Translations under genes and position numbers: made by a program | In this document: positions 1 through 64,000 of the stretch, one piece after another | Layout of the letters: each line of letters begins with the position of its first letter | How positions within the stretch are numbered: the first letter of the stretch is position 1 | Notes under the pieces: model-generated | What the model was told of the DNA's origin: nothing | The model's database searches: none | Seen by the model: the letters and a program-made list of their open reading frames with translations, nothing else | Sequence record: LR694611 | DNA from: Escherichia phage rV5_ev158 | Strand: one strand, 5' to 3' | DNA length: 64,000 bases

Positions 1-370
1 TATCACAAACACGACGAATAGCCTTGATGTCGAAAAAACCTGTGCGATACCACCCAAGAAAAAGGTTTCGTGCAGTGTCAACATCTACATTGATACCATC
101 AAGAACCTTATCTACAAGATAGCTGTCATCCTTTGGACCAGCGTCCTTAGTGCGAATGTAGTTGCCATCTTTTCCAGGCGACATCTCCTTCTCATCCCCA
201 ACCTGCAGGCCATCATTTGGCGGTGTTAGCCACTTATCCGGATGCTTACGATCACGAGCGTTAGAATGATTACGCTGGAAGCCTGGCTTCCACTTGAAAG
301 TTTTCTCCATCTGTTCTTCATTCTGATAACGTTTTGCAATCTTTTCACGGTCATCTTTGCGTGGACTCAT
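1..370 (-). CDS. hypothetical protein, 5' part only (gene runs off the window start)
   Basis: ATG at ~370 preceded by GGAGG; frame open for ~123 codons to position 1 (MSPRKDDREKIAKRY...); not in ORF track because no stop in window. Confidence 0.5.
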   Translation of the reverse strand, partial: MSPRKDDREKIAKRYQNEEQMEKTFKWKPGFQRNHSNARDRKHPDKWLTPPNDGLQVGDEKEMSPGKDGNYIRTKDAGPKDDSYLVDKVLDGINVDVDTARNLFLGWYRTGFFDIKAIRRVCD

Positions 371-874
371 AGCTGCCTCCTCTTCAAGTTATAGAAAAAC
401 TCACTGTATCACTTTGTAACGAGCTTTTCTATCAAACTGGTGCGATTGCCTTGCCTGGTATAGTTTATATAGCTGTGGAGCGATTTAGGGGCCTTCTTGT
501 ACGTTTCCACACATAAACTTCATCCAAGCTCGCGCGGGAGACTCTCAACCGACTCCTTACGGCGCTGGCAAGCTTTCGTCGGTGGTCCACATTAGTGCTC
601 GGCCTTTGGCCTGCGCTATCGCTTCGCTCCCACACATGATAACAGACCTGCATGTATGCACTTCTGTTATTGTGTGCACTGGGGAGGCCCGGCATCTCGC
701 CCCTCGTAGGCGAGTGCCAATGAAGGGCCGACACTACCAATAGTAAGTAATAAATTTAAAACATAGTACTTAGGATCTAGTATATTCTACATAAGTTAAG
801 TATATGTACTTAGTACCATAAGTACTAGATCTTTTATTTTTTATTATTTAGTTATTTTAGTTATATTCTTTATG

Positions 875-955
875 TGTCCGTATCACGGACAGTTAGTGTC
901 CGTATTACGGGCAGATGTGTCCGCGTGACGGACAGTAGTGTCCGTACCACGGACA
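875..955. promoter_or_regulatory. tandem array of four 17-bp palindromes TGTCCG-N5-CGGACA at 21-22 bp spacing; candidate operator or protein-binding array
   Basis: copies at ~875-891, 897-913 (one arm degenerate), 918-934, 939-955; read directly from sequence. Confidence 0.55.
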
Positions 956-1030
956 GTTAATAGTATCTGTTCCAGGGCGAACATAAAACATACGAATCCT
1001 TATAGTACAGATATTTAAGTTTTTGCTGGT

Positions 1031-1381
1031 CTAACCAGTTGTTGACATTCGAATAACTTCTTCTGGTGGCAAAACTTTGGAAAATGTGCATCTTTTACCT
1101 CTCCCTTGTGTGGATATTTCAACCACTCCTGCACATTCTAAAGTTTTAACGCACGCTGCTGCTTTTGTTTTCTTTATCCCAACATCTGCTGCAATTTTCC
1201 TTGTGCTGGGTGTGAAGCGTGAATTTCCTCCAAGCTTATACCAGTTGTGCAGGTAGCAGTATACGATCTTGTCATACAAGTCAAGAACAACAACCTCCCC
1301 AGTTGTGTCATTCAAAACTTTTGACATAGATAGTATTTCAAGGGGGACTTTAAGATATAGCAGCTTATCCCCATCTTTCAT
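1031..1381 (-). CDS. putative helix-turn-helix DNA-binding protein
   Basis: AGGAG-type RBS before ATG; segment STRKIAADVGIKKTKAAACVKTLECAGVV resembles an HTH/winged-helix motif. Confidence 0.5.
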   Translation of the reverse strand: MKDGDKLLYLKVPLEILSMSKVLNDTTGEVVVLDLYDKIVYCYLHNWYKLGGNSRFTPSTRKIAADVGIKKTKAAACVKTLECAGVVEISTQGRGKRCTFSKVLPPEEVIRMSTTG

Positions 1382-1428
1382 ATCTCCTGATTCTCCTTGT
1401 GTGGCAATTTTCTTTAAAATAGCAGGGA

Positions 1429-1983
1429 TTACTCCCCGCTGTCAATAGCAAGACTCATTGCAATACGGTATGCCTCTTCTAATGGTAAGAGTCTCCCCCA
1501 CACATCCCAACCGACATCAAACTGCCTGCCAAACAACTGCTGTGTGGTTCCGTGAGCATGACCGAACAGTTGGACCGATCCGTGAGGCTTTCTGTTCCAC
1601 TTTGCAAACTGGTAATGGCTCATACAGATCAAATTCTTGTTGTGGCGAAGCTCGTAATAATCTACAACCTCATGACCGAACTCTTTCATAATTCTGACAG
1701 TCGTCCTTGTGTCATGGTTACCACGAACAAGAATAATATGTCCGTTCAACATATTTAGAACATCTGGGAGCAATTTGTTAATATTCTTATCATTAGTGCA
1801 CGCAATATCTCCTAAGTGAAACACAGTGTCTGCAGGTGACACAACAGAGTTCCACTTGGTGATGATCCCCGCATTCATACTGTCAAGATTGTGATCATAC
1901 TGAGATCTGTGTTTTTGACATGAATCAAACTCCATGACCCGCTGGTGGAGAAAGTGTGTGTCGCTTGTTACAAAGTATTTCAT
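1429..1983 (-). CDS. calcineurin-like metallophosphoesterase (putative polynucleotide 3'-phosphatase)
   Basis: motifs SDTHF, HLGD, GNHD; start moved to internal ATG (MKYFVTSDTHF) with GAGGA RBS, in frame with ORF 1429..2088. Confidence 0.7.
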   Translation of the reverse strand: MKYFVTSDTHFLHQRVMEFDSCQKHRSQYDHNLDSMNAGIITKWNSVVSPADTVFHLGDIACTNDKNINKLLPDVLNMLNGHIILVRGNHDTRTTVRIMKEFGHEVVDYYELRHNKNLICMSHYQFAKWNRKPHGSVQLFGHAHGTTQQLFGRQFDVGWDVWGRLLPLEEAYRIAMSLAIDSGE

Positions 1984-1990
1984 ACATTCC

Positions 1991-2401
1991 TCATTTAAGT
2001 TTAATGCAGTTTTTAAGCTGGCGTTCCATACGATCCACAACCTTGTCTGGAACATCATGAATGCTTTTATTACCGTGGCGGTTTTCAACCACGATCACGG
2101 TATAACTATACCCATGACTGATTGCCATGTCAACATATTCCTGCACATGTTTTTCTTTTGTAAACGTATTACTTACCACGATACGGTCGTATCCCATACG
2201 CATCATATCTTCTACGTTATCTTTGCACCATTTTGCTGCGAGTGTTACTTTACTTGCATCCCAGTTGTAATTGCCGTCATCGTCATACCAGAACATGTCG
2301 TTCTCAAAATGTGGATACAGACCCTCTAAAGATAGCGCATTTGCCAGTGTTGATTTGCCAGACCCTGGTAGACCACGCACGATATATAGCATTTTAGACA
2401 T
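1991..2401 (-). CDS. P-loop polynucleotide kinase-like protein
   Basis: Walker A GLPGSGKST near N-terminus; start moved to ATG (MSKMLYIVRG) preceded by GGAGGG, in frame with ORF 1991..2557. Confidence 0.7.
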   Translation of the reverse strand: MSKMLYIVRGLPGSGKSTLANALSLEGLYPHFENDMFWYDDDGNYNWDASKVTLAAKWCKDNVEDMMRMGYDRIVVSNTFTKEKHVQEYVDMAISHGYSYTVIVVENRHGNKSIHDVPDKVVDRMERQLKNCIKLK

Positions 2402-2501
2402 AGTAACCCTCCGTTTTAATTTCAATGATAGTATACCTAACTGTTTTGTTAATTTCAAGTGTTGACACTGGGTTATTTGTGTGGCAGGATAAAGGGACAA
2501 A

Positions 2502-3437
2502 ATGACAAATGAGGAACGTATGATGAAGTATTTTAATGCAGACGACCTGGTTGACAAAGGTCTTGTAACCAGCAGATATTACCCAGATCTTGGGTTAAAG
2601 ATCTATAAATATGCCAGAAAAGTATTCTACAACAACTTATGGCATTTGTCTCCTCGATTACTGGAGTGCCGAGGCATTGTTGTCGGTAATGAAGGAAATG
2701 TTGTGGCATGGCCCTTCACAAAAGTGTTTAACTTGGGAGAAAACTCCACCAACCTGCCTGACAATAAGCTTGTGACGGCGGTAGAGAAAAAGAACGGATT
2801 CCTTGGTGTGGTGTCATCTCATAAAGGTGAACTATTGTTCTCAACAACCGGGTCTCTTGATTCCCCATATTGTAACCTTGCAAAGGAAACCATCCAGGAG
2901 CAATGCGGTAATTTAGATCTTATCAAGAAGGTTATGGGCAATGAAAACATGACATTCATGTTTGAAATTTGTCACCCTTCAGATCCGCATATTGTTCAGG
3001 AAGATCATGGCGCATATTTGATAGGTTGCAGATATAATGATTCTGGAATAATGCTACCAGAAGCCGCTTTAGATGGGATTGCCAAATACCTTGGTGCAAA
3101 ACGTCCTCACACTGTGCGTGAAATTCCGTTCAGCTATGCAAAAGAGTTAGCTGCAGAAACAAGAGGTGAAGGATATATGATTCGTAAGCCTTACTACCCT
3201 TATGATCTGCAGTTGAAGATCAAGTCTCCATACTATCTGGCACGAAAGGCCGTAATGAGGGGTAAAGCTTGGAAGATTTGGGATGATGATATCTTTAAAC
3301 GTGTTGACGAAGAGTTTTACGGCATGGTAAACTTCATTCGTAACAACTACACAGAGGATGTATGGAACTGCCTCCTGGAGCAGGAACGCCGTGAGATACT
3401 TGACTGCTATTTCCACAACGAGGACTATATGCAATGA
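2502..3437 (+). CDS. ATP-dependent RNA ligase-like nucleotidyltransferase
   Basis: ligase motifs I KKNGF (KxNG, no Arg), IV EGYMIRK, V LKIK; start may be the ATG ~18 nt downstream (MMKYF) with GAGGA RBS. Confidence 0.6.
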   Translation: MTNEERMMKYFNADDLVDKGLVTSRYYPDLGLKIYKYARKVFYNNLWHLSPRLLECRGIVVGNEGNVVAWPFTKVFNLGENSTNLPDNKLVTAVEKKNGFLGVVSSHKGELLFSTTGSLDSPYCNLAKETIQEQCGNLDLIKKVMGNENMTFMFEICHPSDPHIVQEDHGAYLIGCRYNDSGIMLPEAALDGIAKYLGAKRPHTVREIPFSYAKELAAETRGEGYMIRKPYYPYDLQLKIKSPYYLARKAVMRGKAWKIWDDDIFKRVDEEFYGMVNFIRNNYTEDVWNCLLEQERREILDCYFHNEDYMQ

Positions 3438-3784
3438 AGAAGTTGATTGTGTGGCTGGATGACTTGAGAGATCCGTCAAATTACGGGCTCCAAGACGCTG
3501 TTTGGCTAAAGAATTCCTCCGAGTTTATAGATTTTATTAACGATAATAGAAAGCTCTACAGACGCGTTTCTGAGTGGCACATGGACAACGACCTTGGAGA
3601 GTTGTTCGAAGGGTACGATTGCCTATCTATGTTGGAGGAAAAATTTGTATTTGGTAAGCCCCCTGTAGTTGACAACGTGAAGATTTTCGTGCATACTTCT
3701 AACCCATCAGCGGCTCGTAAATTCATGCTTGCAGCTGACTCGTTTAAAAAGTTTGGAATAGAGATTAAACAAAACATCTACTGA
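3434..3784 (+). CDS. hypothetical protein
   Basis: ATGA overlap with upstream gene; co-directional packed ORF. Confidence 0.5.
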   Translation: MKKLIVWLDDLRDPSNYGLQDAVWLKNSSEFIDFINDNRKLYRRVSEWHMDNDLGELFEGYDCLSMLEEKFVFGKPPVVDNVKIFVHTSNPSAARKFMLAADSFKKFGIEIKQNIY

Positions 3785-3792
3785 GGACACTT

Positions 3793-4554
3793 ATGCGACG
3801 ACTGATTATTATCTCCGGTGCTGGTTTGAGCGCTGAATCTGGTATTCCCACTTTCCGATCTGGTAGCACTGCAATGTGGGAGAATTTCAGCATCGATGAG
3901 GTGTGCAACATCCACACCTTTGCCAAGAACTACTACAAGGTGCATGACTTTTACAATGCACGTCGTGTAGCTCTAGGCGGTGTTGAGCCTAACCTTGCAC
4001 ATCTTCGGATCGCTGAGTGGTATTCCCGCTGGTCTGGTCGTGTGATCAACCTTACCACCAATGTAGATGATTTGCTGGAGCGTGCTGGTGTAAAACATGA
4101 AGATATTTTACATGTTCACGGGTATTTGCCAGAAATAGTCTATGAGGACGATGAAGGAAGTGACGTCATTAAGGACATTGGATACTCTGAGGTAGATGCA
4201 GGAAAGTATACCTGGGTTAAACCTAATGTGGTGTTCTTCGGAGAAGTAGCTCCGAAGTATACAGACATGTATGACCTGTTGACTTCTCTTACAAGCAATG
4301 ATATGGTTATCCTTGTAGGGTGTTCCAACACAGTTATCAATTTTAACTGGGAGCTATTCCCTGCCTGCAATAAGGGCACCAAACTGCTGATCGTTAACAA
4401 ATACGACTCACAGCATCTAGAGGAGAATGGCATTTCACGTAGTGATATTTACCAGTACGAGGATCGCGGCATCCCGGTTTGGTTTAACGGGGCGGTTGAC
4501 GCTTTCTCTGATAAAACATTCATTGAGACCGTAGAAAACTTTATGGAACTTTAA
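3793..4554 (+). CDS. Sir2-family (sirtuin-like) NAD-dependent enzyme
   Basis: GAGLSAESGIPTFR, TTNVDDLLERAG, HVHG and PNVVFFGE motifs typical of sirtuins; no zinc CxxC pair seen. Confidence 0.8.
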   Translation: MRRLIIISGAGLSAESGIPTFRSGSTAMWENFSIDEVCNIHTFAKNYYKVHDFYNARRVALGGVEPNLAHLRIAEWYSRWSGRVINLTTNVDDLLERAGVKHEDILHVHGYLPEIVYEDDEGSDVIKDIGYSEVDAGKYTWVKPNVVFFGEVAPKYTDMYDLLTSLTSNDMVILVGCSNTVINFNWELFPACNKGTKLLIVNKYDSQHLEENGISRSDIYQYEDRGIPVWFNGAVDAFSDKTFIETVENFMEL

Positions 4555-4567
4555 AAGGAGACCTTTA

Positions 4568-5281
4568 ATGCTGAATACTAAACTGATCGACAACCTGGAA
4601 AAACTGTCTCAGCCTGAAAACTACCTTTGGTCTGCCAACTGGGTGGAAAACTGGAACCGTGTGGCAGCTAAAGTGAAAAAATCATACACACCATTCGAAT
4701 TACAGCTTAGCTTCATTGAGGAAGAGTTCAATGAGGTTTTGGAAGAGCTGGAGAAAGGTGATGGTGGAGATCACCTGCTAAAAGAGGCCTGCGATCTTCA
4801 CGTTGTCACAAGTTATGCCGCTTATCTTGTTAATGATAATCACGAAAAGTGGTCAAACCTGTTTGATAATCCACGAGGTCTTAAGTTCAAGATCGGTGAG
4901 TTCTATGATACACTGATCGCTGCGAAAAACACATCCAAGCAAAGAGCGTCAGCTTACCGCTTAGCGGAGTTGTCAACAGCTTTGCTGTTCCAGCTTCGCG
5001 GCGATGTGTGTGGTATGATGCGGAAGGTTCTCAAATCTAATGACAGCAAGTTTGCACGGATCAACCATCTACGATATTCTCACGGTGCCAGTGCAGATAT
5101 GTCTACTGAATTGCTCATAGAGTTAGAGATTGAAGATCTTGAGCGTCGTTTTGGTGGTCGCTACGAAGGTTTCGTTGCTAAAGAGGAGTTCTACAACGGT
5201 AATAAAGTTATTATATTCCTTGACAGTAAAGGTAAGATTATGAAGCCTTCGAGCTTCAAGGATGTAACAGAGTATATTTAA
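4568..5281 (+). CDS. MazG-like nucleoside triphosphate pyrophosphohydrolase (putative)
   Basis: EEEFNEVLEELEKGD...LLKEACDLHVV fits the MazG/HisE EExxE...D acidic helix pattern; judged by eye. Confidence 0.45.
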   Translation: MLNTKLIDNLEKLSQPENYLWSANWVENWNRVAAKVKKSYTPFELQLSFIEEEFNEVLEELEKGDGGDHLLKEACDLHVVTSYAAYLVNDNHEKWSNLFDNPRGLKFKIGEFYDTLIAAKNTSKQRASAYRLAELSTALLFQLRGDVCGMMRKVLKSNDSKFARINHLRYSHGASADMSTELLIELEIEDLERRFGGRYEGFVAKEEFYNGNKVIIFLDSKGKIMKPSSFKDVTEYI

Positions 5282-5287
5282 CAACAT

Positions 5288-5311
5288 AGCCGGGATTACC
5301 CGGCTTTACTT
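5288..5311 (+). terminator. hairpin AGCCGGG-ATTA-CCCGGCT after the MazG-like gene (weak T-run)
   Basis: inverted repeat read from sequence. Confidence 0.35.
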
Positions 5312-5343
5312 ATTATGGAAAGTATGCAGTGAGGTAGTTAGTT

Positions 5344-5652
5344 ATGTACAAGCATTCCAGAGATCTTGAAAAAGATGCTGTGTTTGGCGACCAGATGAAG
5401 GAGCTGATCAAACTTATAGGTAGAATGGAAGATAAGTTTGACACTAAAATCTACATCGATAGCAAGATCTTCAACCACAAAATATGGACAAATGTGTGTG
5501 TTGGGCTACATGGTGATAAAGATATTGTAAATTTGGTTGTAATAAAGTTCATAGTGTGGCAGAATAGGACTATACGTTATTCCGATCCACACTTACTTGT
5601 TTATCCTATAAAAGACCTACTACAGAAGGAGGACTGCAATGCCGTTATTTAA
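5344..5652 (+). CDS. hypothetical protein
   Basis: ORF in plus-strand gene chain. Confidence 0.45.
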   Translation: MYKHSRDLEKDAVFGDQMKELIKLIGRMEDKFDTKIYIDSKIFNHKIWTNVCVGLHGDKDIVNLVVIKFIVWQNRTIRYSDPHLLVYPIKDLLQKEDCNAVI

Positions 5653-5908
5653 TCTTGCTAAACCTGTAGAAGCACACCAGTTTGATGGAAGCTCTTCATC
5701 AGTATCTGATCTGCAACGGTGGATTGATACAGGTGTGTTTACATCGTCACCTGTTCGGACCAGAGATATTCGTCGCATGTGTGAGCTTGTTGAGCCGTTT
5801 GGCAACTTGGTTTTGTACCAGGGAGATTGGTTAGTTGACTTTATGGGAGACTGGTTGGTAATGAGTAAAGAAGAGATGTTTAAAATTTTTAAGGAAGAGG
5901 CCGAGTAA
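5639..5908 (+). CDS. hypothetical protein
   Basis: ORF in plus-strand gene chain; ATGA-type coupling to the ligase gene. Confidence 0.45.
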   Translation: MPLFNLAKPVEAHQFDGSSSSVSDLQRWIDTGVFTSSPVRTRDIRRMCELVEPFGNLVLYQGDWLVDFMGDWLVMSKEEMFKIFKEEAE

Positions 5909-7191
5909 TGCATCAAATCAAAACAACACTGTACGCACTGAACAAAGATGGCAGCTACCAACAGTGGAAAGTATTCACTGATGGCGAAAAGGTTATCGTA
6001 GAGTTTGGCAAGCTTGACGGTAAATTGCAGTACAAAGAGACGGTATGTACACCTAAAAACGTAGGTCGTGCCAACGAGACTACAGCTGAGCAACAGGCCG
6101 AGCTTGAGGCTATCAGCAAGTGGGAAAAACAAGTCCGTCTGGGGTATGTTGAAAACATGGAAGATTGCGAGCAGGGTGTTGATCTTTTACCTATGCTGGT
6201 GCATGACTACCTGAAGCGTGGCAAGGCACTTAAATTACCTTGCTGGATCTTGCGTAAGTTAGATGGCCTTCGTCTGCTTGTTGTTTTCCAAAATGGTGAG
6301 CCTAAATTTATTTCCCGTGGTAATAAGTCCTACCCTATTCAAGGAAAGCTTTTAGAGCAACTTCGTTCTTTCCATTCTACCACTGGGATTAAACAACTTG
6401 ATGGGGAACTATACATTCATGGTCTTCCTTTGCAGAAAATAGTGTCTCTTGCTAAACGGTGGCGCACACAGGAAGAGATTCAGGCCGAGATCGATAAAGA
6501 CTATGAGGCAGATAAAAAACGCCGTCATGCAGCAATTAAGGCAGGCTTATCAACATACAAAAACTTCAACAAGGTAGATATTCCTGTCGATGTTGAGCCT
6601 GTTCGTGATGATTTGCGTTACGGTGGATACTGTAGCTACGATCTGGAGTATCACATTTTTGATATTCCTAGCGACAAGGTGTGGTGGGATCCAGAAACAG
6701 AGTCTGGACGCTGCAAGGATCTTATGGATGCAGAGGATACCGTTACCACTCTGCTGCTTGATCATATCAAGGTTGTTGACGCAGAGCTTGCGTACACAGT
6801 TGATCATTGCGAAGAATCTGTTGGTATATTCATGTCCGAAGGATATGAAGGTACTATCATGCGTAATTTCTGCGGTAAATATGAGTATGGTCAGCGAACA
6901 TCTGAAGCATTGAAATGGAAAAAGTTCAACGACGCAGAGGTGAAAGTTATTGACGTTGAGAAAGATAAGAATGATGAAGGTGTTCTTATCTGTGTTGACA
7001 AGGAAGGTGTTGTTGTTAAAATGAAGATGAAAGGCACGCACGAGGAGCGTAGCTATGACAGGATGCAGGAAATGATCGGCAAGTTTGTCACCTTCAAATA
7101 TCAAGCAAGGACAGAAGACAACAACTACCAATTCCCTGTCGGTATCTGCGTCCGAAATGTTAACCCAGATACTTGGGAGGTTCTGGAATGA
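5908..7191 (+). CDS. ATP-dependent DNA ligase
   Basis: motif I KLDGLR (KxDGxR), motif IV EGTIMR, motif V KWKKF. Confidence 0.8.
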   Translation: MHQIKTTLYALNKDGSYQQWKVFTDGEKVIVEFGKLDGKLQYKETVCTPKNVGRANETTAEQQAELEAISKWEKQVRLGYVENMEDCEQGVDLLPMLVHDYLKRGKALKLPCWILRKLDGLRLLVVFQNGEPKFISRGNKSYPIQGKLLEQLRSFHSTTGIKQLDGELYIHGLPLQKIVSLAKRWRTQEEIQAEIDKDYEADKKRRHAAIKAGLSTYKNFNKVDIPVDVEPVRDDLRYGGYCSYDLEYHIFDIPSDKVWWDPETESGRCKDLMDAEDTVTTLLLDHIKVVDAELAYTVDHCEESVGIFMSEGYEGTIMRNFCGKYEYGQRTSEALKWKKFNDAEVKVIDVEKDKNDEGVLICVDKEGVVVKMKMKGTHEERSYDRMQEMIGKFVTFKYQARTEDNNYQFPVGICVRNVNPDTWEVLE

Positions 7192-7315
7192 TGTAGGCTG
7201 GTTTAGTAGGTAACGGTAGCCAATTGAATGATGGTTTTTCAATTGGCACCTACATAACCACACTATGCAGTGTTGTTGATCGGGTTAGTTATGAGCAAAC
7301 TGGAGAGTATGAAAA

Positions 7316-7804
7316 ATGAAACTTGATAAAAATGTTCAACGAAAAGCTTTCTTGGATATGATCGCATATTCGGAAGGAACAGATAATGGTAGACAACCTA
7401 CCAAGGATCGGGGGTACGATGTCATAGTCGGCGGCAAGCTGTTCAGCGATTACAGCAAGCATCCAGGTGTTTACGTTAAGCTAAATGCTAAACTTACCTC
7501 CTCCGCTGCTGGTCGTTACCAGGTTTTGGAGAAGTTTGCTAAACACTACATGAAACAGTTAGGATTACCAGATTTTGGCCCTGCCAGTCAGGACAAGATT
7601 GCGTTGCAACTGATCCGTGAGTGCAAGGCTCTCGCCGACATTGATGAAGGGCGTATTCATCAGGCCATTTATAAATGCCGCAGCCGCTGGGCAAGCTTCC
7701 CACCACCGCCAGGGGCTGGAAAGCTGTACAATCAGCGAGCAGAAAGTATAGACAAGATGCTGGAGATCTTTAAGAAGGCAGGTGGAGTTGTTACAGATGA
7801 GTAA
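7316..7804 (+). CDS. endolysin, phage lambda R-type lytic transglycosylase
   Basis: QRKAFLDMIAYSEGTDNGRQ...GYDVIVGG...AGRYQ...AGG closely follows lambda R as recalled. Confidence 0.9.
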   Translation: MKLDKNVQRKAFLDMIAYSEGTDNGRQPTKDRGYDVIVGGKLFSDYSKHPGVYVKLNAKLTSSAAGRYQVLEKFAKHYMKQLGLPDFGPASQDKIALQLIRECKALADIDEGRIHQAIYKCRSRWASFPPPPGAGKLYNQRAESIDKMLEIFKKAGGVVTDE

Positions 7805-8480
7805 CGGGATTGACTGGTGGAGTGTCTTTAGATACGATACAGGCACTGGAAGGTTGTTTTGGAAGTCCCCGCCAAAAAACAAACCTCAACTGATGGGAAA
7901 GGAGGCTGGATGTACTAACATGGACGGGTACAGGGATATAATCTATCGCGGCGTGCATTACTACAGGCATAGATTGGTGTGGGAGATGCATTATGGACCA
8001 ATTCCAGAAGGGTACGAAGTTGATCACATAAAGCCACTTTTCTATTCCGATGGTGTTGCTGATGACAGGATAGAAAACCTACAACTGTTAACACCAGAAG
8101 AAAACGCAAAAAAGGCGGCAGATGACGGATGCCTGGCACGCAAGATACCTAAATCTAACACTGGACACTTGGGTGTATATTTTCATGCTAGAACTGGAAG
8201 GTATGCTGCTTTTGGTAAGGTAGGTCATTACTATAAGAAAGACCTAGGAGAATACGATACCTTAGAAGAGGCCCTTGCTGCTCAAAAGTCTTTTGAAAGT
8301 GGCACGTTTGTCAGGGAATATCGTGGACAGCCTTTAGGGAGGGATAAATCTAGAGGTGTCAGATTTGAAGCAGATAGGGGCAAATGGAAAGTAACTTTCA
8401 GAGGAAAAACGCTAGGCAGGTTTGACACCAAAGAGTCTGCTGAAGCGTGTTACGCAAAGGCTCTTGCTGAAAGATTGTAA
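7797..8480 (+). CDS. HNH homing endonuclease
   Basis: HRLVWEMHYGPIPEGYEVDHIKP...NLQLLTPEEN HNH motif; start set at ATG overlapping the endolysin stop. Confidence 0.8.
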   Translation: MSNGIDWWSVFRYDTGTGRLFWKSPPKNKPQLMGKEAGCTNMDGYRDIIYRGVHYYRHRLVWEMHYGPIPEGYEVDHIKPLFYSDGVADDRIENLQLLTPEENAKKAADDGCLARKIPKSNTGHLGVYFHARTGRYAAFGKVGHYYKKDLGEYDTLEEALAAQKSFESGTFVREYRGQPLGRDKSRGVRFEADRGKWKVTFRGKTLGRFDTKESAEACYAKALAERL

Positions 8481-8548
8481 CAGTATCATTGACATGACCA
8501 CACGGACGTGGTATTGTTACCTCATAAAATGTTAGGGAGGGTTTAACC

Positions 8549-8755
8549 ATGAAAGATTTTATGTTGGCAATTTTGTTCATGGTAGCATGTCTGTCCTGTG
8601 GTGTCGTGTTTGCAGGTGAAACAGCGTATCTTGTCGATGTATATCGGGACAATGGTAAACGTATTTGCCTTTATGAGACAAGTCAAGGTGAGCTCTACGA
8701 GCTTGTGAAACAAGGTGAGGCAGGTTCCTGCCCTCGCACCCATTTCTTTGAATGA
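8549..8755 (+). CDS. small protein with N-terminal hydrophobic signal-like segment
   Basis: MKDFMLAILFMVACLSCGVVFA hydrophobic N-terminus; promoter-like TTGACA upstream. Confidence 0.45.
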   Translation: MKDFMLAILFMVACLSCGVVFAGETAYLVDVYRDNGKRICLYETSQGELYELVKQGEAGSCPRTHFFE

Positions 8756-8783
8756 GGGAGAACACGTGGAAGACGGACGTTTA

Positions 8784-9230
8784 ATGAAGTCTGAACGCAG
8801 GCTTATTGTGCAACTGATCCCAGAAACAGCTTGGTATAATAACCTCCGAAACGCTGTGAAGAAGAGTGAGTGGGATAAGATACGTAAGAAGTGCTATAGA
8901 GAAGCCAACTACACTTGTGAGGTGTGCGGCGGTAAAGGCAGCAAACACCCAGTGGAGTGTCATGAACTTTACACTTTCGAAGAGGGAGTGATCCGGCTTG
9001 TCGGACTGATAGCACTGTGCCCGGATTGTCACACATCGGTGCATCCTGGGTTAGCAAATATCCGTGGAAAGTATGCTCAGGCAGTTAATCAGTTGGCTAA
9101 GGTGAATAAGATCACCAAGAGTATGGCAGAGGCGTATTACCGAGACTGCTTTGCAGAGTGGCGTGAGCTTAGTAAAGTTCCAGAATGGAAGACTGACTTT
9201 TCGTGGATAGAGGGTTACCTTGATGGCTAA
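8784..9230 (+). CDS. hypothetical Cys/His-rich protein (possible zinc-binding)
   Basis: CEVCGG...CHELY...CPDCH; start moved to ATG 8784 to avoid overlap with upstream gene. Confidence 0.45.
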   Translation: MKSERRLIVQLIPETAWYNNLRNAVKKSEWDKIRKKCYREANYTCEVCGGKGSKHPVECHELYTFEEGVIRLVGLIALCPDCHTSVHPGLANIRGKYAQAVNQLAKVNKITKSMAEAYYRDCFAEWRELSKVPEWKTDFSWIEGYLDG

Positions 9231-9513
9231 GAGACCTGTAAAAGAGAAATTCGATAAGACAGCTTTTGTATTCGATACACCTCTGGACGACATCATTAGA
9301 GGTATGCAATCATTGTATCGGAAGGCTGAATCTGAGCAGCTGTCGGAATCAGAACTTTACTGGCTCGGTTGGTGGGAGTTAAACCTGCCTAAAGCTGAAA
9401 GTTCTTCTCTGAGAACTGTTAAAACGTGCGCCCAAGAAAACGCTGCACTTGGAATCTACCACAAAAGGAAAAGATCAACAAAAAGCTCTCCAAGAAAGAC
9501 TAAAAAGTCTTGA
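9220..9513 (+). CDS. hypothetical protein
   Basis: ORF in gene chain. Confidence 0.4.
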   Translation: MMAKRPVKEKFDKTAFVFDTPLDDIIRGMQSLYRKAESEQLSESELYWLGWWELNLPKAESSSLRTVKTCAQENAALGIYHKRKRSTKSSPRKTKKS

Positions 9514-9539
9514 CAAAAATGTTATTAATCTGATATTAT
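9510..9539 (+). promoter_or_regulatory. sigma70-type promoter TTGACA-N17/18-TATTAT
   Basis: read from sequence upstream of 9573 gene. Confidence 0.55.
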
Positions 9540-9572
9540 CGGTCAGATATCTATAAACTAGGAGAACTAGAT

Positions 9573-9881
9573 ATGCTTAAAATTTTTATTGTTGAAGATA
9601 AAGATATTGTCCAGTTGTATGCAAACGAGAATCATAAAGGTATGATTCTGAAGAAGGCAAGCAACCTTCATGAAAACACAATTCAACCTGGCGATGTAAT
9701 TAAGATCTGTGGTTATATGATACCAGACTCCTTGATGAAAATAACCCACCACTGGGGGTCTAATCCGTTCCTTTTTGAAAAGTATTGGGATGTTGAGTCA
9801 CTTATTGCAGAGAGTGATGATGCATTCCATTACAGCATCCAACCATCTTGCAGAATAACTAACAGGAGGGTCTTTGAGTAG
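9573..9881 (+). CDS. hypothetical protein
   Basis: promoter plus AGGAG RBS upstream. Confidence 0.5.
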   Translation: MLKIFIVEDKDIVQLYANENHKGMILKKASNLHENTIQPGDVIKICGYMIPDSLMKITHHWGSNPFLFEKYWDVESLIAESDDAFHYSIQPSCRITNRRVFE

Positions 9882-11013
9882 AGAATATCCACTTATTGAG
9901 TCCATAGATTGTCTGGCTGATCTTCTTGAACCTGACGCTATAGTTTATTATGACTTCGATCAGGTTGCATATCAAGCTGCAGCAAGTTGTGAAAAAAGGA
10001 CAATTGAGGTAACACACAAAGCCTCCGGACGTAAGAAGATGTTTAAAACACGAACAGAGTTCTGGGGGCGGCAGAAGAACACCGTTGGTGGTTGGTTAAA
10101 AGCTGAGAATACCAACCGTGAAGCTGCATGTAAAAAGGCTGGCAAGGAGTTTATTCCGTGGACACGAGAAGATTTCGATGTCTTGGATATCCAAACCCCT
10201 GATCCTGTAGAGAACTGCTTGCACACAATTAAGTGTAAAGCTAATGCAGTCCTTAATTATCTCGGTATTCCGGAAGATCGGTGCGTGGGGGTACTTGGAG
10301 GCACAGGTAATTTCAGACTAGATCTTCCCATGCCGGAAAGATATAAAGCCAACCGTAACAATACTCTTCGACCACTGCTGCTTGGAGATGCAAGACAGTA
10401 TCTCCAAAAGCAGTATAATGCTCAAGTGATCAACGGTATCGAGGCTGACGACTGGTTAGCTATCCAGCAATTTGAAGGTTGGAACCACTACCAAAAAACA
10501 GGTAAGTTCAACAAGTTTATTATCTCTATTGATAAGGACCAAAGAACACTACCGGGGCTTGTGTTCGATCCCATGCGAAACGATAAGGGAGATTTTGTAA
10601 GGGAAACCCCTATGCTGATCGATAACGGTATGGGGAACATCTTCATGAAGCCTAATGGAGAGGTTGGCGGTTACGGGATGCTGTTCTTCGGATACCAAAT
10701 GCTGTGTGGTGACTCTGCTGACAACATCAAGCCGTATCAAGGACTTATCGGTAAGGGTAAGTTCGGGGATGCCTCAGCATTCTACCTACTGTCTCAGTGC
10801 AGCACTCCAAAGGAGATGTGGGTGGCTATTATTGATCAGTACAAGAAGTGGTTCCCGAAAGGTGTTGTTAAGTATACTGACTTCAATGGTATTGATCGTA
10901 GAATTTCCGTAGGTCAATGGATGAGTATAATTTTTGACTGTTTGTATATGAAGCGGACATTTAATGACCAGACAAAACTTGTTAACGTTCTTAGAAATGT
11001 TGGAGCAATCTGA
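9874..11013 (+). CDS. 5'-3' exonuclease / flap endonuclease (T4 RNase H-like)
   Basis: YYDFDQVAY and GIEADDWLA motifs of the FEN family; TTG start after AGGAGGG. Confidence 0.8.
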   Translation: MSREYPLIESIDCLADLLEPDAIVYYDFDQVAYQAAASCEKRTIEVTHKASGRKKMFKTRTEFWGRQKNTVGGWLKAENTNREAACKKAGKEFIPWTREDFDVLDIQTPDPVENCLHTIKCKANAVLNYLGIPEDRCVGVLGGTGNFRLDLPMPERYKANRNNTLRPLLLGDARQYLQKQYNAQVINGIEADDWLAIQQFEGWNHYQKTGKFNKFIISIDKDQRTLPGLVFDPMRNDKGDFVRETPMLIDNGMGNIFMKPNGEVGGYGMLFFGYQMLCGDSADNIKPYQGLIGKGKFGDASAFYLLSQCSTPKEMWVAIIDQYKKWFPKGVVKYTDFNGIDRRISVGQWMSIIFDCLYMKRTFNDQTKLVNVLRNVGAI

Positions 11014-11345
11014 TGACTAAAAATGCTGTAGATAACGCAATTATGGAAGCTGTTTTTGAGGATGATCACACAACAGGGACACTTAAAACAAAAAATACAT
11101 TCGTTGTTGCCACAGGTATGTGGCGGTTGTATGAAGATGACACCATTTCATACATCCTGTACACGGATGATTACGCAGATGACCGTGTATGGTCTGCTGT
11201 TTTAAAAGAGGATTGTGAGCTGATTGAGGGCGAGCGGTTATGCATGTTCACCAGTGTGGAAACAGATGTTAAGCTTTGCTCTCTCGTCTTGTTCAAAGAT
11301 AAGGCTTATGCTCCTGATGAAGGAGAGGAGGACGAGGAAGCATGA
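11013..11345 (+). CDS. hypothetical protein
   Basis: ORF in gene chain, acidic C-terminus. Confidence 0.5.
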   Translation: MTKNAVDNAIMEAVFEDDHTTGTLKTKNTFVVATGMWRLYEDDTISYILYTDDYADDRVWSAVLKEDCELIEGERLCMFTSVETDVKLCSLVLFKDKAYAPDEGEEDEEA

Positions 11346-11971
11346 GAGAGCGTCTATTATCCATAGACCAGTCGTTGACACACACAGCTTGCGTTGTATG
11401 GGACGATGGAAAGCCTGTTCATAAGGTTGTGTTACGAACTCAAAGCTCATCTGCAAAAGAGAAGAAACCAGGGACGGTTTCTTTTGCAACAGCTGCTGAG
11501 CGTATTGACTGGATCTGCAAACAGGTCAGATATTACATCCACACGCACGGCGTTGACACCGTGGTTATGGAAGGGCTTTCCTTTGGATCACGCGGGGATG
11601 CCACACGCGAACTGGCTGGGTTGTTTTACGGTCTTGAAGTTATGCTTTGGGATGCTTTAGCTGATTGTGAAAATGACGGCCTGTTTAAGGTTCACACAGT
11701 GACACCAACAACTGCCAAAAAGTTTGCTCGTAGTCATCTTCCTGAAGAACTTGCTTTTGAGGAGAAGAAAAAGCTTGACAAAAAGACAGGTAAAGAGCAT
11801 ACTGTGAAGAAACCTGTTACGATGGATAAAAAGTTGATGGTTAAGGCCTGCGAAGTATCTGAACCAGGGTTCCTAGATGGGATCAATTTGGTACAAGGTA
11901 AGGCCGATCTCGCAGATGCTTATTGGATAGGCAGGGCGCATCTGGAGGGGTTATCGCAAAGCGTAAAATAA
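11342..11971 (+). CDS. RuvC-like (RNase H-fold) nuclease, putative junction resolvase
   Basis: LSIDQSLTHTACVV and VVMEGLSFGSRGD acidic motifs; weak pattern match only. Confidence 0.4.
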   Translation: MRERLLSIDQSLTHTACVVWDDGKPVHKVVLRTQSSSAKEKKPGTVSFATAAERIDWICKQVRYYIHTHGVDTVVMEGLSFGSRGDATRELAGLFYGLEVMLWDALADCENDGLFKVHTVTPTTAKKFARSHLPEELAFEEKKKLDKKTGKEHTVKKPVTMDKKLMVKACEVSEPGFLDGINLVQGKADLADAYWIGRAHLEGLSQSVK

Positions 11972-12528
11972 GAAAGAAAGCTGTCAAAGCCCCCGTTCAT
12001 AGCGGGTGGCTAAAAGATTCTAAGGACATAGCCAACTTTCGAAAAGAATTGTCAGAGGAGCAGGATGGTCTTGATCCGATCTTGTGCGAGCCACTTCGTA
12101 AGCCTTGTTTAGATCATGATCATCTGACTGGTCGTTGCAGGGGTGTTTTGTCTCAGTGCACTAATACCTTTGAGGGGTATGTGCTTAAATACTGGATGAA
12201 ATACTGTAACGAGTATACAGATTGCAGTTTATCAGAGGCGTTGCGCCGGATGGCTGACTATCTGGAGAAAGACTACAGCGACTTCCCGCTCCACAAAAAC
12301 TACAGAGATGATATGACAAAGTTCTTGAGGAGATGCTCTAAAGCTACGATTATTGCACGAGCAGAATCAGATCTCAATCTTGTCATTAATCCAGAGTGCA
12401 CCAAGCATGAGGCTATTGAGTCCTACATGCAGGAGTTTATAAAGAAAACTGAGGAGAGAGATTTCTATGGGGATGAAAAAGGTATTCAATCCTTGCGACT
12501 CAGTCCTGATCAGGATGAAATACCGTAA
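11923..12528 (+). CDS. endonuclease VII-like (T4 gp49 family) protein
   Basis: CLDHDHLTGRCRGVLSQCTN matches endo VII LDHDHxxGxxRGLLCxxCN as recalled; start uncertain. Confidence 0.65.
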   Translation: MDRQGASGGVIAKRKIRKKAVKAPVHSGWLKDSKDIANFRKELSEEQDGLDPILCEPLRKPCLDHDHLTGRCRGVLSQCTNTFEGYVLKYWMKYCNEYTDCSLSEALRRMADYLEKDYSDFPLHKNYRDDMTKFLRRCSKATIIARAESDLNLVINPECTKHEAIESYMQEFIKKTEERDFYGDEKGIQSLRLSPDQDEIP

Positions 12529-12688
12529 CTGGAAAGGTGTTGTTGCAGATCGCTGCGTTACTGAGCCTAATTTATGGTTTGGCTCTACAGAGTATCATAA
12601 AGAAGAGCAGTGGTTGATGCATGCCTTTGATGTAGACAAGGGCGAATATCGTGACTTCGCTTTAAAAGACATTCTTCAGTTTTACTAA
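12467..12688 (+). CDS. hypothetical protein
   Basis: short ORF; start probably downstream of the track start. Confidence 0.35.
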   Translation: MGMKKVFNPCDSVLIRMKYRNWKGVVADRCVTEPNLWFGSTEYHKEEQWLMHAFDVDKGEYRDFALKDILQFY

Positions 12689-12694
12689 GGAATT

Positions 12695-13684
12695 TTGACG
12701 ATGATGACAAAGTTAACTCTTGAGCAAATTTTAACACTAAAGCAGCAGGGATACACTAATAGACAAATTGCTCGTGAATTTTTAGGCCGTGAGTCACGTG
12801 AGAGTTGGATCCGACTACAGCTTAAACGTGCACAAGAGAATATGTCAGAGATTGTAGGAGAAGCAACGGAGCGCTTCCTTGAAGAACACAAAGGAGCTAA
12901 AGTTTGGGTGTATGATACAGAAACATCACCAACAAACGGCTGGTTCTTTGGGCACTATAAGACCAACATTCAAACCTGCGGTATTGAAATTATGCCCTAT
13001 ATGCTAACTTTCGCAGGTAAGTGGTTAGACAGTCCTAGTGTGGTTGACTGCGCTCTTCCCGATTACAAAATGTGGGATGAGGATATTCACAATGACCTCG
13101 AATTGATTCAGGACTTGTGGTATTATCGGGATAAATGTGATGTCGCAGTAGCCCACAATTCAGGTTTTGACTGTGGGTGGGCAAACCAACGATTTGCATT
13201 TCACGGGTTGCCTCCAACAAGCCCATACAAAGAGGTTGACACCCTTAAAATGATCAAGAAGGCATTCCGTTTGAATGCAAACACTTTGGAGTATGCATGC
13301 AAATACTTCCAACTTGCCCGACAGAAACTGATTGACCACACATTTGAAATGTGGATCAAGTGTGTTCATGGTGATCTTGAGGCGTTTAAACAGATGCGGG
13401 AGTACAATGTTGGTGATATCCTATCTCTGGAAGGCCTGTATTTGCTGGCACGCCCGTTTGCTAAGCAGCACCCCAACATGTCATTGTACTACCAGGATGA
13501 GGAGCCAAAAGTTCGTTGCCCACGCTGCGGTGGAGAACACCTTCACGAGGAAGAAGCTTTGGCGTATACTCAACTGAGTGCATTTAAAACATATCGCTGC
13601 GAAGGTTGTGGATCTGTTGTTCGTGACCGTAACAACATCCGTACCAGAGAAGAAATGAAAAACACCCTGATTCAGATAATCTAA
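12695..13684 (+). CDS. DEDD-family 3'-5' exonuclease (DnaQ-like) with N-terminal HTH and C-terminal zinc ribbon
   Basis: VWVYDTETS and AHNSGFD exonuclease motifs; LTLEQILTLKQQGYTNRQIAREF HTH-like; CPRCGG...CEGCG. Confidence 0.7.
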   Translation: MTMMTKLTLEQILTLKQQGYTNRQIAREFLGRESRESWIRLQLKRAQENMSEIVGEATERFLEEHKGAKVWVYDTETSPTNGWFFGHYKTNIQTCGIEIMPYMLTFAGKWLDSPSVVDCALPDYKMWDEDIHNDLELIQDLWYYRDKCDVAVAHNSGFDCGWANQRFAFHGLPPTSPYKEVDTLKMIKKAFRLNANTLEYACKYFQLARQKLIDHTFEMWIKCVHGDLEAFKQMREYNVGDILSLEGLYLLARPFAKQHPNMSLYYQDEEPKVRCPRCGGEHLHEEEALAYTQLSAFKTYRCEGCGSVVRDRNNIRTREEMKNTLIQII

Positions 13685-13693
13685 TCAAGTATA

Positions 13694-13721
13694 GGGAGGC
13701 TTGCGCCTCCCTTTTCCTTTT
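13694..13721 (+). terminator. intrinsic terminator GGGAGGC-TTGC-GCCTCCC plus TTTTCCTTTT
   Basis: perfect 7-bp stem and T-run after the exonuclease gene. Confidence 0.6.
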
Positions 13722-13730
13722 GGAGGCACT

Positions 13731-14549
13731 TTGAGCAAGAAAGAGTCCAACGACAAATATTACACAAACCCTGAGTATGCAGAATATCTTGTTGGTAAAG
13801 TAAAAGATAAGTATGGAAATTGTGCATACGTTGAGCCTTCTGCTGGAAGGGGTTCTTTTTCAAAACTATTTTCAGAGATACTGTCTTACGATCTAGTACC
13901 AGATCCTGAATTTGAAGGACCAACACCGTGCATTCAGGCAAACTTCTTGGAGGTGCATCCCAAGGCAGATGTCTTCATAGGTAACCCACCATTTGGCAAG
14001 AATTCATCTTTAGCTTGCAAATTCTTTAACCATTGTGCATCATTGCTAGAGCTTGGAGGGGCTATAGCCTTCATCTTGCCACGGACATTTGAAAAAATAT
14101 TTTTTGCAAACAAACTGGACATGTCGATGCACCTTGTCTACAGTGAAAGGTGCCCTAAGAACTCGTTTCTACTTAATGGCAAACCTTATGACGTGCCGTG
14201 TGTTTTCCAAATTTGGGAGAAAAAGGCGTGCAACAGGGATCCTGTAGAGATTGGGGAGAATAAGTTATTTTCTTTTAGCACTCCAGATGACTACGACTTC
14301 TGTGTAAGACGTGTTGGGTATAATGCTGGAAAAGTATTGGGGGAGGATGACCCAAAATCTGAAGAATCAACATATTTCATAAAATCTTTAGTTGACGGTG
14401 TTGACAGAGTGTTTGCTGAATGCTATTCTTCTTTTCAAGAAGAAGCAGGTAAGACTGCCGGAATGAAGAGTATAGGTAAGAAAGAACTACAATACATTTT
14501 GGAGACTAGGTATGATCAAAAGCATAGACTTGACCAAAGAACTTACTGA
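13731..14549 (+). CDS. DNA N6-adenine methyltransferase
   Basis: YYTNPEY, VEPSAGRGSF (motif I-like), GNPPFG (motif IV); start moved to TTG after GGAGG, clear of the terminator. Confidence 0.7.
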   Translation: MSKKESNDKYYTNPEYAEYLVGKVKDKYGNCAYVEPSAGRGSFSKLFSEILSYDLVPDPEFEGPTPCIQANFLEVHPKADVFIGNPPFGKNSSLACKFFNHCASLLELGGAIAFILPRTFEKIFFANKLDMSMHLVYSERCPKNSFLLNGKPYDVPCVFQIWEKKACNRDPVEIGENKLFSFSTPDDYDFCVRRVGYNAGKVLGEDDPKSEESTYFIKSLVDGVDRVFAECYSSFQEEAGKTAGMKSIGKKELQYILETRYDQKHRLDQRTY

Positions 14550-14970
14550 TGCAAAAGCTTTTGGTGAGACAGCGGTACAAAGGGGGCAGGCGATGGGACT
14601 GGCACTACCTTTCGTATTAAAAGAGCACTTTACAGATTTTCAACTTATCAAGGGTGATAAGGGAATGCTTATCCTGGAGCATAAGTTGAGTAAGAAACGC
14701 TATAAAGTTGTTTTTAATTCTAAAGCTCCAACAAAACTGGGATTCAGAACTTACAATCTTAACCCATCCTACACTAAGGGTGTTGGAAGGGTAGAACAAC
14801 AGCATTTCAGTGCCAGAGCTTCTTTAGCCCCTTTGATGCTAAATTTCTCAGGGGTGGCTTTAGGATACCTTGATAAGAAAAGAGTTCTTCATGTCCGTTT
14901 CACAGACTTTGTAACGCTTCTAGCCAACAACGAGGTTGATGAAAAGGGACGTGTAAAAACAAACTTCTAA
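14512..14970 (+). CDS. hypothetical protein
   Basis: ORF in gene chain. Confidence 0.45.
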   Translation: MIKSIDLTKELTDAKAFGETAVQRGQAMGLALPFVLKEHFTDFQLIKGDKGMLILEHKLSKKRYKVVFNSKAPTKLGFRTYNLNPSYTKGVGRVEQQHFSARASLAPLMLNFSGVALGYLDKKRVLHVRFTDFVTLLANNEVDEKGRVKTNF

Positions 14971-14985
14971 TAACGCATAGTATGA

Positions 14986-15189
14986 TTGGAGAACGCAATG
15001 ACACTAAAGTTAACAATTCCAGACAGCTTTTCAGAAGACTTTATCCCAGAAATGATGGGTAAGATGCGATCATTGCTTGATCAGATCGAGGAAGCTGTTT
15101 GGGAAGACGATGCTGTAGTGGCTAACGAGCTGGTAGATAAGTGTAAAAGTATTATTGATGCAGTTGAAGAATACCACGGAGGTTTTTGA
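14986..15189 (+). CDS. hypothetical small acidic protein
   Basis: ORF in gene chain. Confidence 0.4.
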   Translation: MENAMTLKLTIPDSFSEDFIPEMMGKMRSLLDQIEEAVWEDDAVVANELVDKCKSIIDAVEEYHGGF

Positions 15190-15803
15190 TGGATATTATT
15201 GTTCTTAACGCCCCACCCAGCAGTGGTAAGGATCACATTGCAGATCTCTTGTTGGAAGCTATTCCTAACTCACACCACCGTGAGGTTAAGGAGATGCTCT
15301 TCAGTGTGGCAATTAAGGCAGCTGGTGTAACTCCTCAACTCTGGAATGCACTTTATGACCGCCACTACAAAGAAGAGCCTTGCCCTTTCTTAATGATAGA
15401 CGGTAAGCATGTTTCTCCGCGAGAATGGATGATCCATTGTAGTGAAAATCTGATTAAACCTATCTTTGGTGAAGATGCTTTCGGTAAAGCCGCAGTCGCA
15501 TCTTTGAAGAAAGATTTCCCTAAAGGTAAAGGGGTTGTTGTTTACTCCGATGGTGGATTCAAAGAGGAGCTGGCATGCCTTAGCGAGTACGCGTACAGCA
15601 CAGGTGGAGATCTGTTGTTGTTCCGTATTCACCGTGTCGGATATGACTGGGGAAATGATTCCAGAACCTATCTAAGTCTGGAAAAGAACGGAATAAAAGG
15701 AATTGAGTTCGATGTTGTAAACCCTGAAGGTGCACCTTGGGAATGTGCATCGGAGATTGTGTGCAAGTATATTGATGCTAAAGAGGCCCAAGAAGAATGT
15801 TAA
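15186..15803 (+). CDS. deoxynucleoside monophosphate kinase (putative)
   Basis: P-loop NAPPSSGKD near N-terminus, resembles T4 gp1 SGVKRSGKD. Confidence 0.55.
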   Translation: MMDIIVLNAPPSSGKDHIADLLLEAIPNSHHREVKEMLFSVAIKAAGVTPQLWNALYDRHYKEEPCPFLMIDGKHVSPREWMIHCSENLIKPIFGEDAFGKAAVASLKKDFPKGKGVVVYSDGGFKEELACLSEYAYSTGGDLLLFRIHRVGYDWGNDSRTYLSLEKNGIKGIEFDVVNPEGAPWECASEIVCKYIDAKEAQEEC

Positions 15804-16390
15804 TCGGTATTGATGTAGATTTGACACTGGTAGATTCAGGAACAGCATGGTGGGAGTGGTTGGAGCGTTTATATGGTCCAGCCAGTAAGACAGTCACTAA
15901 ACCTTCTAATGGGTTAATGTATTACGATCTGTCAAAGTATTGGCCTGATCGCCCCAAAGAAAACATCATAGGGCCTTTTGATTTCTGGAGTGACCCGTTC
16001 CTCTACGACTTTCTTAAGCCTGAAGATGGGGCTATTGAGGTTATGAAAGATTTGGTGGCTCGTGGTCACAAGCTTGCATTTATCTCGGTATGCAAGAAAG
16101 GTCACCTTGCATCTAAATCAAGGTTCTTAAAGCGTTGGACTAGTGATTTTATGGATCTGGACGATCACACCCAGGGTCACGGCTTCTACGCCACGCATTT
16201 CAAGGGAAATGTGGCTGTAGATGTTATAATTGACGACAGGCATGAATACCTGAACCAATTCGCTTCACGCCCTGAAGTTATTAAAATTCTAAAAGATACG
16301 CCTTATGAGCAATTTGAGGAGTTAAAGGTCAGTGTTGACTATACCGCTAATAGCTGGTATAAAATAGGAAAGTTTTTAGAAGGTATTTGA
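15797..16390 (+). CDS. HAD-superfamily hydrolase (putative 5'-nucleotidase)
   Basis: N-terminal IGIDVDLTLV DxDxT motif. Confidence 0.55.
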   Translation: MLIGIDVDLTLVDSGTAWWEWLERLYGPASKTVTKPSNGLMYYDLSKYWPDRPKENIIGPFDFWSDPFLYDFLKPEDGAIEVMKDLVARGHKLAFISVCKKGHLASKSRFLKRWTSDFMDLDDHTQGHGFYATHFKGNVAVDVIIDDRHEYLNQFASRPEVIKILKDTPYEQFEELKVSVDYTANSWYKIGKFLEGI

Positions 16391-16391
16391 A

Positions 16392-16592
16392 ATGGGCAGA
16401 TGTTCTAAAGGTGGCGATCCTGTAGTCAGATACGGTGACTGGCTAGAGGTGTATGATCTGGGAGGTAAGCTGGTGTATGCCTCCAGGATCACCCAAGACA
16501 TGTGCTCCGATATGTTCAACAGATACCTTGCATTTAAGGCCAACATAAACCCAGACGAAATTTCCAAAATTAAAACAAGGAGAGCTAAATAA
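16392..16592 (+). CDS. hypothetical protein
   Basis: ORF in gene chain. Confidence 0.4.
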   Translation: MGRCSKGGDPVVRYGDWLEVYDLGGKLVYASRITQDMCSDMFNRYLAFKANINPDEISKIKTRRAK

Positions 16593-17575
16593 TGCTAAAA
16601 CTGTGCACTGCAAAGATCATTGCTGACAGCATTTCCGAGAAAGGTAAGCGCATCACCACTTTTGAGCTAGAGTATCCTCGAATTATTCACTCAGAGCTTA
16701 TGACGCACCGAGTGTTCAGCCGAAACGCCATGTCTTCCCGTGCAGTGCCTGTCGGAAAGATGCTGCAACAGATTGTGGAGAATCCGGCAATGCCAGTTCG
16801 CTTCGGTGTAAATAAGCGAGGAATGGAAGATGGTGGGGAACACGATCAAAAGATCCGTGTAGAGTACACTGATATGGAGCTAACTCCGGAAGAGTTTTGG
16901 AAAGAAGCTGCAAAAAACGCCGCTTGGCATGCAGAGAAGTTTGCCCTTGCTGGTTACCATAAGCAAGTATGTAACCGCTTAGTGGAGCCTTTTCAGCGCA
17001 TGAAAACAGTTGTAACAAGCACCGAGTGGAATAATTTTTTCCACCTCCGTTGCTGGCACGATGCGGATCCTACGATTCAGATGTTAGCTAATTGTATGTG
17101 GGAGGCTCTTGTGAATAGCACTCCTGAAATCCTTAAACCGGGTCAATGGCACACTCCATATGTAGAGCACGTTTATTTGGACGGGGAGTTTAACTACGCT
17201 GTACGTGACACAGAAGGAAAGCTCTGCATTCTCGATACTAAAGAAGCTCTGGCTATCAGTGCTAGTTGCTGTGCACAAGTATCTTATCGAAATATTGACA
17301 GCACGTTTGAAAAGGCAGACAGTGTGGCTAAAAAATTGATTGGTGGGGATCGTATTCATGCAAGCCCTTACGAGCACCAGGCAACACCTATGGATCACGA
17401 TAACGCAATGGAACGTTTAAACTACTACCTGTCTTCATGTGAAATCACACAAGACATCAGTACTTGGCAGGAAGGTGTAACCCATCAAGACCGTGATGGT
17501 AAATTCTGGTCTGCCAACTTTTGTGGGTGGGTTCAGCACAGACAACTGCTTAATAACCACTTCGTGAAAGGTTAA
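16592..17575 (+). CDS. thyX: flavin-dependent thymidylate synthase ThyX
   Basis: ELMTHRVFSRNAMSSRAV matches ThyX RHRx7S signature, with Thr replacing the first Arg. Confidence 0.7.
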   Translation: MLKLCTAKIIADSISEKGKRITTFELEYPRIIHSELMTHRVFSRNAMSSRAVPVGKMLQQIVENPAMPVRFGVNKRGMEDGGEHDQKIRVEYTDMELTPEEFWKEAAKNAAWHAEKFALAGYHKQVCNRLVEPFQRMKTVVTSTEWNNFFHLRCWHDADPTIQMLANCMWEALVNSTPEILKPGQWHTPYVEHVYLDGEFNYAVRDTEGKLCILDTKEALAISASCCAQVSYRNIDSTFEKADSVAKKLIGGDRIHASPYEHQATPMDHDNAMERLNYYLSSCEITQDISTWQEGVTHQDRDGKFWSANFCGWVQHRQLLNNHFVKG

Positions 17576-17604
17576 TCCTATCACAGCGATAGGTAACTTT
17601 TGTG

Positions 17605-17633
17605 TTGACTAATAGTATTAGATAATCTATAAT
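17605..17633 (+). promoter_or_regulatory. sigma70-type promoter TTGACT-N17-TATAAT
   Basis: near-consensus boxes read from sequence. Confidence 0.6.
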
Positions 17634-17634
17634 A

Positions 17635-18135
17635 ATGGCTCACTTTGTTGGTGAGCCAGAAATGGAGACAGATATGAGTAATGTTATGATTCCTAAAAAG
17701 ACATTTATTTCAGTTACTTTGGATTTCCTATCTACCGTTCCCGGGTTTAACGTTCGCACACGAAACGGTCTCCGAGCTGCACTCTTTGCCGTAGGGTTTG
17801 ATTTAAAAAGTATTGATGTTCTTCGTGGAAAAAACGTTCGATGCAAAAATAAGCCAACACATTATCGAAAGGCAGATGTATTTGCTGGTGTCATGCGTGC
17901 AGACTTTAGATACCCGCAAATGTATAACGGTGTAGATATTTTAGATGTGGATAAAGCACCTGGTGAGGCAATGCTTGTTCAAGATCTTCCGTATGATATT
18001 CCTGTAGAGGATCGTGTTAATGTAAGAAAGTATACAAAACAATCTGAAAAGGCTGAAGATATTCATATTGTTGATGAACCTTTCAATTTTGAAGATCTGC
18101 ATCGCCTGGAAAAATTATTCGGTATTGAAAGCTAA
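17635..18135 (+). CDS. hypothetical protein
   Basis: ORF downstream of strong promoter; start may be internal ATG. Confidence 0.5.
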   Translation: MAHFVGEPEMETDMSNVMIPKKTFISVTLDFLSTVPGFNVRTRNGLRAALFAVGFDLKSIDVLRGKNVRCKNKPTHYRKADVFAGVMRADFRYPQMYNGVDILDVDKAPGEAMLVQDLPYDIPVEDRVNVRKYTKQSEKAEDIHIVDEPFNFEDLHRLEKLFGIES

Positions 18136-18145
18136 GGTGGTGAAG

Positions 18146-18376
18146 ATGAGTCATAACTCCAAGTGGAAGGATCTTGGTTTTGCAAGTCGGTCAGAGTATG
18201 TTGGTTGGCTTTGGTTCAACGGCCTGACAAACGATATTAAAATGTATGATGATGTTTATTATGACGAGTATACAGGCAAAATTATAAATATCTCTGTAGA
18301 AGAGGATACCTTTATCCAGCAAGATACTGATACCTGCCTTGATAAATACGTTGATGAAGTGGAGGAAGCAAATTGA
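18146..18376 (+). CDS. hypothetical protein
   Basis: start moved to ATG (MSHNSKW) with AAGGTGG RBS, in frame with ORF 18068..18376. Confidence 0.45.
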   Translation: MSHNSKWKDLGFASRSEYVGWLWFNGLTNDIKMYDDVYYDEYTGKIINISVEEDTFIQQDTDTCLDKYVDEVEEAN

Positions 18377-20688
18377 TCACCAAGGTAATTAAAAGCAACG
18401 GATGTGAAGTGGCATTCGATCCAGAACGTTTAAATAAGGCAGCTATTTTCGGTGACGACGGTAACGGCAATTGGTCACATATTGCACTGGATGCATACAA
18501 ACGACTGTATGATGGATGTACAACCAAAGAAGTTAACCAAGCTATCATAGACTCCTGTGTTAGCCGTAAAGACGAAGCACATTCCCGTATGGCTGGTCGT
18601 GTTCTTATTGGTCAGATTTATAAAGAGGCTTTTGGAGGGTTTACAAAGATCCCTTCCTTACCATCATTTTACAACGACATGGTTGAGAAAGGGTATTGGG
18701 AGGATATGGGATATAGCTTTACCGAGCTAAACACTTTAGACGCTGTTATTGACCACAGTAAAGATCTCGGTTATGGCTATGCAGTCCTTAAACAGTTTCG
18801 CGACAAATACGGGATCAAGGATACTCTTAAAGACACCTTGTTTGAATCTCCCCAGATGATGTTTATGGGGATAGCAATGGCTGTCATGAAGAATATGCCG
18901 AAAGAACGTCGTATCAACGATGTTGTAAAATTATACACTTATCTGTCCGACTTAAAGATCAATGCCCCGACACCGTACTTAAACGGGCTGCGCACAGGTA
19001 AGACAGGGTATGCATCTTGTTGTGTAATAAAAGCTGACGATACAGCAAAATCTATTGGTGTGGCACGTGAAGTTGCGTACACAATGACGGTTAACCAAGC
19101 AGGTATCGGCTACTATTTATCATCAAGATCTGCAGGTGATGGTGTTCGCGGTAACACTATTAAACACATGGGTAAGATTCCATATTATCGAGGTATTGAT
19201 GCTGGTGTTAAGGAGAACAGACAACAATCACGTGGCGGTTCTGCAACAGTATCATTCCTTGCACTGGACCCGCAGATTGATGAGCTAATCCGTTTGAGAA
19301 ACCCTATGACTGTTGCTTCAAAAAGAATCAACACCATGGACTACTCCATCGGTATTAATAGGTCGTTTATCAACCGTGTGGCTAAGAATTTAGATTGGAT
19401 GCTTGTTTCTTATAAGCACGCTCCTCAACTGCATGAGGGTATCTTCACCATGTCTATGGAGGAGTTCGATGCAGAGGTTGAGCGTATTGCTAAAGATGAC
19501 AGTATTCCTAAGACATGGATCCGGGCTAGAGATCTTGCTGTTGAGCTGATCACGCAGCGTACTGAGGTGGGAAGGCTGTACGTATACTGGACAGATGAGA
19601 TGAATAGACATACACCTTTTAAAGATGTGATCTATTCAAGCAACCTGTGTGCAGAAATAGCCCTCCCGACAAAAGGCTATTCAGATATGCGTAATATCTT
19701 CAAGTACGATGTTGATGATGGTGAGGTTGCATTGTGCTTCCTGTCATCTCTTGTAGCTGGGAGGGTTACTCCAGAGGAGTATGAGGATGTTGCATACTAT
19801 ACGGTGCTTATGATTGACAATGTTATGGAAATCATGACATATCCGTATGAAAATATGGAAAGCACAGTTAAAAAACGCAGATCCATCGGGGTTGGCCTTA
19901 CCAATGTTGCACATTTTATTGCCAGCCATAAGGTTACTTACGGGTCTCCTGAAAGTAAACAGCTTGTTCACGATCTTGCAGAACTTCACAGCTACAGCTT
20001 GCATAAGGCAAGTTTACGGTTGGCAAAAGAGCGTGGTGTCTGCGAGTGGATGCATAAAACAAAATATCCAGAAGGTTGGTTACCAATCGACACCTATAAC
20101 AAAGAGGTCGATAGCGTGGTGAAAGATCCTTCTCTTAAACAGGATTGGGAAGGGTTACGTAAAGAAATCATTGAGAATGGTGGGCTACGTAATAGCGTTC
20201 TTGAAGCATATATGCCTAATGAAAGCTCTTCGCTGGCAACAAACACCACTAACGGGGTTTATCCTGTCCGTGAGCACATTATCTTTAAAAAGTCGCCACA
20301 AGGGCAGGTGCTGTTTATCGTTCCTGACTATGATGGGTTGAAAGAGTATTACACCTCGGCTTGGGACGTTGATACTAACGACATGATCGATATGTACGCC
20401 GTGATTCAAAAATTCACAGGTCAGGCAATCAGCGCGGATTTATACATAGACTACACCAAGTTGAAAGATGGTAAAATTTCAATGAAGGAGCAGTTAGGGT
20501 ACCTTATCCGTGCCACTAAATTCGGGATGAAGACATGGTATTATTTAAACTCTAGGGTTGGTGCTGGTGACTCCTTGGCAGAGGAACTTCATGCCAAGAA
20601 ACAGGCTGAAGATGAAACCAGAAAGAACTATCCTTTGATTGCAGATAGTTCAGTTGAAGATCCGTATTGCGAAAGCTGTGCACTATAA
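18373..20688 (+). CDS. nrdA: ribonucleotide reductase class I large subunit
   Basis: N-terminal ATP-cone-like VIKSNGCEVAFDPERL; SNLCAEIALPT active-site region; 771 aa; TTG start after GGAGG. Confidence 0.9.
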   Translation: MITKVIKSNGCEVAFDPERLNKAAIFGDDGNGNWSHIALDAYKRLYDGCTTKEVNQAIIDSCVSRKDEAHSRMAGRVLIGQIYKEAFGGFTKIPSLPSFYNDMVEKGYWEDMGYSFTELNTLDAVIDHSKDLGYGYAVLKQFRDKYGIKDTLKDTLFESPQMMFMGIAMAVMKNMPKERRINDVVKLYTYLSDLKINAPTPYLNGLRTGKTGYASCCVIKADDTAKSIGVAREVAYTMTVNQAGIGYYLSSRSAGDGVRGNTIKHMGKIPYYRGIDAGVKENRQQSRGGSATVSFLALDPQIDELIRLRNPMTVASKRINTMDYSIGINRSFINRVAKNLDWMLVSYKHAPQLHEGIFTMSMEEFDAEVERIAKDDSIPKTWIRARDLAVELITQRTEVGRLYVYWTDEMNRHTPFKDVIYSSNLCAEIALPTKGYSDMRNIFKYDVDDGEVALCFLSSLVAGRVTPEEYEDVAYYTVLMIDNVMEIMTYPYENMESTVKKRRSIGVGLTNVAHFIASHKVTYGSPESKQLVHDLAELHSYSLHKASLRLAKERGVCEWMHKTKYPEGWLPIDTYNKEVDSVVKDPSLKQDWEGLRKEIIENGGLRNSVLEAYMPNESSSLATNTTNGVYPVREHIIFKKSPQGQVLFIVPDYDGLKEYYTSAWDVDTNDMIDMYAVIQKFTGQAISADLYIDYTKLKDGKISMKEQLGYLIRATKFGMKTWYYLNSRVGAGDSLAEELHAKKQAEDETRKNYPLIADSSVEDPYCESCAL

Positions 20689-20726
20689 TTTTAAAGGGGC
20701 TTCGGCCCCATTTTAGAGGTAGAATA

Positions 20727-21815
20727 ATGGCTGTATTTAATGCTGAGAACACCGCTCATAAAACTGGTGACTATCCGCTGTTTCTGGGACAGCAAATGGG
20801 TATGTACGACTCTATCAACAAAAAATATCCACAACTGTTTGAACTATACAAAAAACAAAAAGAGCAAGATTGGGCAGAGGATGAAGTGGATTTGTCGCAA
20901 TCTATTTCAGATTTTGTAACATGCTCAAAGTCAACTTATGACGTGATGGTGCAGACCTTGATGTGGCAATGGGAGGCTGATAGCGTTGCGGCAAGATCGA
21001 TCATCTGCCTCTTTTCACCATTCATCACTAATAGTGAGCTTTTCACTCTATTGATGAAACAGTCAGAGATTGAAGTTCTTCACGCACTAACTTACTCAGA
21101 GATTGTTAGACAATGCCTCCCCAATGCCCGTGAGATTATAGAAGAGATTCAGGAAAACCAAAACGTTCTGAGCAGATCCGTCGTTATTGTCAAATACATG
21201 CAAGAGCTTGAGGTTATTGGTGCAAAATACCGCCTGGATCCTTCTAGTGTTGAAGAAGATATTGTGCGGAAATGCATTCTTAGAGCGCTTTTTGCGCTTT
21301 TAGCTCTGGAAAGTATTGAGTTTATTGCAAGTTTTGCATGCACTTTCGCAGTAGCTGAACAGGGTATCTTTGTTCAGGTGGCGCAGCTTGTTCAAAAAAT
21401 CATGCTTGACGAAATGCTACATTCGAAAGGTGATTTTGCCATCATTGATATCTTGCTTAATGATCCCGCATGGGAGAAAAGCTTCCTTGAGATAAAGGGG
21501 GAGTTAAAAGAGATTCTTGATGAAGTACGAACCAAAGAGTACGGTTGGAGTGACTATATTTTCAGCGAAGGAAGAGCGATTATAGGTCTTAACTCACCGT
21601 TGCTTAAAGAGTGGGTTGACTATAACTGCTCACCGATTTATGATTACTACGACATCGACAAAGACTTTGTGCCGCCAACAAAGGACCCGCTACCGTTTAT
21701 GCAGGTGTGGATGAAACCTTCATTGCAACAGACGGCGAACCAAGAAATGTCGAACACTGACTACCGCGTCAACACAACTGTTAACGACGCTGAAGAAGAA
21801 ATTTGGGAGTTTTAA
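20727..21815 (+). CDS. nrdB: ribonucleotide reductase class I small subunit
   Basis: follows nrdA; R2-like length and helical E/H-rich core; start set at ATG after GAGGTAG. Confidence 0.8.
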   Translation: MAVFNAENTAHKTGDYPLFLGQQMGMYDSINKKYPQLFELYKKQKEQDWAEDEVDLSQSISDFVTCSKSTYDVMVQTLMWQWEADSVAARSIICLFSPFITNSELFTLLMKQSEIEVLHALTYSEIVRQCLPNAREIIEEIQENQNVLSRSVVIVKYMQELEVIGAKYRLDPSSVEEDIVRKCILRALFALLALESIEFIASFACTFAVAEQGIFVQVAQLVQKIMLDEMLHSKGDFAIIDILLNDPAWEKSFLEIKGELKEILDEVRTKEYGWSDYIFSEGRAIIGLNSPLLKEWVDYNCSPIYDYYDIDKDFVPPTKDPLPFMQVWMKPSLQQTANQEMSNTDYRVNTTVNDAEEEIWEF

Positions 21816-21818
21816 TAT

Positions 21819-22097
21819 ATGAGCTGCGAAAAATCTTTTTTCATCATCATTTACGGTAAGGATAACTGCCCACATTGTGTCAGAGCAAAAGAATTTGCAA
21901 TCAGCAAAGGTCTGCCTTTTGTATATAAGACACTTGGCGAGGGCTACACAAAAGAAGAGCTTATTGAGAAGTGTAGTCCAATCGTCCCCCGAACGTTGCC
22001 GCAGATCTTCTTAGAAAGCGATCTTGACAGTATCCATATAGGCGGTGCCGACGATTTCATCTCTTTTGTTAAGAATGGTTTTGGAGAGAAAAAGTGA
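21819..22097 (+). CDS. glutaredoxin/NrdH-like redoxin
   Basis: CPHC active-site motif in IIYGKDNCPHCVRAKEF. Confidence 0.75.
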   Translation: MSCEKSFFIIIYGKDNCPHCVRAKEFAISKGLPFVYKTLGEGYTKEELIEKCSPIVPRTLPQIFLESDLDSIHIGGADDFISFVKNGFGEKK

Positions 22098-24217
22098 AAG
22101 TTGTAAAACGGGACGGTAGAGAAGAGTTCTATAACGGAATTAAGGTGATCAAGGCGGCAGAGTCCGCCTTACTTGAGTCTGGACATACTGAAGAAGAAGC
22201 TTACCGGATCGCCTGCGCGGTTAATGAAGTTGTTGCTAACAATCTACCAACCGACCAGTGCACAATCTCTGTAAAAAATATCCATATCCTTGTTGAAGAT
22301 GCTCTTATGGATATGGGTTTAAAATGTGCAGCCAGAGAATACATCCAGTATAGACAGACAAGAGATAATAACAGAGAGGCAGGTGGAAAACTGCTTGCAG
22401 ATATTAGTGGCTTCTTGGATCGAACTTGTGATGAATTTACAAAAGAAAACGCAAATAAGCCTACTAATCATGTACACACTCATCGCGACCTGCTTGCAGG
22501 TATTCTTAGCAAACACCTTGCATCAACACAGATCCTGCCAGACCGTGTCTCCGAAGAGCACAATAAAGGCTTCATCCATGTGCATGATCTTGACTACTTG
22601 ATCAGTCCGTTAACAAACTGTTGTTTGGTAAATTATCCAGATATGTTGGAAAACGGATTCAACATTGGTAACGCCCATGTCAGTAAGCCGAAGTCAATAG
22701 GGGTTGCAACAACAATCCTTAGCCAAATTTCTAGTGCGGTAGCTAGTGCTCAATATGGTGGTCAGACTATGAGCCATATTGATCATTATCTGGCACAGTA
22801 TGCTGAAGCAACCTATGAGAAGAACCTTAAATTTTGCCAGGAACATTGGTTGCCAAATGCTGAGAGTGTTGCAATGCAAATGACAGATAAAGACGTATTT
22901 GACAGCATGCAGACTTTGCTCTATCAAATCAATACGTTAACTTCTGTCAACGGGCAAACTCCATTCATCACATTGAGTTTAGGACTGGATACCTCGGTCT
23001 TTGGTAGAATGATTACCAAAAACTACCTGAAAGTCCACAAAATGGGTCTTGGTGAAGAACGTATTACACCTGTGTTCCCTAAAGTGCTGTTCTTCCTAGA
23101 AGAGGGTGTCAACATGAACCCTGGGGATCCTAACTATGATTTGAAACGATTAGCTCTGGAATGCTGTGCAGAACGTATCTACCCTGACTTCGTATCTGTA
23201 CCACTAAATAGAAAAGTGACAGGCTCGACAGATGGCAAAGTAACTAGCATGGGTTGCAGGAGTTTTCTTAGCAAATACAATGACTTGGAAACAGGCGAGG
23301 AGAAATACCTTGGCAGATTTAACTTAGGCGTTGTTAGCCTTAACCTGCCAATGATTGCGGCAAAAGCCAAGACGGAAGGTGTTGATTTCTTTGCAGTTCT
23401 TGACGAATACTTGGATCTTGCATACGAGGCTCACCTTGTAAGGGTTAATCGTCTAAAAGGAACAAAGGCAGGGCAGAACCCCATCATGTGGTGTGAAGGC
23501 GCTCTTGCTCGCCTGGATCCTGAAGAGAGTATTGATAAACTCTTCTATGACGGGTACGCTTCCATCAGTATTGGGTATATCGGTGTGTATGAAACCTGTC
23601 AGATTTTGGGCAGAGAGGGTGACAAGGCTTTAGCTCTTGGAATCCTTCAGCACATGAGAGATGCTTGTGAGCGATACAAGAAGGAAAGTAGACTAGCATT
23701 TAGCTTGTACGGCACTCCTTCTGAGAGTCTATGCTATAAAGCTGCAACCTGTCTGGATCGTGAATATCCGGAAGTGTTGAAGCACGAGCATGAATATCTC
23801 ACCAACAGTTTCCATCAGCCAGTATGGATAAATAGCTCTCCTTTTGATAAGTGGGAGTATGAGGAAGGTTTTGCTATGATCTCCTCTGGTGGCAACATCG
23901 GATACGTAGAAACACCTAACCTGAAAAACAACCTGGATGCTTTAGAGGCTCTTGTTGACTTCGGGTATAAACACATTATGTATTTTGGTATTAACCAACC
24001 TGTGGATAAATGTCTCAAGTGTGGTTTCTCTGGTGAGTTCAGTGCAACAGCTAAAGGCTTTGTATGCCCAGAGTGTGGAAACCATGAAGAGGGAACGATC
24101 AGTGTAATTCGACGTGTGTCTGGATACCTTTCCAGTCCTAACTCCCGTCCTTACAATAAAGGTAAGCAAGCGGAAGTTATCGAGCGAGTTAAGCACTACG
24201 GAAGTTGTGGTTGCTGA
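22094..24217 (+). CDS. nrdD: anaerobic ribonucleotide reductase (class III)
   Basis: C-terminal glycyl-radical motif RRVSGYLS and zinc ribbon CLKCG...CPECG; 707 aa. Confidence 0.9.
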   Translation: MKVVKRDGREEFYNGIKVIKAAESALLESGHTEEEAYRIACAVNEVVANNLPTDQCTISVKNIHILVEDALMDMGLKCAAREYIQYRQTRDNNREAGGKLLADISGFLDRTCDEFTKENANKPTNHVHTHRDLLAGILSKHLASTQILPDRVSEEHNKGFIHVHDLDYLISPLTNCCLVNYPDMLENGFNIGNAHVSKPKSIGVATTILSQISSAVASAQYGGQTMSHIDHYLAQYAEATYEKNLKFCQEHWLPNAESVAMQMTDKDVFDSMQTLLYQINTLTSVNGQTPFITLSLGLDTSVFGRMITKNYLKVHKMGLGEERITPVFPKVLFFLEEGVNMNPGDPNYDLKRLALECCAERIYPDFVSVPLNRKVTGSTDGKVTSMGCRSFLSKYNDLETGEEKYLGRFNLGVVSLNLPMIAAKAKTEGVDFFAVLDEYLDLAYEAHLVRVNRLKGTKAGQNPIMWCEGALARLDPEESIDKLFYDGYASISIGYIGVYETCQILGREGDKALALGILQHMRDACERYKKESRLAFSLYGTPSESLCYKAATCLDREYPEVLKHEHEYLTNSFHQPVWINSSPFDKWEYEEGFAMISSGGNIGYVETPNLKNNLDALEALVDFGYKHIMYFGINQPVDKCLKCGFSGEFSATAKGFVCPECGNHEEGTISVIRRVSGYLSSPNSRPYNKGKQAEVIERVKHYGSCGC

Positions 24218-24280
24218 TTCTTGACAAAAGCCACAAGGATGTGGCATATTATTGACACACAGTGAGCTAGGAGGTGCAGT

Positions 24281-24397
24281 ATGTCATCAGGTATTTATAA
24301 AATTTGCAAGTGCGGCTGTAGTTGTAATCTTCGTTGGTGCAAGGCACTAGACGATTTTATTTGGCATTGCCCTAAATGTGATGCGGAGTATCTATGA
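24281..24397 (+). CDS. small Cys-rich protein (38 aa), possible zinc ribbon
   Basis: MSSGIYKICKCGCSCNLRWCKALDDFIWHCPKCDAEYL; strong RBS AGGAGGTG; stop overlaps nrdG ATG; below ORF-track size cutoff. Confidence 0.45.
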   Translation: MSSGIYKICKCGCSCNLRWCKALDDFIWHCPKCDAEYL

Positions 24398-24867
24398 ACA
24401 TTGCTGGATACACAGAAATATCTTACACCGAAGGACCAGGTATTAGAACTGCCTTGTGGGTATCTGGGTGCCCACACGCTTGCCATGGTTGCTTTAATCA
24501 GGCATTTTGGTCAAAAGATAAGGGGAGGAAGTTCACTGAAGAAGACTTGCAAAAAATCTTGTCAGATTTAGATAACCCGTCTGTGTGCGGTATCTCTCTA
24601 CTGGGTGGAGAACCCTTAGCATACTATAATGAGCCAGATATTATTAGCCTGATGGAGAAAATTAAGGAAAAATTTGGTGACAAGAAAACTATTCTTGTAT
24701 ATACTGGGTTCACATTTGACCATATCTCTAGTGATGTTCTTAAACTGGCTGATATCATCATTGACGGTAAGTATGTAAAAGATTTACCAACCAAGAAACC
24801 GTTCCGAGGCAGTGATAACCAAAGAATGTTTAAAAAAGTATCAGGCGGTTGGGTTCAGGTAGACTAG
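24394..24867 (+). CDS. nrdG: anaerobic ribonucleotide reductase activating protein (radical SAM)
   Basis: CPHACHGC CxxxCxxC cluster; follows nrdD. Confidence 0.85.
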   Translation: MNIAGYTEISYTEGPGIRTALWVSGCPHACHGCFNQAFWSKDKGRKFTEEDLQKILSDLDNPSVCGISLLGGEPLAYYNEPDIISLMEKIKEKFGDKKTILVYTGFTFDHISSDVLKLADIIIDGKYVKDLPTKKPFRGSDNQRMFKKVSGGWVQVD

Positions 24868-24870
24868 TTG

Positions 24871-24900
24871 TTGACAAAGCTTTGTTGAGTTGGTTATAAT
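24871..24900 (+). promoter_or_regulatory. sigma70-type promoter TTGACA-N17/18-TATAAT
   Basis: read from sequence just after the nrdG stop. Confidence 0.6.
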
Positions 24901-24929
24901 TGCCGTAATGAAAGCAGAGGAGGTGCCAA

Positions 24930-25043
24930 ATGGCTAAAAAAGCCTTGAAGAAGGCGTACAAGAAAGAGATTGCGCTTGAGCTTAAGAAAAAACACAAGCG
25001 TGAAAAGAAACATCATGAAGATGAAGAGGGGGTGCAACAGTGA
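24930..25043 (+). CDS. small highly basic peptide (37 aa)
   Basis: MAKKALKKAYKKEIALELKKKHKREKKHHEDEEGVQQ; RBS AGGAGGTG; stop overlaps GTG start of next gene. Confidence 0.45.
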   Translation: MAKKALKKAYKKEIALELKKKHKREKKHHEDEEGVQQ

Positions 25044-25390
25044 CACAAGAACGTATCGATTTGGCTAATAAGTTTGTAGATCTCATTTTGCCACGGTTAG
25101 TTACTCAACATGCAGATGCTATTTCTACTAATCTTGATGGCTTACGCCTAATGCTGAATCGCACAGATGACCCTCGTATTCGGGCTGATTTAGAAGCCTC
25201 TGCCAACAAACTGGAAAAGTTCTTGCAAGTAGACACGCAAGAAGCCTTGCACAAGATTATGGTGGAAGGTTTCTCTAAAGAATTTACCATTAAAGAGCTT
25301 AAGGAGCTGATCCACCAAGAAGAGATGAATATCCGAGTTCAGGCTGTTGCAAGCAGCATGGAAGCGGCTATTGAAAAACTGTTGCAGTAA
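25040..25390 (+). CDS. hypothetical protein
   Basis: GTG start coupled to upstream small ORF. Confidence 0.5.
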   Translation: MTQERIDLANKFVDLILPRLVTQHADAISTNLDGLRLMLNRTDDPRIRADLEASANKLEKFLQVDTQEALHKIMVEGFSKEFTIKELKELIHQEEMNIRVQAVASSMEAAIEKLLQ

Positions 25391-25428
25391 AAGTACTTGG
25401 CACATCTCAATCTGAAAGGAGTCCCAAC

Positions 25429-26217
25429 ATGGGTCGAGCTAAAGAAACAAAACGCATGCGTGATGAAGCTAGAGAGGCTCGCAAATCTGATCGCCTGCGT
25501 AAGGCTGCTGAGAAATTTGCTGACGAAAGAGAGCACACCGCTCCAGCTCTCCGACCAATGAATAAGAAGCAGCAAAAGTATCTTGATTATCTAGGGTCAC
25601 GTAAGATTATTATTGTAAACGGTGTGTTTGGATCCGGTAAGACATTTATGGCATCTGCATATGCAGGTGATCTTCTGCGTAAGAACGAGATTGATAAGAT
25701 CATTGTTGCACGTCCTTACGTCCAGACAGGAAAGACTTCAGGATTTAAACCCGGAAATGCAATGCAGAAACTGTGGCCCTATCTTCGAAGCATGATGGAC
25801 ACGATTTGTCGTCGTGTTGGCAAAGGTGCTTTTGCCGCAATGCTGGGAGACGGTCAGAACAGTCGTATCGAGATTTGTGAAGTTGAAAGCATTCGTGGTC
25901 GTAGTTTCGATGAGCGATGCTTTGTCCTGATTGACGAGGCACAGCAAACTAACCCTGAAGAAATGTTGTCAATTATCACAAGGATCTCTGATCAAGCCAC
26001 CCTTGTAATTATGGGTGATAATAGCCAACGTGACATCCCTGGTAAATCTGGCCTTGCATGGGTGACGGATTTCTTTACTCGTCATCCAGATCCTGAGGTT
26101 GGAATGATCAGCTTTGATAGTCCAGACGATGTCGTTCGTTCCGGGTTGGGTCGTCAAATCGCACTCAATCTTATTGAGGATCGTGCAAATCATATTTGGA
26201 CCCCTGTTTCCGAGTAA
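25429..26217 (+). CDS. phoH: PhoH-like ATPase
   Basis: Walker A GVFGSGKTFMA and PhoH-like length. Confidence 0.85.
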   Translation: MGRAKETKRMRDEAREARKSDRLRKAAEKFADEREHTAPALRPMNKKQQKYLDYLGSRKIIIVNGVFGSGKTFMASAYAGDLLRKNEIDKIIVARPYVQTGKTSGFKPGNAMQKLWPYLRSMMDTICRRVGKGAFAAMLGDGQNSRIEICEVESIRGRSFDERCFVLIDEAQQTNPEEMLSIITRISDQATLVIMGDNSQRDIPGKSGLAWVTDFFTRHPDPEVGMISFDSPDDVVRSGLGRQIALNLIEDRANHIWTPVSE

Positions 26218-26261
26218 TACAGAAGGGTGGTTATTCCACCCTTAAATATCTAAAACAGTTG

Positions 26262-26290
26262 TTGACAAATAGGCAAGCTTTAGATATTAT
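26262..26290 (+). promoter_or_regulatory. sigma70-type promoter TTGACA-N17-TATTAT
   Basis: read from sequence after the PhoH stop. Confidence 0.6.
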
Positions 26291-26318
26291 TATCGGACAA
26301 AACAAAGAGAAGGACAGT

Positions 26319-26630
26319 ATGGCTACAATACAAGAGAAACTGAATAAAATATACTGCCTATTTGTCTATAACGGTGAGACAATTTTGGCAAATAAAGGAT
26401 CCAAGAATGTGTGGACCAAGGACAGCGGTGGTAATATAATCAACTTAGCGTTGCTACGTGAGCGCCGACACAGATTCTTTATCGAGTCTCGAATTATTGA
26501 AAGCAGCACTTGCTACAGAACAGGCGATAAAGTAATTGTTGACAATGATACGTGGTATGTGGTAGATTGGCAATCATTGAGTTGTGATGCTTCTGACAAT
26601 CGTAAGTACTCCATAGTGATTGCTAAATAA
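26319..26630 (+). CDS. hypothetical protein
   Basis: start moved to ATG after AGAAGGA RBS, downstream of promoter; in frame with ORF 26196..26630. Confidence 0.5.
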   Translation: MATIQEKLNKIYCLFVYNGETILANKGSKNVWTKDSGGNIINLALLRERRHRFFIESRIIESSTCYRTGDKVIVDNDTWYVVDWQSLSCDASDNRKYSIVIAK

Positions 26631-26690
26631 AGGTAAATGTGAATCAGGTTTAAATAAATAGCTTTCAACTTCCAATATTAAGGATTTCTC

Positions 26691-27740
26691 ATGAATTTAA
26701 CACCTCGCAGCACCATGGTACACGGCATGAAAGAGAAACAGAACGGTTTCGAACCTATGAGTAATAAAATGTTTGGTATGCCGGGCGGTATCATGGAAAC
26801 ATACAGCTACCCAACACCTGTTGTTGACCACGTTCTTTATATCGACGATTTGGAAGACCTGCAGGATCATATGTCTCGCCTGCAGACGATCCGTATGGCT
26901 CAGCCTGAAGAAAGCATTCGAGTGATCATTAACAGCCCTGGTGGTTGCGTGCACATTGCGATGGCTTATCTGCAGGCATTCCGCGAGTCTCAGGCAAGCG
27001 TTGTTGCACATGCGGAAGGGATGTGCTGCTCTGCGGGAACAATCTTATGGCTGGGTTGCAAAGAACGTACTGTGGCTCCGGACACAGAGTTTATGTTCCA
27101 CTACTATCAAGGTGGCACTTATGGTAACGGTGTGAACATGAATACTCAGGTCAGCTACTGGAAAAAACGTTTTGAACGCCTGATCGAAAAATACTACGGT
27201 GGGGTGCTGACAGAAGATGAGATCGCATCCATCACAGCTGGTGGCGAAGTGTGGTTGGACGGAGAAGAGCTGGCAGCACGCACTGGAGCTATTATTCTGG
27301 ATGAAGGCAACATACAACGCATCCAGAACGGACAAAAACCGAAAAAGCTTCTGGCAAAAGGTGATGAAGAAGGCGTGTTAGGTGAAGCAGGTCTTCCGGA
27401 GATTCACCAGTGCACATCTTTAGATGAGTTAGTTCATGCTGTTGAATCTGCAAAAGCGGGTGGTTCGAAAGGTGATGTTCACACTGTGTTCCTGAATCTG
27501 CAGATGGAAAGTGGCGAGACCGTCAGAATTGCCCTGAGTGAGATTACTTCAGAAGATCTGCAGCGATTCTCTGTCGTTGAACTTCAAGACATTCTGTCCC
27601 AATTGAAGACAACCCTGAACGGCGGTGAAGAGGTTAAGGTAAAAGATAAGACTCGCAAGCGTCTGGTGGACAATATTATTAAAACAGCAAAAGAGCTCAA
27701 TGAAAAAATCCTGGGTGCAGGAATTGTCGAAGAAGCTTAA
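26691..27740 (+). CDS. ClpP-like serine protease with C-terminal extension
   Basis: INSPGG and GMCCSAGTILWLG...MFH motifs resemble the ClpP/S14 fold; ~150 extra C-terminal residues. Confidence 0.7.
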   Translation: MNLTPRSTMVHGMKEKQNGFEPMSNKMFGMPGGIMETYSYPTPVVDHVLYIDDLEDLQDHMSRLQTIRMAQPEESIRVIINSPGGCVHIAMAYLQAFRESQASVVAHAEGMCCSAGTILWLGCKERTVAPDTEFMFHYYQGGTYGNGVNMNTQVSYWKKRFERLIEKYYGGVLTEDEIASITAGGEVWLDGEELAARTGAIILDEGNIQRIQNGQKPKKLLAKGDEEGVLGEAGLPEIHQCTSLDELVHAVESAKAGGSKGDVHTVFLNLQMESGETVRIALSEITSEDLQRFSVVELQDILSQLKTTLNGGEEVKVKDKTRKRLVDNIIKTAKELNEKILGAGIVEEA

Positions 27741-27752
27741 ACATTAATTCTA

Positions 27753-27776
27753 AAGCCCTCTTCGGAGGGCTTTTAT
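27753..27776 (+). terminator. intrinsic terminator AGCCCTC-TTCG-GAGGGCT plus TTTAT
   Basis: 7-bp stem after the ClpP-like gene. Confidence 0.55.
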
Positions 27777-27791
27777 GATCTGGAGATTTGC

Positions 27792-28325
27792 ATGACTTGT
27801 GCTAGAAAACCTGATGAACAACGTAACGCCTACGATGAGTATGTGACACCGGAGTGGTGTGCAGAAGGGCTGTATGACCTTATTCCGTTCCCAGAAGACT
27901 GGACCTACTTAGAGCCTTGCAGGAATAGTGCCTCAGGTGTGTTCTACTCACGTATGCCGTTAGGATCTGCATGGGGAGAAATCCAAGAAGGTGTTGACTA
28001 TCTGAATACAGAATACAACCATGTTGACTGTATTATCACCAACCCACCATACAGCCTGGCTCGTGAGTTTGTAGACAAGGCGTTGAAAGATGCTGACGTA
28101 GTTATTATGCTTTTGCGTCTTAATTTTCTGGAAAGCAAAGCCAGATTTGAATGGTGGCTTGATAATGCACCTACTACTGTGATCACAATATCTAAGCGTC
28201 CATCATTTCAATCAAATGGCAGAACTGACGGGCAAGCATATGCATATTTTGTGTGGGATAAGAAAAACCGTTTAGACTTGCCGCCGTTTATGTGGTTGGC
28301 ACCCCCAGAGGTAGACCTGAAATGA
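27792..28325 (+). CDS. phage Dam-like DNA N6-adenine methyltransferase (small)
   Basis: DEYVTPEW, LEPCRNSASG and ITNPPYS motifs. Confidence 0.65.
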   Translation: MTCARKPDEQRNAYDEYVTPEWCAEGLYDLIPFPEDWTYLEPCRNSASGVFYSRMPLGSAWGEIQEGVDYLNTEYNHVDCIITNPPYSLAREFVDKALKDADVVIMLLRLNFLESKARFEWWLDNAPTTVITISKRPSFQSNGRTDGQAYAYFVWDKKNRLDLPPFMWLAPPEVDLK

Positions 28326-28606
28326 AAATGAGTGCTAAGGACAAATTACACCAGTTAGCGCTAAAACGTCCTGTAACGCTTCCTGACGAGCTTAACTCCA
28401 TTTATGATGCGATTGTAGGGGAGATACAAAATAAAGCGTTAGCAGGCTTTCTGGGGTGCGGATTTTCGATAAATCTACCCTCGCATCTCTCAGATTACTT
28501 CCCGCACATTGTTGGAGATTTAAGGGCAGGAGGTCTGCAGGTAGATGTTGTTGGCATCTCCCCAGAGAAAAATAATACGGTTGCCTACTTGACAGTAACC
28601 TGGTAG
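28322..28606 (+). CDS. hypothetical protein
   Basis: start set at ATG overlapping methyltransferase stop, in frame with ORF 28292..28606. Confidence 0.4.
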   Translation: MKMSAKDKLHQLALKRPVTLPDELNSIYDAIVGEIQNKALAGFLGCGFSINLPSHLSDYFPHIVGDLRAGGLQVDVVGISPEKNNTVAYLTVTW

Positions 28607-28882
28607 TTGTGTATTGTTGTTTTCAACAAGAGGGGGTCATTTATGTACAAGTCATTTTCAATCTACTCAAGACAGGCGAAACACTACACAGAGATCCTGA
28701 TCACTCAGAAAAAATCTGTGGAAGGTGAGTGGGAATATCACCATAAAATGTTGCGTCCAGACTGGGTTTTTGATAGACTTATTGCTATGATCCCTCTCGG
28801 AGAAGTATACCCTCTGACAGCCCATCGCGATGCTTGGGATTTAATTGATTACATAGATTCATTTAAGGAGCCTAGATTATGA
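28607..28882 (+). CDS. hypothetical protein
   Basis: ORF in gene chain. Confidence 0.45.
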   Translation: MCIVVFNKRGSFMYKSFSIYSRQAKHYTEILITQKKSVEGEWEYHHKMLRPDWVFDRLIAMIPLGEVYPLTAHRDAWDLIDYIDSFKEPRL

Positions 28883-29277
28883 AGATTGAGATTACTAAAG
28901 AAGGTAAGAAAGTGTCCGGCAACTATGCAACAGTAATTCGGGATTTAATGTTTGAAGCCACCAAGATCGGTACATCTAAAGTTGGTCAAACTGTTAGTGT
29001 GAAAAGTAATATCGCCACAGGAGAGAAGGTATTCATTGTGGTCAAAGGGCAGGATCCCGTGGAAGGAACAGTGGGCCGAGGTGGCTACCTATGCATTTCT
29101 GAAGAGCCGCGTATGTTAGTGGCTGACGCTACTATGGGTGGGAAACGTGTGTGCGAGGCGGATGAGGTAATGATTATCCAACCTGTTGATCCAGATGACC
29201 CAGCAACTTGGGTGGTAGGAAATGAAATCTTCTCTTTAGAAGAGTTATCCTTCCCAGCACCGCGCTCTGTTCAGTAA
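28879..29277 (+). CDS. hypothetical protein, possible small-paralogue family member (MKIEIT N-terminus)
   Basis: N-terminus resembles 34243, 36392 and 39837 ORFs. Confidence 0.5.
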   Translation: MKIEITKEGKKVSGNYATVIRDLMFEATKIGTSKVGQTVSVKSNIATGEKVFIVVKGQDPVEGTVGRGGYLCISEEPRMLVADATMGGKRVCEADEVMIIQPVDPDDPATWVVGNEIFSLEELSFPAPRSVQ

Positions 29278-29314
29278 TAATTTATCTTACCGGGGACGGT
29301 AGGTAGGAGGTAGC

Positions 29315-29548
29315 ATGAAAGTTAAATTTCTTACAGATTTAGGGTACCCTTCCTTGGTTGACTGTGTTGGTAAAATTGTGGAAGCAAAACGGCTATCTGC
29401 AAACGAGAATGTTGTCCTGGTTAAAGGGAAGGATTTACTAGCTGCAGGTGCAGAGTCTGGCAGGATCTCTCCTGATTATATGTATTACCTATCTTTAAGT
29501 AATCTGCCAGAGCGAGGCGGTAAAGGCCTTGAAGTTGTGGAGGAGTGA
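29315..29548 (+). CDS. small acidic paralogue-family protein
   Basis: MKVKFL...VLVKGKDLLAAGA...LEVVEE shared with 32970 and 33187 ORFs. Confidence 0.5.
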   Translation: MKVKFLTDLGYPSLVDCVGKIVEAKRLSANENVVLVKGKDLLAAGAESGRISPDYMYYLSLSNLPERGGKGLEVVEE

Positions 29549-30078
29549 CAGGTATGCTTCTGATTAACTGGGAAGACCTCTATGGGGACAAAGACCCTGT
29601 TGCGTTTGTTGATCGTAGGTGGAGATACACTGAAGAACAACTGGCGGCAAAAAATTTAACTGCAAAACGCAGAAAGATCATCCAGTGCAAGTACAAATAC
29701 GCACAGTTTGCTGCAAAAGTGTCTCCACAAATCGAGAGCTTTGTGCTTAAATTGTATGACGAGTACCTCAAATTCAAATTGGATTTTGTGCAGGTGTACC
29801 GTGCACAGGTACGACCAGATACCAACATATGTAGATGGAAGGTTGTTTGTGAAGGTAAAGATTTGCCGCTCAGCTTGACAATTGAGTGGCGTTATGGGTA
29901 TCATGAGTGTGGTCTGTATGATATTTGGGATGTCATTGTAGATCCTGCTAAGCATCTGAACACAGAGGAGCTGGAATATATCAATAAGGTTATTCTCGAT
30001 ATGTTTTTCAGCTACACACATGAAAACTCTGAGAAAGAACGGGATAATTTTCTTGACACCCTCAGCGACCATTTGTAG
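29545..30078 (+). CDS. hypothetical protein
   Basis: ORF in gene chain. Confidence 0.5.
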   Translation: MTGMLLINWEDLYGDKDPVAFVDRRWRYTEEQLAAKNLTAKRRKIIQCKYKYAQFAAKVSPQIESFVLKLYDEYLKFKLDFVQVYRAQVRPDTNICRWKVVCEGKDLPLSLTIEWRYGYHECGLYDIWDVIVDPAKHLNTEELEYINKVILDMFFSYTHENSEKERDNFLDTLSDHL

Positions 30079-30108
30079 TATACAATTTAACCTACAAAGG
30101 GAGGACCA

Positions 30109-30336
30109 ATGAGTATAAATGTTGTGCTAATAGGTTACCTGGTAATGTCCGTTATAACAGCGGTATTCTTGACAGGTGTATGCATCGTGTCCAGACGAAG
30201 GGTGAAGTTTGATGATTTTATCACCATCATCACTGCTGCACCTTTTTGGCCTGTTGTTATCTTCATCGTAATAATGTGCCTAGTTGATTACTACAAGAAT
30301 ATCAGGAAGGAGAGTAGGGATGGAGACCGCACCTAA
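30109..30336 (+). CDS. small membrane protein (two hydrophobic helices)
   Basis: VVLIGYLVMSVITAVFLTGVCIV and AAPFWPVVIFIVIMCLV segments. Confidence 0.5.
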   Translation: MSINVVLIGYLVMSVITAVFLTGVCIVSRRRVKFDDFITIITAAPFWPVVIFIVIMCLVDYYKNIRKESRDGDRT

Positions 30337-30472
30337 AACTATCTATACTGTTCTTAAAGATATTGCGTTCTACGCAGATCTTAGCCAGGCACCTTTATGG
30401 GAAAAGAGCATGTATTTAAAATGGTGCGTTAATTTAGGGAGACCTTCCAGTGTTTCAAGCCATGTTTATTGA
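30320..30472 (+). CDS. hypothetical small protein
   Basis: ATG after AGGAAGGAG RBS, in frame with ORF 30284..30472. Confidence 0.35.
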   Translation: METAPKTIYTVLKDIAFYADLSQAPLWEKSMYLKWCVNLGRPSSVSSHVY

Positions 30473-30555
30473 GATGCTATCTGGGATATTGTTACTGGTA
30501 GCCATCTTAGGTGGTGCAGTTCTGATGTATAACTATCTTGAAAAAGGAGACAGCA

Positions 30556-30741
30556 ATGGTAAAAAATAAATCTTTAGAGCAGGCTGAAAACCTTCTCCAC
30601 GAGCTGGTAAAGGAGTGGAAAGTTGAATACTCAGATTTTAATGCACGAGAGGGTGAAGATTATTGGCCTACGGAGCGCTCAGAGGGAGAATGGTATCAAG
30701 ATTTTATAGAGTGGTTATATCAGACGTGCGATGAGGGGTGA
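30556..30741 (+). CDS. hypothetical small protein
   Basis: ATG after AAGGAGA RBS, in frame with ORF 30538..30741. Confidence 0.4.
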   Translation: MVKNKSLEQAENLLHELVKEWKVEYSDFNAREGEDYWPTERSEGEWYQDFIEWLYQTCDEG

Positions 30742-31208
30742 CGATGTTTGTTAAATATGTAAAAACGTGCCTCAACAGTCTTGGCAGAGAGCATTGGTAC
30801 ACCTTGCTTGAAAAAGGGGAAATTTTAACAAAATCTGGAAAGATAACTTTGATACCTCTTGATAGTAAAGGTAAAGACCCGTCACGACTTGTTATAGATG
30901 ATTACGTTACAGGTGTGACGTTCGAGGTCTCTGTGGAGAGGTTAATACGCAGAGCTGGCGGCCCTTATGACCGAAGAGAGTATGTTTTCGATTCCGTTAC
31001 AGAGATGGGGGAGCATCCGTCTTTAATGTTCAGGATGGTAATCAGAGATATGAGGTCATCTATAGATAGGATCGTAAAGGACATTAAGGAACCTTTTAGA
31101 GTAAAAGTTAAGAAGTTTTTCGATTCTAAGATTAACATACTCGCCGTTGCACTAGGTGTAGTTCAACTTCTGTTAATTTTGCACTATTTTGAACTACTAT
31201 TTAAGTAG
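30738..31208 (+). CDS. hypothetical protein with C-terminal hydrophobic segment
   Basis: C-terminal ILAVALGVVQLLLILHYF. Confidence 0.5.
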   Translation: MTMFVKYVKTCLNSLGREHWYTLLEKGEILTKSGKITLIPLDSKGKDPSRLVIDDYVTGVTFEVSVERLIRRAGGPYDRREYVFDSVTEMGEHPSLMFRMVIRDMRSSIDRIVKDIKEPFRVKVKKFFDSKINILAVALGVVQLLLILHYFELLFK

Positions 31209-31270
31209 TAGTTGAGATATGGCACAAAGGATGTGCCATAGTGAAATAAACTAAGAAAGAGGTAGAGAGA

Positions 31271-31618
31271 ATGCCAAAGATTAAAACGTTATTACTGTGG
31301 GTGGCTGTTTTAGCTTTTATAGGGTACTGGACTTGGGAAACTGAATTAAAAGATATCGGATATACCAGTCTTGAGAGCAAGGCGTGCATTGGCATAACCG
31401 ATGCGTTCAGGCAAAATGCTATGGATCACGAATGTGTTGATGCAGATATAGATGAGAAACTGTCTAAGGACAAAGATTTTTACCATGGGCATGCTTTACT
31501 TGATAGTGGTGACACTGTAGAGTTCTGGTCGTGGTTTCGTGAAGATGGAACAATAAAAACAGCAGTAAAGATCTCTAACAAAGAGTTAATGCTGTTGCAG
31601 CAAAAGGAGGCTCAATGA
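31271..31618 (+). CDS. hypothetical protein with N-terminal signal/anchor
   Basis: N-terminal KTLLLWVAVLAFIGYW hydrophobic segment. Confidence 0.5.
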   Translation: MPKIKTLLLWVAVLAFIGYWTWETELKDIGYTSLESKACIGITDAFRQNAMDHECVDADIDEKLSKDKDFYHGHALLDSGDTVEFWSWFREDGTIKTAVKISNKELMLLQQKEAQ

Positions 31619-31902
31619 TCTGGATATCCTATGCTGATGGCACCATGCTGTATACTGCAGGTACCAGATATGAAGTTCAGGAGAACGATAAAAAATTTAT
31701 CGTAAAAACATTTGACAAGGACGACAACCTTTTGCTAGAATTGACTTACAAGGTTGGAGAGGTATCCAATATCCAATTGGATTGTGGTTATAAAGATAAT
31801 CCACTCAAAAAACCTGGAATAGGCAAGGCTTCAGAAGAACGTTTGTCTCGTATTGCAGAAAGCGTTTCTACACAAAAATCTAAGAAGGGGACTAGAAAAT
31901 GA
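31615..31902 (+). CDS. hypothetical protein
   Basis: ORF in gene chain. Confidence 0.45.
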   Translation: MIWISYADGTMLYTAGTRYEVQENDKKFIVKTFDKDDNLLLELTYKVGEVSNIQLDCGYKDNPLKKPGIGKASEERLSRIAESVSTQKSKKGTRK

Positions 31903-32093
31903 AAAACTTACGTTTTAACACTTATTACTACAACACATTGAATGATTTGTACTATATTGTTCGAAGTAAAAGTCCTGAAACAGTCCTATTCTGCCGTGAA
32001 CCTTTCAAAGGGGAGGAAGTAGAGTCTGAGATGAATGTTAGCCAAATCACCTCTTTGTTGCTCTCAGGCGCAATGGAAGAAGCAATATTCTAA
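31899..32093 (+). CDS. hypothetical protein
   Basis: ORF in gene chain. Confidence 0.4.
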   Translation: MKNLRFNTYYYNTLNDLYYIVRSKSPETVLFCREPFKGEEVESEMNVSQITSLLLSGAMEEAIF

Positions 32094-32111
32094 ACCAGGC
32101 GGGAGGGTTTT

Positions 32112-32297
32112 ATGAAGCACTATTGCCTGTCTGGTAGAATGGGTGCAGATTGTGATTGGGTTTTCTTAAAACTTGTCAGCATTCGAGAGTTCATCCCAGA
32201 GGAAGAGCAAGAAAGCGAGCTGATGTCATGGATCAACCATTACGGTAACACTTTTCGGCATGTTAAGGTAGAAGAGTTGCCAAGCGAGGCTGATTGA
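32112..32297 (+). CDS. hypothetical protein
   Basis: ORF in gene chain. Confidence 0.4.
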   Translation: MKHYCLSGRMGADCDWVFLKLVSIREFIPEEEQESELMSWINHYGNTFRHVKVEELPSEAD

Positions 32298-32392
32298 CTA
32301 TGATTGCATCAATATTAACGTTTATGGGTGGCGTGGCATTCGGATTCATTGTTTGCCTGTTTATAGTGATTATGTCTATGCGAGGCTGAATT

Positions 32393-32689
32393 ATGAAACT
32401 TTTTGAGTGGTTTAAAAAGTTTAAATATAAAGCTGTAGCCATCGTGCCGTGGTCCATTCAGTGGGTTGATGAAGGTGGTCTACCGATACCTGGTGACAAA
32501 GATACTGGGTACTGGATTATGATGGAGAACGGGTTTGGAAAGCGAAAGTATACGTGCACAAACTCTACTCGATCTGCACTTAATAGAGTTCCTGGTTACA
32601 AACTTATGGTTGTGTGGAAAATGTCAGGCGTGCCTCCAGCCAATGCTCAATTTCTTACTGACAATCCTACCACGGTAGAGGAAGATTGA
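32393..32689 (+). CDS. hypothetical protein
   Basis: ORF in gene chain. Confidence 0.45.
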   Translation: MKLFEWFKKFKYKAVAIVPWSIQWVDEGGLPIPGDKDTGYWIMMENGFGKRKYTCTNSTRSALNRVPGYKLMVVWKMSGVPPANAQFLTDNPTTVEED

Positions 32690-32973
32690 TAATGAAAAAG
32701 ATTAACAGTAGTGAAGTCGAGTTTAAACTTGTCGGAAAAGGCACTTACTGGGAAGTTCGTCAAAAGGTATATTTGTTCGGTCTTATTCCTTACTGGTCTA
32801 AATTCTACTGGGGAGCTAACGAGTGGGGAAGATACGCCACCAAATCAATGGCACTTATTGGTATAGCAGAGTACATTGCAGCCAGAGATAGGGTTGAAGA
32901 CACTTATTACTATACTGCGGACGATATTCGTAACAGTGTTTACGTCCCACAACCACCTGATGGAGACCGTTGA
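32686..32973 (+). CDS. hypothetical protein
   Basis: ORF in gene chain. Confidence 0.45.
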   Translation: MIMKKINSSEVEFKLVGKGTYWEVRQKVYLFGLIPYWSKFYWGANEWGRYATKSMALIGIAEYIAARDRVEDTYYYTADDIRNSVYVPQPPDGDR

Positions 32974-33197
32974 TGAAAGTTAAAGTTTTAGATTCAAGCT
33001 TCTATATTGGTCAGGAGCCCTTAGTGGGGAAAGTGTTTACTGCTGTCCCTAACGAAGATTACCCCGACCTTTTAAAAATAAAAGGGGCAGATCTTATTGC
33101 CGCTGGTGCATCTCAGGAATGCTTTGACAGTCAGTGGACCTACAACTTTGCCCTAGGTGAGGATGTAGAGATAGTGGAGGACAATCATGAAGGTTAA
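32970..33197 (+). CDS. small acidic paralogue-family protein
   Basis: MMKVKVLDS...KIKGADLIAAGA...VEIVED. Confidence 0.5.
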   Translation: MMKVKVLDSSFYIGQEPLVGKVFTAVPNEDYPDLLKIKGADLIAAGASQECFDSQWTYNFALGEDVEIVEDNHEG

Positions 33198-33441
33198 AAT
33201 TCTTGATTCTAACGTCTACTTGGGACAATCCTTCCTGAAGGGAAAGGTCGTTCCTGCGGTATACTTTGAAGGGTTGCCGTGGGATGATCCTGTTCGGCAA
33301 CATCACAGTTATGTAGGCCACAACGTAGTGTTTATCTTAGGAGCAGACCTGATCACCGCTGGTGCACCTGAATATTATTTCGGGGAAGAGTCCTATTATG
33401 CCTTTGGGGTAGGGTCAGATGCAGATATTGTAGAGCTGTGA
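33187..33441 (+). CDS. small acidic paralogue-family protein
   Basis: MKVKILDS...ILGADLITAGA...ADIVEL. Confidence 0.5.
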   Translation: MKVKILDSNVYLGQSFLKGKVVPAVYFEGLPWDDPVRQHHSYVGHNVVFILGADLITAGAPEYYFGEESYYAFGVGSDADIVEL

Positions 33442-33453
33442 TGGGCAACCGTT

Positions 33454-33852
33454 GTGAAAAATAAACTGTTCAAAGTTACAATGAAAATTCGCGGAGCTTG
33501 GAGCGTAAAGCAAGGGCGTATTCCAGAATTTGAGAAAGACTTCTACGTAGTCTCCACCTCGGAGGAGGCTGCATGCTGGCAAGCTGGCTATGCCTATGCA
33601 AGAACCTGGTACGAAGGATACCAGACTGGGGGCTATGACGGAGAAATTATCAGCAAGGGTGTAGAAGAAATTAATGTGTTGACAAGTGAAAAAGTTTTTG
33701 TTATAGTGCATCCAGATTCCAGAGTGAAGCATTACTGGAATGCCAGAACAAAAACTTGGACACCGTTTGCAGATTCTGCTACACCACTTTTAAACCAGAA
33801 AGCTCTTGACTCTGTCCCGAGCTATGGGGTTGTTGAAGAAAAGCTAAACTGA
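33454..33852 (+). CDS. hypothetical protein, paralogue of the 35659..36054 product
   Basis: shared HPxS..YW....WTP....TPxL segment with the 35659 ORF. Confidence 0.5.
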   Translation: MKNKLFKVTMKIRGAWSVKQGRIPEFEKDFYVVSTSEEAACWQAGYAYARTWYEGYQTGGYDGEIISKGVEEINVLTSEKVFVIVHPDSRVKHYWNARTKTWTPFADSATPLLNQKALDSVPSYGVVEEKLN

Positions 33853-33869
33853 AACAGTGGGGTACTAAC

Positions 33870-34160
33870 ATGATGGATTTAGTTCTGGACACTGATAACA
33901 CCGGAGCGTTTAAAAAGGGTGGTGTAACAAGCGTTGACCAATCCTTCCCTGCCAAGATTGACTCAAAATGGACCTACAAGTTTGATGGAGAGATCTTCGC
34001 AAATGATGAGAAGGTTGTAGATGCTGCAGCCATTTTGAACGCTCTAGGGTACGACCCTGTGAATTCTTTGATCAAGGATCCTGTTGAGTTTGCAGAGTAT
34101 GTTCGAAAAATGGCAGATCTTGCTGTGGATATTTTAAAAACTATCGACAACAATCTGTAA
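33870..34160 (+). CDS. hypothetical protein
   Basis: ORF in gene chain. Confidence 0.45.
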   Translation: MMDLVLDTDNTGAFKKGGVTSVDQSFPAKIDSKWTYKFDGEIFANDEKVVDAAAILNALGYDPVNSLIKDPVEFAEYVRKMADLAVDILKTIDNNL

Positions 34161-34166
34161 AAACTG

Positions 34167-34195
34167 TTGACACAACGCTTCAGATTTAGTATCAT
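34167..34195 (+). promoter_or_regulatory. sigma70-type promoter TTGACA-N17-TATCAT, followed by a short GC hairpin
   Basis: read from sequence. Confidence 0.5.
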
Positions 34196-34242
34196 TGTTT
34201 TCAAAGAGGGTTTGGTTCCCTCTTCTTTAAAAGGAACACGTT

Positions 34243-34560
34243 ATGCAAATTGAAATCACTGGCAACGTAGAAATCACTGAAGGTATGGTGTCTTTCATTT
34301 CCAACAAAATGTCTAAACTGGAGCGTTTGCACCCCTCTGCCAACTATGCACGTGTGAGTGTAAAAGTTGAAAATGATCACCAGGAAGTTATGGCGTTCAT
34401 TTTTGACAATTCTGGAAAAGAAGTTATTGCCAAGGCTAAAGGTAGTGATGCTTACGAGGCAACTGACCGTATGGTAGATGTTGCAGCACGTCAGCTGGCT
34501 AAATGCGGTGGAAAGAAAGGTAAGGGGAAAGGCAAAGTAAAGATTGACTTTGGAGAATGA
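34243..34560 (+). CDS. hypothetical protein (MQIEITG N-terminus, Lys/Gly-rich tail)
   Basis: ORF downstream of promoter. Confidence 0.5.
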   Translation: MQIEITGNVEITEGMVSFISNKMSKLERLHPSANYARVSVKVENDHQEVMAFIFDNSGKEVIAKAKGSDAYEATDRMVDVAARQLAKCGGKKGKGKGKVKIDFGE

Positions 34561-34697
34561 GGTGCTACAACGGGTGTGATTAAGAAATTAGTCCCAAATG
34601 TAGAGATTGCATGCTTTGAAATTATGTTTGCAATCGCAGTTGTAGTTAATGTGTTAGGTTACGGCTATTAATATCAAATAATTGAGGAGACCTCTAA

Positions 34698-34967
34698 ATG
34701 AAAATTAAATTATTCAAAACTGAGCTGGCAGACAAAAACTGTGGACTGGTTGAAGGCATGATTGTTGAAGCACAACCAGTGGACTATATGAAGGTGGTTC
34801 GTGATGCCCTGGGTGAAGGTTTTGATCTGATGGAGCCAGCTCTGCGAGAAGATGTTATCGAGATGGCTAAAAAGCACACACCTGAAGGTTTGGTGGTGTT
34901 TGTTGCACCGGGTAACGGAGAAGAATTGATTGTAACTCCTGATGTGTATGAGATTGTAGAGGAATAA
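34698..34967 (+). CDS. small acidic paralogue-family protein
   Basis: MKIKLF...LVVFVAPGNGEELI...YEIVEE. Confidence 0.5.
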   Translation: MKIKLFKTELADKNCGLVEGMIVEAQPVDYMKVVRDALGEGFDLMEPALREDVIEMAKKHTPEGLVVFVAPGNGEELIVTPDVYEIVEE

Positions 34968-35058
34968 TCCTGCTTGGATTAGCATACTTCCTCGATAAGG
35001 AAGATTTGTAATTATTTGTGGGAAAGGAATCCCAATCTCTTACCAGAGGTGATACTAT

Positions 35059-35322
35059 ATGATTGTTTATTTTAAAACTTCAGGTGGATACCCTGATTCT
35101 CAAAGCTTGATCGGAAAAACGTGCACAGCATACTCACCTCTTGATGAGGAGGTAAGCGATATTCTACGAAATATGTATCGGATTGACCCCCAAGAAGCCT
35201 TTGATCAAAACCTTGTATTTGTCAAGGGCTCAGATATGAAGTCTTTGGGAGCATTCCCTGAAGCAGATGATGATGCCGTTTATTCGTTCATGACTCCTTT
35301 TGAAGCTATGGTTGTTGGGTGA
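35059..35322 (+). CDS. small acidic paralogue-family protein (divergent)
   Basis: LVFVKGSDMKSLGA core. Confidence 0.45.
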   Translation: MIVYFKTSGGYPDSQSLIGKTCTAYSPLDEEVSDILRNMYRIDPQEAFDQNLVFVKGSDMKSLGAFPEADDDAVYSFMTPFEAMVVG

Positions 35323-35326
35323 TAAT

Positions 35327-35659
35327 ATGAAAGTACGCTTTATTGGTGAAACAATTCCTGTGCATCTCCGGTCTCCTGAGGATTCTGCAGATCTTGCATC
35401 TCAAAAGGCGAGAGGTTATGATAAGAAAGTAACCTCAACCGATGTAGTGCTTGAGGCTACCAGTCTACCTGACCCTGCTGCATTCTTTAATCATTATGGG
35501 TACTATTTCAGCAATCTGATGAATATCGGTGAGCTTGTGTTTATTAGTGGTGGAGAGATTGTTAGCAAGCTTGGCGGCGATCCAGATGTCTTTCATGAAA
35601 CCTGTCCTTTTGCATTTGTGGTAGGTTCAGATGTGGAAGTTATTGAGGAGGTGCGGTAA
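35327..35659 (+). CDS. small acidic paralogue-family protein
   Basis: MKVRFIGE...VEVIEEVR; start set at internal ATG, in frame with ORF 35300..35659. Confidence 0.45.
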   Translation: MKVRFIGETIPVHLRSPEDSADLASQKARGYDKKVTSTDVVLEATSLPDPAAFFNHYGYYFSNLMNIGELVFISGGEIVSKLGGDPDVFHETCPFAFVVGSDVEVIEEVR

Positions 35660-36054
35660 TGGTAAGCCTATACCGTGTTGAGTATAGCTCAGATACTGTA
35701 TACAACGTAAGAAGCAAAGATCGCAGCGACAGAGTGCAAGAAATGTATGTTCTTGCCGACAGTCCGTTATCTGCAGCGTTCAAGGCAGGGGCTCTTGCAT
35801 CTCGTTGGAAATTTGAAGGGGGATCTTTCTATGAAGAAACCCTTGAAGATTCTGTTGTTATTTCTTCTGTAGAGGTTTCAGACGACTACGAAGGGAAAAA
35901 GTTCGTAATGCGGCACCCACACAGCAACATTGCGTACTACTGGGATGTTCTGAACAACGAGTGGACCCCAGATCTTCAGAAGGCTACTGTGCTAACACCG
36001 TTTTTGGCAGATAAGTTCCCACCAGAAGGTAATTTATCCGCACTGTTTCAGTAA
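35659..36054 (+). CDS. hypothetical protein, paralogue of the 33454..33852 product
   Basis: RHPHSNIAYYWDVLNNEWTP matches HPDSRVKHYWNARTKTWTP. Confidence 0.5.
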   Translation: MVSLYRVEYSSDTVYNVRSKDRSDRVQEMYVLADSPLSAAFKAGALASRWKFEGGSFYEETLEDSVVISSVEVSDDYEGKKFVMRHPHSNIAYYWDVLNNEWTPDLQKATVLTPFLADKFPPEGNLSALFQ

Positions 36055-36072
36055 TTTTCTTGCACACAGGTG

Positions 36073-36101
36073 TTGACAACGCCAACCCTGTGTGAAATAA
36101 T
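36073..36101 (+). promoter_or_regulatory. sigma70-type promoter with -35 TTGACA embedded in an 8-bp inverted repeat CACACAGG/CCTGTGTG
   Basis: read from sequence. Confidence 0.5.
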
Positions 36102-36130
36102 ACCTTCATCTTAACAAGACAGGAGACCGA

Positions 36131-36391
36131 TTGATGAAGATTAAATTGAAAAACCTTGAAACGGCAGAGATTCAGGACGGTGTTGATTTCCGTTCTAAAG
36201 ATGGTGACATCTTAGATGTAAATATTCCAACCTACGAGCTGATTAAAGGTTTTGGCAACGTTCCGGAAGAGGATATTACAGAAATTCTTATGATGTTGAT
36301 TCTTGACGGAACTGTGTTTGCAGGTGAAGGTGAGAACGCTATTGCAATCCCAGGCCATTTTTATGAAGTAGTTGACGAAGAGGTGCTGTAA
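36131..36391 (+). CDS. small acidic paralogue-family protein
   Basis: MMKIKLK...YEVVDEEVL. Confidence 0.5.
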   Translation: MMKIKLKNLETAEIQDGVDFRSKDGDILDVNIPTYELIKGFGNVPEEDITEILMMLILDGTVFAGEGENAIAIPGHFYEVVDEEVL

Positions 36392-36742
36392 ATGAAAGTA
36401 GAAATTACCGGTTTTGATGTGAATGTGGTTCCGGAAGATATTTTAGCTAAACTTCCAGAAGGTTTTGGTAACGGCGTTGTGGTGGATGCTGTTCCTCCTA
36501 CCAAAGACATTCTGCTGCAGTATGGTGTAGCAGAGGAAGATGTCGATAAAGTTCTTACAATGATGGCAATCGATCGTGTTGTCGTTGTTAAAGGTCTCGA
36601 TAATTTTGAGAGTGATCCCCTGATTATTCGTGGAGATGACTACAAAATCATCGATAATGAAGGCCAAGAGTTCTATGAGCCTTGTGCAGAAGATATTCTT
36701 AACTTATTACTGGAAGCAGGCACCGAAGAGGAGGACGAATAA
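36392..36742 (+). CDS. small acidic protein (MKVEITGF N-terminus)
   Basis: ORF in gene chain, acidic tail. Confidence 0.5.
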   Translation: MKVEITGFDVNVVPEDILAKLPEGFGNGVVVDAVPPTKDILLQYGVAEEDVDKVLTMMAIDRVVVVKGLDNFESDPLIIRGDDYKIIDNEGQEFYEPCAEDILNLLLEAGTEEEDE

Positions 36743-37071
36743 TGAAGATTGACCCGTTACTGAAGGCTCGTGCAGAAAAAGCGTACACCATTAAGTTGAC
36801 CAACCTGGTTCCTACTTGTCATCCGGATGTAGGTTGGCCCGAAGGTTTGGTGGAGGGAACTGTAACAGCTGCATACCTTCCTAACATCAAATACCTTATG
36901 GAAATCTTGGAGCTGGATGAGGAAACTGCAGAACAGTTCCAGTTGGATATGAAACAAAGTGGGACTCTGGTTATTCACGGGTGGTACAATACTAAAGATG
37001 CAGAAGACCCTCTGGTAACTTCTAATCTGGCATATGAAATCTTAGGACCTTTGAACCTGGAGAAAGACTAA
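36742..37071 (+). CDS. small acidic protein
   Basis: ORF in gene chain. Confidence 0.5.
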   Translation: MKIDPLLKARAEKAYTIKLTNLVPTCHPDVGWPEGLVEGTVTAAYLPNIKYLMEILELDEETAEQFQLDMKQSGTLVIHGWYNTKDAEDPLVTSNLAYEILGPLNLEKD

Positions 37072-37358
37072 TGAAAGATCTGGTTAAGATTAAGATTAAA
37101 GATACCAATGGAGAACTCAGTCATTTTGGAATTAATGATGGTGACGAGCTGATCGCACACCTGCCTACCAAGGAAGTTGTAAGCAAAGCAGTTGCCGGAG
37201 AAGAAGATGCAATGCAGGCTGCAGGTGTGGATGAAAACTATGTAGCCATGTGCATGTGCCGAGATCAGGTTGTTCTGTATAAAGCGTATCGACCAAACGG
37301 AGCCACGGAGTGGCTTGTATTCCGACCCGAAGGATATGAAATCTTAGAGGCACTATGA
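37071..37358 (+). CDS. small acidic paralogue-family protein
   Basis: MKDLVKIKIK...YEILEAL. Confidence 0.5.
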   Translation: MKDLVKIKIKDTNGELSHFGINDGDELIAHLPTKEVVSKAVAGEEDAMQAAGVDENYVAMCMCRDQVVLYKAYRPNGATEWLVFRPEGYEILEAL

Positions 37359-37438
37359 TAAATCTTGCCAAGGTTGCAACGGCACTGTTAATTATTTGCT
37401 GGTCAGTAACCTTAACACTGTGTCTTGTATTTCAGTAA
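37355..37438 (+). CDS. small hydrophobic peptide (27 aa)
   Basis: MINLAKVATALLIICWSVTLTLCLVFQ; ATGA overlap with upstream stop; below ORF-track cutoff. Confidence 0.3.
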   Translation: MINLAKVATALLIICWSVTLTLCLVFQ

Positions 37439-37447
37439 GGTGCTTAT

Positions 37448-37711
37448 ATGAACATCCTGATGTGGGTTGTAGCAGTGGCGTTTGTTGCATGTTTTTGCTG
37501 CTGGGTTGCGGTGAGGATTTCTGTAGCTACCCTTCGGAAGTTGGGGTTCTCAGAGTGGGATATTAATATCCTTTCTTTTCGCAATGAAACAATCTCAGCC
37601 GCCCTGCTCTGTAAGAAATTCAAGTGGGAACCTTGCGAGGTCATGAACTATCTAAGAACGGGAGATATCCCTGAAAGATTTAAAAAAGTTCTTGACGACA
37701 AGGATAAATGA
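37448..37711 (+). CDS. hypothetical protein with N-terminal transmembrane segment
   Basis: MNILMWVVAVAFVACFCCWVAV; AAGGTG RBS. Confidence 0.45.
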   Translation: MNILMWVVAVAFVACFCCWVAVRISVATLRKLGFSEWDINILSFRNETISAALLCKKFKWEPCEVMNYLRTGDIPERFKKVLDDKDK

Positions 37712-37739
37712 TAGTATAGTGACTAACAAGAGGTGAGGA

Positions 37740-37880
37740 ATGACTAATTTTACTGAAGCTTTAATGATGGCCTTGTCTGTTTTAGCGCTATCGGTGTGTT
37801 TTGGGGCGTTATTCACATCTCTGGTTAAAGTTTTACATACAGTATTATTACCCAAGGAGCGCAGTAATGACGAAGATTGA
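37740..37880 (+). CDS. small membrane peptide (46 aa)
   Basis: MTNFTEALMMALSVLALSVCFGALFTSLVKVL...; RBS AAGAGGTGAGGA; below ORF-track cutoff. Confidence 0.35.
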   Translation: MTNFTEALMMALSVLALSVCFGALFTSLVKVLHTVLLPKERSNDED

Positions 37881-38118
37881 CTTAAATGCTGGAGACCATG
37901 TTGTTGTCAAATGCATCGGAGATTATCTTGGATTCACAATCGGCAATACTTACGAGGCGGTAGTGGCGAAGGTTTACCATGATAAAGTCCTCAGTCTTGT
38001 ATTTGACTGCGATGATGATGGGGATGACCGATACGTCTGTGAGGTGCTGGCACGAGACGATAGTGAAGACCAGAAATTCCTGGTTATTGAACTGAACGGT
38101 ATTTTTGTAGAACGTTAA
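37867..38118 (+). CDS. hypothetical protein
   Basis: ATG (MTKIDLNAG) after AAGGAG RBS, in frame with ORF 37801..38118. Confidence 0.45.
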   Translation: MTKIDLNAGDHVVVKCIGDYLGFTIGNTYEAVVAKVYHDKVLSLVFDCDDDGDDRYVCEVLARDDSEDQKFLVIELNGIFVER

Positions 38119-38146
38119 TTTAAAACAACATAAGGAGACTCTTACT

Positions 38147-38452
38147 ATGGCTAAATCTAAAGTTGAACTGTTCACCTCTCTTCCTTCTGACACTGCAGAG
38201 CGTGATCGCCTTCGCAAAACAATCGAAGAACTGGTAGAACTCCAACTTCAGATTAAAGATCTGAAAGATGCCATTAAGGATATCATTCTCGTTGAGAAGC
38301 AGGATCACCTGTATTCTCCTAAATTCATCAAATCTCTGGTGGCTACCGAGTTCGATATTCGCTATGAGGCTGAAAAACGTCGCGCTAAAATCGAAGAAGA
38401 GGTTGAGCACATGTCTGAGGCAGACATTCTGTTCAAACGCTCTGTAGAATAA
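38147..38452 (+). CDS. hypothetical protein (predicted helical, charged)
   Basis: AGGAG RBS before ATG. Confidence 0.5.
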   Translation: MAKSKVELFTSLPSDTAERDRLRKTIEELVELQLQIKDLKDAIKDIILVEKQDHLYSPKFIKSLVATEFDIRYEAEKRRAKIEEEVEHMSEADILFKRSVE

Positions 38453-38458
38453 TGACAA

Positions 38459-38486
38459 AGAGGGGGGCTTGGGCCCCTCTTTTTAC
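38459..38486 (+). terminator. intrinsic terminator, GC-rich hairpin AGAGGGG...CCCCTCT plus TTTTT
   Basis: read from sequence after 38452 stop. Confidence 0.6.
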
Positions 38487-38507
38487 TATCTATGAAGGAG
38501 ATTTGAG

Positions 38508-38834
38508 ATGGGTATACCGATTACTGTAAAAGAGCTAAATGAACGTGATGCAGGTGGTCTATGGCCTGCACGAAAAATCCGCTGCGTCTATATGAAAGAG
38601 AATCTTGAACATCTTGATCAACAGATAAAGGTCGGCGATATTTTCGAGGTCTTCTATTCCAATCGGCGCAACTGGGAAACCATTCAGCCTTCTGGTTTTG
38701 TTCTTGCCAAACTTGACACTGGAGAAGTGATTATCCCTGGGTTGGATATTGTCTTCGAAATTATCCAAGAGTGGGATCCGGATAAGATTAGATACGAAGA
38801 ATTATTCGGTAAAGGTATTATCAAACCTGTGTGA
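38508..38834 (+). CDS. hypothetical protein
   Basis: AGGAG RBS before ATG. Confidence 0.5.
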   Translation: MGIPITVKELNERDAGGLWPARKIRCVYMKENLEHLDQQIKVGDIFEVFYSNRRNWETIQPSGFVLAKLDTGEVIIPGLDIVFEIIQEWDPDKIRYEELFGKGIIKPV

Positions 38835-39142
38835 GGTGGATTATGTCTACAAAGGCGGCTAAATACTCCTATATGCCATCAACCTCTGCAGAGGTAGACT
38901 TTAGTTTCGATGTGTTTCCACTGTTTGAGGTGATTCTGGCATACCCAACAATACTATCTACTCCTGAATCACTTGTACCTGTTAAGTTGCAGAACGCTAT
39001 GCATTCTATGCACTACAACAACAAATGTAGGCACAGATGGTGTCAGGACGAGGAAAAAGATTTGGATAGTTTGAGGGATTTTGACAGTCACCTTTTGACA
39101 CCTTTCAGCTACTCCAACCTTGATAAGCCCTCATGGGTATAG
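38831..39142 (+). CDS. hypothetical protein
   Basis: ATGA coupling with upstream gene. Confidence 0.45.
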   Translation: MRWIMSTKAAKYSYMPSTSAEVDFSFDVFPLFEVILAYPTILSTPESLVPVKLQNAMHSMHYNNKCRHRWCQDEEKDLDSLRDFDSHLLTPFSYSNLDKPSWV

Positions 39143-39166
39143 CAAAATATCAAATTTAAGACACCT

Positions 39167-39193
39167 AGGACGCTCTGTGGCGTCCTTTTCTTT
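39167..39193 (+). terminator. intrinsic terminator AGGACGC-TCTGTG-GCGTCCT plus TTTCTTT
   Basis: read from sequence. Confidence 0.6.
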
Positions 39194-39355
39194 ATCTGGT
39201 GCACGATTGCATACCTTGGACAGATAATCTCGTTACAGAGCGTTTAAGAGCTTTCTACAAACAAGTCTCTCTTTCGAGCGTAGCGAGAACGCACGTCCGT
39301 TTTGACCCAAATCACCATACGCTCGGATTTTAACCAAACCCTCGCGGCGTTGCTG

Positions 39356-39384
39356 TTGACACATTACCGCTCCCGTGATAGTAT
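39356..39384 (+). promoter_or_regulatory. sigma70-type promoter TTGACA-N17-TAGTAT
   Basis: read from sequence. Confidence 0.55.
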
Positions 39385-39404
39385 CCACACACAGTTTGGA
39401 GAAT

Positions 39405-39506
39405 ATGGAATACACAATGAGAACATTGTCTGAAGTTTTAGTGGTGATCCTGATGATCATTACTTCCATAGCGGCTGTTGCCGGAATACTCACGGGTGGA
39501 ACATGA
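39405..39506 (+). CDS. small hydrophobic peptide (33 aa)
   Basis: MEYTMRTLSEVLVVILMIITSIAAVAGILTGGT; stop overlaps ATG of next ORF; below ORF-track cutoff. Confidence 0.35.
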   Translation: MEYTMRTLSEVLVVILMIITSIAAVAGILTGGT

Positions 39507-39715
39507 TCAACACACATGCATCTGAAGAGACATCCGAAGGAGTGACCATATGTCCCTTGGATGAGCCAGTTAAAGAGGAAAACTTAGATTCTGAGGACTC
39601 TTCATCTTCGTCCCAGACAGATCCTGAGGCTGATGACCTGACGTGGGAGGACATCGTAGATATCTGGTTCTCTATTATGCCTGAGCACGAAGAGTTCAGA
39701 GGTGGTAGACTATGA
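39503..39715 (+). CDS. small very acidic protein
   Basis: Asp/Glu/Ser-rich ORF coupled to upstream peptide. Confidence 0.4.
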   Translation: MINTHASEETSEGVTICPLDEPVKEENLDSEDSSSSSQTDPEADDLTWEDIVDIWFSIMPEHEEFRGGRL

Positions 39716-39836
39716 AGCACCGAGCCCACACAGGTTCCTCATGCTAAAGCATGGCCTGAAGAGGCAAACGTGTATAATTCTTGTGCATTGGAACGTATAA
39801 AACCCTGTTCACACTCTCATTCCCAGAGGAGATTTT

Positions 39837-40052
39837 ATGAAGATAGAGATATTTGGTGGAGCTGACAACACTCGTGGCCTGATTTACCTTGAATTCGATG
39901 AATCATACCTGCCAGAGGTGTTAAATATAGACTCTGTTGCTGAGGCTTTGGGAGTAAACCCTAAAGAACTCCACTCTTGTGCTGAGATCGATGGTTGGGA
40001 AGAGACCATGAACATTGATTTCAGTGAAGTAGAGGATGAACCGCTAGACTGA
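39837..40052 (+). CDS. small acidic protein (MKIEIFGG N-terminus); last plus-strand gene
   Basis: GAGGAG RBS; acidic tail EVEDEPLD. Confidence 0.45.
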   Translation: MKIEIFGGADNTRGLIYLEFDESYLPEVLNIDSVAEALGVNPKELHSCAEIDGWEETMNIDFSEVEDEPLD

Positions 40053-40748
40053 CACACAATCAGCTGCCCGGCTAAAGTGCTGGAAGCGCACCTATAACAC
40101 ATCTTTCAACTAAATTTCCTACCACCACAATCACTTACCTACCACACATGACTGTTTGCTTGTTTAGTGAGCAGTCATGCCTTGACATTCTTGCCTATCC
40201 TGATAAAATTAAGTTCTTCTCTTTTCTTTTACCGAGTAATTCGGGTTTTCTGTTCTCTTCGGTTTGAAGGGGTATGGAGATACACCTGAGTGAACAGGGT
40301 GAACAACCGAACCATTGGCTATGGCATTAGCATGGCGAAGCGGACGGGTGACGAAAGAGGGGCCGGAGGACACCAGTCACTGCCATATGATATATGGGTG
40401 ATAACCTGAAGAGTCTGAATAAGTGTTTAAGTACCAGTCAGAGGAAAAGGTGAATGGTAGCCGAAGGGGGATGGGGGGTTTCTTGTATCTTTAATTTGTA
40501 TATTATGTATACACTTGTAAACCAATCTCATCTGAATCTGTTTACCACACAAAGCGGATAGAGACAAATATCACCTATTAAACTTGAATTATTTATAGAA
40601 AATACCACAACACCACTTAAGTCTTTGATTTTACACACAAATCCTACAGATATTCAACCTCCATATTTAACATACTTGTAACATATTCCATACTCTACCT
40701 GTCTGATCAATTTCCCCAACTACATTCTCATATTTTCCCTGTCTGTAC

Positions 40749-40946
40749 TACCCCTGCCCCGCCGGGAGTCCCGTCATATCTGGCTTTCCAGCAAATATCA
40801 CACCCACAAATATCATTGCCTGAAGAGGGTTTCATCCCATAATACCTGCCTTACCTGAAGAGCGCTTCATACACCACGTAAATTTTTTAATTGACCTCCC
40901 CCTGCCCCGCCGGAGAGGTTGGCTTTTCCCACACAGACCTGAAGAG
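40749..40946. repeat. imperfect direct repeats, each starting CCCCTGCCCCGCCGG and ending CCTGAAGAG
   Basis: 9-mer CCTGAAGAG occurs five times between ~39755 and ~40946. Confidence 0.6.
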
Positions 40947-41522
40947 TCAGCCAGAAATATCTGAACAGGCCCAATTCTACCACGATTTTGACCTGACCTA
41001 CAGGGAGGCCCGAAGGGTCTAGCTTTCAGCTAGAGTCCTTGCAGGACCTACAGGAGCGCTGCCAGGCGGACGGAATGGGAATACTTCTCATTCTTATAAC
41101 AATTCTCAAATATCGAGACAGTGAGAGAAATTAATAGGCCAGGCCGTTCACACAGTGGCACAACATTTGCAACCTATTTTGGGTGGATGAATGAGAATAC
41201 CTATCATTGTGAGAACTGTTATCATTACGGGCAATTTAACATAATACCCATTATGCGCACCACCGGCGATACATACAGGGATTGATAACATGGGTTACTG
41301 TTTACGCACATAACAATTATATTTCTTACTATTTGTGTGGGATATAGTTAGCAGCCGATAGATTAGATATTAACCTGCAGACTTCTGACCGTCCAGACGT
41401 CTAAACGCCCACACACCAAGGATTATACATACACTCCTGAATGTAAACAGGGCCGCAAAAATGCTACCATACAAGCTTGTAAATTTTTCATGCAGCACTT
41501 GACAAAGAGGAGAAAAACTTGT

Positions 41523-41648
41523 CTGACATAATGTGACCTAACTGACACAACATGACACTTTTACACACCTATTAGTTTACACACTGGATTGTTTACATTC
41601 CTGATTGTTCACATGCTAACCATTTACATGATTGACTGTTTACACACC
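41523..41648. repeat. iteron-like short repeats: four TGACA-type at ~10 bp spacing, then five TGTTTACA-type at ~16 bp spacing
   Basis: read directly from sequence in ORF-free region. Confidence 0.5.
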
Positions 41649-41656
41649 GATAATCA

Positions 41657-41950
41657 GCCATGCCATTCGTTTGCATGAAAACAATTAACAAGATAACAAT
41701 CGACAAGTTAATAATCTTTCGCTGGCTATGCCAGGTGACTAGGTCACCCCTTCGGGCGTTCCTATGACATAATATAAAAGCAGGGCAACTATTAGCAGAT
41801 CTATAGTTGCCTTGCTTGTTATGTCATGATTAACTAAATACAAGGCAACTATGATCTGATTAATAGTTTGCAGACAAACTATCACGGGGGTGATGGTTAC
41901 TGCTTTTATATTATGTCGCGACTCCGTCGCGCCATGCCATTCGTTTGCAT
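41657..41950. repeat. composite dyad-symmetry element: 20-bp direct repeats flanking an 18-bp perfect inverted repeat and internal palindromes
   Basis: GCCATGCCATTCGTTTGCAT at ~41657 and ~41931; GACATAATATAAAAGCAG (41766-41783) inverted at 41901-41918; internal hairpins GGCAACTAT/ATAGTTGCC, GGTGAC-TAG-GTCACC, CGCGAC-TCC-GTCGCG. Confidence 0.6.
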
Positions 41951-42558
41951 AGTTGCCTTATTGTTACGAATAAAACAATTGCATTGTTAATGATTTCTTA
42001 TCTTTCTCTTAGTCATCTAATGATTCCAGTCAGTATAGTAATGTACAGTAAACATTAGACGACTAAAGATTTCTCTGTTTATGATAACTCATCTTGATAA
42101 TTTCGGACTGTTTACGAAAAATGTTGACACCTGAGCTGATTTATGTTATGCAGTTTACACGAATAATTATTTTATGCAGGTATTGACTATTCCGTTATTC
42201 TGTGGTTGGAATAAATACTTTGCAGGCTATAGAATGGCGTGCGTACGTGAATTCTGAGATCTGGCGGCTATAGTTATACTCGATTTTTCGCGTAGAACAC
42301 GCTTTCGATGCTGTGTAAGTGTATGACTTATAAAGATTTTTAGTTGTTGACAAGATATTGGAGATGTGCATCAGGTTAAAATTTGTGCAATAGCGGCATT
42401 ACGTGCACTTTTGGGAGAGAAAACGGGTAAAAATGGACTTGCTACCACACAATGAAAAATTATGCAATAGTTATTTTCCATGTATATTTGTACAGTATGT
42501 GGGATTGATGGCTAGTCAATTATTCCACTTGCCAGGTAGGGCCGTTTATGGTAGGAGA

Positions 42559-42590
42559 AGAGCAGACAAAAAGAAAGGGGCCTAAGCCCC
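42559..42590 (-). terminator. intrinsic terminator for the minus-strand block (GGGGC-TTAG-GCCCC then T-run on minus strand)
   Basis: hairpin ~20 nt beyond the stop of gene 42611..43030. Confidence 0.55.
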
Positions 42591-42610
42591 TTGATAATTC
42601 AGTTAAAAAA

Positions 42611-43030
42611 TTATAATGATTCGTATATTTCAAAAATCCGATTTGCCAGGTCGTTACGGTAGCGGAATTTTTCCTCACGTTTGATCATAAGATCTTTATA
42701 GCCGTACTCTTTAAGCACTTCATTAACTTTATGGCGGCATACTTTCATATTATCCTGCGCGTCACCAATAAATCTGTTGCTATGGTGCATGGCTTTAATT
42801 TCTTCTTCCAGGACCAGGGCAACTATGCGGACCGGATCAAGCTGATAGGCGGTAACATCCATGCGGCATTGTAAACGGCTTTTTACGTCTGCCACCGGAT
42901 ATACTGCAACCTCTTCCCCGTCAACATTGATAATAATTAGTTTACCATCGATTTCGAATCCTTTCGCCGCCGGACCGTGACAAAAAGCGTTATCAAAGCT
43001 ATATGCCGGATTATTAGATTTAATGTTCAT
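42611..43030 (-). CDS. hypothetical protein
   Basis: minus-strand ORF; TTGACA-N17-TATATT promoter-like sequence upstream on minus strand. Confidence 0.5.
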   Translation of the reverse strand: MNIKSNNPAYSFDNAFCHGPAAKGFEIDGKLIIINVDGEEVAVYPVADVKSRLQCRMDVTAYQLDPVRIVALVLEEEIKAMHHSNRFIGDAQDNMKVCRHKVNEVLKEYGYKDLMIKREEKFRYRNDLANRIFEIYESL

Positions 43031-43174
43031 GGTGTTTTTACCTCTTAGTTAATTTTCTTACAACTTCCCTTCAAAAAAGAATATAGCAAAACTGCCGATC
43101 CCTGTCAACCAGGGATAGCATAATTTTTATGTGATCAAGGGGCTTTATTGCCCCTGACCATGTAACTTGTTGTA

Positions 43175-43438
43175 TTATTTGTTGCTCATCCAGTTTTCCC
43201 AAGCTGCCTGATAATCTGCCTCACTACGGCGGATCTCTTCTTGCTCTTCAAGGCGGATCTCTTCTTCCAGGTACCCCAAGATGTCAGCCTTTTTAGTCTG
43301 GCGTAGCATCCAGTCATCTTTTTTGCGAGTGAAGATCTTATAAGCTTTCTCGCAAACCTCTTTTTTGCTACCTTTCTGGACTTCAAGAACACGATAAGCC
43401 ATATATTGAACTAATTTGAGCTGATCAAGACGTTTCAT
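43175..43438 (-). CDS. hypothetical protein
   Basis: minus-strand ORF with upstream GC hairpin. Confidence 0.45.
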   Translation of the reverse strand: MKRLDQLKLVQYMAYRVLEVQKGSKKEVCEKAYKIFTRKKDDWMLRQTKKADILGYLEEEIRLEEQEEIRRSEADYQAAWENWMSNK

Positions 43439-43498
43439 GATGTTTACCTCTTTGTGCGGTTCTGATTAGTGGGCCTTTTGGCCCGTGTCATTATCTTA

Positions 43499-43771
43499 TT
43501 ACTTATGGCGGCAGAATTCAAGCGTTTTTAATTGATAATCTTCCTCAGCCTGGAGTACAACCGCCTCGATCATTTCGTTGGCATTGTTGAAGCCATACCC
43601 TTTAGCGAACTCGTCCGCACCACCTTCGTGATCATGTTCTGCGTTCATCGCTTCCACAAAATGGAATTCCAAATTGTTGAGGTAGGGGCTTGATGTGCCG
43701 TCTTCTTTTTCGATGAGATCCCAAATAGCATTAAAACGTGATTCGACTTCTTGATTAATCCAGCTTGACAT
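43499..43771 (-). CDS. hypothetical acidic protein
   Basis: minus-strand ORF. Confidence 0.45.
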   Translation of the reverse strand: MSSWINQEVESRFNAIWDLIEKEDGTSSPYLNNLEFHFVEAMNAEHDHEGGADEFAKGYGFNNANEMIEAVVLQAEEDYQLKTLEFCRHK

Positions 43772-43989
43772 AGTGTTTTCCTCTCTTCTGGTTGTTGTGT
43801 GGGCACCTTTGCCCCTTCAAGATAAATGTTACCCCACCCCCTGGCAGATGTCAACGGTTTTTATAGTTCTTATATGACAGGCAGGCCTGGTGATTGTCTC
43901 CCCCTGTTCCCAAGTGCCGCCCGTTTAATAAGAATAGCAAAAGGGGCCGAACAAGTCAACCCCAAAATCAGTACCAAAACACTTTTTAT

Positions 43990-44301
43990 TTATACGGTCC
44001 GGTCATTGGCCTTTGTCCAGGACCTGGCGATCCGTTTCCCAGTCACCTGGAACGGAGACTGCATTGTGTGTAATGAATCCAGCGTAAGGGAGGACCGTTT
44101 ACGGCGTATCTTCAGGATCGCCAATGTATTGTCCATCTCACGGCCAGGTCCTGGGCGGTATGGTGTGCCTCCAGCGTTAAGGTTGATGATCTCATGTATT
44201 GAGATCCGGCGTTGTTTTGCTTCCGCATCTTTGAAGATAGCCAGTGGAGGCGCTATGCGTTGCCGATACCAATCTAAAACGGTTGGCGTAATAGCGATCA
44301 T
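43990..44301 (-). CDS. hypothetical protein
   Basis: minus-strand ORF. Confidence 0.45.
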   Translation of the reverse strand: MIAITPTVLDWYRQRIAPPLAIFKDAEAKQRRISIHEIINLNAGGTPYRPGPGREMDNTLAILKIRRKRSSLTLDSLHTMQSPFQVTGKRIARSWTKANDRTV

Positions 44302-44489
44302 ATTTTACCCCCTATGTAGTCCGGTCGGTTTTTCTCTGTCATGCGTTTTAGCAATTCTTGAATAATCCCTATTGCGGTTAATGTCTCATCTTCACGCTTT
44401 GAGTCAACATACCCGGGATCGTTTATAACTTTTGTCTGATTATGATATCTCAATACCGCCAACACTTTTACAGCTTCATCAGTGGTCAT
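44298..44489 (-). CDS. hypothetical protein
   Basis: ATGA-type coupling to 43990..44301. Confidence 0.4.
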   Translation of the reverse strand: MTTDEAVKVLAVLRYHNQTKVINDPGYVDSKREDETLTAIGIIQELLKRMTEKNRPDYIGGKI

Positions 44490-44497
44490 TATCGCAC

Positions 44498-44632
44498 CTA
44501 AAACAATGAGTTAATATATAACACCAGATCGCTGACCACTAGAACAACACTGATCAGCACATACCTAACCATAAGGGTAAAGAGCGCCAATATTGACACC
44601 ACAATCCCCAAGGTGGTGATTATCTTTTTCAT
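44498..44632 (-). CDS. small hydrophobic membrane peptide (44 aa)
   Basis: MKKIITTLGIVVSILALFTLMVRYVLISVVLVV...; fills the gap between flanking genes; below ORF-track cutoff. Confidence 0.35.
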   Translation of the reverse strand: MKKIITTLGIVVSILALFTLMVRYVLISVVLVVSDLVLYINSLF

Positions 44633-44634
44633 GG

Positions 44635-44919
44635 TTAACGGTTCACGTAAGCTTTACCGTTTACCGTCATCGGCAAATCTTCCAGGTCTGGATCTTCCTT
44701 AAGGTCACGAGCAAGCTCACCGCACCGGATACCCTCGAATCCGTAGTACTCTGTTGTACCGTCATTAAAAGTTTTAGTGGCAAGGCATAAGCGATAAGTA
44801 ACCCCGATTCGATTGACGGCATGAATATCCGTTAGATTAACCTCTTTTGCCAGCTCATTAGCCATTGCAGGCGCATTAAGTCCAACAACCAGGGTAACCG
44901 CTGCGATCATCTTTTTCAT
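44635..44919 (-). CDS. secreted/periplasmic small protein (signal peptide)
   Basis: MKKMIAAVTLVVGLNAPAMA then ANE: signal-peptide-like N-terminus. Confidence 0.5.
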   Translation of the reverse strand: MKKMIAAVTLVVGLNAPAMANELAKEVNLTDIHAVNRIGVTYRLCLATKTFNDGTTEYYGFEGIRCGELARDLKEDPDLEDLPMTVNGKAYVNR

Positions 44920-45010
44920 TGTGTCTATCCTCTTTCTGCTACGTTTAAGGCGGCGGTAACCGCCTGTTTATGCTTTGTTGGTTAATTTTCAGGTATCTGT
45001 ATAAATTAAA

Positions 45011-45226
45011 CTATGCTGTACGCTCAACTATAACAACGGTTTGGGGGATCTCCCCTTCCACCACTAGTAAGGCCTTTTTCTGCGTGATAGATATCTTTAC
45101 CCGTTGCAGCGTGGCGGTGAAGTCTTTCATTTCGTCACGCGGTGTTTTAGTGCAGTACCAGATCTCAGGCTTGCCGATCTGTAAGTTGCGTAAAAATTCT
45201 GTTTTGCCTGTTTTGTTAGTGATCAT
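45011..45226 (-). CDS. hypothetical protein
   Basis: GGTGAGG RBS upstream on minus strand. Confidence 0.4.
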   Translation of the reverse strand: MITNKTGKTEFLRNLQIGKPEIWYCTKTPRDEMKDFTATLQRVKISITQKKALLVVEGEIPQTVVIVERTA

Positions 45227-45410
45227 TTGTCAACCTCACCCGATACCGTTGGAAGACAAGATCACATTAGCCATGGTTGCAATCAGGCCAATACCCAGGG
45301 CAATAACCGGGATCACAGCATCAATTAATTTTTGTTTCATGGTGTTTATTCTCTTCTGTTAGTAACCTTATTCATAGGGCCGCTGCCACGGCCCCAGGGT
45401 AAGGCGGCTA

Positions 45411-45656
45411 TTAGTGTTTCATTCCAACCATAGCGGCGCGGATCGCCGTAGTGCTGTACTTGAAGCCGTCCGGGGTCTTATCTTGTCCGGTTAGCTCCAG
45501 AAAAAGCATCATATCCCGCGCCGCATCATTACGATTAGCATTAGCGTTAATAAAGCCTTGGGCCAACCGGTACAATGACTCATCGTTATTAATCCAAAGG
45601 CTTACATTCCAATGAGTTTTGTTTTTGTAACCGTTATAACCTTTATTGCTTTTCAT
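45411..45656 (-). CDS. hypothetical protein
   Basis: minus-strand ORF. Confidence 0.45.
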   Translation of the reverse strand: MKSNKGYNGYKNKTHWNVSLWINNDESLYRLAQGFINANANRNDAARDMMLFLELTGQDKTPDGFKYSTTAIRAAMVGMKH

Positions 45657-45747
45657 GGTGTTTACCTCTTCTTTGTTCCGGGTGGCGGATCATTCTACCA
45701 CCTTATGTATTATGCTTTGTTAGATGGTTGTTTGTTGTCAAACTATT

Positions 45748-45927
45748 TTAACGATAATCATCGTACGCTTTATTAACCTGGCGAATATAACATTCAAAAG
45801 CTAGATCAATAGATTCATATTCACGGATATACTCACCATAGGAAACCACATACATTTCTATAGCTTCCTCATATGCGAGGAGAATAGAATCTAAGCCTAC
45901 GATCTCGGTCTTTGCAATAATAGCCAT
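45748..45927 (-). CDS. hypothetical protein
   Basis: start set at internal ATG (MAIIAK) with AAGAGGA RBS; in frame with ORF 45748..45969. Confidence 0.4.
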   Translation of the reverse strand: MAIIAKTEIVGLDSILLAYEEAIEMYVVSYGEYIREYESIDLAFECYIRQVNKAYDDYR

Positions 45928-46002
45928 GATTTTTATCCTCTTTGTGGTTGGTGGGGCTTGTTGCTCCATTTTATTTATATATTACAGTTTTATATGGTCA
46001 TG

Positions 46003-46236
46003 TCAACTATTTTCAAAAAATTTTTCTGCTGTGATATTCTTTCCGGTAGGGTTCGCTACTTTCAAAATTCTATCATGCACCGGACGCCCGAAAGAATAAG
46101 ATCCGTATACAGTAAACCAATAATCACCGTCAGGCTGTACTATTACCGCCGCATAGGGTACGCCTTTTTCGTTTTTGCTGACAAAATAGATCACATTGCC
46201 ATTAATAGCCTCAGTGCGTTTAATTTGTTCCATCAT
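46003..46236 (-). CDS. hypothetical protein
   Basis: minus-strand ORF with 5' GC hairpin upstream. Confidence 0.45.
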   Translation of the reverse strand: MMEQIKRTEAINGNVIYFVSKNEKGVPYAAVIVQPDGDYWFTVYGSYSFGRPVHDRILKVANPTGKNITAEKFFENS

Positions 46237-46291
46237 GATGATTTACCTCTCTTTATTTTCATAATTGGGGGCCTTTTCGGCCCCGCCAGGT

Positions 46292-46576
46292 TTATTTATT
46301 GATAGCGTGCAGCGGGAAAGCTACGCCAGGTTGATAAATAACCTTTACAACCTCATCAGGACAAAAGAAGTTGCAGAACTCACCGCAATAGGCCTCATCC
46401 TCTTTCAACTCTTCATCAACATACTCAAAAAAGTAGTCGATGCTTGGATAATCCTGGCCGGGATTATAGTCAACCATCGTTAATAATAACTCTTGATCAT
46501 TCCGTAGGATGTGCATACCCGCTTTTAAGTATTTTGCTTCCATTTCTACTACATCGCCAGCGGTAACAATAGCCAT
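46292..46576 (-). CDS. hypothetical acidic protein
   Basis: minus-strand ORF; TTGCAT-N17-ATAATA promoter-like sequence upstream. Confidence 0.45.
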   Translation of the reverse strand: MAIVTAGDVVEMEAKYLKAGMHILRNDQELLLTMVDYNPGQDYPSIDYFFEYVDEELKEDEAYCGEFCNFFCPDEVVKVIYQPGVAFPLHAINK

Positions 46577-46778
46577 GATTTTAACTCCTATCTATCTGGT
46601 CAACGATTGGGGGCCTCCCCCTCGACAACTCTTATTATCCATATTGTCGGGAATGATGCAAGTACTTCTTTAAAAATTTTTTAAGCGCCCCGTATGCCGT
46701 TGTAACGCCAAAATAATAAAGGCCATGCAACCGCATGGCCTTTATGTGATTATATTGCTGCAGGCCCTGCTAGGGGCC

Positions 46779-47129
46779 TTATTTTGCATTCTTGCCTGTA
46801 TTGCCGCCACGGTACCAGCGTTTGCGGTGAAAATGGTAATAATCACCCTCGGCATTAAACATCAGATGATTTTCAATAACCAGCTTACGAAGGTGGGCCG
46901 GATCTTGTTCCATTCTTGCCAGATTCCGGCGGCTGTTACGTAAGCGTATAAATTCCATATTCAGGCCGTTGATTGCAGCATGGATGTTAAAGTAACCACC
47001 TTTGAGACGTTCACGCATGGCGTTAAGCTCAACACAATATACAGATTTCTCACAAATCAAGGTATTAGCTAGGGCGCGGACCTGGGCAAGGGGGTTAAGC
47101 TCATTAAAGTAATATAGTTTGACTTTCAT
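46779..47129 (-). CDS. hypothetical protein
   Basis: minus-strand ORF followed by hairpin terminator (~46721-46742). Confidence 0.5.
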   Translation of the reverse strand: MKVKLYYFNELNPLAQVRALANTLICEKSVYCVELNAMRERLKGGYFNIHAAINGLNMEFIRLRNSRRNLARMEQDPAHLRKLVIENHLMFNAEGDYYHFHRKRWYRGGNTGKNAK

Positions 47130-47146
47130 AAAATCGCCTGCTGAAA

Positions 47147-47446
47147 TTAGTTTGAGAAAACATCGTTCACAATAGCGATCACAATGCCGCCCACCTTGTC
47201 ACGGTCAACAATGCACAAATCACCATAGATCATGTGGTAGTCTGGATGATCTTTCACAGAATAGTCAATAAGTGTTTTCTTGTCATCCAGCTTCGTAACT
47301 TCCATTCTCATAACGATATGAGAATCATCAAAGGCATTATTCCGAAAAGTCATAGCCTGACCGCCAGGGCACCCGGTGATCTCCACTTCCACACCATCTA
47401 CGATCTGACCATCAAAGAAATAAAGATTATTAGCCTGGATAAACAT
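47147..47446 (-). CDS. hypothetical protein
   Basis: start set at internal ATG (MFIQANN) with AGGAG 8 nt upstream; track GTG start sits directly on the RBS. Confidence 0.45.
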   Translation of the reverse strand: MFIQANNLYFFDGQIVDGVEVEITGCPGGQAMTFRNNAFDDSHIVMRMEVTKLDDKKTLIDYSVKDHPDYHMIYGDLCIVDRDKVGGIVIAIVNDVFSN

Positions 47447-47493
47447 GTCTATCACTCCTTGTTAACTGCGTGGTATTTTAACAGGGTTTAAAT

Positions 47494-47536
47494 TTACTTT
47501 ATTGATGGCCCTGGAGTCAAGGCCATCTAAAAATAA
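47494..47536 (-). promoter_or_regulatory. conserved 43-bp intergenic element, copy 1: hairpin GATGGCC...GGCCATC with TTGACT in the loop
   Basis: near-identical copies at 51231-51273 and 51852-51896. Confidence 0.5.
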
Positions 47537-47539
47537 ATT

Positions 47540-47740
47540 TTACAGGCCTACAATCTCTTTGATTCGTTTAACCGCTGCCTCAGCGCCTTGGGGGTAAAAA
47601 TTATGGTAACCAATCACGCGAGTGATACTAATCGCCGTTTGATGATCTTCATAGTCGCCCTTGAAGATTTCTTGACCGTCAATCAGCACGGCAATTTTTT
47701 CTTCTTTTTTGAAGTTAATAACGCGGATATTGTTGCTCAT
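47540..47740 (-). CDS. hypothetical protein
   Basis: minus-strand ORF. Confidence 0.45.
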   Translation of the reverse strand: MSNNIRVINFKKEEKIAVLIDGQEIFKGDYEDHQTAISITRVIGYHNFYPQGAEAAVKRIKEIVGL

Positions 47741-47879
47741 TTTGTTTCTCCTTTCTGGTTTTTGTGGTGGTGGGGATTAGCTCCCCGTTGATTGTTATTA
47801 TCCACATTCCGGACCGGATTGCAACACCACGGAAGAAAAATTTTTTAAAAAGATAGGCCCCCATGATCGGGGGCCGTTC

Positions 47880-47999
47880 CTAGTTACTTACAGCGATAAA
47901 GTACATCCCTACGCCTAGCAATATTTCAAGGGCGATAATCTCAAGCCATACCATAACGCGGCGCACCTTATCGGTGCATGGCTTATCCTTGGTTGTCAT
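47880..47999 (-). CDS. small hydrophobic membrane peptide (39 aa)
   Basis: MTTKDKPCTDKVRRVMVWLEIIALEILLGVGMYFIAVSN; GGAGGAAA RBS; followed by hairpin plus T-run; competes with overlapping track ORFs. Confidence 0.3.
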   Translation of the reverse strand: MTTKDKPCTDKVRRVMVWLEIIALEILLGVGMYFIAVSN

Positions 48000-48218
48000 C
48001 GTCTCCCCCTTTCCTCCGGGTAGTAGTGACGCGATCTACAATGGCCCCCAGGAGTCCTATCACGACACACACCACAAGAAAAATTATCTCCGCTGTTGTT
48101 CGATCCATTGTTATAAAATTCCTCAAGATCAGGCCTGAAAATAAAGCGTTCGTTATTGAATCCGTCACGCCAGGCGGCTGGCTTCAAATCTTCACTAAAG
48201 GGATTAATTAACGTGGCA

Positions 48219-48590
48219 TTATTTAAACGGTTGGCCCACATATTTTCTATTCCTCTCAAATAGGCGATCCGCCTCAGTTAAACATATCTCATGGGCTTGA
48301 TCTCTGGTTTTAGCCTCATCAAAAACCTGTTGTGCCAGGCTGCAGCGTAGGGAGACTGGAAGATCACTATAATAGGCGTTGACAAACGTTTGAGCGTCGT
48401 ACAGGTCTGAAAATACTTTACCCTTTCTATTATTCCCCTTGTCAACAATTGCAAGGATAACCAATACAATAGTTGCAACCACCCCCAGGAAAATAGATAT
48501 AATAAACCATAAAAAGGCGGATCTGCCCATCTTGCCAGCGATCCAGGCGTTAAACAAGGAAACCAATACAGCCAAAATAATAAATTCCAT
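48219..48590 (-). CDS. membrane protein (two hydrophobic helices)
   Basis: start set at ATG (MEFIILAVLVSLF) with AAGAGG RBS; in frame with ORF 48219..48623. Confidence 0.5.
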   Translation of the reverse strand: MEFIILAVLVSLFNAWIAGKMGRSAFLWFIISIFLGVVATIVLVILAIVDKGNNRKGKVFSDLYDAQTFVNAYYSDLPVSLRCSLAQQVFDEAKTRDQAHEICLTEADRLFERNRKYVGQPFK

Positions 48591-48654
48591 TCTATGTACC
48601 TCTTTTGCAGTTCTGTTTAACAATAAGGCGGCAAATATGCCGCCTGTTACCTGA

Positions 48655-49035
48655 TTAAAAATTATCGCCGTAAATCTTTCCGCTTTCTGCCCATACCACC
48701 ACGCGGGGCATACTATCCCACACGTCTTGTTTTAGATTGAGCGCGTGCAATTCTTCGGTGGTGCCCATACCAGGCACGGGCTGATTGTATACTGCAAAAC
48801 GACCACCTGCATAATCGTAGGCCAGAGTTAAATCACACTGGATCATCTTTTTGATCATGGCGTTGAGCATAGCGTTAGCCGCATACTGGTCACGTTTTAA
48901 AGGCAACTCTTTGATTAGTTTGCGATAGTTTTCAATGTGATCGCACACTGTTTCACGTGGAAGATCTTTCATGTCCTCGCGAAAGGTAACCAGGTTAAAC
49001 ATAACGGTGTCAATAGCTTTAGTAGTGTTTTTCAT
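48655..49035 (-). CDS. hypothetical protein
   Basis: minus-strand ORF. Confidence 0.5.
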   Translation of the reverse strand: MKNTTKAIDTVMFNLVTFREDMKDLPRETVCDHIENYRKLIKELPLKRDQYAANAMLNAMIKKMIQCDLTLAYDYAGGRFAVYNQPVPGMGTTEELHALNLKQDVWDSMPRVVVWAESGKIYGDNF

Positions 49036-49124
49036 AATGTTTACCTCTTTGTTTTGTGTGGGGGCAAACGTCTTGCCCCTTGAGTTTTAATATAGCAGGT
49101 TTTTAGGTTATTGCAACACTTTAT

Positions 49125-49748
49125 TTATGAAAAAGTCATCTCGCCATATTCATCCACATCAAACCGCCAATCATTGGCCTCGATAAGGCCGATCAGGTTT
49201 TCGGTGGTGAATTGTTCAAGATAGGCTTGCTCCAGGTCTACGTAAACCTTGCGGGATAACTCCCGTACCGTCTCGGTGATCAGCTCTTCCAGCTCTTCAA
49301 CTTTATCCTCTTGCTTGGTGGTCAGGTCTAGCCAATTGGTATCGATGCACCCGCCTATTGTGTTTTCGTGATGATAATGGCTAAACGGGATACGTTCAAC
49401 GCTGGCTGACAGTTCGCCATCATGCATTGTGCCGAACAAGTGTCTAATTAAGCGGAATTTTGTAAGCGCTTTAACCTTACGCAAGAATTTTTCTAAGTTT
49501 ACATTTTCAGCACTAATTGATGCGCCGTCGCCTTGACACCAAAAGCCGGACCAATGTACTTCGGTATCTTCAAGGCCGTACTCTGGAAAAACATATTCTT
49601 TATAGTATTCAATTACACTTTCTGCGAAAAAATCCTCTCCGCTGTGTTCTTCTCTTTCGCGGACCATTTCAATAGCCTTTTCTTTTTGTTCGTCGGTCAG
49701 CACGTCGAAAGATAAATTGCAACCTGTGGTAATGTTAACGGTGGTCAT
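49125..49748 (-). CDS. hypothetical acidic protein
   Basis: consensus promoter and 5' hairpin upstream; conserved-looking WSGFWCQGDGASI segment, family not recognised. Confidence 0.55.
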   Translation of the reverse strand: MTTVNITTGCNLSFDVLTDEQKEKAIEMVREREEHSGEDFFAESVIEYYKEYVFPEYGLEDTEVHWSGFWCQGDGASISAENVNLEKFLRKVKALTKFRLIRHLFGTMHDGELSASVERIPFSHYHHENTIGGCIDTNWLDLTTKQEDKVEELEELITETVRELSRKVYVDLEQAYLEQFTTENLIGLIEANDWRFDVDEYGEMTFS

Positions 49749-49805
49749 GATATTTTCTCCTGTTTTCTTTGTTAGTGGCGGGAAGTTTTCCCGCCTGTGT
49801 TTTTA

Positions 49806-49833
49806 ATTATACTTATTGAGATTTACTTGTCAA
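49806..49833 (-). promoter_or_regulatory. sigma70-type promoter TTGACA-N16-TATAAT on minus strand
   Basis: read as reverse complement upstream of gene 49125..49748. Confidence 0.6.
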
Positions 49834-50083
49834 CACTATTTTTTAAATTATTGTGGCGCAAAATGTTTAAAATCTCCTCAACGTCATCAACACGGCGGCA
49901 ATTTTTAAACGCTACCAATTGCCCCATGATTTTAATCACTGGGCGGCCTTGCCAGTGCCCCTGGAGAAAGCGCGCCTTGACTTTATCGGTGGAACTATCA
50001 CGCCACCAAATGGCCTTGTTGTTGCAGTAGTAAAAATTATTCAGGACAACATCAACTTTATCAAAATTTTTTAATTTACGCAT
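49823..50083 (-). CDS. hypothetical protein
   Basis: minus-strand ORF. Confidence 0.45.
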   Translation of the reverse strand: MRKLKNFDKVDVVLNNFYYCNNKAIWWRDSSTDKVKARFLQGHWQGRPVIKIMGQLVAFKNCRRVDDVEEILNILRHNNLKNSVDK

Positions 50084-50324
50084 GGCGTTTACTCCTTTCT
50101 CTCTTTGATGTGGTTAGTATAGCTAACCTGTTTAAGATGTCAAGCTTTAAATAAAATCACTGTCAATGATATTTTTAACGCCATAAAACGGCCCTAAGCG
50201 ATGTTTTCAGGTTAAAGGGGGGCGATTGCATAGGTGGGGCCTTTTTGGCGCTTACAGGGCCAACCAGGGGCGCTATTCGTAGGATAGAAATAAAAAGCCC
50301 CGCACAATGGCGGGGCGTTGGTTG

Positions 50325-50522
50325 TTATTTGTCTTTATGGCGGTATCGTTCTGCCTGTCGTTCACGTTCCAAAAGTAGGCCAGGCAATTTACGATCATAA
50401 TGATTTCGCCAGATCTTTCCAAATCTTTTTGGCTTATTCAGTTTATTGTTACGCTGGCGTCGTTCCGGCAGCTCTTCGGAATCATGAGATCGCTTTACAA
50501 TCTTCTCAAAATTAATCTTCAT
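50325..50522 (-). CDS. small basic protein
   Basis: start set at ATG (MKINFEK) with AGGGGGG RBS; in frame with ORF 50325..50546; hairpin terminator after stop. Confidence 0.4.
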   Translation of the reverse strand: MKINFEKIVKRSHDSEELPERRQRNNKLNKPKRFGKIWRNHYDRKLPGLLLERERQAERYRHKDK

Positions 50523-50883
50523 ATATTCCCCCCTTGCTAACTTCAATATTGGCCTGAATAGCCCGGATACGCCGTTTTATAACCTCCTGATCCTTGCAAT
50601 CATATCCCCAAAAGTCTACGATTTTTGCGCCTCCAGCCTTTAGGCGGTATAGTGTTTCTTGCATCTTGTAGGCCGGGATCGGTCGCGGTGTTACCTGGTC
50701 GCCCTTCTCATTCTTGTACTTGATAATGTAGTCTTCATTGTCGTTGAATATCCAAAATGGGTATTCTGTGAGCGCGTTGCTCTCTTTTTCGTTTTTAGAT
50801 TGGATCTTGTTTACAATTAAAGCCGTAGCAATAGCGCCAATAATAAAACTTGCCCCACTGATCATGTTACTTTCTCCTTTCAT
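50512..50883 (-). CDS. hypothetical protein with N-terminal membrane anchor
   Basis: ISGASFIIGAIATALIV hydrophobic segment. Confidence 0.45.
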   Translation of the reverse strand: MKGESNMISGASFIIGAIATALIVNKIQSKNEKESNALTEYPFWIFNDNEDYIIKYKNEKGDQVTPRPIPAYKMQETLYRLKAGGAKIVDFWGYDCKDQEVIKRRIRAIQANIEVSKGGIYED

Positions 50884-50941
50884 TGTATTGATAAACTATC
50901 TTTATAGATGGCCCTGCTACCAGGACCACCGAAAAAACAGT

Positions 50942-51187
50942 TTATTTGACGATACCGACAAAACAGATCCCGCCTTCCCCTATATAGGCAATATCGGTAA
51001 TTTTATAATTTGTCAAGATCCGCGTGTTCAGCTCATTAATAAAATCTGTCATCGCGTTGGTGTAGTTGTCTTCCGTGTCTAAGGCATAATCCCAGGTGTA
51101 AACCTTTTTACGTCCGAAGCCTTTTACCATGATACGGGCGCTTTTGGTGTTGGTAGGGGCATAATATTTGGTGATTAGTGCTGCCAT
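50942..51187 (-). CDS. hypothetical protein
   Basis: ~44 nt downstream of conserved element copy 2. Confidence 0.45.
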   Translation of the reverse strand: MAALITKYYAPTNTKSARIMVKGFGRKKVYTWDYALDTEDNYTNAMTDFINELNTRILTNYKITDIAYIGEGGICFVGIVK

Positions 51188-51230
51188 GGTTTTAACTCCT
51201 ATGCATTAGTTCAGTGTTAACAGTATAAAG

Positions 51231-51273
51231 TTTACTTTATTGATGGCCCTGGAGTCAAGGCCATCTAAAAATA
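51231..51273 (-). promoter_or_regulatory. conserved 43-bp intergenic element, copy 2
   Basis: TTTACTTTATTGATGGCCCTGGAGTCAAGGCCATCTAAAAATAA on plus strand. Confidence 0.5.
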
Positions 51274-51276
51274 ATC

Positions 51277-51618
51277 TTACTCGTTTTCTTCCAGCTCCGC
51301 AAGCTCTTCTTTTGCTTCTTCTAACTCTGTCTGTAATTCCTGGTATTCTTCATCGTCCTCAATATCCAGGCTGTCGATGTAGTCGCTAAATCCGCAGCGG
51401 TAAGCGATAGGATCTAGCTCCTTGAGGATACGCGACGGAAGAAAAGAAATGTTTCCGATCATGATTTCGCCGTAGATCTCGTCTAACCATTCATCATAGT
51501 TTTCGTCGTACTTGTCCTCGTCGATTTCAAAGGTATCGATCTTGTTCTCAAGGTCTGCGATCTGTTTTTTCAGTGCGGCAACCTGAATAGCTTTTTCTGC
51601 GGCGGTCATAGTAGTCAT
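51277..51618 (-). CDS. hypothetical acidic coiled-coil-like protein
   Basis: minus-strand ORF with 5' GC hairpin upstream. Confidence 0.5.
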   Translation of the reverse strand: MTTMTAAEKAIQVAALKKQIADLENKIDTFEIDEDKYDENYDEWLDEIYGEIMIGNISFLPSRILKELDPIAYRCGFSDYIDSLDIEDDEEYQELQTELEEAKEELAELEENE

Positions 51619-51851
51619 GGTGTTTTCTCCTTTTGTGTGTTCTGGGAAGTTTTCCCGTTTACGGGTTTAAGTATACCGATCTAAGTTAGCTTGTCAATTA
51701 AAAATTTAAGAAAAATTTTGCAAAACTGTTAGCGCTACTCATTAACATTTGCGCCAGGATGTAACCGACAACGCAGACGATAATAGTTACCTTTGTGTAT
51801 TGGCGTGTAGTGCCCATCTTAAAGCCCCCTTTTTCGCTTAACTGAGATTAG

Positions 51852-51896
51852 TTTACTTTATCGATGGCCCTGGAGTCAAGGCCATCTAAAAATAAA
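51852..51896 (-). promoter_or_regulatory. conserved 43-bp intergenic element, copy 3
   Basis: differs from copies 1 and 2 at a few positions only. Confidence 0.5.
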
Positions 51897-51897
51897 C

Positions 51898-52302
51898 TCA
51901 ATAAGTTTTTAGTACTTTCCCGTCCAACCTGTCTAGCTGGATCTCAATGGCTGCAGAAAACCTATTATAAACCACGTCGCCCATGGAATCCAACCAGTCT
52001 ATGACGTTATACACTTGCTCTTTGTTCTTGCAGGTCCGGATCCGTTTCATGATGTAAGCCGGATCAATATTGGTACTCTCGTTGGTGTTCCCCTGTACCT
52101 GGTTTGCCGTATTAGCCACATCTTTAATGGCCTTTACCACCACCTGGAAGGGCTTTAAGGTGCCTTTTGCGTTCATCTCACGCGCTTTTGCGGCGCGGTT
52201 GTTATAGGTTACACAACGGCGGCAAATGTTCACTAAGTGCATGTCAATAATTTTTTCATCGTTTGCCAGTTCGTTCATGATGCGGCGTACGTTCTTATTC
52301 AT
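51898..52302 (-). CDS. hypothetical protein
   Basis: TTGACA-N16/17-TAAACT promoter-like sequence and GGCGGGA...TCCCGCC hairpin upstream. Confidence 0.5.
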   Translation of the reverse strand: MNKNVRRIMNELANDEKIIDMHLVNICRRCVTYNNRAAKAREMNAKGTLKPFQVVVKAIKDVANTANQVQGNTNESTNIDPAYIMKRIRTCKNKEQVYNVIDWLDSMGDVVYNRFSAAIEIQLDRLDGKVLKTY

Positions 52303-52384
52303 GATCTTTTTCCTTTGTGCTGGCGGGAAACATTCCCGCCTTTTGTGTCTAGTTTACTTAAATTTTGCAGCGTGTCAATGATTT

Positions 52385-52783
52385 TTATTCGTGGGCGCAT
52401 GTCACAATGTGCTTTTTATAGCCCAGGTGGTCAGCAAGTGCCGACAAAAACTCTTCTTCGTAGATCCAGCCGTCGGCAGTGATCCCCATAGCATTTAATG
52501 CACTCTCAAGTGCTGCGTTAGCTTTATCGTAACCGTGACCGCTCGCCTTGCCGCCAGTATAACCGTACTTATTGTTCTTGTTGTCGTGAATCCAAAACAC
52601 GCAGTAGTGAGTGTTACCACTGGCGGCGGCATAATACCGGATCTCAGCTACTTCGTGCAAATTATTGTCATCATCCAGGCCCACCAGATTATAAGCCTTG
52701 TAAAATCCACGATCACGGCGGCAGTTCTTGACATCAGAAAAAGAAAAGTCCGCATTATCAAAATTAAAGGTAGTGGTTTTCAT
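52385..52783 (-). CDS. hypothetical protein
   Basis: minus-strand ORF. Confidence 0.5.
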   Translation of the reverse strand: MKTTTFNFDNADFSFSDVKNCRRDRGFYKAYNLVGLDDDNNLHEVAEIRYYAAASGNTHYCVFWIHDNKNNKYGYTGGKASGHGYDKANAALESALNAMGITADGWIYEEEFLSALADHLGYKKHIVTCAHE

Positions 52784-52846
52784 GATTTTATCCTCTTAGT
52801 GTCTTTTGCGATTTCAGTGTATTTTGTGTCAGACCATATGTCAACA

Positions 52847-53044
52847 TTATTTTTTATTAAACCAGTGGTTGATCTGACCTTTTGTCAGGGCGCAACGGTT
52901 AAGCTGTTGCAGGGTATAGCTATGACCGCGACGAAATTTATAAAGGCCTTGCCCGTTGTTGATGGTTACATCCACCCGGCAAATCACTTGATTGGTGACC
53001 ACCTGGCGAGTGTTGCGACGTACTTTAATTCCGTAGGCGTTCAT
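52847..53044 (-). CDS. hypothetical protein
   Basis: minus-strand ORF. Confidence 0.4.
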   Translation of the reverse strand: MNAYGIKVRRNTRQVVTNQVICRVDVTINNGQGLYKFRRGHSYTLQQLNRCALTKGQINHWFNKK

Positions 53045-53139
53045 GATTTTTTATCCTCTCTGTTAATTGGTGTGGTGTTGTTCACCTTGCGAGGATAAGA
53101 ATAACAAGAACTGTCCGAGCTGTCAACCATTAGTTAAAA

Positions 53140-53307
53140 TTATTTTTTTGGGTAGAATTCTCCAGCCGCCGCCCCTGCCAGGTTAACCATCATTTTTTCG
53201 TACTCTTCTTTATGTTCCAACGCTCCCGCCATAGCCTTTTCAACCAGGGCGATAGCCTCAGCGTCATTAATAGCTACATTTTCCAGGGGGATCATATTAC
53301 CTTCCAT
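53140..53307 (-). CDS. small protein (55 aa)
   Basis: MEGNMIPLENVAINDAEAIALVEKAMAGALEHKEEYEKMMVNLAGAAAGEFYPKK; RBS GAAGAGGAGG; below ORF-track cutoff. Confidence 0.4.
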   Translation of the reverse strand: MEGNMIPLENVAINDAEAIALVEKAMAGALEHKEEYEKMMVNLAGAAAGEFYPKK

Positions 53308-53519
53308 TTTTGTACCTCCTCTTCAATTGTTACCTATCCTATAGCATAGGCCCACCAGGTTTGCAAGCCTTCATTCTCTCCTACCTGGTCAGTTAGGCCC
53401 TGCCAGGCTGGCCCCGCCAGGTTGCAGCGGTCAGCGCATCAGGTTAGAATTTTTTTTTTTGAAAAGTGTTGACAGCGGCCCCGCCAGGTGGCAAAATATA
53501 CCTATCGAAAGGACGGCAG

Positions 53520-53700
53520 GCACCGGTGACGGGGGAGACAACCACCGGGGATGGGCGCTGCATGAAATGAGAACGATTATCATTATCGTCTAAAAATTTA
53601 TGCAAAAACTTCTTGCTTTCTTTGTCCTGTGTGTTACTATAATAACAAGCCGGGGCAGTAGGGGCCGGGAGACAATCACCGGGCCTGCCCGTTATTCTGC
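53520..53700. repeat. two ~60-bp direct repeat units, each with GC-rich core GGGAGACAAYCACCGGG and GAGAAYGATTATCATT
   Basis: read from ORF-free region. Confidence 0.5.
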
Positions 53701-53844
53701 AAACGAGAATGATTATCATTCAAAATTCTAAATGAGAACTCCTCGCATTTAATAAATTTAATTAGCACGCTAATTACCCTACGTAACAATTTCCTATAAA
53801 ATAGTATCCACTAAAATATTCCCATATAGAAATTTTAAAAATCC

Positions 53845-54020
53845 ATTTCTGAAAACGAAAAATCGATTTCGTCCCCAAAAATTTCAGGTCGAGAGCCGGA
53901 ACGATTTCCGGAAAATCCGATTCAGAAAACGAAAAACAGATCGAGTACTGAGAAATTTATCGAGAAAAATTTTCAGAAAATTCAATCTTTGAAACGAAAA
54001 ACAGATCGAGTACTTGGAAA
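53845..54020. repeat. three tandem AT-rich ~65-75 bp repeats; core GAAAACGAAAAACAGATCGAGTACT exact twice, degenerate once
   Basis: read from ORF-free region. Confidence 0.55.
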
Positions 54021-54324
54021 GCTGCGCCACAACTTCAAGGTAGTGGTTGGATTATTACTATAAAAGGTCAAGGGTAAGTGGGGGAAGTTCTAGTAGAAGG
54101 GTGTGAGCATGTGCGGGAAATCTGTAATGGTGGTCTGGAATATGGTGCAGACGATAGGATGAGTGGTTCATCTCGTCGTGCCTGCTCTGAAAAATCCATT
54201 TTAGTTTTCGATCCATTTTCTGATTTTCTAAGGATTTTAAAATATCCTGGTAGGTAAAATATCAAAAGGAGGAAATCCATTTTAGAAATCCTCCTGATCT
54301 CTGGCAACCTGATAACTTAAAATA

Positions 54325-54657
54325 TCAGGCTCCCAGTGTGTTCTTTCCTTTATACAACCGTAAGGGTATAGTTTTTGTAACAGTCCATCTCCCCAGCCCT
54401 TCCCAGTTCCAGTTGTAGGCATGGTACCCGGTTACGCATGCACTGCTGGAGTGATCATAGGCATAAGAGAACGCTATACGCACCAAATGAAACCAGTCTT
54501 TCCACGGTTGTGGTCCGTAAGCTTTTCTCCAACACCGACACAAGCTAAATGTCTCAAGAATAGGCAGGATAACAAATCCATACACCGCCACCAGAATAGC
54601 CAACGCAATGATTGTCAGGAATACATACCCTGCAGTTGAAACGATGATCTCTGTCAT
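54325..54657 (-). CDS. membrane protein
   Basis: VFLTIIALAILVAVYGFVILPIL hydrophobic segment. Confidence 0.5.
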   Translation of the reverse strand: MTEIIVSTAGYVFLTIIALAILVAVYGFVILPILETFSLCRCWRKAYGPQPWKDWFHLVRIAFSYAYDHSSSACVTGYHAYNWNWEGLGRWTVTKTIPLRLYKGKNTLGA

Positions 54658-54857
54658 TTGTCGTCCCCTTTCTTATGGATATAGATGTGAGAGCCTGCCT
54701 GTATATAAATTTCTCGACCATCTTCTGCAAAGATATGAAATACACGATCACCTTCATACTCGATACGTGATATCTTCATAATGGTCTTTCCACCTGGGAT
54801 GCGGATCTCGTCCCCCACAGCGATGTTCCATGCAGATTTAAGCTTAAACATCTGCAC
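54654..54857 (-). CDS. hypothetical protein
   Basis: coupled minus-strand ORF. Confidence 0.45.
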   Translation of the reverse strand: MQMFKLKSAWNIAVGDEIRIPGGKTIMKISRIEYEGDRVFHIFAEDGREIYIQAGSHIYIHKKGDDK

Positions 54858-55089
54858 CCTCCTTTGGGAGCTCTAACTCTGGCATAGCCATATACGCCAC
54901 AACAGGGTTGTAATCAAAGTAGAAATGACCGTTAATTATCCCAGTTTTGTGCACATGGTCACCAGATCCTGCAAGAACAATCTCGCAAGCTCCGAAATCA
55001 ACCTTGCCATTCTCATCTGCCATGGCTACAATATACTTTCCTAGAGGCATGTTTTCAACGCCGTCTACAAATGTCCACCCTTTGTTCAT
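54844..55089 (-). CDS. hypothetical protein
   Basis: coupled minus-strand ORF. Confidence 0.45.
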   Translation of the reverse strand: MNKGWTFVDGVENMPLGKYIVAMADENGKVDFGACEIVLAGSGDHVHKTGIINGHFYFDYNPVVAYMAMPELELPKEGADV

Positions 55090-55109
55090 ACTTTATCTCC
55101 TGCACTTTC

Positions 55110-55445
55110 TTAAGGTAACCAGTAAACAATCTCGCCTTTCAGCTTCATGTCATTTCCAACATAAATTTGCCAGCCATCCATCGTTTTGGCAACTGCAGGC
55201 CCAAAGTCATCCGCACCCCTTACCTCTTTCCAGGTCCCGTAGTCAGGTTGCCAGATATAAAATCCACCTTCTTTGTCCCATGCTCCATACACCACGTTTG
55301 ACAGGTTTCCCATTGCAACAATAGTGGGCCGTGGGAATAATGCATCTACAGATGCGCCACAATATCGGGTATCTTTTAAATTGCACTCCCAAAAGATGTC
55401 TGCCAGTGTGGCGGCGATAGCTTTACGTCTTTCTAATGTTACCAT
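55110..55445 (-). CDS. hypothetical protein
   Basis: minus-strand ORF. Confidence 0.45.
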   Translation of the reverse strand: MVTLERRKAIAATLADIFWECNLKDTRYCGASVDALFPRPTIVAMGNLSNVVYGAWDKEGGFYIWQPDYGTWKEVRGADDFGPAVAKTMDGWQIYVGNDMKLKGEIVYWLP

Positions 55446-55452
55446 ATCATAC

Positions 55453-55644
55453 TCACTTGTTGTTAATAAGTTCTAAAACTTTCTGTCTTACTTTGTCAAG
55501 ATCTGTTGATTCAAAAACTGTACGATATCCCCAACTTTGCCCATATGAGTGATTGCAATCCCCGTAGCACCATTGCTCAATTTGATAGTATTCAAGGAAC
55601 GGGTGCTGTCTAACTATGATACCATCCCGGTTAAAAATTACCAT
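55453..55644 (-). CDS. hypothetical protein
   Basis: minus-strand ORF. Confidence 0.4.
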   Translation of the reverse strand: MVIFNRDGIIVRQHPFLEYYQIEQWCYGDCNHSYGQSWGYRTVFESTDLDKVRQKVLELINNK

Positions 55645-55707
55645 AATACATCGCTCTCTGTTAGTTTATGCGTATATTATACACTGCAGTTTTCAGATGT
55701 CAACCTC

Positions 55708-55959
55708 TTACAGATTGCTCCAGTACAATCGGCATTTACATTTTGGGCAATGAGGTTCTTTTATGTAATAACCATCAGTCTTTGGAACACTTTTTGGTGC
55801 AGTTTTAAGATTGTACCTGGTAAAACATCTGAAGCAGGTTACCTCTCCCACCTGTTGATCGTTGATCCACTCACCAGAGTAAAGCTCTTTCTTGTTTCTC
55901 ATAATTCTCTCCCAAATCCTCTGCAATCTTATACCAAAATCTCCAGCCAGAAAGCACAC
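55708..55959 (-). CDS. small zinc-ribbon-like protein
   Basis: CFRCF...CPKCKC Cys pairs; start may be internal. Confidence 0.45.
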   Translation of the reverse strand: MCFLAGDFGIRLQRIWERIMRNKKELYSGEWINDQQVGEVTCFRCFTRYNLKTAPKSVPKTDGYYIKEPHCPKCKCRLYWSNL

Positions 55960-56153
55960 GGGAACACTTTGAGGATTGAATCTTTACTTGGCTCGGAAGT
56001 TCTTTTTCCGTATGGTAGGTAGAAATACCCTCCTGCAGATTCGAATATAGCTCCTTCGGTTGTATCTACCACAGCAAGAATTAAGATTTTAGTCTCCACA
56101 GTGCTCTCCTCTCTTAGTTGTCGTGGAAACTATATCACCTCAGAAGATGGTCG

Positions 56154-56693
56154 TCAACACTTTTTGTACTCCACCACGACAATATCTATGTCGAAAGTGG
56201 CAAGTTTAATAACGTCCTCTACGTGTTCCCACTTCAAACCGCCTATGCCGCACCCGATCTTAGGGATGTAGAATGGTAAAGTCGATCCGCTAAATACTTC
56301 ATTGACTAGCTCAAAGCCTTTCAGGATTGAGAAATACTCAGCATTAGGTCCTGGGTAGAACTGGGTATATAGATTGATTCCGTAGACAATACCTATCGGA
56401 GATAAGTGCTCCCATCGGGAGAACGCACCCAGTTTACTTAGGCAACCGTATCTAGTCTCTTTGTCGGCTGACAGTGCTTGAGGAAACTCACGGGCAATCT
56501 GTTTTGCTATACCCTTGCCCATTGTGTGGAAGCAGTTACAACCGTGGATCAGGTGACCAGCACCGCTCTTAAAAAGGGAGATTAAATCTCCCTCTACAGT
56601 ATCAATAATCACGGTAGGCCAGCTCCTCTTCCGCAATTTCAAAAAACTCAGTCCAGCACTGTGGCATATTGGAGTTACCGAAGTGGCTTTCAT
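56154..56693 (-). CDS. macro domain protein, TARG1/DarG-like ADP-ribosyl hydrolase (putative)
   Basis: GDLISLFKSGAGHLIHGCNCFHTMGKGIA and IPKIGCGIGGLKWEHV align with human TARG1 ([43 protein letters not shown]) as recalled; start may be the GTG at ~56612. Confidence 0.75.
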   Translation of the reverse strand: MKATSVTPICHSAGLSFLKLRKRSWPTVIIDTVEGDLISLFKSGAGHLIHGCNCFHTMGKGIAKQIAREFPQALSADKETRYGCLSKLGAFSRWEHLSPIGIVYGINLYTQFYPGPNAEYFSILKGFELVNEVFSGSTLPFYIPKIGCGIGGLKWEHVEDVIKLATFDIDIVVVEYKKC

Positions 56694-57027
56694 AGTAAAG
56701 GTTCTTACCGCTAGGAAGGTAGAAATCTGTTACCTCATAAAATCCACAATCGTCGCACTCACCTTCTTCAAACTTGGCCTTAACCTTAATACCGAGGAAG
56801 GTGAAAAGTTTATGGACATCTTCAGTTTCGAACTCCCAGGGAATGTTGTTTTCCGCATCGGTGTAGAACTGGATCAGCAGACCATTGTCCAGTTTACCAA
56901 AATACTCTGTGAAGTAACTTCCTTCCCAGAAATCTTTATGACAAATAATATCCATGCGTTTGCCCATAATAATGGTGTGAGCGTTTTGGGCATCGTCACG
57001 AATCAGTTTTGGCATTTCATAGATCAT
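56602..57027 (-). CDS. hypothetical protein
   Basis: stop overlaps the macro-domain gene. Confidence 0.5.
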   Translation of the reverse strand: MIYEMPKLIRDDAQNAHTIIMGKRMDIICHKDFWEGSYFTEYFGKLDNGLLIQFYTDAENNIPWEFETEDVHKLFTFLGIKVKAKFEEGECDDCGFYEVTDFYLPSGKNLYYESHFGNSNMPQCWTEFFEIAEEELAYRDY

Positions 57028-57095
57028 CTTAGTTCTCCGGGTTCAACAGGTGGTGGTGCTACAGGAAGATCATAAAACATGGCTATCACAGTCTC

Positions 57096-57293
57096 TTACA
57101 CAGGAATTGCTTCAAACAGGCCGTTATCTATACCGTCCTTCAGATAGAGATTATATTCTATGTCGGTATCTGTATAAAGGGCAGCATCCAGCATTCTATC
57201 TGTGAGTCCATCCATTGGGTGGAGAAACCACCACCCACGCCAGTCAAAGTAACAGCCTGGTGCATCTTCTCTTACACGGATTCGATAAATCAT
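57096..57293 (-). CDS. hypothetical protein
   Basis: minus-strand ORF. Confidence 0.4.
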   Translation of the reverse strand: MIYRIRVREDAPGCYFDWRGWWFLHPMDGLTDRMLDAALYTDTDIEYNLYLKDGIDNGLFEAIPV

Positions 57294-57389
57294 GGGCAGT
57301 GGCCTCCTGTTAGTTATACATCCCAGTTTTCTTCGTTCATCACGTCCTCCCGTTCTATGAAGTTATAATTGCACACCTTTCCACCTGTG

Positions 57390-57806
57390 TCAACAGAAAA
57401 CTTCAACAAACTCTTCCACAGTTTTAATGTCGTGGGAAAAAGGTTTACGGCTATAACGGGCAATAGCACTATCAACCACCACCCGGTACTCCAAATCTTC
57501 AGAATATTTCATGAAGCATTGCAGCGTCTCTGGGCAGATAGCTAAATAGCTCCACCACCCTTCTTCAGATTGGTAGTCGAATCCCATACTCTCCAACCAT
57601 GAAGCATATACGCCTGCACCCTCAAGCCAGTGAGTATTTTCATCCAGAAACTTGTTAATAGACATGTGAGCTTCTAAGCATTTATCCAGCTCTTTTCCGT
57701 TAACCAGCCACGCACTGACCGTGGCGCATCCAAAGTCTACAGATTGAGTTGACAGGTTGTATTGGTCATAGTTCTCAGGTTTAACAATGATATCTTCTAA
57801 TGTCAT
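57390..57806 (-). CDS. hypothetical protein
   Basis: minus-strand ORF. Confidence 0.5.
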   Translation of the reverse strand: MTLEDIIVKPENYDQYNLSTQSVDFGCATVSAWLVNGKELDKCLEAHMSINKFLDENTHWLEGAGVYASWLESMGFDYQSEEGWWSYLAICPETLQCFMKYSEDLEYRVVVDSAIARYSRKPFSHDIKTVEEFVEVFC

Positions 57807-57867
57807 TTTCAGATCTCCTTATACAAAAATGCCCCACCCTTTCGGGCAGGGCTATGTTAACTAGGTG

Positions 57868-58491
57868 CTAAAAGTATTCGTAGAGGTATCCATCGGGGGC
57901 TGGAATTTTTTCATGAATGTAGTAATCAACACATATTCCGGTTTCTCTTCTACAAGAATTGTGGGATACCCATTCTTTAAGAACGTTTCCATTCATGTCC
58001 AGCCTTCTTACATTTTTACACCGTCTACCGCTGGTGCTTCTATGCAACAGAATATCCTCCGTCTGCTTGTCTTTATTTTCTCCCCAGGTAGTTAAACGGA
58101 TATTATCAAAAGAGTACCCTTTGAAATCATCTATCCTGTCACAAGAAGGCTTTTTCCTTTTGTCGTATCCGCTGGCTACCCACTGATCATACAACTCTTT
58201 GTAACCGTTCAGGTATAGCCACTCCTTAAACTCTTTTTTGGTGTAAGTCGGAGGAGGGTGGCCTCTTTGCTTGCTGTTGCACTTTTGAGCCTTGTACAGC
58301 ACGCGTATTACACCTTTTTCTGAAGAGTCGTGGGAAAATTGGTCAGCCTCCTTGCTGGCCTTCTTGCAACACTCTTTGCACTTATTAAGATGACCGTCAG
58401 ACATCTTTGGGTGTTTGTAGAACTCGGAGAGGTTTTTCACCTCTCCGCACTTTATGCACCTCTTACAATGCGTGGATTCTGCTTTTGCCAT
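57868..58491 (-). CDS. putative homing endonuclease-like protein (N-terminal zinc ribbon)
   Basis: CKRCIKCGEVKNLSEFYKH...CKEC N-terminus typical of phage mobile endonuclease-associated zinc ribbons; catalytic motif not securely identified. Confidence 0.4.
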   Translation of the reverse strand: MAKAESTHCKRCIKCGEVKNLSEFYKHPKMSDGHLNKCKECCKKASKEADQFSHDSSEKGVIRVLYKAQKCNSKQRGHPPPTYTKKEFKEWLYLNGYKELYDQWVASGYDKRKKPSCDRIDDFKGYSFDNIRLTTWGENKDKQTEDILLHRSTSGRRCKNVRRLDMNGNVLKEWVSHNSCRRETGICVDYYIHEKIPAPDGYLYEYF

Positions 58492-59734
58492 ATTGCAAAC
58501 CTACCGGAGCGAAAGGTATGTCATCACAGAAGTCATACTGCGCCGGATTCTGACCCATCGGGTCATCTTCCTCATCATTTACAGGAGGAGCGTCTACAGT
58601 GTTTTGCTGTGGAGCTGCTTCCTGTTTGGCAGCCTGAGGTTCTTGATGGTCAGTTGACCCAGCACCGTTCTTGATCCAATCGTACAACGGCTCAGCCAGA
58701 TTAGTCAAGACATCTTTTGCTTCTGCAGTAATTGCCGCTGCAAAATCATCAACTTTCGTTTTCTTGTCAATACGGCGACAAGCGTTCAACACCGCATTAC
58801 CGACACTGGCACCTACTTCATCTTCAGTTCGGTTGGTGGCTTGAGCATACTCTTTCTTAAGCTCAATGGTGACTACGTGCAGTGTTTTAGCCACACCTAG
58901 TGGGTCGTCTACCTTAAACCCGCGATCCAGGATGATTTGCAACGCATTGATGCTATGTCCCGTCTCCACACCAATAGGGTCGTAAGAGGATTTACGCTTG
59001 CCACCAGAGCCTTGAGTGCCGTTCTCTGCCTTAGGTGGATAGGCTTTGAAACCGCTGATAATGTTTCCGGTGTCTTTGTCAACAATGGCTGCAACACGAC
59101 CACCTACCACCAGGTCTTTAAGCTGCTCATCAGTAACAACCATGGCACCTTCGCCAATCTTGTGGTCATTAACAGTAACCACGTTGCCAACAATCTGAGT
59201 CACATCGCCATAGATGCGTAAAACGTCCTGATTGGCATTCTGCTGAGGTTTCTGCTTCTGGCCTTGTGATTGTGCACCTTGTTGCTGTTTTTGCTGCTGA
59301 GTCGCTGCTGGAGCCTCTCCTGCACCCAGCTTGACCATCTTAGCCAGTGAGCCTTTGTAATAGGTCTTACCGTTATGCTCGTTTGCCTTCAAAGGGATAT
59401 TTACGATCCATCCCGGCGTTACGGTTTCCCACTTGTCATCAATTTTAACAGAGACAGAGTCTTGATGACCAGGTTTAAGCAGCTTATCACCCATACTGAT
59501 CCAAACTTCTTCACCACCTTGAAGCAGGTTATCAGAGGAATCCAGTTCAGAAATCAGTAAAGAGATGGTGTGGCTGGATTCAATTTTCTTACCTTGCCAC
59601 ACAGTGGTTTTAATACCTGTTGTAGGATCAGCACCTTTGATAGGTTTGATGCTGACACGTTTAATCATGCCGTGAGCCAGTAAAACAGTTTCACGCGGAT
59701 TCATCGGGTTAGCGAATTGTTGAATAACGCTCAT
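58463..59734 (-). CDS. putative ssDNA-binding protein-like
   Basis: Gln-rich linker and acidic DFCDDIPF near the C-terminus resembling the SSB DDDIPF tip, but followed by 15 more residues. Confidence 0.4.
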   Translation of the reverse strand: MSVIQQFANPMNPRETVLLAHGMIKRVSIKPIKGADPTTGIKTTVWQGKKIESSHTISLLISELDSSDNLLQGGEEVWISMGDKLLKPGHQDSVSVKIDDKWETVTPGWIVNIPLKANEHNGKTYYKGSLAKMVKLGAGEAPAATQQQKQQQGAQSQGQKQKPQQNANQDVLRIYGDVTQIVGNVVTVNDHKIGEGAMVVTDEQLKDLVVGGRVAAIVDKDTGNIISGFKAYPPKAENGTQGSGGKRKSSYDPIGVETGHSINALQIILDRGFKVDDPLGVAKTLHVVTIELKKEYAQATNRTEDEVGASVGNAVLNACRRIDKKTKVDDFAAAITAEAKDVLTNLAEPLYDWIKNGAGSTDHQEPQAAKQEAAPQQNTVDAPPVNDEEDDPMGQNPAQYDFCDDIPFAPVGLQYGKSRIHAL

Positions 59735-60099
59735 TATTTGTCTCCTTGTTCTTCGTTAGTGTTCGCCGTGTGTGCAAACCCTGCCTGAATTAATTTGTCC
59801 TGAACTTGAGCCAACAGGCCCATTGCAAAACTTGTGGTCCCAGAGAGAGCCATCAGCATATCTCGTTGTTGAGCTACCCAACCTAAGGCATAGTCCAAAC
59901 GACGATATTTTTCTTCTTCGCGCAGAGCCTGAAATAATTGTTCAGCCTCCGGTTGTTGTGTGAGCTCCTGAAGTCTTCCCATGAAAGAAGAAAGCACTAG
60001 CAAAAGAGACACTTGATCTTTACTTAACCCTAAGAAAAATTCTTGAGGTTGTTCTTGCTCGTTCATCGCAACCGACGCTTGATCGTTCATTTGTTCCAT
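59734..60099 (-). CDS. hypothetical protein
   Basis: ATGA-type coupling to downstream gene. Confidence 0.5.
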   Translation of the reverse strand: MEQMNDQASVAMNEQEQPQEFFLGLSKDQVSLLLVLSSFMGRLQELTQQPEAEQLFQALREEEKYRRLDYALGWVAQQRDMLMALSGTTSFAMGLLAQVQDKLIQAGFAHTANTNEEQGDK

Positions 60100-60182
60100 T
60101 ATGGAATCTCCGATTTTATTTGAACAACATAGAAGGAGACACTATTTTAGCATCCCCTTCTGTAAATTACAATAGGTATTTG

Positions 60183-60428
60183 TTAGCCAATCACTTCAAA
60201 AGTTCCCCAATTCCCGTCCAGCAGGCAGGTGATCGGATCCCCATCGTCGTCAAAGATTTCAAAGTTTTCAGCATCCAGGATGTGGCCCTCGAACACAATA
60301 CTTTCGTCGCCACCACCAGAAATAACAGCGTATTCCTTACCTTGAGTCAAGTTTTGACACCCTTTGCCACCAAAACCTACTTCCACACAACGTACTTTCT
60401 GTCCTGCGCGAGCAACTACTTCAGCCAT
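60183..60428 (-). CDS. hypothetical protein
   Basis: minus-strand ORF. Confidence 0.45.
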   Translation of the reverse strand: MAEVVARAGQKVRCVEVGFGGKGCQNLTQGKEYAVISGGGDESIVFEGHILDAENFEIFDDDGDPITCLLDGNWGTFEVIG

Positions 60429-60445
60429 CTTAAGGTCTCCTGATA

Positions 60446-60766
60446 TTAATCGTCAAGTTCAAAATAGATTTTAACAGCTTCATCAAAGATTGGGATCCCG
60501 ATGTTGTTGATAAGCTGCCAAACTACCATATCTTTACCTGGGTCTGGGAGAATGTCAACCTTCCTCCATGCGCTGTATATCCAGTTTGGACCACCTTCTG
60601 CACTAACTGGCAGATTTTCACCAGCCTCCTGCAGATACTTATACAGCAAAAGATATTCTGGATACTCTAGAACACTGTCCTCTGTAGTATATAGCAGTTC
60701 ACGGTATACTTTTAAGAACCCTGCTGGGGTAATGTTTTCAGTCTTCATTTGCCGCTTCTCCTGCAT
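60446..60766 (-). CDS. hypothetical protein
   Basis: minus-strand ORF. Confidence 0.45.
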   Translation of the reverse strand: MQEKRQMKTENITPAGFLKVYRELLYTTEDSVLEYPEYLLLYKYLQEAGENLPVSAEGGPNWIYSAWRKVDILPDPGKDMVVWQLINNIGIPIFDEAVKIYFELDD

Positions 60767-61127
60767 TCATCAGGTCTGCCATGGCGTCACCCACGAAGAG
60801 AACAACCACATCGTTGACAGCGTCAGCATCATCTTTGTTGACGTTGCTGAATTTAGGACACACAGCGATGATCATATAGACACCGTTACCAACCTGGACT
60901 GTCCGTGTGGTGCACATCATGGCGGTATTTGTGCCTTCTTTGAAGGCGAAGCCTTGAAGACGCTCCTCTAAAGTGTTACCGGTAGATTTCAGAAGCGCCA
61001 GCTCGTCCAAGGCATAGATGATATCTCCGGAAGTTAGTGTTGCCTTGCCATCAGACACCATAATCACTCCATCAGCACCGTCAAGCTTAGAGGCTTCAAA
61101 GATATCAATATCCCAAATATTTTTCAT
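60738..61127 (-). CDS. hypothetical protein
   Basis: minus-strand ORF. Confidence 0.45.
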   Translation of the reverse strand: MKNIWDIDIFEASKLDGADGVIMVSDGKATLTSGDIIYALDELALLKSTGNTLEERLQGFAFKEGTNTAMMCTTRTVQVGNGVYMIIAVCPKFSNVNKDDADAVNDVVVLFVGDAMADLMNAGEAANED

Positions 61128-61459
61128 TACGCTTCCTCGTCGTCTAAGTAATCATCAAGAGAGGTGAAGATTTCACCGAAGTATTCTAAGATTTCTAGCT
61201 CACGTGTGGTGCAGCAAACATAATCGCCTTGGTCGTCCTTAATAGTGGCCTCTTTACCCAGAACATCTACTTCAAATTCATCGTTCAGCAGGACGGCCCC
61301 TGTGTAAACTTTGTCAGCTGTGCAGTCCCGAAAAGCAGAGTCCTTTTCCAGATAGTCTGGCTTAACCTTGGCTTTAATTCGTTGATATTGTTTGGTCATT
61401 GCTGTGGTCCCCTTTCGTTTTGATAGGGCCATTATATTAGGCCCCATCACTGTTGTCAA
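61127..61459 (-). CDS. hypothetical protein, paralogue of the 61463..61717 product
   Basis: shared AFRDCT/AFKDCT and DDQGDYVCCTTRE/DDEGDSVWCTVNE segments. Confidence 0.45.
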   Translation of the reverse strand: MTTVMGPNIMALSKRKGTTAMTKQYQRIKAKVKPDYLEKDSAFRDCTADKVYTGAVLLNDEFEVDVLGKEATIKDDQGDYVCCTTRELEILEYFGEIFTSLDDYLDDEEA

Positions 61460-61462
61460 GTA

Positions 61463-61717
61463 TTAATGTTCAGGTTTTACAAAAACTACTTCATTAACAG
61501 TGCACCAGACAGAGTCTCCTTCGTCATCTTTAAAGGTAAGGCACTGTGCTGAGTTTTCCAGCTCATCAATCTCTTCTTGTGATAAAGGGGCCCCTTCTTC
61601 CAGAAGGGCTTTTACCAGAGGGTTCTCACAAAACTCTGCTTCATAAATTGCACCGACTGTGCAGTCTTTAAAAGCTCGGTCATTTGCAACGCATTCTGGC
61701 TTCAAAGTAATTTTCAT
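61463..61717 (-). CDS. hypothetical protein, paralogue of the 61127..61459 product
   Basis: see paired ORF. Confidence 0.45.
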   Translation of the reverse strand: MKITLKPECVANDRAFKDCTVGAIYEAEFCENPLVKALLEEGAPLSQEEIDELENSAQCLTFKDDEGDSVWCTVNEVVFVKPEH

Positions 61718-61794
61718 CTTGGCAGTCTCCTTAGTTATTTAAAAAATCAACGCTTTGTTTGTGTGAAGCATCTTATATCTAATCTGACTTCTTG

Positions 61795-62166
61795 TCAATG
61801 GCTATTTTCAATCAGCCACACAGGGTCTAGGTAGATTTGTTGACGTCTTGCCCAATGACAAACTTCATTATACATCTGAATCTCTTTGTCTGTCAATTCA
61901 CGAATAGGCTCATCTATACCCTCATTTTTGTGGTAATCCCATTCTGCGTCTATCTCCCACAGCCATGACTTGTTGTCACCACGCTTACGCACACAGAAGT
62001 CACCAGGGCGGCCTGCCAATGCATTTAAGAACTCGTTCTCCGCTCGCTCCTGGAGAATACTAAGGAGCAAAACGTTGGAACATGACCGTAAAATATGCTT
62101 CAGCTCGCAGTCATCGATCTCAACTTCGATACGTTGTTTGACTGTGTGAGTACCTTTTACTAACAT
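61795..62166 (-). CDS. hypothetical protein
   Basis: start set at ATG (MLVKGTHT) after GAGGAGG RBS; in frame with ORF 61795..62193. Confidence 0.45.
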   Translation of the reverse strand: MLVKGTHTVKQRIEVEIDDCELKHILRSCSNVLLLSILQERAENEFLNALAGRPGDFCVRKRGDNKSWLWEIDAEWDYHKNEGIDEPIRELTDKEIQMYNEVCHWARRQQIYLDPVWLIENSH

Positions 62167-62176
62167 TCTACCTCCT

Positions 62177-62371
62177 CTAAACAAACTCTGCAAGGGTTGT
62201 GTTGTTCACTGCACCACAGTAAATGGAGTATCCCAGCCCATTAGGGTGCAGAAACCACGGCGTGCCGAAATTATCTTTCACGTAGACATCGCCGTTGCTT
62301 GTAAAGGGCCAATATTCTTCACCAAGGGTGAAATACCTACTCATACCCTCAGCCAGATACTTTACTTTCAT
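62177..62371 (-). CDS. hypothetical protein
   Basis: minus-strand ORF. Confidence 0.4.
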   Translation of the reverse strand: MKVKYLAEGMSRYFTLGEEYWPFTSNGDVYVKDNFGTPWFLHPNGLGYSIYCGAVNNTTLAEFV

Positions 62372-62595
62372 AGGTCCTCTTCAACAGCTACAAACTTGGC
62401 AAGCAGGGTGGTTCCGTAGATATGATACTCACCGTTTGCCAGATGGGAGATAAACCAGGCAATCCCTTCCTCGTCTTTAATCATCTTGTTTGCACGAGCT
62501 TTATCGTAATAAACCTCGTAGGTCTTTCCTTCTTTAAAGAATGACAGGTCTGTCATCTTTTCTTCTACAAAGGTAGCTTTAACCAAAGTCGTCAT
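62368..62595 (-). CDS. hypothetical protein
   Basis: coupled minus-strand ORF. Confidence 0.4.
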   Translation of the reverse strand: MTTLVKATFVEEKMTDLSFFKEGKTYEVYYDKARANKMIKDEEGIAWFISHLANGEYHIYGTTLLAKFVAVEEDL

Positions 62596-62909
62596 TGATC
62601 AGTCTCCTTCTTGTTAAGTCTGAATACTGCAATAATAGCATTCCCAAGGTGCAGTGTCAAATCATTTCCAAGATACCACAGCATTCCACGGTCATCTTTG
62701 ATGAAAGGGTAGCAATTTGGTGCCTTCTCTTTAATGAAAGGGTGACAATCTGGTGCCTTCCAGACATTGTACACTTTCCCAACCTGAAAGAAATCAGGCC
62801 CTGTTGGGATTTTAGTGCCTGGCCACACTTGAGATACCTGAACACACTCCACCTGCATAATAACAGGGATAGTCATGGATGTAAATGTTTTTGTTGGTTC
62901 TACTACCAT
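62592..62909 (-). CDS. hypothetical protein
   Basis: start set at ATG (MVVEPTK) after AAGAGGAG RBS; in frame with ORF 62592..62999. Confidence 0.4.
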   Translation of the reverse strand: MVVEPTKTFTSMTIPVIMQVECVQVSQVWPGTKIPTGPDFFQVGKVYNVWKAPDCHPFIKEKAPNCYPFIKDDRGMLWYLGNDLTLHLGNAIIAVFRLNKKETDQ

Positions 62910-62958
62910 AAAAGTCTCCTCTTTGCTCAACAACACTTCCATGTGTTGATAGTTTACA

Positions 62959-64000
62959 TTAGTGACAATCACCCCAATTACGACCACACAGGTATTCACC
63001 TGTGATCTGGAACGGGACGCCCATCATTTTAGAAGCTTGCCAGAAGCAATGCACCACCATTTCACCCACAGGGCTCCAGATAAGTTCAAGCTTTCCGTCA
63101 TCGTTCAGGATAGGATCGTACACCGTGTTTCCGTCTCTGTCAACCACTTCGTTTCCGTCCTCATCCTTGCGTGCCTTTTTGTACTTATGACCGTCGAACA
63201 CATGAAGTTTGGCCTCCTGCTCTGCCTTAAATGCTTCCAGTTCTTCGATTGTGTCGAAGGTGTACACAGTCTTATACTTCGGTGTGTCAGGGACTTGAAG
63301 CTGATATTCGTCATGGTAATAGATAATACGACGAACACCTTCATCGTACCACCCACGCTTCACCATTTGATGGTGCATGAGTATCCCAACTAAGTCACAC
63401 AACGATGCGCCGCCATTTTGTTGGTATGCATTAAGTAAAGAGTGTTTAGATCGGGTCCAGATAGCATGACCATCAAAAGAGTAGATAAACTTCTTACCCG
63501 TTGCTTCCCAGAATTTCTCCAGATCTTCTTTACGCCCCTTAAGACCAGGGTTGGCATCCCAGAGTGCATCGATTACCCTTTGTCCCAACTCTGGAGAGAT
63601 GTCCAGCATATCTGCAACTTTATCTTTTTGTGCCCCATACATAACCCCATACGTGATAGGTTTACCGTCGTTACGAGACACCTCTCTACCTGCTACTTTT
63701 GTATATGCCTCAGCATTGTTTTGGTGTGCGTCCCCGTTACTTACAACATCGTAATACAGGCCGTTGTCGAACTCAAAGGCACCCCAAGCCCCGATAAGCT
63801 GCTCTAAGTTGGACCCGTCAATACCGATCTCAAAGTATCCTGGAGGAACACCCCACAGACTACGCATCTCTTTACCCATAACCACTTTAGGAGATGGTTT
63901 AGGCATGTTTGCACAAATACTGTGTTTCTGTCGGGAAGTGTTTGTTAATCCAGAACTTTTAGCAGGAAGCTTATGGTCAATCTTCAAACGTGGGTGATTA
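62959..64000 (-). CDS. family A DNA polymerase, C-terminal palm/fingers portion (gene runs off the window end)
   Basis: motif A IGIDGSNLEQL, motif B RNDGKPITYGVMYG, motif C YYHDEYQLQV; frame stays open to position 64000. Confidence 0.8.
   Translation of the reverse strand, partial: NHPRLKIDHKLPAKSSGLTNTSRQKHSICANMPKPSPKVVMGKEMRSLWGVPPGYFEIGIDGSNLEQLIGAWGAFEFDNGLYYDVVSNGDAHQNNAEAYTKVAGREVSRNDGKPITYGVMYGAQKDKVADMLDISPELGQRVIDALWDANPGLKGRKEDLEKFWEATGKKFIYSFDGHAIWTRSKHSLLNAYQQNGGASLCDLVGILMHHQMVKRGWYDEGVRRIIYYHDEYQLQVPDTPKYKTVYTFDTIEELEAFKAEQEAKLHVFDGHKYKKARKDEDGNEVVDRDGNTVYDPILNDDGKLELIWSPVGEMVVHCFWQASKMMGVPFQITGEYLCGRNWGDCH

Follow-up and report, generated by a model that had tools for sequence, protein, structure and literature searches.

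Many small acidic ORFs crowd the accessory-gene region of rV5-like phages, which raises the question whether they form a single family expanded by duplication and driven by diversifying selection. This had been proposed in a sequence-only reading of the window analysed here, a stretch of 64,000 nucleotides from Escherichia phage rV5_ev158 (LR694611), in which 13 ORFs were listed as candidate members of one family of at least ten. The window comes from an rV5-like Vequintavirus of E. coli and is 100% identical to rV5_ev168. All 13 ORFs are present on the + strand where they had been placed, and the deposited annotation gives the starts of three of them as 32973, 36134 and 35327.

The region encodes two families of small acidic protein paralogues, A and B (five copies each), and a third family, C (two copies), which sit distally in a long + strand unit. 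The proposed expansion is real and comprises ten of the listed ORFs, since in decoy-controlled searches and leave-one-out tests all ten ranked first. A single family is not supported, as by sequence the ten divide into two families of five with an hhalign probability of 8-11% between them. The A and B genes are real, old and conserved, carry no assigned function and are not one fast-evolving ten-copy family.

Family A

Family A consists of the genes at 29315, 32973, 33187, 35059 and 35327. In blastp searches of a 37-protein database they are linked with E values of 3e-15 to 6e-4, and all five were recovered by jackhmmer in searches against shuffled decoys. In addition, a leave-one-group-out test was used, in which the profile is built without the orthologue group of the member in question and the member is ranked against the window ORFs and shuffled decoys. 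All five ranked first among ~10,300 real and decoy sequences, with E values of 9.5e-19 to 6e-4. The motif V[LV]VKGxDL[IL]AAGA, which had been noted in several of the candidates, is the signature of family A (G-x-DL-I-x-AGA). In a wide family A alignment, conservation reaches at least 90% at G38, L41 and G45.

The first member, 29315..29548 (+ strand, rV5 ORF127, 77 aa), matches PHROG 5009 at E 8e-36 and 32973 in blastp at 1e-6, and its leave-one-out rank of 1 has an E value of 2e-7. In tblastn and blastp it is closest to the single-copy gp40 of the temperate phage mEp021, with 46% identity over the full length. The sequence used for the family A model is 32973..33197 (+, ORF140, 74 aa; PHROG 5009, E 3e-38), the end of which overlaps by 11 nt with 33187..33441 (+, ORF141, 84 aa). 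The latter shows 42% identity to 32973 (E 3e-15), matches PHROG 5009 at E 4e-32, is linked to 35327 by hhalign with 96% and has its strands 2 and 3 separated by a short insertion. A longer insertion is found at the same site in 35059..35322 (+, ORF147, 87 aa), which was reached by jackhmmer from 29315 at E 2e-18 and ranked first in the leave-one-out test. It belongs to PHROG 13920, with a weak match to PHROG 5009 (1.2e-4), and its orthologue in Shigella phage CM1 is among the BFVD hits (TM 0.81). The longest strand 2-3 insertion of the family is present in 35327..35659 (+, ORF148, 110 aa; leave-one-out rank 1, E 2e-5), which is assigned to PHROG 13661 and gave no match to PHROG 5009. A jackhmmer search seeded with 35327 finds the other four members at E 1e-7 to 3e-18.

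Family B

Family B comprises 34698, 36134, 36392, 36742 and 37071. Its pairwise links are weak and several pairs are not significant individually. However, in the leave-one-group-out test all five ranked first, with E values from 6e-8 up to 0.048 (10,290 sequences searched), and after addition of three divergent relatives to the database jackhmmer seeded with 36134 alone recovered all five at E <= 1e-19 with zero decoys.

The gene at 34698..34967 (+, ORF146, 89 aa) lies apart from the other four and directly follows a hibernation-factor gene; it ranked first of ~10,300 in the leave-one-out test, was picked up by jackhmmer at E 6e-20 when the pooled database was searched with 36134, and gave a shuffle z of 5.3 against 36134. 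The latter, 36134..36391 (+, ORF150, 85 aa), served as sequence for the B model and is linked by jackhmmer to 36392 at E 7e-25. The adjacent gene 36392..36742 (+, ORF151, 116 aa; leave-one-out rank 1) has an additional acidic C-terminal extension and a net charge of -21, and is connected by hhalign to 36134 with 94% and, after addition of the L022 orthologues, to 36742 with 86%. An N-terminal extension characterizes 36742..37071 (+, ORF152, 109 aa), with leave-one-out rank 1 at E 0.048 in 10,290 and a jackhmmer E of 2e-19. The last member, 37071..37358 (+, 95 aa), appears as two separate ORFs, ORF153 and ORF154, in the rV5 reference record; it ranked first in the leave-one-out test, recruits all of family B as jackhmmer seed and reaches a shuffle z of 6.1 against 36392.

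Family C and rejected candidates

The two genes of family C had not been listed as candidates before. 33454..33852 (+, ORF142, 132 aa) and 35659..36054 (+, ORF149, 131 aa) both belong to PHROG 7379 and are linked by blastp (E 8e-10) and jackhmmer. Since 33454 follows the A pair 32973/33187 and 35659 follows the A pair 35059/35327, the order A-A-C occurs twice. The three independent families would stem from old tandem and block duplications.

Ten of the 13 listed ORFs are confirmed as members and three are not. The ORF at 34243..34560 (+) is annotated as a ribosome hibernation promoting factor (S30AE/RaiA family) and matches Pfam PF02482 at E 1.1e-12; its score against Ribosomal_S30AE is 48.9 bits, with a Pfam gathering cut-off of 23.7, and it is therefore excluded from the paralogues. 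28879..29277 (+, ORF126, 132 aa, PHROG 5748) is a singleton, which in jackhmmer finds its own orthologues only, gives hhalign values <1% to the A and B profiles and has no match in a Pfam scan. 39837..40052 (+, 71 aa, PHROG 12108) is a very acidic singleton, which likewise recruits solely its own orthologues. On these grounds neither singleton is counted as a member of A or B.

These cases bear on the view that there is no real family and that the resemblance consists of a Met-Lys start, acidic composition and chance. A start of the type MK[IV]x[IV] occurs on the unrelated hibernation factor as well as on 28879 and 39837, and the individual non-significance of several B pairs points the same way. 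As the hibernation factor (MQIEIT) also begins with this type of start, the start by itself is not diagnostic. However, every A and B member came first among ~10,300 sequences, and in a shuffle test with the first two residues held fixed the top 14 pairs all fall within A, B or C. The chance reading, to which we give next to no credence, is refuted for the ten members and stands only for 28879, 34243 and 39837.

With regard to composition, nine of the ten A and B proteins have a pI of 4.05-4.7 and a net charge of -6 to -21. Many neighbouring proteins are equally acidic, so that acidity is not distinctive.

Predicted structures

The high-confidence prediction for family A is a small SH3-like beta-barrel of ~70 residues, in which strands 2 and 3 are separated by a variable insertion. 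The model of 32973 (pLDDT 89.9) has five strands and one short helix and superposes as a five-strand barrel on SH3, KOW or PsaE domains. Many small, uncharacterised phage proteins in BFVD share this fold. The likeness to known SH3-like barrels (PsaE, Spt5/NusG KOW, eukaryotic SH3 and the retroviral integrase C-terminal domain) is at fold level only: sequence identity is 4-25%, a Pfam SH3 or KOW match is absent, and family A differs by its own G-x-DL-I-x-AGA helix after strand 3 and the variable insertion. No function can be transferred from these barrels to family A. For family B, the AlphaFold2 model of 36134 (pLDDT 86.1) predicts strand 1, strand 2, two helices, strand 3, strand 4 and strand 5, thus five strands with a two-helix insertion where A has its variable insertion.

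One family or two

All ten A and B genes might nevertheless derive from a single small beta-barrel ancestor and have diverged past routine sequence detection. The two families have a common layout: strand 1 reads MK[IV]K[IVL] and strand 2 G-x-[IV]-V-x-A, the site of the variable insertion is shared, one strand is hydrophobic (VVF-KG), and the last strand reads Y/F-x-[IV]-[IV]-E. Both models predict five strands in the same order. The genes are interleaved within one gene run. With the richest profiles the hhalign probability between A and B is 8-11%; in global mode A vs B is the best cross-family pair (10-11% over 80 columns), whereas eight control ORFs reach at most 3%. The B member 36392 was the next-best real ORF in three of the five family A leave-one-out runs, and proteins of Klebsiella phage ZCKP1 and Raoultella phage Ro1 are weakly matched by both models.

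However, profile-profile and iterative searches gave no significant link between A and B even with divergent members, and the B model did not retrieve family A proteins from BFVD. The helix after strand 3 with G-x-DL-I-x-AGA has no counterpart in B, and the likeness of the termini may reflect the paired first and last strands of any small barrel. As the homology probability is only ~10%, a single superfamily is possible without being demonstrated, and we regard common ancestry as a tentative alternative to two separate families.

Relatives in databases and other phages

The sequence-only reading had not recognised the family, and this is borne out: for A and B no sequence relative was found in Pfam, NCBIfam, PADLOC or PDB, and the sole matches are PHROGs without assigned function. 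At E <= 1, seven of the ten members have no Pfam family at all and a KOW match is absent; 36742 has none at E <= 0.1 and 37071 only two sub-threshold chance matches. In PADLOC-DB no family was found at E <= 0.1 for any of the ten, and a literature search yielded no paper describing A or B. The five-plus-five structure is not reflected in the PHROGs, which divide A in three (5009, 13920, 13661) and B in five (11868, 12359, 12155, 12457, 12794); 29315, 32973 and 33187 match PHROG 5009 at E 1e-32 to 1e-38, and these matches span the whole PHROG profile.

Among 1.84 billion representatives the wider family A comprises 39 clusters at E <= 1e-3, which are short proteins except for a few dubious long ones. 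mEp021 gp40 and single-copy genes of other temperate enterobacterial phages (profile E 1e-7 to 1e-19) are true family A homologues of the same size and with the same motif. Unlike the rV5 genes they are single-copy; they are located between Q and the lysis genes or in the vicinity of genes for recombination, methyltransferase and int. gp40 is located between Q and holin and is not mentioned in the mEp phage paper. In five of ten viral contigs the family A gene has as neighbours recombination or SSB genes, a Dam methyltransferase (confirmed by blastp in three contigs) and an apparent xis/int, assigned from ORF translations only. Family A is single-copy in the contigs examined apart from L011, a 48-kb viral contig in which two weak A-like matches lie shortly upstream of the one clear A gene.

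The closest relatives of family B beyond its orthologues are uncharacterised. An 86-aa protein of Vibrio phage Vc1 (A0A6M5CA15) is the best BFVD match to 36134 (30% identity, TM 0.72, E 5e-5), and the ~90-aa proteins P0126-P0135 are related at profile E values of 2e-11 to 2.5e-5; of these, P0127 and P0134 are encoded on syntenic Vequintavirus-like contigs, within arrays of ~90-aa genes.

Multi-copy small-gene families also exist in other large phages, so that the description of such an expansion as unusual for a phage was overstated; L011, with its one A gene and two weak matches, also bears on this. The SPO1 host-takeover module and the terminal-repeat gene sets of Twort-like staphylococcal phages are multi-copy sets of small early genes in large lytic phages. 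They resemble the rV5 region in their tightly packed, often translationally coupled small genes, host-type promoters and position in the accessory region of a large myovirus. They have no sequence relationship to the rV5 genes, whose early timing and host-takeover activity are putative.

Conservation and selection

Diversifying selection had been suggested from the number of copies. This is not supported by the pooled Nei-Gojobori dN/dS across nine Vequintavirus genomes, which is 0.03-0.16 for every A and B member, with pN far below pS, and is like that of neighbouring genes; these gene-wide values are blind to site-specific selection or episodic selection after duplication. Every copy is functional and subject to purifying selection. 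For the ten A and B copies, one-to-one orthologues are present in syntenic positions in the divergent relative L022, at protein identities of 35-80%. Together with the low dN/dS this indicates that the duplications are old and stable and that the orthologues show no gene-wide sign of diversifying selection.

Copy number differs in the more distant lineage L025/L027, which carries one A, four B and one C gene (rV5: five A and five B), and chimeric paralogues in the database (P0014, P0018, P0028) represent recombination between paralogues. In Escherichia phage V18 the 35059/35327 pair is disrupted, and thus at least these two genes are dispensable in the laboratory.

Possible functions

Two near-consensus sigma-70-type promoters, each with 11 of 12 hexamer matches, are present on the + strand. 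The one at 34167..34195 (TTGACA-17-TATCAT) corresponds to P144 annotated in rV5 (DQ832317) and is placed in the gap ahead of the hibernation-factor gene and 34698. The one at 36073..36101, with an extended -10 (TG), corresponds to the annotated P150 of rV5 and precedes the run of four B genes. Host RNA polymerase would transcribe the A and B genes from such promoters, and their consensus matches suggest early timing; a literature search for a transcriptome paper found none. In its main text, the proteome paper on rV5 names gp133 as the sole virion protein from the region (PMC3606486).

The explanation that we favour with moderate confidence is that three constrained families arose by old duplications and that the A and B proteins are specialised stoichiometric binders, as judged from size, fold, charge and context. 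They would be non-structural, non-enzymatic, acidic and probably early-expressed proteins, which bind host (or phage) proteins stoichiometrically and modulate them. Each paralogue would be specialised for its own partner, and one partner per paralogue would explain the retention of all copies, as opposed to redundancy or rapid diversification.

Alternatively, the genes could form an arms-race battery of diversified immune-system inhibitors under diversifying selection. The small size and acidity of the proteins, their location in an accessory region, the lineage-variable copy number (5A/5B vs 1A/4B) and the chimeric paralogues are consistent with this, and the temperate-phage A gene lies in regions where accessory and counter-defence genes typically cluster. 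However, dN/dS is no higher than in the neighbours for any member and one-to-one orthologues persist over deep divergence, so that we consider such a battery unlikely. A PADLOC match is also absent, which is a weak test because the PADLOC models represent defence and not anti-defence, and the Vequintavirinae were exceptionally susceptible to restriction-modification systems in the BASEL study (PMC8594841).

The fold and the embedded hibernation-factor gene, with 34698 just downstream and probably co-transcribed from the 34167 site, would also suit KOW/SH3-like barrels acting on translation or RNA. Such a nucleic-acid- or ribosome-associated role is very unlikely in our view: a net charge of -6 to -21 in nine of ten members disfavours RNA binding, Pfam KOW gave zero matches even at E <= 1, and L025/L027 retain B genes with no S30AE hit recorded on the called genes of those loci.

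The preferred reading of specialised binders could be extended to the quite improbable proposal that A and B go back to a single ancient SH3-like scaffold, multiplied in rV5-like phages to a stable set of ten specialised binders, each neutralising or redirecting a different host protein, for example of immunity or stress response. The single-copy homologue of temperate coliphages would then be the ancestral one-target version, and the proteins would, if this is true, form a class of phage host modulators that is both new and structurally unified.

As matters stand, the locus is a case of ordinary though tidy uncharacterised accessory-gene paralogy. Few coliphages are isolated as often as the rV5-like phages, which are used in O157 typing, biocontrol and therapy cocktails. 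About 40 consecutive genes of the region are without assigned function, and a quarter of them now reduce to two confidently modelled scaffolds, with every copy individually conserved and a simpler single-copy version held by temperate phages. This gives an entry point with ten related baits for interaction screens and natural comparisons of one copy with five. If the proteins are inhibitors of host factors or immunity, the set would show a stable multi-target toolkit built by duplication.

Family membership

The expansion described in the sequence-only reading exists, and all 13 ORFs listed there are present at their positions. Ten of the 13 are real paralogues, but they form two families of five and not one. 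With ORFs named by start position, family A comprises 29315, 32973, 33187, 35059 and 35327 and carries the signature G-x-DL-I-x-AGA, whereas family B comprises 34698, 36134, 36392, 36742 and 37071. Three listed ORFs (28879, 34243 and 39837) are false members, and one pair, family C, was missed.

In an all-against-all blastp of 37 plus strand proteins of the region and its flanks, listed and unlisted, three separate clusters were obtained: 32973/33187/29315, with weaker links to 35327 and 35059, then 36134/36392, and 33454/35659. A jackhmmer search over all six-frame ORFs of the window with shuffled decoys confirmed the five-member family A and the pairs 36134/36392 and 33454/35659; with these sequences alone 34698, 36742, 37071, 28879, 39837 and 34243 were still unlinked. 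The hhalign pairs within family B were weak but nearly full-length, unlike noise matches. In a semi-global shuffle test of 595 pairs, with the first two residues held fixed, the top 14 pairs all fell within A, within C or within the set 34698, 36134, 36392 and 37071, and noise pairs reached at most z = 3.97.

Divergent syntenic relatives were found in three loci (L022, L025 and L027). When their ORFs were pooled with those of the window, jackhmmer seeded with 36134 alone recovered every one of the five B genes of the window (E <= 1e-19) and no decoy, and addition of the L022 orthologues raised the hhalign scores to 86% for 36392-36742 and to 94% for 36134-36392. As a non-circular test each group was left out in turn, and the omitted protein was ranked with a profile of the remaining groups plus their orthologues. 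The omitted B protein took first place in a set of about 10,300 real and decoy sequences in five of five cases, including 36742, and the omitted A protein likewise in all five. By all-against-all alignment and profile building, similarity is thus present for ten ORFs. For 28879 and 39837 only their own orthologues were recruited in every search (jackhmmer, pooled jackhmmer and hhalign), and 34243 is excluded from the paralogue families because it matches the Ribosomal_S30AE hibernation factor in Pfam (E 1.1e-12).

PHROG 5009 contains 29315, 32973 and 33187, with 35059 as a weak match; the remaining genes fall into one separate PHROG each, and none has an assigned function. Members of A and B had no Pfam match, and searches of NCBIfam and PDB sequences were empty. 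The comparison with defence proteins was run against PADLOC and gave no match either.

Relation of family A to family B

Both families share a general layout. A first strand MK[IV]K[IVL] is followed by a second strand G-x-[IV]-V-x-A, a variable insertion, a hydrophobic VVF-KG strand and a last strand Y/F-x-[IV]-[IV]-E. The merged A profile scored below 1% against the B groups in hhalign, and a diverse A profile reached 8%, confined to the N-terminal 28 columns. The richest profiles of both families reached 10-11% over 80 columns in global mode; although eight control ORFs gave 3% or less, a profile score of this size does not count as evidence of homology. With no significant link between A and B by any method, a single family is not shown, and we regard a common origin of the two as possible but less likely than not.

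Genomic setting and expression

The interval 28800-37400 is 100% identical in rV5_ev168 and 90-99% identical in about 120 other rV5-like Vequintavirus genomes. The paralogues lie in a run of about 40 small plus strand genes whose only annotation is 'Phage protein' or 'hypothetical protein', with PhoH-like, ClpP-like and DNA adenine methyltransferase genes on the 5' side, and near 40 kb the GC skew changes sign where the direction of transcription switches. In rV5 numbering the region corresponds to ORF126-163 and lies at the distal end of a proposed transcription unit (82-163; PMC3606486). According to the ORF coordinates many of the small genes are directly adjacent or share a few bases with the next, which suggests translational coupling. 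The annotation of 30744-31208 is conflicting. In addition, 18 'Campylobacter phage' records (host C. jejuni; e.g., MG065655 and MG065666) show 95-100% identity to E. coli rV5-like phages in this region; MG065655, the record that was opened, is marked UNVERIFIED, and these records are probably mislabelled or contaminant assemblies.

Two near-consensus sigma-70-type promoters, at 34167-34195 and 36073-36101, each match 11 of the 12 hexamer positions; both are intergenic and correspond to the rV5 annotations P144 and P150, respectively. The former is the own promoter of the gene at 34243-34560, which encodes a ribosome hibernation promoting factor (S30AE/RaiA); no S30AE match is recorded on the genes called in L025 and L027.

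In nine of the ten members the pI is 4.05-4.7 and the net charge -6 to -21, and several unrelated neighbours are equally acidic. Strict [IV][IV]E[DE] tails occur in five of 181 greedily called ORFs and in 34698, which the caller had dropped, giving six where 0.14 are expected. Two such proteins lie outside families A and B: the ClpP-like protein (26691-27740, ending GIVEEA) and 33454 of family C (ending GVVEEKLN). A role for this tail as a common linear motif, or as a degron linked to the adjacent ClpP-like protease, was rejected: the ClpP-like orthologue of L022 lacks it, it differs among A and B orthologues, and its most plausible reading is the last beta-strand.

From this region, only gp133 is named in the main text of the paper on the rV5 virion proteome (PMC3606486). 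The rV5 genome, BASEL and mEp phage papers do not mention these paralogues, and literature searches on Vequintavirus transcriptomics and anti-defence gave nothing relevant.

Copy number, gene order and recombination

Each of the eight further Vequintavirus genomes sampled retains the complete set of A loci and B genes, five of each. The orthologues of 35059 and 35327 are truncated to 59 and 46 aa in phage V18 (L006 8603-9201), and in the rV5 reference record (L003 11780-12050) the orthologue of 37071 is split into ORF153 and ORF154, which reflects a frameshift or else an error in sequencing. In L022 each of the ten genes has its own syntenic orthologue (one-to-one, 35-80% identity). Between its C gene and B run this relative carries an extra 98-aa gene (9389-9685; PF27050, Phage_P22_Y8K6), which the window lacks. 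In the more distant lineage of L025 and L027 one A, four B and one C gene are present and both A pairs adjoining C are missing, thus copy number is lineage-specific.

Family C proteins are about 131 aa long, belong to PHROG 7379 and share 28% identity between copies. The two genes (33454-33852 and 35659-36054, plus strand) each lie directly 3' of a family A pair, so that the order A-A-C appears twice, as 32973/33187/33454 and 35059/35327/35659. By hhalign and the shuffle test the closest partner of 33187 is 35327 and that of 33454 is 35659. The repeated order and these pairings fit a block duplication and suggest, with partial support, that the three genes were duplicated together; 35059 stands at roughly equal distance from 29315, 32973 and 33187 and is not clearly closest to 32973.

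Three database proteins are family A chimeras (alignment A3). P0014 and P0018 join an N-terminal half of 32973 type to a C-terminal half of 33187 type, which implies a putative origin via deletion by recombination between tandem genes, and P0028 joins an N-terminal half of the type found in the temperate coliphage mEp021 to a C-terminal half of 32973 type. These chimeras indicate that recombination between paralogues does occur.

Selection on the paralogues

Pooled Nei-Gojobori estimates for the ten members in nine genomes gave pS of 0.10-0.26 and pN of 0.005-0.045. The resulting dN/dS of 0.03-0.16 is the same as for neighbouring genes, and values this low show that the ORFs are real genes. 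The diversifying selection proposed earlier is therefore unsupported: the pooled estimate, which is blind to episodic selection after duplication, argues against ongoing gene-wide diversifying selection. Also the description of the expansion as unusual was overstated, as such expansions are not very unusual.

Distribution beyond Vequintavirus

Against 5.8 billion proteins, the A and B profiles retrieved only orthologues of the window paralogues and a few divergent ones, and none of the matched proteins carries a Pfam domain. An exhaustive HMM search with family A among 1.84 billion representatives gave 39 clusters at E <= 1e-3, most of them 60-110 aa, with the wide consensus MKVKLLNDGGY-G...VGKVVEA...I-G-DLI-AGA...Y-F-lG-E-EIVEE. 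Two matches were set aside: P0100, a 4,388-aa protein, was judged spurious, the matched stretch lying outside its YDG/MBG domains, and P0087 with DUF7399, a 98-aa chimera on a 657-bp contig, was uninformative.

Among ten IMG/VR contigs (35-52 kb) and one of 6 kb, family A is single-copy except in L011, where one clear gene has two weak A-like matches just upstream (4893-6222). P0107 (136 aa) apparently consists of two fused tandem family A domains, with two matched stretches and the motif twice. From these sequences, local multiplication of family A elsewhere is possible.

As read from ORF translations, the family A gene lies among recombination or SSB genes, Dam methyltransferase and apparent xis/int genes in five of the ten contigs, and the neighbouring Dam methyltransferase was confirmed by blastp in three contigs. 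Phage mEp021 carries one copy, gp40, which is 46% identical to 29315 and located between Q and holin; its gp38, 39 and 41-45 show no similarity and were rejected as further members. The occurrence of A and B together on '52-kb contigs' was rejected as a link to temperate phages, these contigs being fragments of a divergent Vequintavirus-like phage.

Predicted structures

The model of family A (32973, 29-sequence alignment; pLDDT 89.9) shows five short strands and one short helix, which bears the G-x-DL-I-x-AGA signature, and the predicted fold is SH3-like with a variable insertion. Among viral predicted structures it matched many uncharacterised 60-90 aa proteins of unrelated phages, some with TM 0.7-0.85, including those of T4-like, T5-like and Vibrio phages and the 35059 orthologue of Shigella phage CM1.

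The model of family B (36134, 28-sequence alignment; pLDDT 86.1) has the order strand1-strand2-[two helices]-strand3-strand4-strand5, with the helical insertion at the same place as that of the longer A members. Its best viral match is an 86-aa protein of Vibrio phage Vc1 (30% identity, E 5e-5), and no family A protein was among its matches. The second-best is the 83-aa rV5 ORF157 (window 37867-38118; Foldseek E 0.04, TM 0.52), which has no sequence similarity to family B and, judged by the models, may also be a small barrel of this general kind.

Interpretation

The sequences were already public as hypothetical proteins and as PHROGs without function, and what is new here is a tidier description. 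We are highly confident of the descriptive part: the paralogues constitute two (plus one) old, stably retained families of small proteins, in which each copy is individually constrained. Judging by protein size, predicted fold, charge and promoter type, and by the accessory regions in which the single-copy homologues lie, we infer that these would be non-structural, non-enzymatic accessory proteins made by way of the host RNA polymerase. On the same grounds, and with less than even confidence, they might act by binding to other proteins, with different partners for each paralogue.

Follow-up and report, generated by a model that had tools for sequence, protein, structure and literature searches.

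The long gene-free gap in the genome of Escherichia phage rV5_ev158 (LR694611) is very probably the place where the two ends of the virion chromosome meet. Comparison with sister records suggests that it is the genome-terminus region, or concatemer junction, of a Vequintavirus whose packaged chromosome would be linear with fixed ends and a direct terminal repeat (DTR) of 459 bp. The stretch analysed here, called the window throughout, is 64,000 nucleotides long, and the coordinates given below are positions within it. The gap occupies 40053..42610 and the DTR 41065..41523. A reading made earlier from the letters alone (the sequence-only reading) had listed a genome terminus, a terminal-repeat boundary and a packaging site among the possible roles of this region, and these now find support in sister-phage records and in one paper. 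The DTR itself was already reported for sister phages, and some of the sub-elements around it appear to be undescribed. We found no publication that connects the repeat with the rV5 map and its 'non-coding' box, and none that describes the flanking arrays, the palindrome or the conserved block.

A Gap Without Genes

The limits of the gap agree with those given by the sequence-only reading, with 40052 as the end of the last plus-strand ORF, 42611 as that of the first minus-strand one, and no ORF of at least 60 aa at 40053-42610. The claim that this is the longest non-coding stretch of the window was likewise borne out: the longest run free of ORFs of at least 60 aa is 2300 nt (40103-42402) and the runner-up is 464 nt. 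A reading as hidden protein genes was rejected, since third-codon-position bias is absent from all 25 short ORFs inside the gap and the seven internal ORFs scanned had no match among the PHROG families. The flanking genes do have this bias, with substitutions at the first, second and third codon positions numbering 6/5/26 and 18/19/32, and short ORFs in the variable parts of the gap are disrupted in most of 13 relatives.

The sequence-only reading had looked to covariance-model scans for a structured RNA, and these returned neither a credible Rfam match nor a tRNA. No tRNA was found in the region by ARAGORN, nor a tmRNA, and the Rfam 15 covariance models gave no match at E ≤ 1 over 39000-44000. 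Scans of small windows gave only hairpin matches, far below threshold. As for the neighbours, no Pfam domain was found in the flanking proteins, which belong to PHROG families of unknown function, and no gene for a small terminase or another DNA-binding protein was identified adjoining the region. One neighbour annotated as an 'FtsK-like DNA translocase' was considered as a protein that binds the G-run described below and was set aside, the annotation having no Pfam support.

In the 2013 rV5 paper this stretch is shown as a 'non-coding' box without explanation, and the skew switch is placed there. Most of the ~120 deposited Vequintavirus genomes are linearised arbitrarily, and in them the region is either blank or filled with spurious small ORFs; MiataMamis and Mangalyan have 12-14 'hypothetical proteins' annotated under it. 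The whole stretch is nevertheless conserved at 85-100% in 121 Vequintavirus records. It is hardly credible that this is a functionless spacer, or a set of decaying genes, between convergent operons with repeats that arose by chance. Some stretches are indeed variable and rich in indels, but large blocks exceed the adjacent genes in conservation, the clustering of motifs and the folding lie far above shuffled controls, and the same architecture recurs in another genus (phage KPP-1).

Probable Fixed Ends and a 459-bp Terminal Repeat

The ends were recognised from the records of sister phages. Gotham carries an annotated repeat_region at 1-459 and again at 136567-137025, at both ends of the record. 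The ends of Gotham and EdH4 align to window positions 41065 and 41523, and in each of them the two end copies are identical. Terminal redundancies of 458 bp were described in EdH4 and HdK5, with the ends placed at positions where most reads stop abruptly (Korf 2019), and in the HdK5 record the repeat maps to two places. At least nine sister records from several laboratories begin or stop exactly at 41065 or 41523, and the exact edges are shared by HdK5, ECP2303, ECP2309, Pr121LW, bov11CS3, bov25_3 and EcoIv14a_Aya. Taken together, the sister ends, the repeat in Gotham and the redundancies in EdH4 and HdK5 divide the region into a right-end flank, the DTR and a left-end flank.

By sequence comparison, the position and length of the DTR correspond exactly to those in sister genomes of determined ends; EdH4 and HdK5 (458 bp) and Gotham (459 bp) have the same sequence and edges as found here. 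For the present phage, in whose assembly the repeat is collapsed and present once, we infer the ends by homology: within the repeat it is 93-98% identical to the sister Vequintavirus records, and the two edges are the same. Its virion left end would be 41065 and its right end 41523, with 40053-41064 as the non-coding flank of the right end and 41524-42610 as that of the left. Conservation collapses just outside both edges (40997-41036 and 41517-41636). Judged by homology, the ends are unique and lie at defined bases, and the copies in Gotham and EdH4 place the same sequence at both ends of the virion chromosome. The DTR covers just 459 of the 2558 bp, and the roles given to its flanks rest on analogy.

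The related phages PVP-SE1 and phiTE are said in the literature to be terminally redundant and circularly permuted, and in a 2026 paper on another Vequintavirus PhageTerm assigned headful packaging and partial permutation, a call that conflicts with fixed ends. On the other hand, a parallel to the proposed arrangement comes from Klebsiella phage KPP-1 (genus Mydovirus), which has a 514-bp DTR with twofold coverage and a PhageTerm call of the T7 type. In KPP-1, too, the DTR lies in a convergent region that is just as poor in genes. Its interior and its right edge are weakly homologous to rV5, and flank motifs homologous to those found here occur to its left. KPP-1 also has a palindrome of its own, a 21-nt perfect inverted repeat ~310 bp from its terminal repeat.

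With 41065-41523 as the DTR, these genomes would gain a natural start point and a packaging class, and the virion length would exceed that of the assembly by 459 bp. Cocktails for therapy and biocontrol often include such phages, whose packaging signals and any early RNA matter for engineering and for the risk of transduction.

Since both gene blocks face the ends, neither end offers inward-reading early genes as found in T7, T5 and N4. This orientation bears on the analogy with T5 drawn by the sequence-only reading; an injection stop of that kind would pause DNA entry after a first segment. The stop signal of T5 lies inside a terminal repeat of ~10 kb, after pre-early genes whose products restart transfer. 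Terminal repeats of T5-like phages measure 10-11 kb, whereas the present one spans 459 bp and is free of ORFs. The sole support for an injection stop is a general resemblance, namely that non-coding DNA close to a chromosome end contains repeats and palindromes. No gene stands between either terminus and the arrays, and the flanking blocks are transcribed toward the ends, so that a pause at this point would leave no protein-coding DNA in the cell. The analogy with T5 fails on this structural comparison, and we regard an injection stop as very improbable.

Arrays, Direct Repeats and a Palindrome Beside the Probable Ends

An array on the plus strand abuts the right edge of the DTR (41524..41656) and consists of TGACA-type units followed by TTTAC/GTTCAC units, the TGACA and TGTTTACA arrays starting at the first base after the DTR (41524). 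The TGACA units are found at 41524, 41534 (TGACC), 41543 and 41553, about 10 nt apart, and the six TTTAC/GTTCAC units at 41560-41639 have a period of 15-16 nt. Across 14 genomes the array varies in length from 112 to 219 nt and in copy number from 1 to 8, with the 15-16 nt register retained. The iteron-like repeats that had been noticed from the letters, at spacings of ~10 and ~16 bp, are therefore real, their register being kept in 13 relatives. The sole tandem repeat called in the region amounts to 2.5 copies of a 15-nt unit.

Next to the array stands the first copy (41657..41676, plus strand) of a 20-nt perfect direct repeat, GCCATGCCATTCGTTTGCAT, which is kept in all 14 genomes, with one substitution in SophiaRose; the second copy lies at 41931..41950 on the same strand. 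A miniature transposon between the two copies was rejected, as no terminal inverted repeats adjoin them. The first copy is followed by an AT-rich AACAAT stretch (41677-41716) and then, at 41766..41917, by a composite palindrome of 152 bp. Its 18-nt perfect arms enclose two inverted pairs and a 9-bp hairpin; the pairs are of the type GGCAACTAT-N10-ATAGTTGCC, the second being imperfect, and GGCAACTAT is clustered. Each strand has a U-run behind the structure, and the sequence is near-invariant among the relatives compared. Palindromes had been noted by the sequence-only reading, and this one lies far beyond chance, with folding z-scores of -8.2 as DNA and -8.1 as RNA. It would act as a terminator for transcription arriving from either side, and a dimeric protein may bind it as well. 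The remainder of the left-end flank (41951..42574) is AT-rich with conserved islands and leads to an intrinsic terminator on the minus strand (42575..42592), which closes the minus-strand gene block and is likewise annotated in Alma, Murica, EdH4 and Gotham. Two further candidates were dismissed. Clustering of Dam sites as in P1 pac does not apply, GATC not being enriched. A hammerhead ribozyme reading of CUGAAGAG fails by eye, with the other core elements and the helices missing in all copies, and Rfam gave no hammerhead match for these copies.

In the right-end flank, the modules (40748..40950, plus strand) are repeats and motif clusters, preceded by an AT-rich (29-34% GC), C-skewed and more variable spacer at 40480..40745. 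An 18-nt C-rich direct repeat occurs at 40748 and 40896 with 17/18 positions identical. The sequence-only reading had described direct repeats of ~50-80 bp here, of which the 18-nt core holds and beyond which the similarity is patchy. Two copies of AAATATCA (40793 and 40808) and three of CCTGAAGAG (40819, 40854 and 40938) belong to the same modules. The window holds six copies of CCTGAAGAG, all on the plus strand, against 0.56 expected in 64 kb. Five copies of this 9-mer had been assigned to the gap; four do lie within it, the fifth is just outside at 39755, and a sixth is found at 23519. Just outside the left edge of the DTR, a hypervariable indel at 40995..41055 (conservation 0.34 in the alignment) is bounded by GACCTACAGG direct repeats.

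Phased repeats beside AT-rich DNA are also what an origin of replication can look like, and it was considered whether the region is, or also contains, such an origin. In its iteron version, this reading takes the 16-nt TGTTTACA array, the AT-rich AACAAT stretch and the palindrome as successive parts of the origin. Iteron origins are marked by at least three phased direct repeats beside an AT-rich region, and here six units (41560-41639) precede AT-rich DNA (41677-41716) and a palindrome that could form a cruciform. Copy number in the array evolves while the register is retained, as expected for binding-site arrays, and TTGTTCACA and TTGTTTACA resemble weak DnaA boxes when read by eye. The cumulative GC skew also turns here, but it does so where the genes change orientation, and it is to this change that the rV5 authors credited the turn. 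Moreover, there is no recognisable initiator gene nearby, and KPP-1 has neither the TGTTTACA array nor the conserved 260-nt block described below. An origin of either this or the transcription-primed kind discussed later seems unlikely to us. The two explanations, origin and terminus, are compatible with each other.

A Possible Route to Packaging

The junction of T7 and T3 serves as a functional model for the proposed terminus. In T7, arrays of short repeats are laid out beside the terminal repeat. The T7/T3 junction combines a 160-bp terminal repeat, short-repeat arrays and promoters with a terminase that is recruited by paused RNA polymerase; in T7, pausing at the concatemer junction brings in the terminase, and the specificity of packaging has been mapped to the vicinity of the ends. 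By analogy, late replication of the present phage would yield genomes joined head to tail via a single copy of the repeat. Terminase would then recognise sequences around the repeat and cut at both of its edges, with DNA synthesis duplicating the repeat as in T7-type packaging. Candidate terminase sites are the phased TGACA/TGTTTACA array, which runs from the first base past the right edge, and the AAATATCA, CCTGAAGAG and C-rich modules that precede the left one. Phased arrays adjoin the DTR on both sides, and in sequence comparison their motifs recur in KPP-1. Transcription signals at the junction would comprise a strong promoter of host type at 40182 that drives a ~260-nt, extremely conserved and probably non-coding RNA toward the junction, the 152-bp palindrome and the terminator of the minus-strand genes. 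The terminase gene is located outside the 64-kb window.

The likeness to T7 and T3 lies in the short exact repeat, the fixed ends, the abutting short-repeat arrays and the junction-directed promoter. Unlike T7, this is a 138-kb myovirus that relies on promoters of the host type and is not known to have an RNA polymerase of its own; the two share no sequence similarity, the flanking gene blocks run toward the ends rather than inward from a leading end, and the part played by terminase here is that of a candidate.

A Predicted Promoter and a Near-Invariant Block

The promoter in question is a predicted sigma70-type element on the plus strand (40182..40209) with 11/12 hexamer matches, made up of TTGACA, a 16-nt spacer, TAAAAT and a TG extension. 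It belongs to the same class as the strand-coherent promoters of the phage, is the last of the plus-strand series and is the sole member of that series without an ORF behind it. This only canonical host promoter of the junction would drive a near-invariant 260-nt non-coding sequence. In the divergent genome L009 the hexamers are kept, and the spacer between them differs by 6 substitutions and an insertion of 2 nt. The block of ~260 nt that follows (40216..40478, plus strand) begins at the predicted transcription start and is a candidate non-coding RNA. It is 97.4-100% identical in ~117 genomes, a conservation above that of the neighbouring gene, and its 3' end reads GAAGGGGGA(T)GGGGGG, then TTTC.

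The sequence-only reading had mentioned a locus for structured non-coding RNA. For 40216-40478 this is plausible, given the promoter, the sharp edges of conservation and a strand-specific fold, but covariation is absent. The plus strand folds at -85 kcal/mol (z -1.8) and the minus strand at -52.7 kcal/mol (z 0). A consensus fold of 12 distinct sequences, all at least 97% identical, has 85 pairs with the 5' and 3' ends paired to one another and 0 compensatory pairs. A possible change from C-G to U-A at 40312/40343 is found only in the single-sequence fold, and the frequent change from C to A at 40313 disrupts a predicted pair.

From these features one may go further and take structured non-coding RNAs, acting in host takeover or counter-defence, as the main content of the gap. 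We hold this possible without thinking it probable. There would be two such RNAs, one of ~260 nt from the promoter at 40182 and one of ~125 nt over the palindrome, from a TGnCATAAT extended -10 element at 41765 to a U-run at ~41905. The first is favoured by promoter hexamers that are conserved next to a diverging spacer, by near-total conservation that sets in at the predicted start and extends through ~117 genomes, and by the strand-specific folding with its closed ends, to which the one possible C-G to U-A change may be added. The second gains from the z-score of the palindrome RNA and the U-run at its end, but palindromes fold well whether transcribed or not. The lack of compensatory pairs, in an alignment whose variation is too small for a test of structure, and the pair broken at 40313 argue against this reading, as do the absence of a matching family in Rfam and of any Vequintavirus transcriptome in the literature found.

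A relative does express a functional non-coding RNA, the pseudo-ToxI of phiTE, an rV5-like Pectobacterium phage. It resembles the present case as an expressed non-coding RNA locus in a relative of rV5, and differs in its position, upstream of the terminase gene and with co-oriented genes on either side, so that synteny with this escape locus is ruled out. ToxI-like tandem repeats of ~36 nt were not found in the region. A host-derived RNA mimic was also dismissed, as nothing similar to the block was found among 5,426 E. coli genomes. A phage database gave no homologue of the block outside the genus, IMG/VR contained it at three loci, and a metagenome scan for divergent homologues gave, apart from two chance matches, just five Vequintavirus contigs, all of them near-identical.

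The order of elements after the promoter allows a more specific proposal, which we consider rather improbable: the promoter at 40182, a 260-nt transcript ending in GAAGGGGGAGGGGGG-UUUC and 270 nt of AT-rich DNA might form a transcription-primed origin, or else the transcript might be an immediate-early regulatory or counter-defence RNA. Either would represent a new functional RNA class in widely used therapeutic coliphages. In the origin version, the G-rich RNA ending in G5AG6-U3 would stall or terminate at the G-run as it is made and prime the PolA-type polymerase of the phage. The order of promoter, G-run and AT-rich block speaks for this, and according to the rV5 paper that phage has genes for a PolA-type polymerase and a gp4-like primase-helicase. 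A like order of promoter, G-run-A-G-run, U/T and AT-rich DNA is found among human mtDNA CSB II, ColE1 RNA II and the promoter-plus-AT-rich origins of T7 and T4; the likeness to these transcription-primed origins is one of sequence order, alongside the PolA and gp4-like replisome. The 3' G-run of the block in particular bears what we take to be a resemblance to the mitochondrial CSB II sequence, where G-quadruplex termination yields an R-loop primer. As an early RNA, the same product would be the first transcript made if entry into the cell starts with the right end of the chromosome.

Probable chromosome ends and terminal repeat

To judge from the ends of sister phages, the two chromosome ends meet in the ORF-free region. 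The decisive evidence for its nature is where the records of other laboratories start and stop. Once aligned to the window, the chromosomes of Gotham and EdH4, two Vequintavirus relatives, begin at 41065 (GGCGGACGGAATGGG...) and end at 41523 (...GAAAAACTTGTC), their left- and right-end repeat copies being identical, and the Gotham record has a repeat_region annotated at 1-459 and 136567-137025. An exact start or end at 41065 or 41523 is also found in HdK5, ECP2303, ECP2309, Pr121LW, bov11CS3, bov25_3 and EcoIv14a_Aya. Korf et al. (2019) give terminal redundancies of 458 bp for EdH4 and HdK5, with the ends placed where most reads break off abruptly. In the window assembly, a direct terminal repeat (DTR) of 459 bp at 41065-41523 would therefore be collapsed into one copy, lying between the right-end flank (40053-41064) and the left-end flank (41524-42610). 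A genome terminus or terminal-repeat boundary was among the possibilities named by the sequence-only reading, and the sister-record ends together with the Gotham annotation place it at 41065-41523.

The feature is genuine and of a familiar type: a Vequintavirus terminal-repeat and concatemer-junction region. Its core, the terminal repeat, is already documented for sister phages, in which its position and length are shown. Other elements had not been described: phased arrays at the edges of the repeat, a promoter-driven invariant block of 260 nt and an invariant palindrome; these keep some residual interest, mainly as directly testable elements. To the contrary, a recent paper gives a headful PhageTerm call for another Vequintavirus, and PVP-SE1 and phiTE have been described as circularly permuted.

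Conservation is high inside the DTR and collapses directly beyond both edges, to 0.34 at 40997-41036, where the genomes carry different indels (one type duplicating the cut-site-proximal CAGGAGYGCTGCC motif), and to 0.69-0.81 at 41517-41636. This pattern excludes a reading of the region as junk DNA. At 40995-41055 only the window, navn and Alma have a 51-nt insert, composed of three small hairpins with GACCTACAGG direct repeats on both sides; other genomes have no insert there, or a different one that duplicates CAGGAGYGCTGCC beside the left cut site. Inside the DTR, 41192-41226 is made up of 1.9 copies of an 18-nt unit (GAGAATACCTATCATTGT / GAGAACTGTTATCATTAC); the navn, naswa and Alma records mark it as a repeat_region.

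Repeat arrays and a packaging proposal

From the first base past the right edge of the DTR onwards, TGACA-type and TGTTTACA-type units form an array. In line with the sequence-only reading, the TGACA units recur about every 10 nt and the six TTTAC/GTTCAC units (41560-41639) with a period of 15-16 nt. The other repeats of that reading survive in part. The CCTGAAGAG repeat, claimed five times, is real, with only four copies within 40060-42600; two further copies lie outside, at 39755 and 23519, and all six are on the plus strand against 0.56 expected. The two direct repeats of 50-80 bp have an 18-nt core in common and little similarity otherwise. Across 14 genomes the array varies from 112 to 219 nt and from 1 to 8 TTYAC units with a constant register of 15-16 nt. 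Because the register is kept while length and unit number vary, it behaves like a protein-binding array and not like a conserved sequence, the binding role being putative.

A useful comparison is the Klebsiella phage KPP-1 (Mydovirus, same subfamily), which has a DTR of 514 bp, demonstrated by twofold coverage and assigned by PhageTerm to the T7 type. Its repeat also sits in a gene-poor convergent region, has weak homology to that of rV5 inside and at the right edge (CTTGACAARGAG...), and contains AATGAGAAT twice, comparable to the 18-nt unit at 41192-41226. The left flanks have AAATATCA (twice), a C-rich run and GACCTGAAGWGTCAGCC in common, and KPP-1 has its own perfect 21-nt inverted repeat about 310 bp past its repeat. 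Together with the conservation pattern and the array behaviour, these likenesses support a chromosome-end junction.

The T7 repeat has arrays of short repeats on its flanks. By analogy with T7-type packaging, replication would yield concatemers whose units share a single copy of the repeat. Nearby sequences would be the recognition signal for terminase, which would cut at the two edges of the repeat, and DNA synthesis would supply the second copy. In T7, the determinants of packaging specificity map no further than 5% from the termini, and terminase is recruited by RNA polymerase that pauses at the junction. With moderate confidence only, the TGACA/TGTTTACA array and the left-flank modules are candidate recognition sites for terminase or an accessory protein.

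A replication origin, iteron-type or transcription-primed, would fit this anatomy and leaves the terminus explanation uncontradicted. However, no initiator gene turned up, and gene orientation accounts for the turn in skew; the origin is compatible with the region, with no direct support. The rV5 genome paper (2013) had likewise put a GC/AT-skew shift at 104425-105475 down to the change in transcription direction. The analogy with the T5 injection stop fails, the repeat being 459 bp without genes and neither end being separated from the arrays by coding DNA. As for pseudo-ToxI of phiTE, this precedent is not syntenic with the region.

Coding content of the region

An ORF scan places the stop of the last plus-strand ORF at 40052 and that of the first minus-strand ORF at 42611, as noted before, and the gap is indeed the longest of the window (2300 nt without an ORF versus 464 nt for the runner-up, at a 60-aa threshold). 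Its existence was already on record, though without explanation, since the rV5 genome paper (2013) drew the stretch between genes 163 and 164 as a grey "non-coding" box. All 2558 bases separating the flanking genes match rV5_ev168 at 100%, and 120 other records, every one Vequintavirus, match at 85-96% identity. Nineteen of these (GenBank MG0656xx; H9, H10, H17 and others) are labelled "Campylobacter phage", with C. jejuni as stated host, and are 89-98% identical to the E. coli phage region; they are probably mislabelled or contaminated.

Variable columns were tallied per codon position in an alignment of the region from 14 genomes. The flanking genes have a clear third-position excess (6/5/26 and 18/19/32), which none of the 25 short internal ORFs has; those in variable parts are mostly interrupted among relatives. 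None of seven scanned internal ORFs matched a PHROG family, and all three tested flanking genes did. The region contained no tRNA or tmRNA, and the Rfam scan proposed earlier returned no match there. Across the region, the MiataMamis and Mangalyan records list 12-14 "hypothetical proteins" (28-68 aa), which overlap the terminal repeat and palindrome; as they lack a coding signature, we regard them as over-annotation. Nearby, the 87-aa product of 43175-43438 (minus strand) goes under the name "DNA translocase FtsK" in several records; it matches no Pfam entry at E <=0.01 and belongs to a PHROG family of unknown function.

Palindrome and terminators

A near-invariant composite palindrome at 41766-41917 (fold z -8.2 as DNA, -8.1 as RNA) combines 18-nt perfect arms with a 9-bp hairpin, and a perfect 20-nt direct repeat (41657 and 41931) brackets it. 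Owing to the symmetric arms, a U-run follows on both strands, making it a promising candidate for the kind of bidirectional terminator expected, but not found, in the "non-coding" box by the rV5 authors (2013). Two inverted pairs of the type GGCAACTAT-N10-ATAGTTGCC, 60 bp apart and the second imperfect, give an operator-like geometry, so the palindrome may bind protein too. In the whole 64 kb there are just two copies of TGACATAAT, one at the right cut site (41524), the other in a palindrome arm (41765); it could be read as either an extended -10 element or a recognition word. In LL12 and V5 a 33-nt insertion at 41818/41819 interrupts the otherwise invariant palindrome. The terminator of the minus-strand genes lies at 42575-42592.

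Promoter and candidate RNA gene

A sigma70-type promoter at 40182-40209 (plus strand; TTGACA, 16-nt spacer, TAAAAT, TG present) is the last of a strikingly strand-coherent plus-strand series, and the only one there without an ORF behind it. In the most divergent genome its hexamers are intact, the spacer between them differing by six substitutions and a 2-nt insertion. Among sigma70-like promoters of the whole window (at least 10/12 matches), 29 of 32 on the plus strand lie at 2551-40182 and 23 of 33 on the minus strand at 43108-63143. This pattern fits gene orientation and suggests that the phage depends on host RNA polymerase throughout.

From the predicted start at about 40216 to 40478, identity among some 117 genomes is 97.4-100%, which makes this block more conserved than the adjacent gene. 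Terminal G-run indels aside, it has just 12 variable positions in 19 distinct sequences, and variation returns abruptly past the G-run that ends it. The plus strand folds at -85 kcal/mol (z -1.8); the complement folds at -52.7 kcal/mol (z 0). In the consensus fold the pyrimidine-rich 5' end pairs with the G-rich 3' end, and no compensatory pairs occur among these sequences of very little variation; one C-G to U-A change is visible in the single-sequence fold only. Neither Rfam nor E. coli genomes gave a match to the block, and no homologue turned up beyond the genus. It is regarded as an unproven candidate for an RNA gene some 260 nt in length.

A T inserted in the G-run at 40472 (GGGGGATGGGGGG) is unique to the window phage, all 18 other distinct relatives having GGGGGAGGGGGG with at most one G more or fewer. 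This may be true variation in the "ev" strain, or sequencing may have erred in the homopolymer. Three fragmentary GenBank records (OR844887, OR845197, OR844894) break at about 40450-40540, the transition from G-run to AT-rich sequence, which suggests a recurrent assembly or coverage problem.

Follow-up and report, generated by a model that had tools for sequence, protein, structure and literature searches.

A conserved folded element, probably a structured RNA or an origin signal, in the non-coding box of rV5-like coliphages

What occupies the 2.5 kb of gene-free DNA, the "non-coding box", that separates the convergent genes 163 and 164 of rV5-like coliphages, and which function might be attributed to the repeat element it holds? 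The DNA analysed here is a stretch of 64,000 nucleotides (the window, to which all coordinates refer) of Escherichia phage rV5_ev158 (sequence record LR694611), an rV5-like Vequintavirus with a genome of 138 kb. In the description of rV5 the replication origin was not located and the gap was labelled merely 'non-coding'; the GC skew changes here, but the genes change direction at the same place, which confounds this signal (PMC3606486). A literature search on the origin, non-coding RNAs or transcriptome of rV5-like and related phages yielded nothing relevant. The replisome genes are T7-like, comprising a family-A DNA polymerase and a helicase/primase, and no recognisable initiator protein for such a replisome was found; the small proteins and ORFs flanking the gap gave no domain match in Pfam, and no initiator-like gene is evident beside it. 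The original prediction regarded the element either as a long cruciform-forming origin-type structure or as a small non-autonomous inserted element.

Results

Layout of the gap

The (+)-strand genes stop at 40052 and the (-)-strand genes at 42611, and the DNA in between, originally described as ORF-free, indeed contains only short spurious ORFs of at most 60 aa. The features of the element and its surroundings are compiled in Table 1.

Table 1. Features in and around the repeat element of the gene-free gap
Feature	Position	Strand	Remarks
Array A: conserved anchor AAAACTTGTCTGACA, then ~10-bp TGACA(Y)AAT-type repeats	41514-41557	(+)	per-phage dissection
Array B: about six TTTACA/TGTTTAC(R) units, period ~16 bp	41558-41656	(+)	repeat family at 41560-41644
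Left 20-mer box GCCATGCCATTCGTTTGCAT	41657-41676	(+)	position 7 is C or A, G in one relative; missing only in V18
Array C: ~11-bp AACAA(G/T)NTAA units, number variable	41677-41716	(+)	variants across relatives compared
Optional ~46-bp GC-rich hairpin module: CTGGC-tat-GCCAG, GGTGAC-tag-GTCACC, CCC-ttcg-GGG	41717-41762	(+)	
Predicted closing stem, 5' arm (left arm of inverted repeat)	41766-41783	(+)	unchanged in 22 sequences; homologous arms covary elsewhere
Predicted long arm of Y-shaped fold	41785-41871	(+)	predicted fold and alignment
Short hairpin AACTATCAC-GGGG-GTGATGGTT	41877-41898	(+)	U.G wobble on (+) strand
Predicted closing stem, 3' arm (right arm of inverted repeat)	41900-41917	(+)	U-rich on (+)
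3' hairpin GCGAC-TCC-GTCGC	41918-41930	(+)	directly after closing stem; unique in genome
Right 20-mer box	41931-41950	(+)	unchanged in 22 sequences
GGCAACTAT-type unit (ATAGTTGCCTTATTGTTA), fourth exact copy	41949-41966	(-)	overlaps right 20-mer end
T-rich/AT-rich tract, 70% AT	41972-42221	(+)	downstream of element on element's strand

As originally proposed, a 20-bp direct repeat marks both ends of the ~290-bp segment. It occurs in exactly two copies, 100% identical to each other; no further match with up to 3 mismatches was detected in the 64 kb window (0 expected from 100 shuffles) and none with up to 4 mismatches in the rest of the 138 kb genome. Both copies are kept in 17 of 18 sampled relatives, the exception being phage V18 which retains the core. 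Since both are conserved at a spacing varying from 213 to 339 bp, for which no phasing is apparent, the 20-mers represent separate conserved boxes and not a target-site duplication. The left box borders the variable leader formed by array C on its 5' side, and the right box lies directly 3' of the fold described below. Bracketing direct repeats were rejected as a universal feature of the related elements in other lineages (see below); some Phapecoctaviruses carry a 12-mer, TCATCATTAGCA, in this arrangement and three other lineages have none. A borrowed host site was likewise rejected on the basis of the absence of the 20-mer from one genome per species of 185,579 bacterial and archaeal species and the lack of any match to the 294-bp element in 5,426 complete E. 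coli genomes.

The repeat arrays are highly variable. Array A differs in copy number and sequence among relatives and is poorly conserved, and array B, with 2-12 units and an identity of 72-74% in relatives, is the most variable stretch of the gap. Array C always closes with a -10-like hexamer placed 1-4 nt 5' of the next module, which reads AATAAT here (41710-41715) and TATAAT or TACAAT in relatives and, judged from its sequence, is a possible promoter of the structured element. Sigma-70 promoter-like matches were not enriched over shuffles and are inconsistent from lineage to lineage. The GC-rich hairpin module is present in 52 of ca. 117 relatives and has moved to another site and strand in the metagenomic contig L029. 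On the other side of the element, ca. 20 bp 3' of the right 20-mer, begins a 250-bp tract which exceeds all other windows of this size in the 138 kb genome in AT content and is a candidate unwinding or R-loop zone; a T-rich 3' flank of the element is common to all lineages.

A highly stable predicted fold

The inverted repeat GACATAATATAAAAGCAG/CTGCTTTTATATTATGTC is complementary at 18/18 positions, its arms lying 116 nt apart. The original prediction was correct on its perfection and on the left arm, but placed the right arm at 41901-41918, one base off its real position. The smaller palindromes postulated inside the repeat are present as well, spanning 41778-41817 (41778-41792/41803-41817; 15 nt, 93%), 41803-41852 (41803-41814/41841-41852; 12/12) and the short hairpin, and another palindrome, the 3' hairpin, follows just beyond the right arm. 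The 9-mer GGCAACTAT has nine exact copies in the genome, four of which are concentrated here inside 175 bp in alternating orientation. Two comparisons with known signals can be briefly reported. The arms carry TATAAAAG, resembling the T4 late TATAAATA, but a late promoter was rejected because only 9 occurrences exist in the genome and these are not systematically located 5' of genes. A by-eye comparison with dif/Xer-like sites and DnaA boxes gave no convincing match.

Secondary-structure prediction, proposed with the original prediction as a check, revealed a fold far beyond chance (z = -8.8 and -9.0 versus dinucleotide shuffles). With an MFE of -87.6 kcal/mol, compared to a genome mean of -46.2 (sd 8.2) for 200-nt windows, the element is unsurpassed in fold stability among the 200-nt windows of the 138 kb genome (rank 1 of 3,450 windows); the second most stable one (~532-770) is not a comparable palindrome. 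In the predicted structure, which comprises about 165 bases, the inverted repeat forms the stem that closes a Y-shaped three-way junction consisting of a long arm and a short hairpin, and is succeeded by the 3' hairpin. The long arm contains two GATC sites, exact GGCAACTAT 9-mers at 41784+, 41803- and 41844+, a degenerate one at 41863-, and a variable apex (41815-41840) which harbours a 33-bp insert in rV5, C9 and phita32. Its exact pairing is uncertain because 41812 T>C and the common variant 41796 C>A, carried by 9 of 22 sequences, disrupt the predicted long-range inner stems and suit an alternative local hairpin (41764-41827). Several mutually exclusive pairings are near-equal in stability (-83 vs -76.8), and the ATAGTTGCCTTATTGTTA unit can pair with 41835-41853 in an alternative fold. 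Comparison with Rfam 15, which took in 6S, Y RNA, pRNA, retron msr and ribozymes, gave no match at E<=1 over 8 kb and, in scans of 321 nt, only generic hairpin matches of 13-19 bits versus thresholds of 41-249.

Conservation and covariation

Far from lacking conservation, a possibility with which the original prediction had reckoned, the core (41800-41949) is shared by 19 phages at an identity of 98.7-100%. No other part of the gap is as well conserved, and the core at least matches the neighbouring CDS, the flanking arrays being 72-88% identical. As the Vequintavirus core is nearly invariant, covariation could be shown only in the homologues of other lineages. Homologous elements occupy the same place, a long gene-free gap, in two myovirus subfamilies, the Vequintavirinae and the Stephanstirmvirinae. 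Syntenic versions were found in phAPEC8/phi92-like phages and in a bridging metagenomic contig, L183; those of Phapecoctavirus, Justusliebigvirus and the Klebsiella phage KP13-26 lie beside the same flanking gene. The order of the helices is the same in spite of a different sequence. Comparison of Vequintavirus with Phapecoctavirus gaps by blastn (word size 7) gave no match, and the homology emerged only via structure, the short hairpin and contig L183.

The closing stems of the syntenic elements are fully complementary despite the sequence change (AAGCCA/TGGCTT, AACGCA/TGCGTT, ACCGCA/TGCGGT), and the arms of L183, GACATAATAACGCTGAG, match at 17/17 positions. The most clearly homologous helix across lineages is the short hairpin, in which 6 of 9 pairs are changed on both sides and the loop measures 3-4 nt; L183 has the same GGGG loop on a compensated stem within the same topology. 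The 3' hairpin has a counterpart at the same place in L183 and, covarying, in the Stephanstirmvirinae (CGCTATG-ccggaca-CATAGCG), and L183 also carries a diverged counterpart of the right box (GCCATGTTATCGTTGC) 3' of its element. RNAalifold yielded 55 pairs, 10 of them compensatory. In an alignment of 8 elements, comprising only 7 distinct sequences and adjusted to fit the model, paired cells make up 97.1% compared to 90.2 +/- 0.8 in shuffles, and 13 of 55 pairs are changed on both sides compared to 4.8 +/- 1.5, a value matched by 0 of 500 shuffles; controls with slid register reached 27-55% pairing. Base pairs are thus kept by compensatory substitutions across the homologues, as in an RNA-like structured single-stranded element.

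Detection across subfamilies was modest. A covariance model built from the Stephanstirmvirinae elements only found its best full-length match in the 3 kb gap at 41758-41923 (20 bits, E 2.6e-4) in an unfiltered search of the gap, in which the (+) strand scored 20 and the (-) strand 18 bits; with default filters and 168 kb searched, no significant match was obtained in the window. In pattern searches, GGCAACTAT-N6-14-ATAGTTGCC matched 24 times in viral contigs, with only two true relatives among the matches, and the loose arm pattern AAAAGCAG-N105-135-CTGCTTTT gave only chance matches among the matches listed.

Strand bias

The fold is consistently better on one strand. All 17 of 17 distinct Vequintavirus cores fold better on (+), by 7.5 kcal/mol in the mean, and on the equivalent strand the MFE is better by 12-17 kcal/mol in the six Stephanstirmvirinae elements and by 8 kcal/mol in L183. 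On this strand, 11 pair positions contain 29 G.U cells vs 0 A.C cells; given the T>A and G>C skew of the 3' flank, mutational bias (C>T) may have contributed to this excess of G.U. Its unpaired positions are rich in A (122 A vs 60 T), which is typical of structured RNAs. The strand bias suggests a strand-specific single-stranded structure, either RNA or unwound DNA, and not a symmetric cruciform. Accordingly, the originally proposed cruciform or origin-type structure persists insofar as the element is folded, conserved and covarying across subfamilies, whereas its form as a symmetric double-stranded cruciform is disfavoured.

Discussion

The element is probably an undescribed structured RNA or replication-origin signal in the gap of rV5-like coliphages. 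As a more specific assignment we tentatively favour, with a confidence somewhat short of an even chance, a strand-specific folded cis-element of which this segment is the conserved core, most likely a (+)-strand structured RNA of ~150-170 nt, which might serve as leader or primer of an origin. We infer RNA rather than unwound DNA, the start and end positions and the origin function. With slightly more reserve, we consider that the element may be the first representative of a hitherto undescribed family, three-way-junction RNAs of ~150-170 nt which would either prime or license a transcription-dependent origin or act in trans on the host. In a first scenario, transcription would start just 5' of the closing stem and the RNA would fold and subsequently run into, or stop before, the AT-/T-rich tract; no canonical terminator is found 3' of the fold. 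The folded RNA might then act as leader or primer opening the DNA for the T7-like replisome at this tract, and the origin would be transcription-primed, comparable to ColE1 RNA II, the T7 primary origin or T4 oriF/oriG.

These known systems (the T7 primary origin consisting of phi1.1A/B and an AT-rich region) share with the rV5-like element a structured or promoter-proximal transcript, here a predicted one, directly 5' of an AT-rich tract, and transcription-primed origins also correspond to it in the family-A (T7-like) polymerase, the absence of a recognisable initiator and a single-copy non-coding cis-element. However, they are devoid of the conserved boxes and variable arrays, the three-way junction found here rests on a 15-18-bp AU-rich stem, and RNA II has no sequence or Rfam similarity to the element. 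The phi29 pRNA, a phage RNA of ~120-170 nt in which the 5' end pairs with the 3' end in a closing helix under a three-way junction, is alike in shape only; the element gave no Rfam match, rV5-like phages use a conventional terminase, and nothing ties the element to packaging. The minus-strand origin of M13/f1, plasmid ssoA, F-plasmid Frpo and the N4 hairpin promoters are likewise strand-specific imperfect hairpins of ~100-300 nt, which fold on one strand and tolerate G.T only there. Those signals operate, however, where a single-stranded stage is obligatory or where a virion RNA polymerase acts, whereas rV5-like phages are double-stranded headful-packaged myoviruses for which no such stage is known.

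As counter-signs to the RNA reading, the four exact, alternating GGCAACTAT units, the 20-mer boxes and the iteron-like arrays resemble protein-binding DNA sites. The locus might therefore be an origin or protein-bound control site acting at the DNA level, which we regard as unlikely but worth serious consideration. The 9-mers, 20-mers and arrays would be putative binding sites, the AT-rich tract would be the unwinding element, and the palindrome would reflect cruciform extrusion or just sites in inverted orientation. Besides the clustered 9-mers, the three upstream arrays of variable copy number and the adjoining AT-rich tract, the near-equal exclusive pairings are as repeated sites would yield, and the KP13-26 element lies beside four direct copies of GGTATTATTAGC. 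The architecture presumably resembles iteron origins and the palindromic HSV-1 oriL; iteron origins (lambda ori, theta plasmids) and HSV-1 oriL/oriS also combine motif arrays and inverted motifs around a palindrome with an AT-rich neighbour. They differ from the present element in that the latter displays a covarying fold with a strand bias consistent over five lineages, which is unexpected for a duplex cruciform or duplex sites. Moreover, the short hairpin covaries with its shape kept, for which pairing is a better explanation than co-evolving half-sites. Neither an adjacent initiator gene nor phased repeats are present, and the arrays are hypervariable and constitute the least conserved part of the gap, other than in iteron origins.

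The same structure, covariation and strand-bias evidence could also denote an independent gene for a small non-coding RNA which acts in trans, in regulation or anti-defence, and has no role in replication. In phAPEC8-like phages the fold strand is antisense to both neighbouring genes, so that the RNA would be an independent transcription unit, and the lack of an Rfam family implies that it would be a new family. We consider this improbable, because no convincing promoter or terminator was detected and because neither the 20-mers and the arrays, nor the extreme AT-rich tract, which accompanies the element in every lineage, nor the ~2.5 kb of gene-free DNA would be explained.

The element might conceivably be a bidirectional terminator or insulator between the convergent blocks 82-163 and 238-164, with an A-rich left and a T-rich right arm around a large hairpin. 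A bidirectional terminator between genes 163 and 164 was expected by the rV5 authors, who did not find it (PMC3606486). The arrangement agrees with that of intrinsic bidirectional terminators, in which an A-rich tract, a hairpin and a T-rich tract succeed one another between convergent units. The records of Murica and Alma annotate a (-)-strand terminator on the first hairpin, and a scan marks 41877-41898 plus ACTGCTTTTA as terminator-like on (+); only these two sub-hairpins loosely fit the form of a compact stem with a U-tract. The element as a whole, however, is 10x the size of the phage's own terminators, multi-branched and equipped with invariant loops. The real bidirectional terminator of this phage, a compact GGGGCC-AAAC-GGCCCC hairpin, occupies a 48-bp gap where the other pair of gene blocks converges, and dedicated terminators already precede the element on both sides, a canonical one for the (-) block at 42575-42592 and a weaker terminator-like site for (+) at 40232-40244. 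In addition, the element is kept in phAPEC8-like phages, whose flanking genes are co-directional and antisense to the favoured strand. A terminator function, which would leave the invariant loops, the 20-mers and 2.5 kb of conserved gene-free DNA unexplained, thus appears quite improbable.

Even less probable is a pac or site-specific recombination site, in which the 20-mer boxes would surround the region of cleavage or synapsis, comparable to P1 pac or SPP1 pacL/pacR. Two identical boxes ca. 270 bp apart, a structured centre and two GATC sites would be compatible with this function, and about 10 of 117 GenBank records open within ~2.5 kb of the element. However, Vequintaviruses are reported to be circularly permuted without a defined pac end (PMC8407724, PMC3606486), the terminase genes are ~45 kb away and the spacing of the boxes varies. 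A fixed genome end or pac site was therefore rejected, and the record starts near the gap probably reflect an annotation convention.

A MITE-like non-autonomous mobile element with the 20-bp repeats as target-site duplications, the second alternative of the original prediction, is scarcely credible and was refuted: direct repeats outside an inverted repeat and no encoded transposase are indeed shared with MITEs and IS-derived miniature elements, and the small GC-rich hairpin modules of the gap are polymorphic in presence (one being displaced in L029), but the arms stand back from the ends, by 90 nt on the left and 13 nt on the right side, all components have a single copy in the 138 kb genome, the two 20-mers persist in relatives while their spacing varies, and the core, which has syntenic homologues across subfamilies, surpasses the rest of the gap in conservation. 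The presence/absence polymorphism suggested as a check was not observed, the core being found in 117 of 117 related records and an empty site in none; terminal arms, empty sites and multiple copies, the defining MITE features examined here, are all absent.

Phages of the rV5, phAPEC8 and phi92 types rank among the broad-host-range coliphages isolated most often, and their use in therapy and biocontrol is widely proposed. Their "non-coding box" of 1.5-2.5 kb, so far without explanation, is now seen to contain a single, sharply bounded and covarying structure. If this structure acts as RNA, it would represent a new phage RNA family; if it constitutes the origin, it would offer a starting point for engineering these phages and would help to explain how a T7-like replisome starts in a phage without its own RNA polymerase.

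The fold and its modular surroundings

The 18-nt inverted repeat constitutes the closing stem of a conserved, covarying and strand-biased three-way-junction fold, completed by a long arm and a short hairpin and directly followed by a GCGAC-TCC-GTCGC hairpin. The original prediction of a 20-mer at both ends of the segment holds, with exactly two copies in the window and no further one with up to three mismatches (chance expectation: none). The inverted repeat is perfect as predicted, except that its right arm had been placed one base off; the enclosed smaller palindromes and the ORF-free surroundings (no credible ORF in 40053-42610) were likewise recovered.

Features of the gene-free gap, window (+) strand
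Feature	Position	Description
Conserved anchor	from 41514	AAAACTTGTCTGACA
Array A	to ~41557	TGACA-type repeats of ~10 bp
Array B	41558-41656	TGTTTAC(R) repeats of ~16 bp, 2-12 units
Left 20-mer	41657-41676	GCCATGCCATTCGTTTGCAT
Array C	41677-41716	~11-bp AACAAGNTAA units; -10-like hexamer always at the end
Optional GC hairpin module	41717-41762	~46 bp; in 52 of ~117 records
Core	41764-41966	
Closing stem, left arm	41766-41783	GACATAATATAAAAGCAG
Long arm	41785-41871	
Short hairpin	41877-41898	
Closing stem, right arm	41900-41917	CTGCTTTTATATTATGTC
Right 20-mer	41931-41950	GCCATGCCATTCGTTTGCAT
AT-rich tract	from ~41972	

Structure prediction, the check initially proposed, folds 41766-41917 with z-scores of about -9 on either strand, and the region ranks first in stability among 3,450 overlapping 200-nt genome windows (-87.6 kcal/mol versus a mean of -46.2, sd 8.2) at a GC content of only ~37%. 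The alternating orientation in which GGCAACTAT-type units recur also permits a nearly equal alternative fold (-76.8 versus -83), in which 41764-41827 form a local hairpin and 41835-41852 pair with 41949-41966. Moreover, the natural variants 41796 C>A (9 of 22 sequences) and 41812 T>C disrupt the long-range inner stems, while falling into the loop of the local hairpin or improving it. The modelled closing stem and short hairpin are thus firm, and the internal pairing of the long arm is not. Second in stability among the 200-nt folds of the genome (-85.1 kcal/mol) is one near the window start at ~532-770; it is not a large palindrome, has no match in an Rfam search and precedes the most AT-rich 60-150-bp stretch of the genome (about 734-875).

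The module order is identical in every Vequintavirus. Conservation within the gap is highest at 41800-41949 (98.7-100% identity, at least that of the adjacent coding sequences) and lowest at 41550-41750 (72-88%); variation inside the core is confined to the long-arm apex and a few loop positions. At this apex (after 41818; alignment columns 56-88) an insert of 33 bp, TTAACATCCTCGAGACGAAGGCTATGCCTGAGT, distinguishes rV5, C9 and phita32, and insert-bearing cores show a larger fold-energy difference between the strands (12-13.5 kcal/mol). A related 34-bp piece is found elsewhere in SYGMH1, right after the left 20-mer, and a GGCTATGC(C) core is common to both pieces and the 46-bp module. The latter consists of CTGGC-tat-GCCAG, GGTGAC-tag-GTCACC and CCC-ttcg-GGG, is cleanly missing from other records and resembles, in its behaviour, a very small cassette that moves or recombines; in the metagenomic contig L029 (1164-1207) 44 bp of it recur at 100% identity ~2 kb away, on the opposite strand and upstream of a gene. 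The inverse of its CCCTTCGGGC, GGCCCGAAGGG, occurs in an indel-polymorphic GC-rich piece at 41000-41049, which is covered in only ~12 of 19 relatives (84.5% identity).

The window shares 99.9% identity with phage rV5_ev168, and matches to the region occur in 119 phage records. Eighteen UNVERIFIED "Campylobacter phage" entries (MG0656xx; D1, C9, A141 and others) show 92-98% identity to E. coli Vequintaviruses here and probably represent mislabelled or contaminant coliphages. Shigella phage CM1 (3001-5205 of its record) and Escherichia phage I29 possess ~500-550 bp more DNA within the gap than the window (a 1701-bp query matches over spans of 2205 and 2255 bp), annotated with small ORFs in CM1. 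At the left end of the gap, ~200 bp (40250-40450) are 98.5-100% identical across relatives, like coding sequence; either a small gene missed by annotation or a further non-coding element may lie here. Beyond it, at 40487-40736, comes a second AT-rich tract of top rank.

The predicted feature is real and non-random, although the bounds of the functional unit differ from those proposed and the reading as a small inserted element is wrong. The 294-bp segment is present in 117 phage records, and an empty site in none. The 20-mers do not represent an insertion duplication, as both are kept in 17 of 18 sampled relatives at spacings of 213-339 bp, which vary because variable repeats fill the DNA from the left 20-mer to the core. 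Nor is the inverted repeat terminal: its left arm starts 90 nt after the left 20-mer, and its right arm stops 13 nt short of the right 20-mer. Neither the 20-mer nor the 18-nt arm nor the GCGACTCCGTCGC hairpin recurs elsewhere in the 138 kb genome; the 20-mer is absent from bacterial and archaeal genomes (one per species, 185,579 species), and 5,426 E. coli genomes contain no match to the 294-bp element.

Homologous elements in diverged phages

A 139-aa protein encoded beside the gap has counterparts of 84-89% identity in phAPEC8-like and phi92-like phages (Stephanstirmvirinae), where the gene likewise adjoins a gene-free gap of 1-1.5 kb. Blastn between these gaps and those of Vequintaviruses reveals no similarity. 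Each nevertheless contains a large inverted repeat around smaller hairpins, and across lineages the closing stems change in sequence while complementarity stays perfect. The short hairpin is recognisably one and the same helix in all compared elements. L183, a 140 kb metagenomic contig sharing 91% identity with the window in the flanking protein, bridges the types, since its arm begins like the window's and continues like that of JohannJBalmer.

Closing stems and short hairpins of the compared elements
Element	5' arm	3' arm	Short hairpin
Window	GACATAATATAAAAGCAG	CTGCTTTTATATTATGTC	AACTATCAC-GGGG-GTGATGGTT
L183	GACATAATAACGCTGAG	CTCAGCGTTATTATGTC	GATAATAACAC-GGGG-GTGTTATTGTC
phAPEC8	GCTAATAATAAGCCA	TGGCTTATTATTAGC	ATAACCATC-GGT-GATGGTTAT
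phiWec188			ATAACTATC-GGT-GATAGTTAT
JohannJBalmer	GCTAATAATAACGCA	TGCGTTATTATTAGC	
KP13-26	TGCTAATAATACCGCA	TGCGGTATTATTAGCA	ATTACTATT-CCT-AATAGTAAT

For six Stephanstirmvirinae elements RNAalifold yielded 55 pairs, 10 of them compensatory. Among eight elements (7 distinct; a small sample with an alignment fitted to the model), 97.1% of the cells were paired versus 90.2 +/- 0.8 in shuffles and 13 pairs were changed on both sides versus 4.8 +/- 1.5, values reached by none of 500 shuffles; slid registers gave 27-55% pairing. A covariance model trained on Stephanstirmvirinae elements only recognised L183 (32 bits, E 3e-7). Run with default filters over 168 kb it returned nothing significant; when the window's gap was searched with the filters off, the two top full-length matches both fell exactly on 41758-41923, with 20 bits on the (+) strand (E 2.6e-4) and 18 bits on the (-) strand. 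The case for homology of the window element thus rests on its position and topology, on the short hairpin and the bridging arm, and on a modest model score, not on plain sequence identity. Assignment to a known RNA family was rejected, as none in Rfam matches.

Strand preference

On the strand equivalent to the window (+) strand, as assigned by synteny and helix order, the alignment contains 29 G.U versus 0 A.C cells at 11 pair positions, and the reverse on the other strand. Independent folding of both strands favours the same one throughout, by 12-17 kcal/mol in the six Stephanstirmvirinae elements, 8 kcal/mol in L183 and a mean of 7.5 (range 0.9-15.5) kcal/mol in 17 of 17 distinct Vequintavirus cores. 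Its unpaired columns are A-rich (122 A versus 60 T), opposite to the expectation from a C>T bias inside the element; A-rich unpaired positions are typical of RNA loops. Such polarity is predicted by a one-strand fold and not by a double-stranded cruciform or duplex binding sites. Of the origin-type cruciform first suggested, the conserved, covarying structure hence persists, but the double-stranded form does not account for the polarity. RNA is the ordinary candidate for the folded strand, a fold in unwound DNA being also possible. Given the T>A, G>C skew of the 3' flank, mutational bias may also contribute to the polarity.

Functional implications

In the rV5 genome paper the gap is drawn as a grey "non-coding" box, and the origin was not locatable because all skew changes coincide with changes in gene orientation (PMC3606486). 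A T7-like DNA polymerase and a helicase/primase are among the gene products of the phage; the small proteins flanking the gap have no Pfam domains. On the (+)-equivalent strand, the element is preceded by the variable arrays and the -10-like hexamer, and its 3' flank is T-rich in every lineage (39-49% T). In the window, the most AT-rich 250 bp of the whole genome (41972-42221, 70% AT; fifth in rank at the 100-150-bp scale) start ~20 bp after the right 20-mer.

We tentatively favour, as the most likely mechanism, a structured (+)-strand RNA that would fold and act in cis at a transcription-primed origin. A duplex origin or an array of protein-binding sites ranks next; it is less probable but still a serious rival in view of the clustering of the 9-mers, the 20-mer boxes, the arrays and the direct iterons of Klebsiella phage KP13-26, and it leaves the strand polarity unpredicted. 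In KP13-26 (1335-1482 of its record) four direct copies of the closing-stem arm sequence GGTATTATTAGC follow the element at 33-61-bp intervals, an array seen in none of the E. coli phages. A free-standing RNA acting in trans comes third and appears rather unlikely.

The gap separates convergent gene blocks, ending in rV5 with ORF 163 and ORF 164, a location inviting a terminator reading; the rV5 authors expected a bidirectional terminator there and found none (PMC3606486), and the Murica and Alma records annotate one on the first hairpin. Against this rival, both gene blocks have their own terminators ahead of the element, the genuine bidirectional terminator of the phage takes the form of a compact GC hairpin within 48 bp of intergenic DNA, and the element persists beside co-directional genes, where the favoured strand is antisense to both. 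A pac site is unlikely given the reportedly circularly permuted genomes (PMC8407724, PMC3606486), the 45 kb distance to the terminase and the variable spacing of the 20-mer boxes. Deposited genomes are opened in excess inside the gap or within ~2.5 kb of it (~10 Vequintavirus and many Phapecoctavirus entries; the ECO111 5-P record stops precisely at the left 20-mer), most likely an annotation or assembly convention for permuted genomes. The large terminase gene of rV5_ev168 (58095-60525, outside the window) is annotated as two joined pieces with an endonuclease VII-like ORF inside, which suggests an intron or intein-type insertion.

The fold is part of a modular non-coding control region that is common, in diverged form, to the Vequintavirinae and Stephanstirmvirinae.
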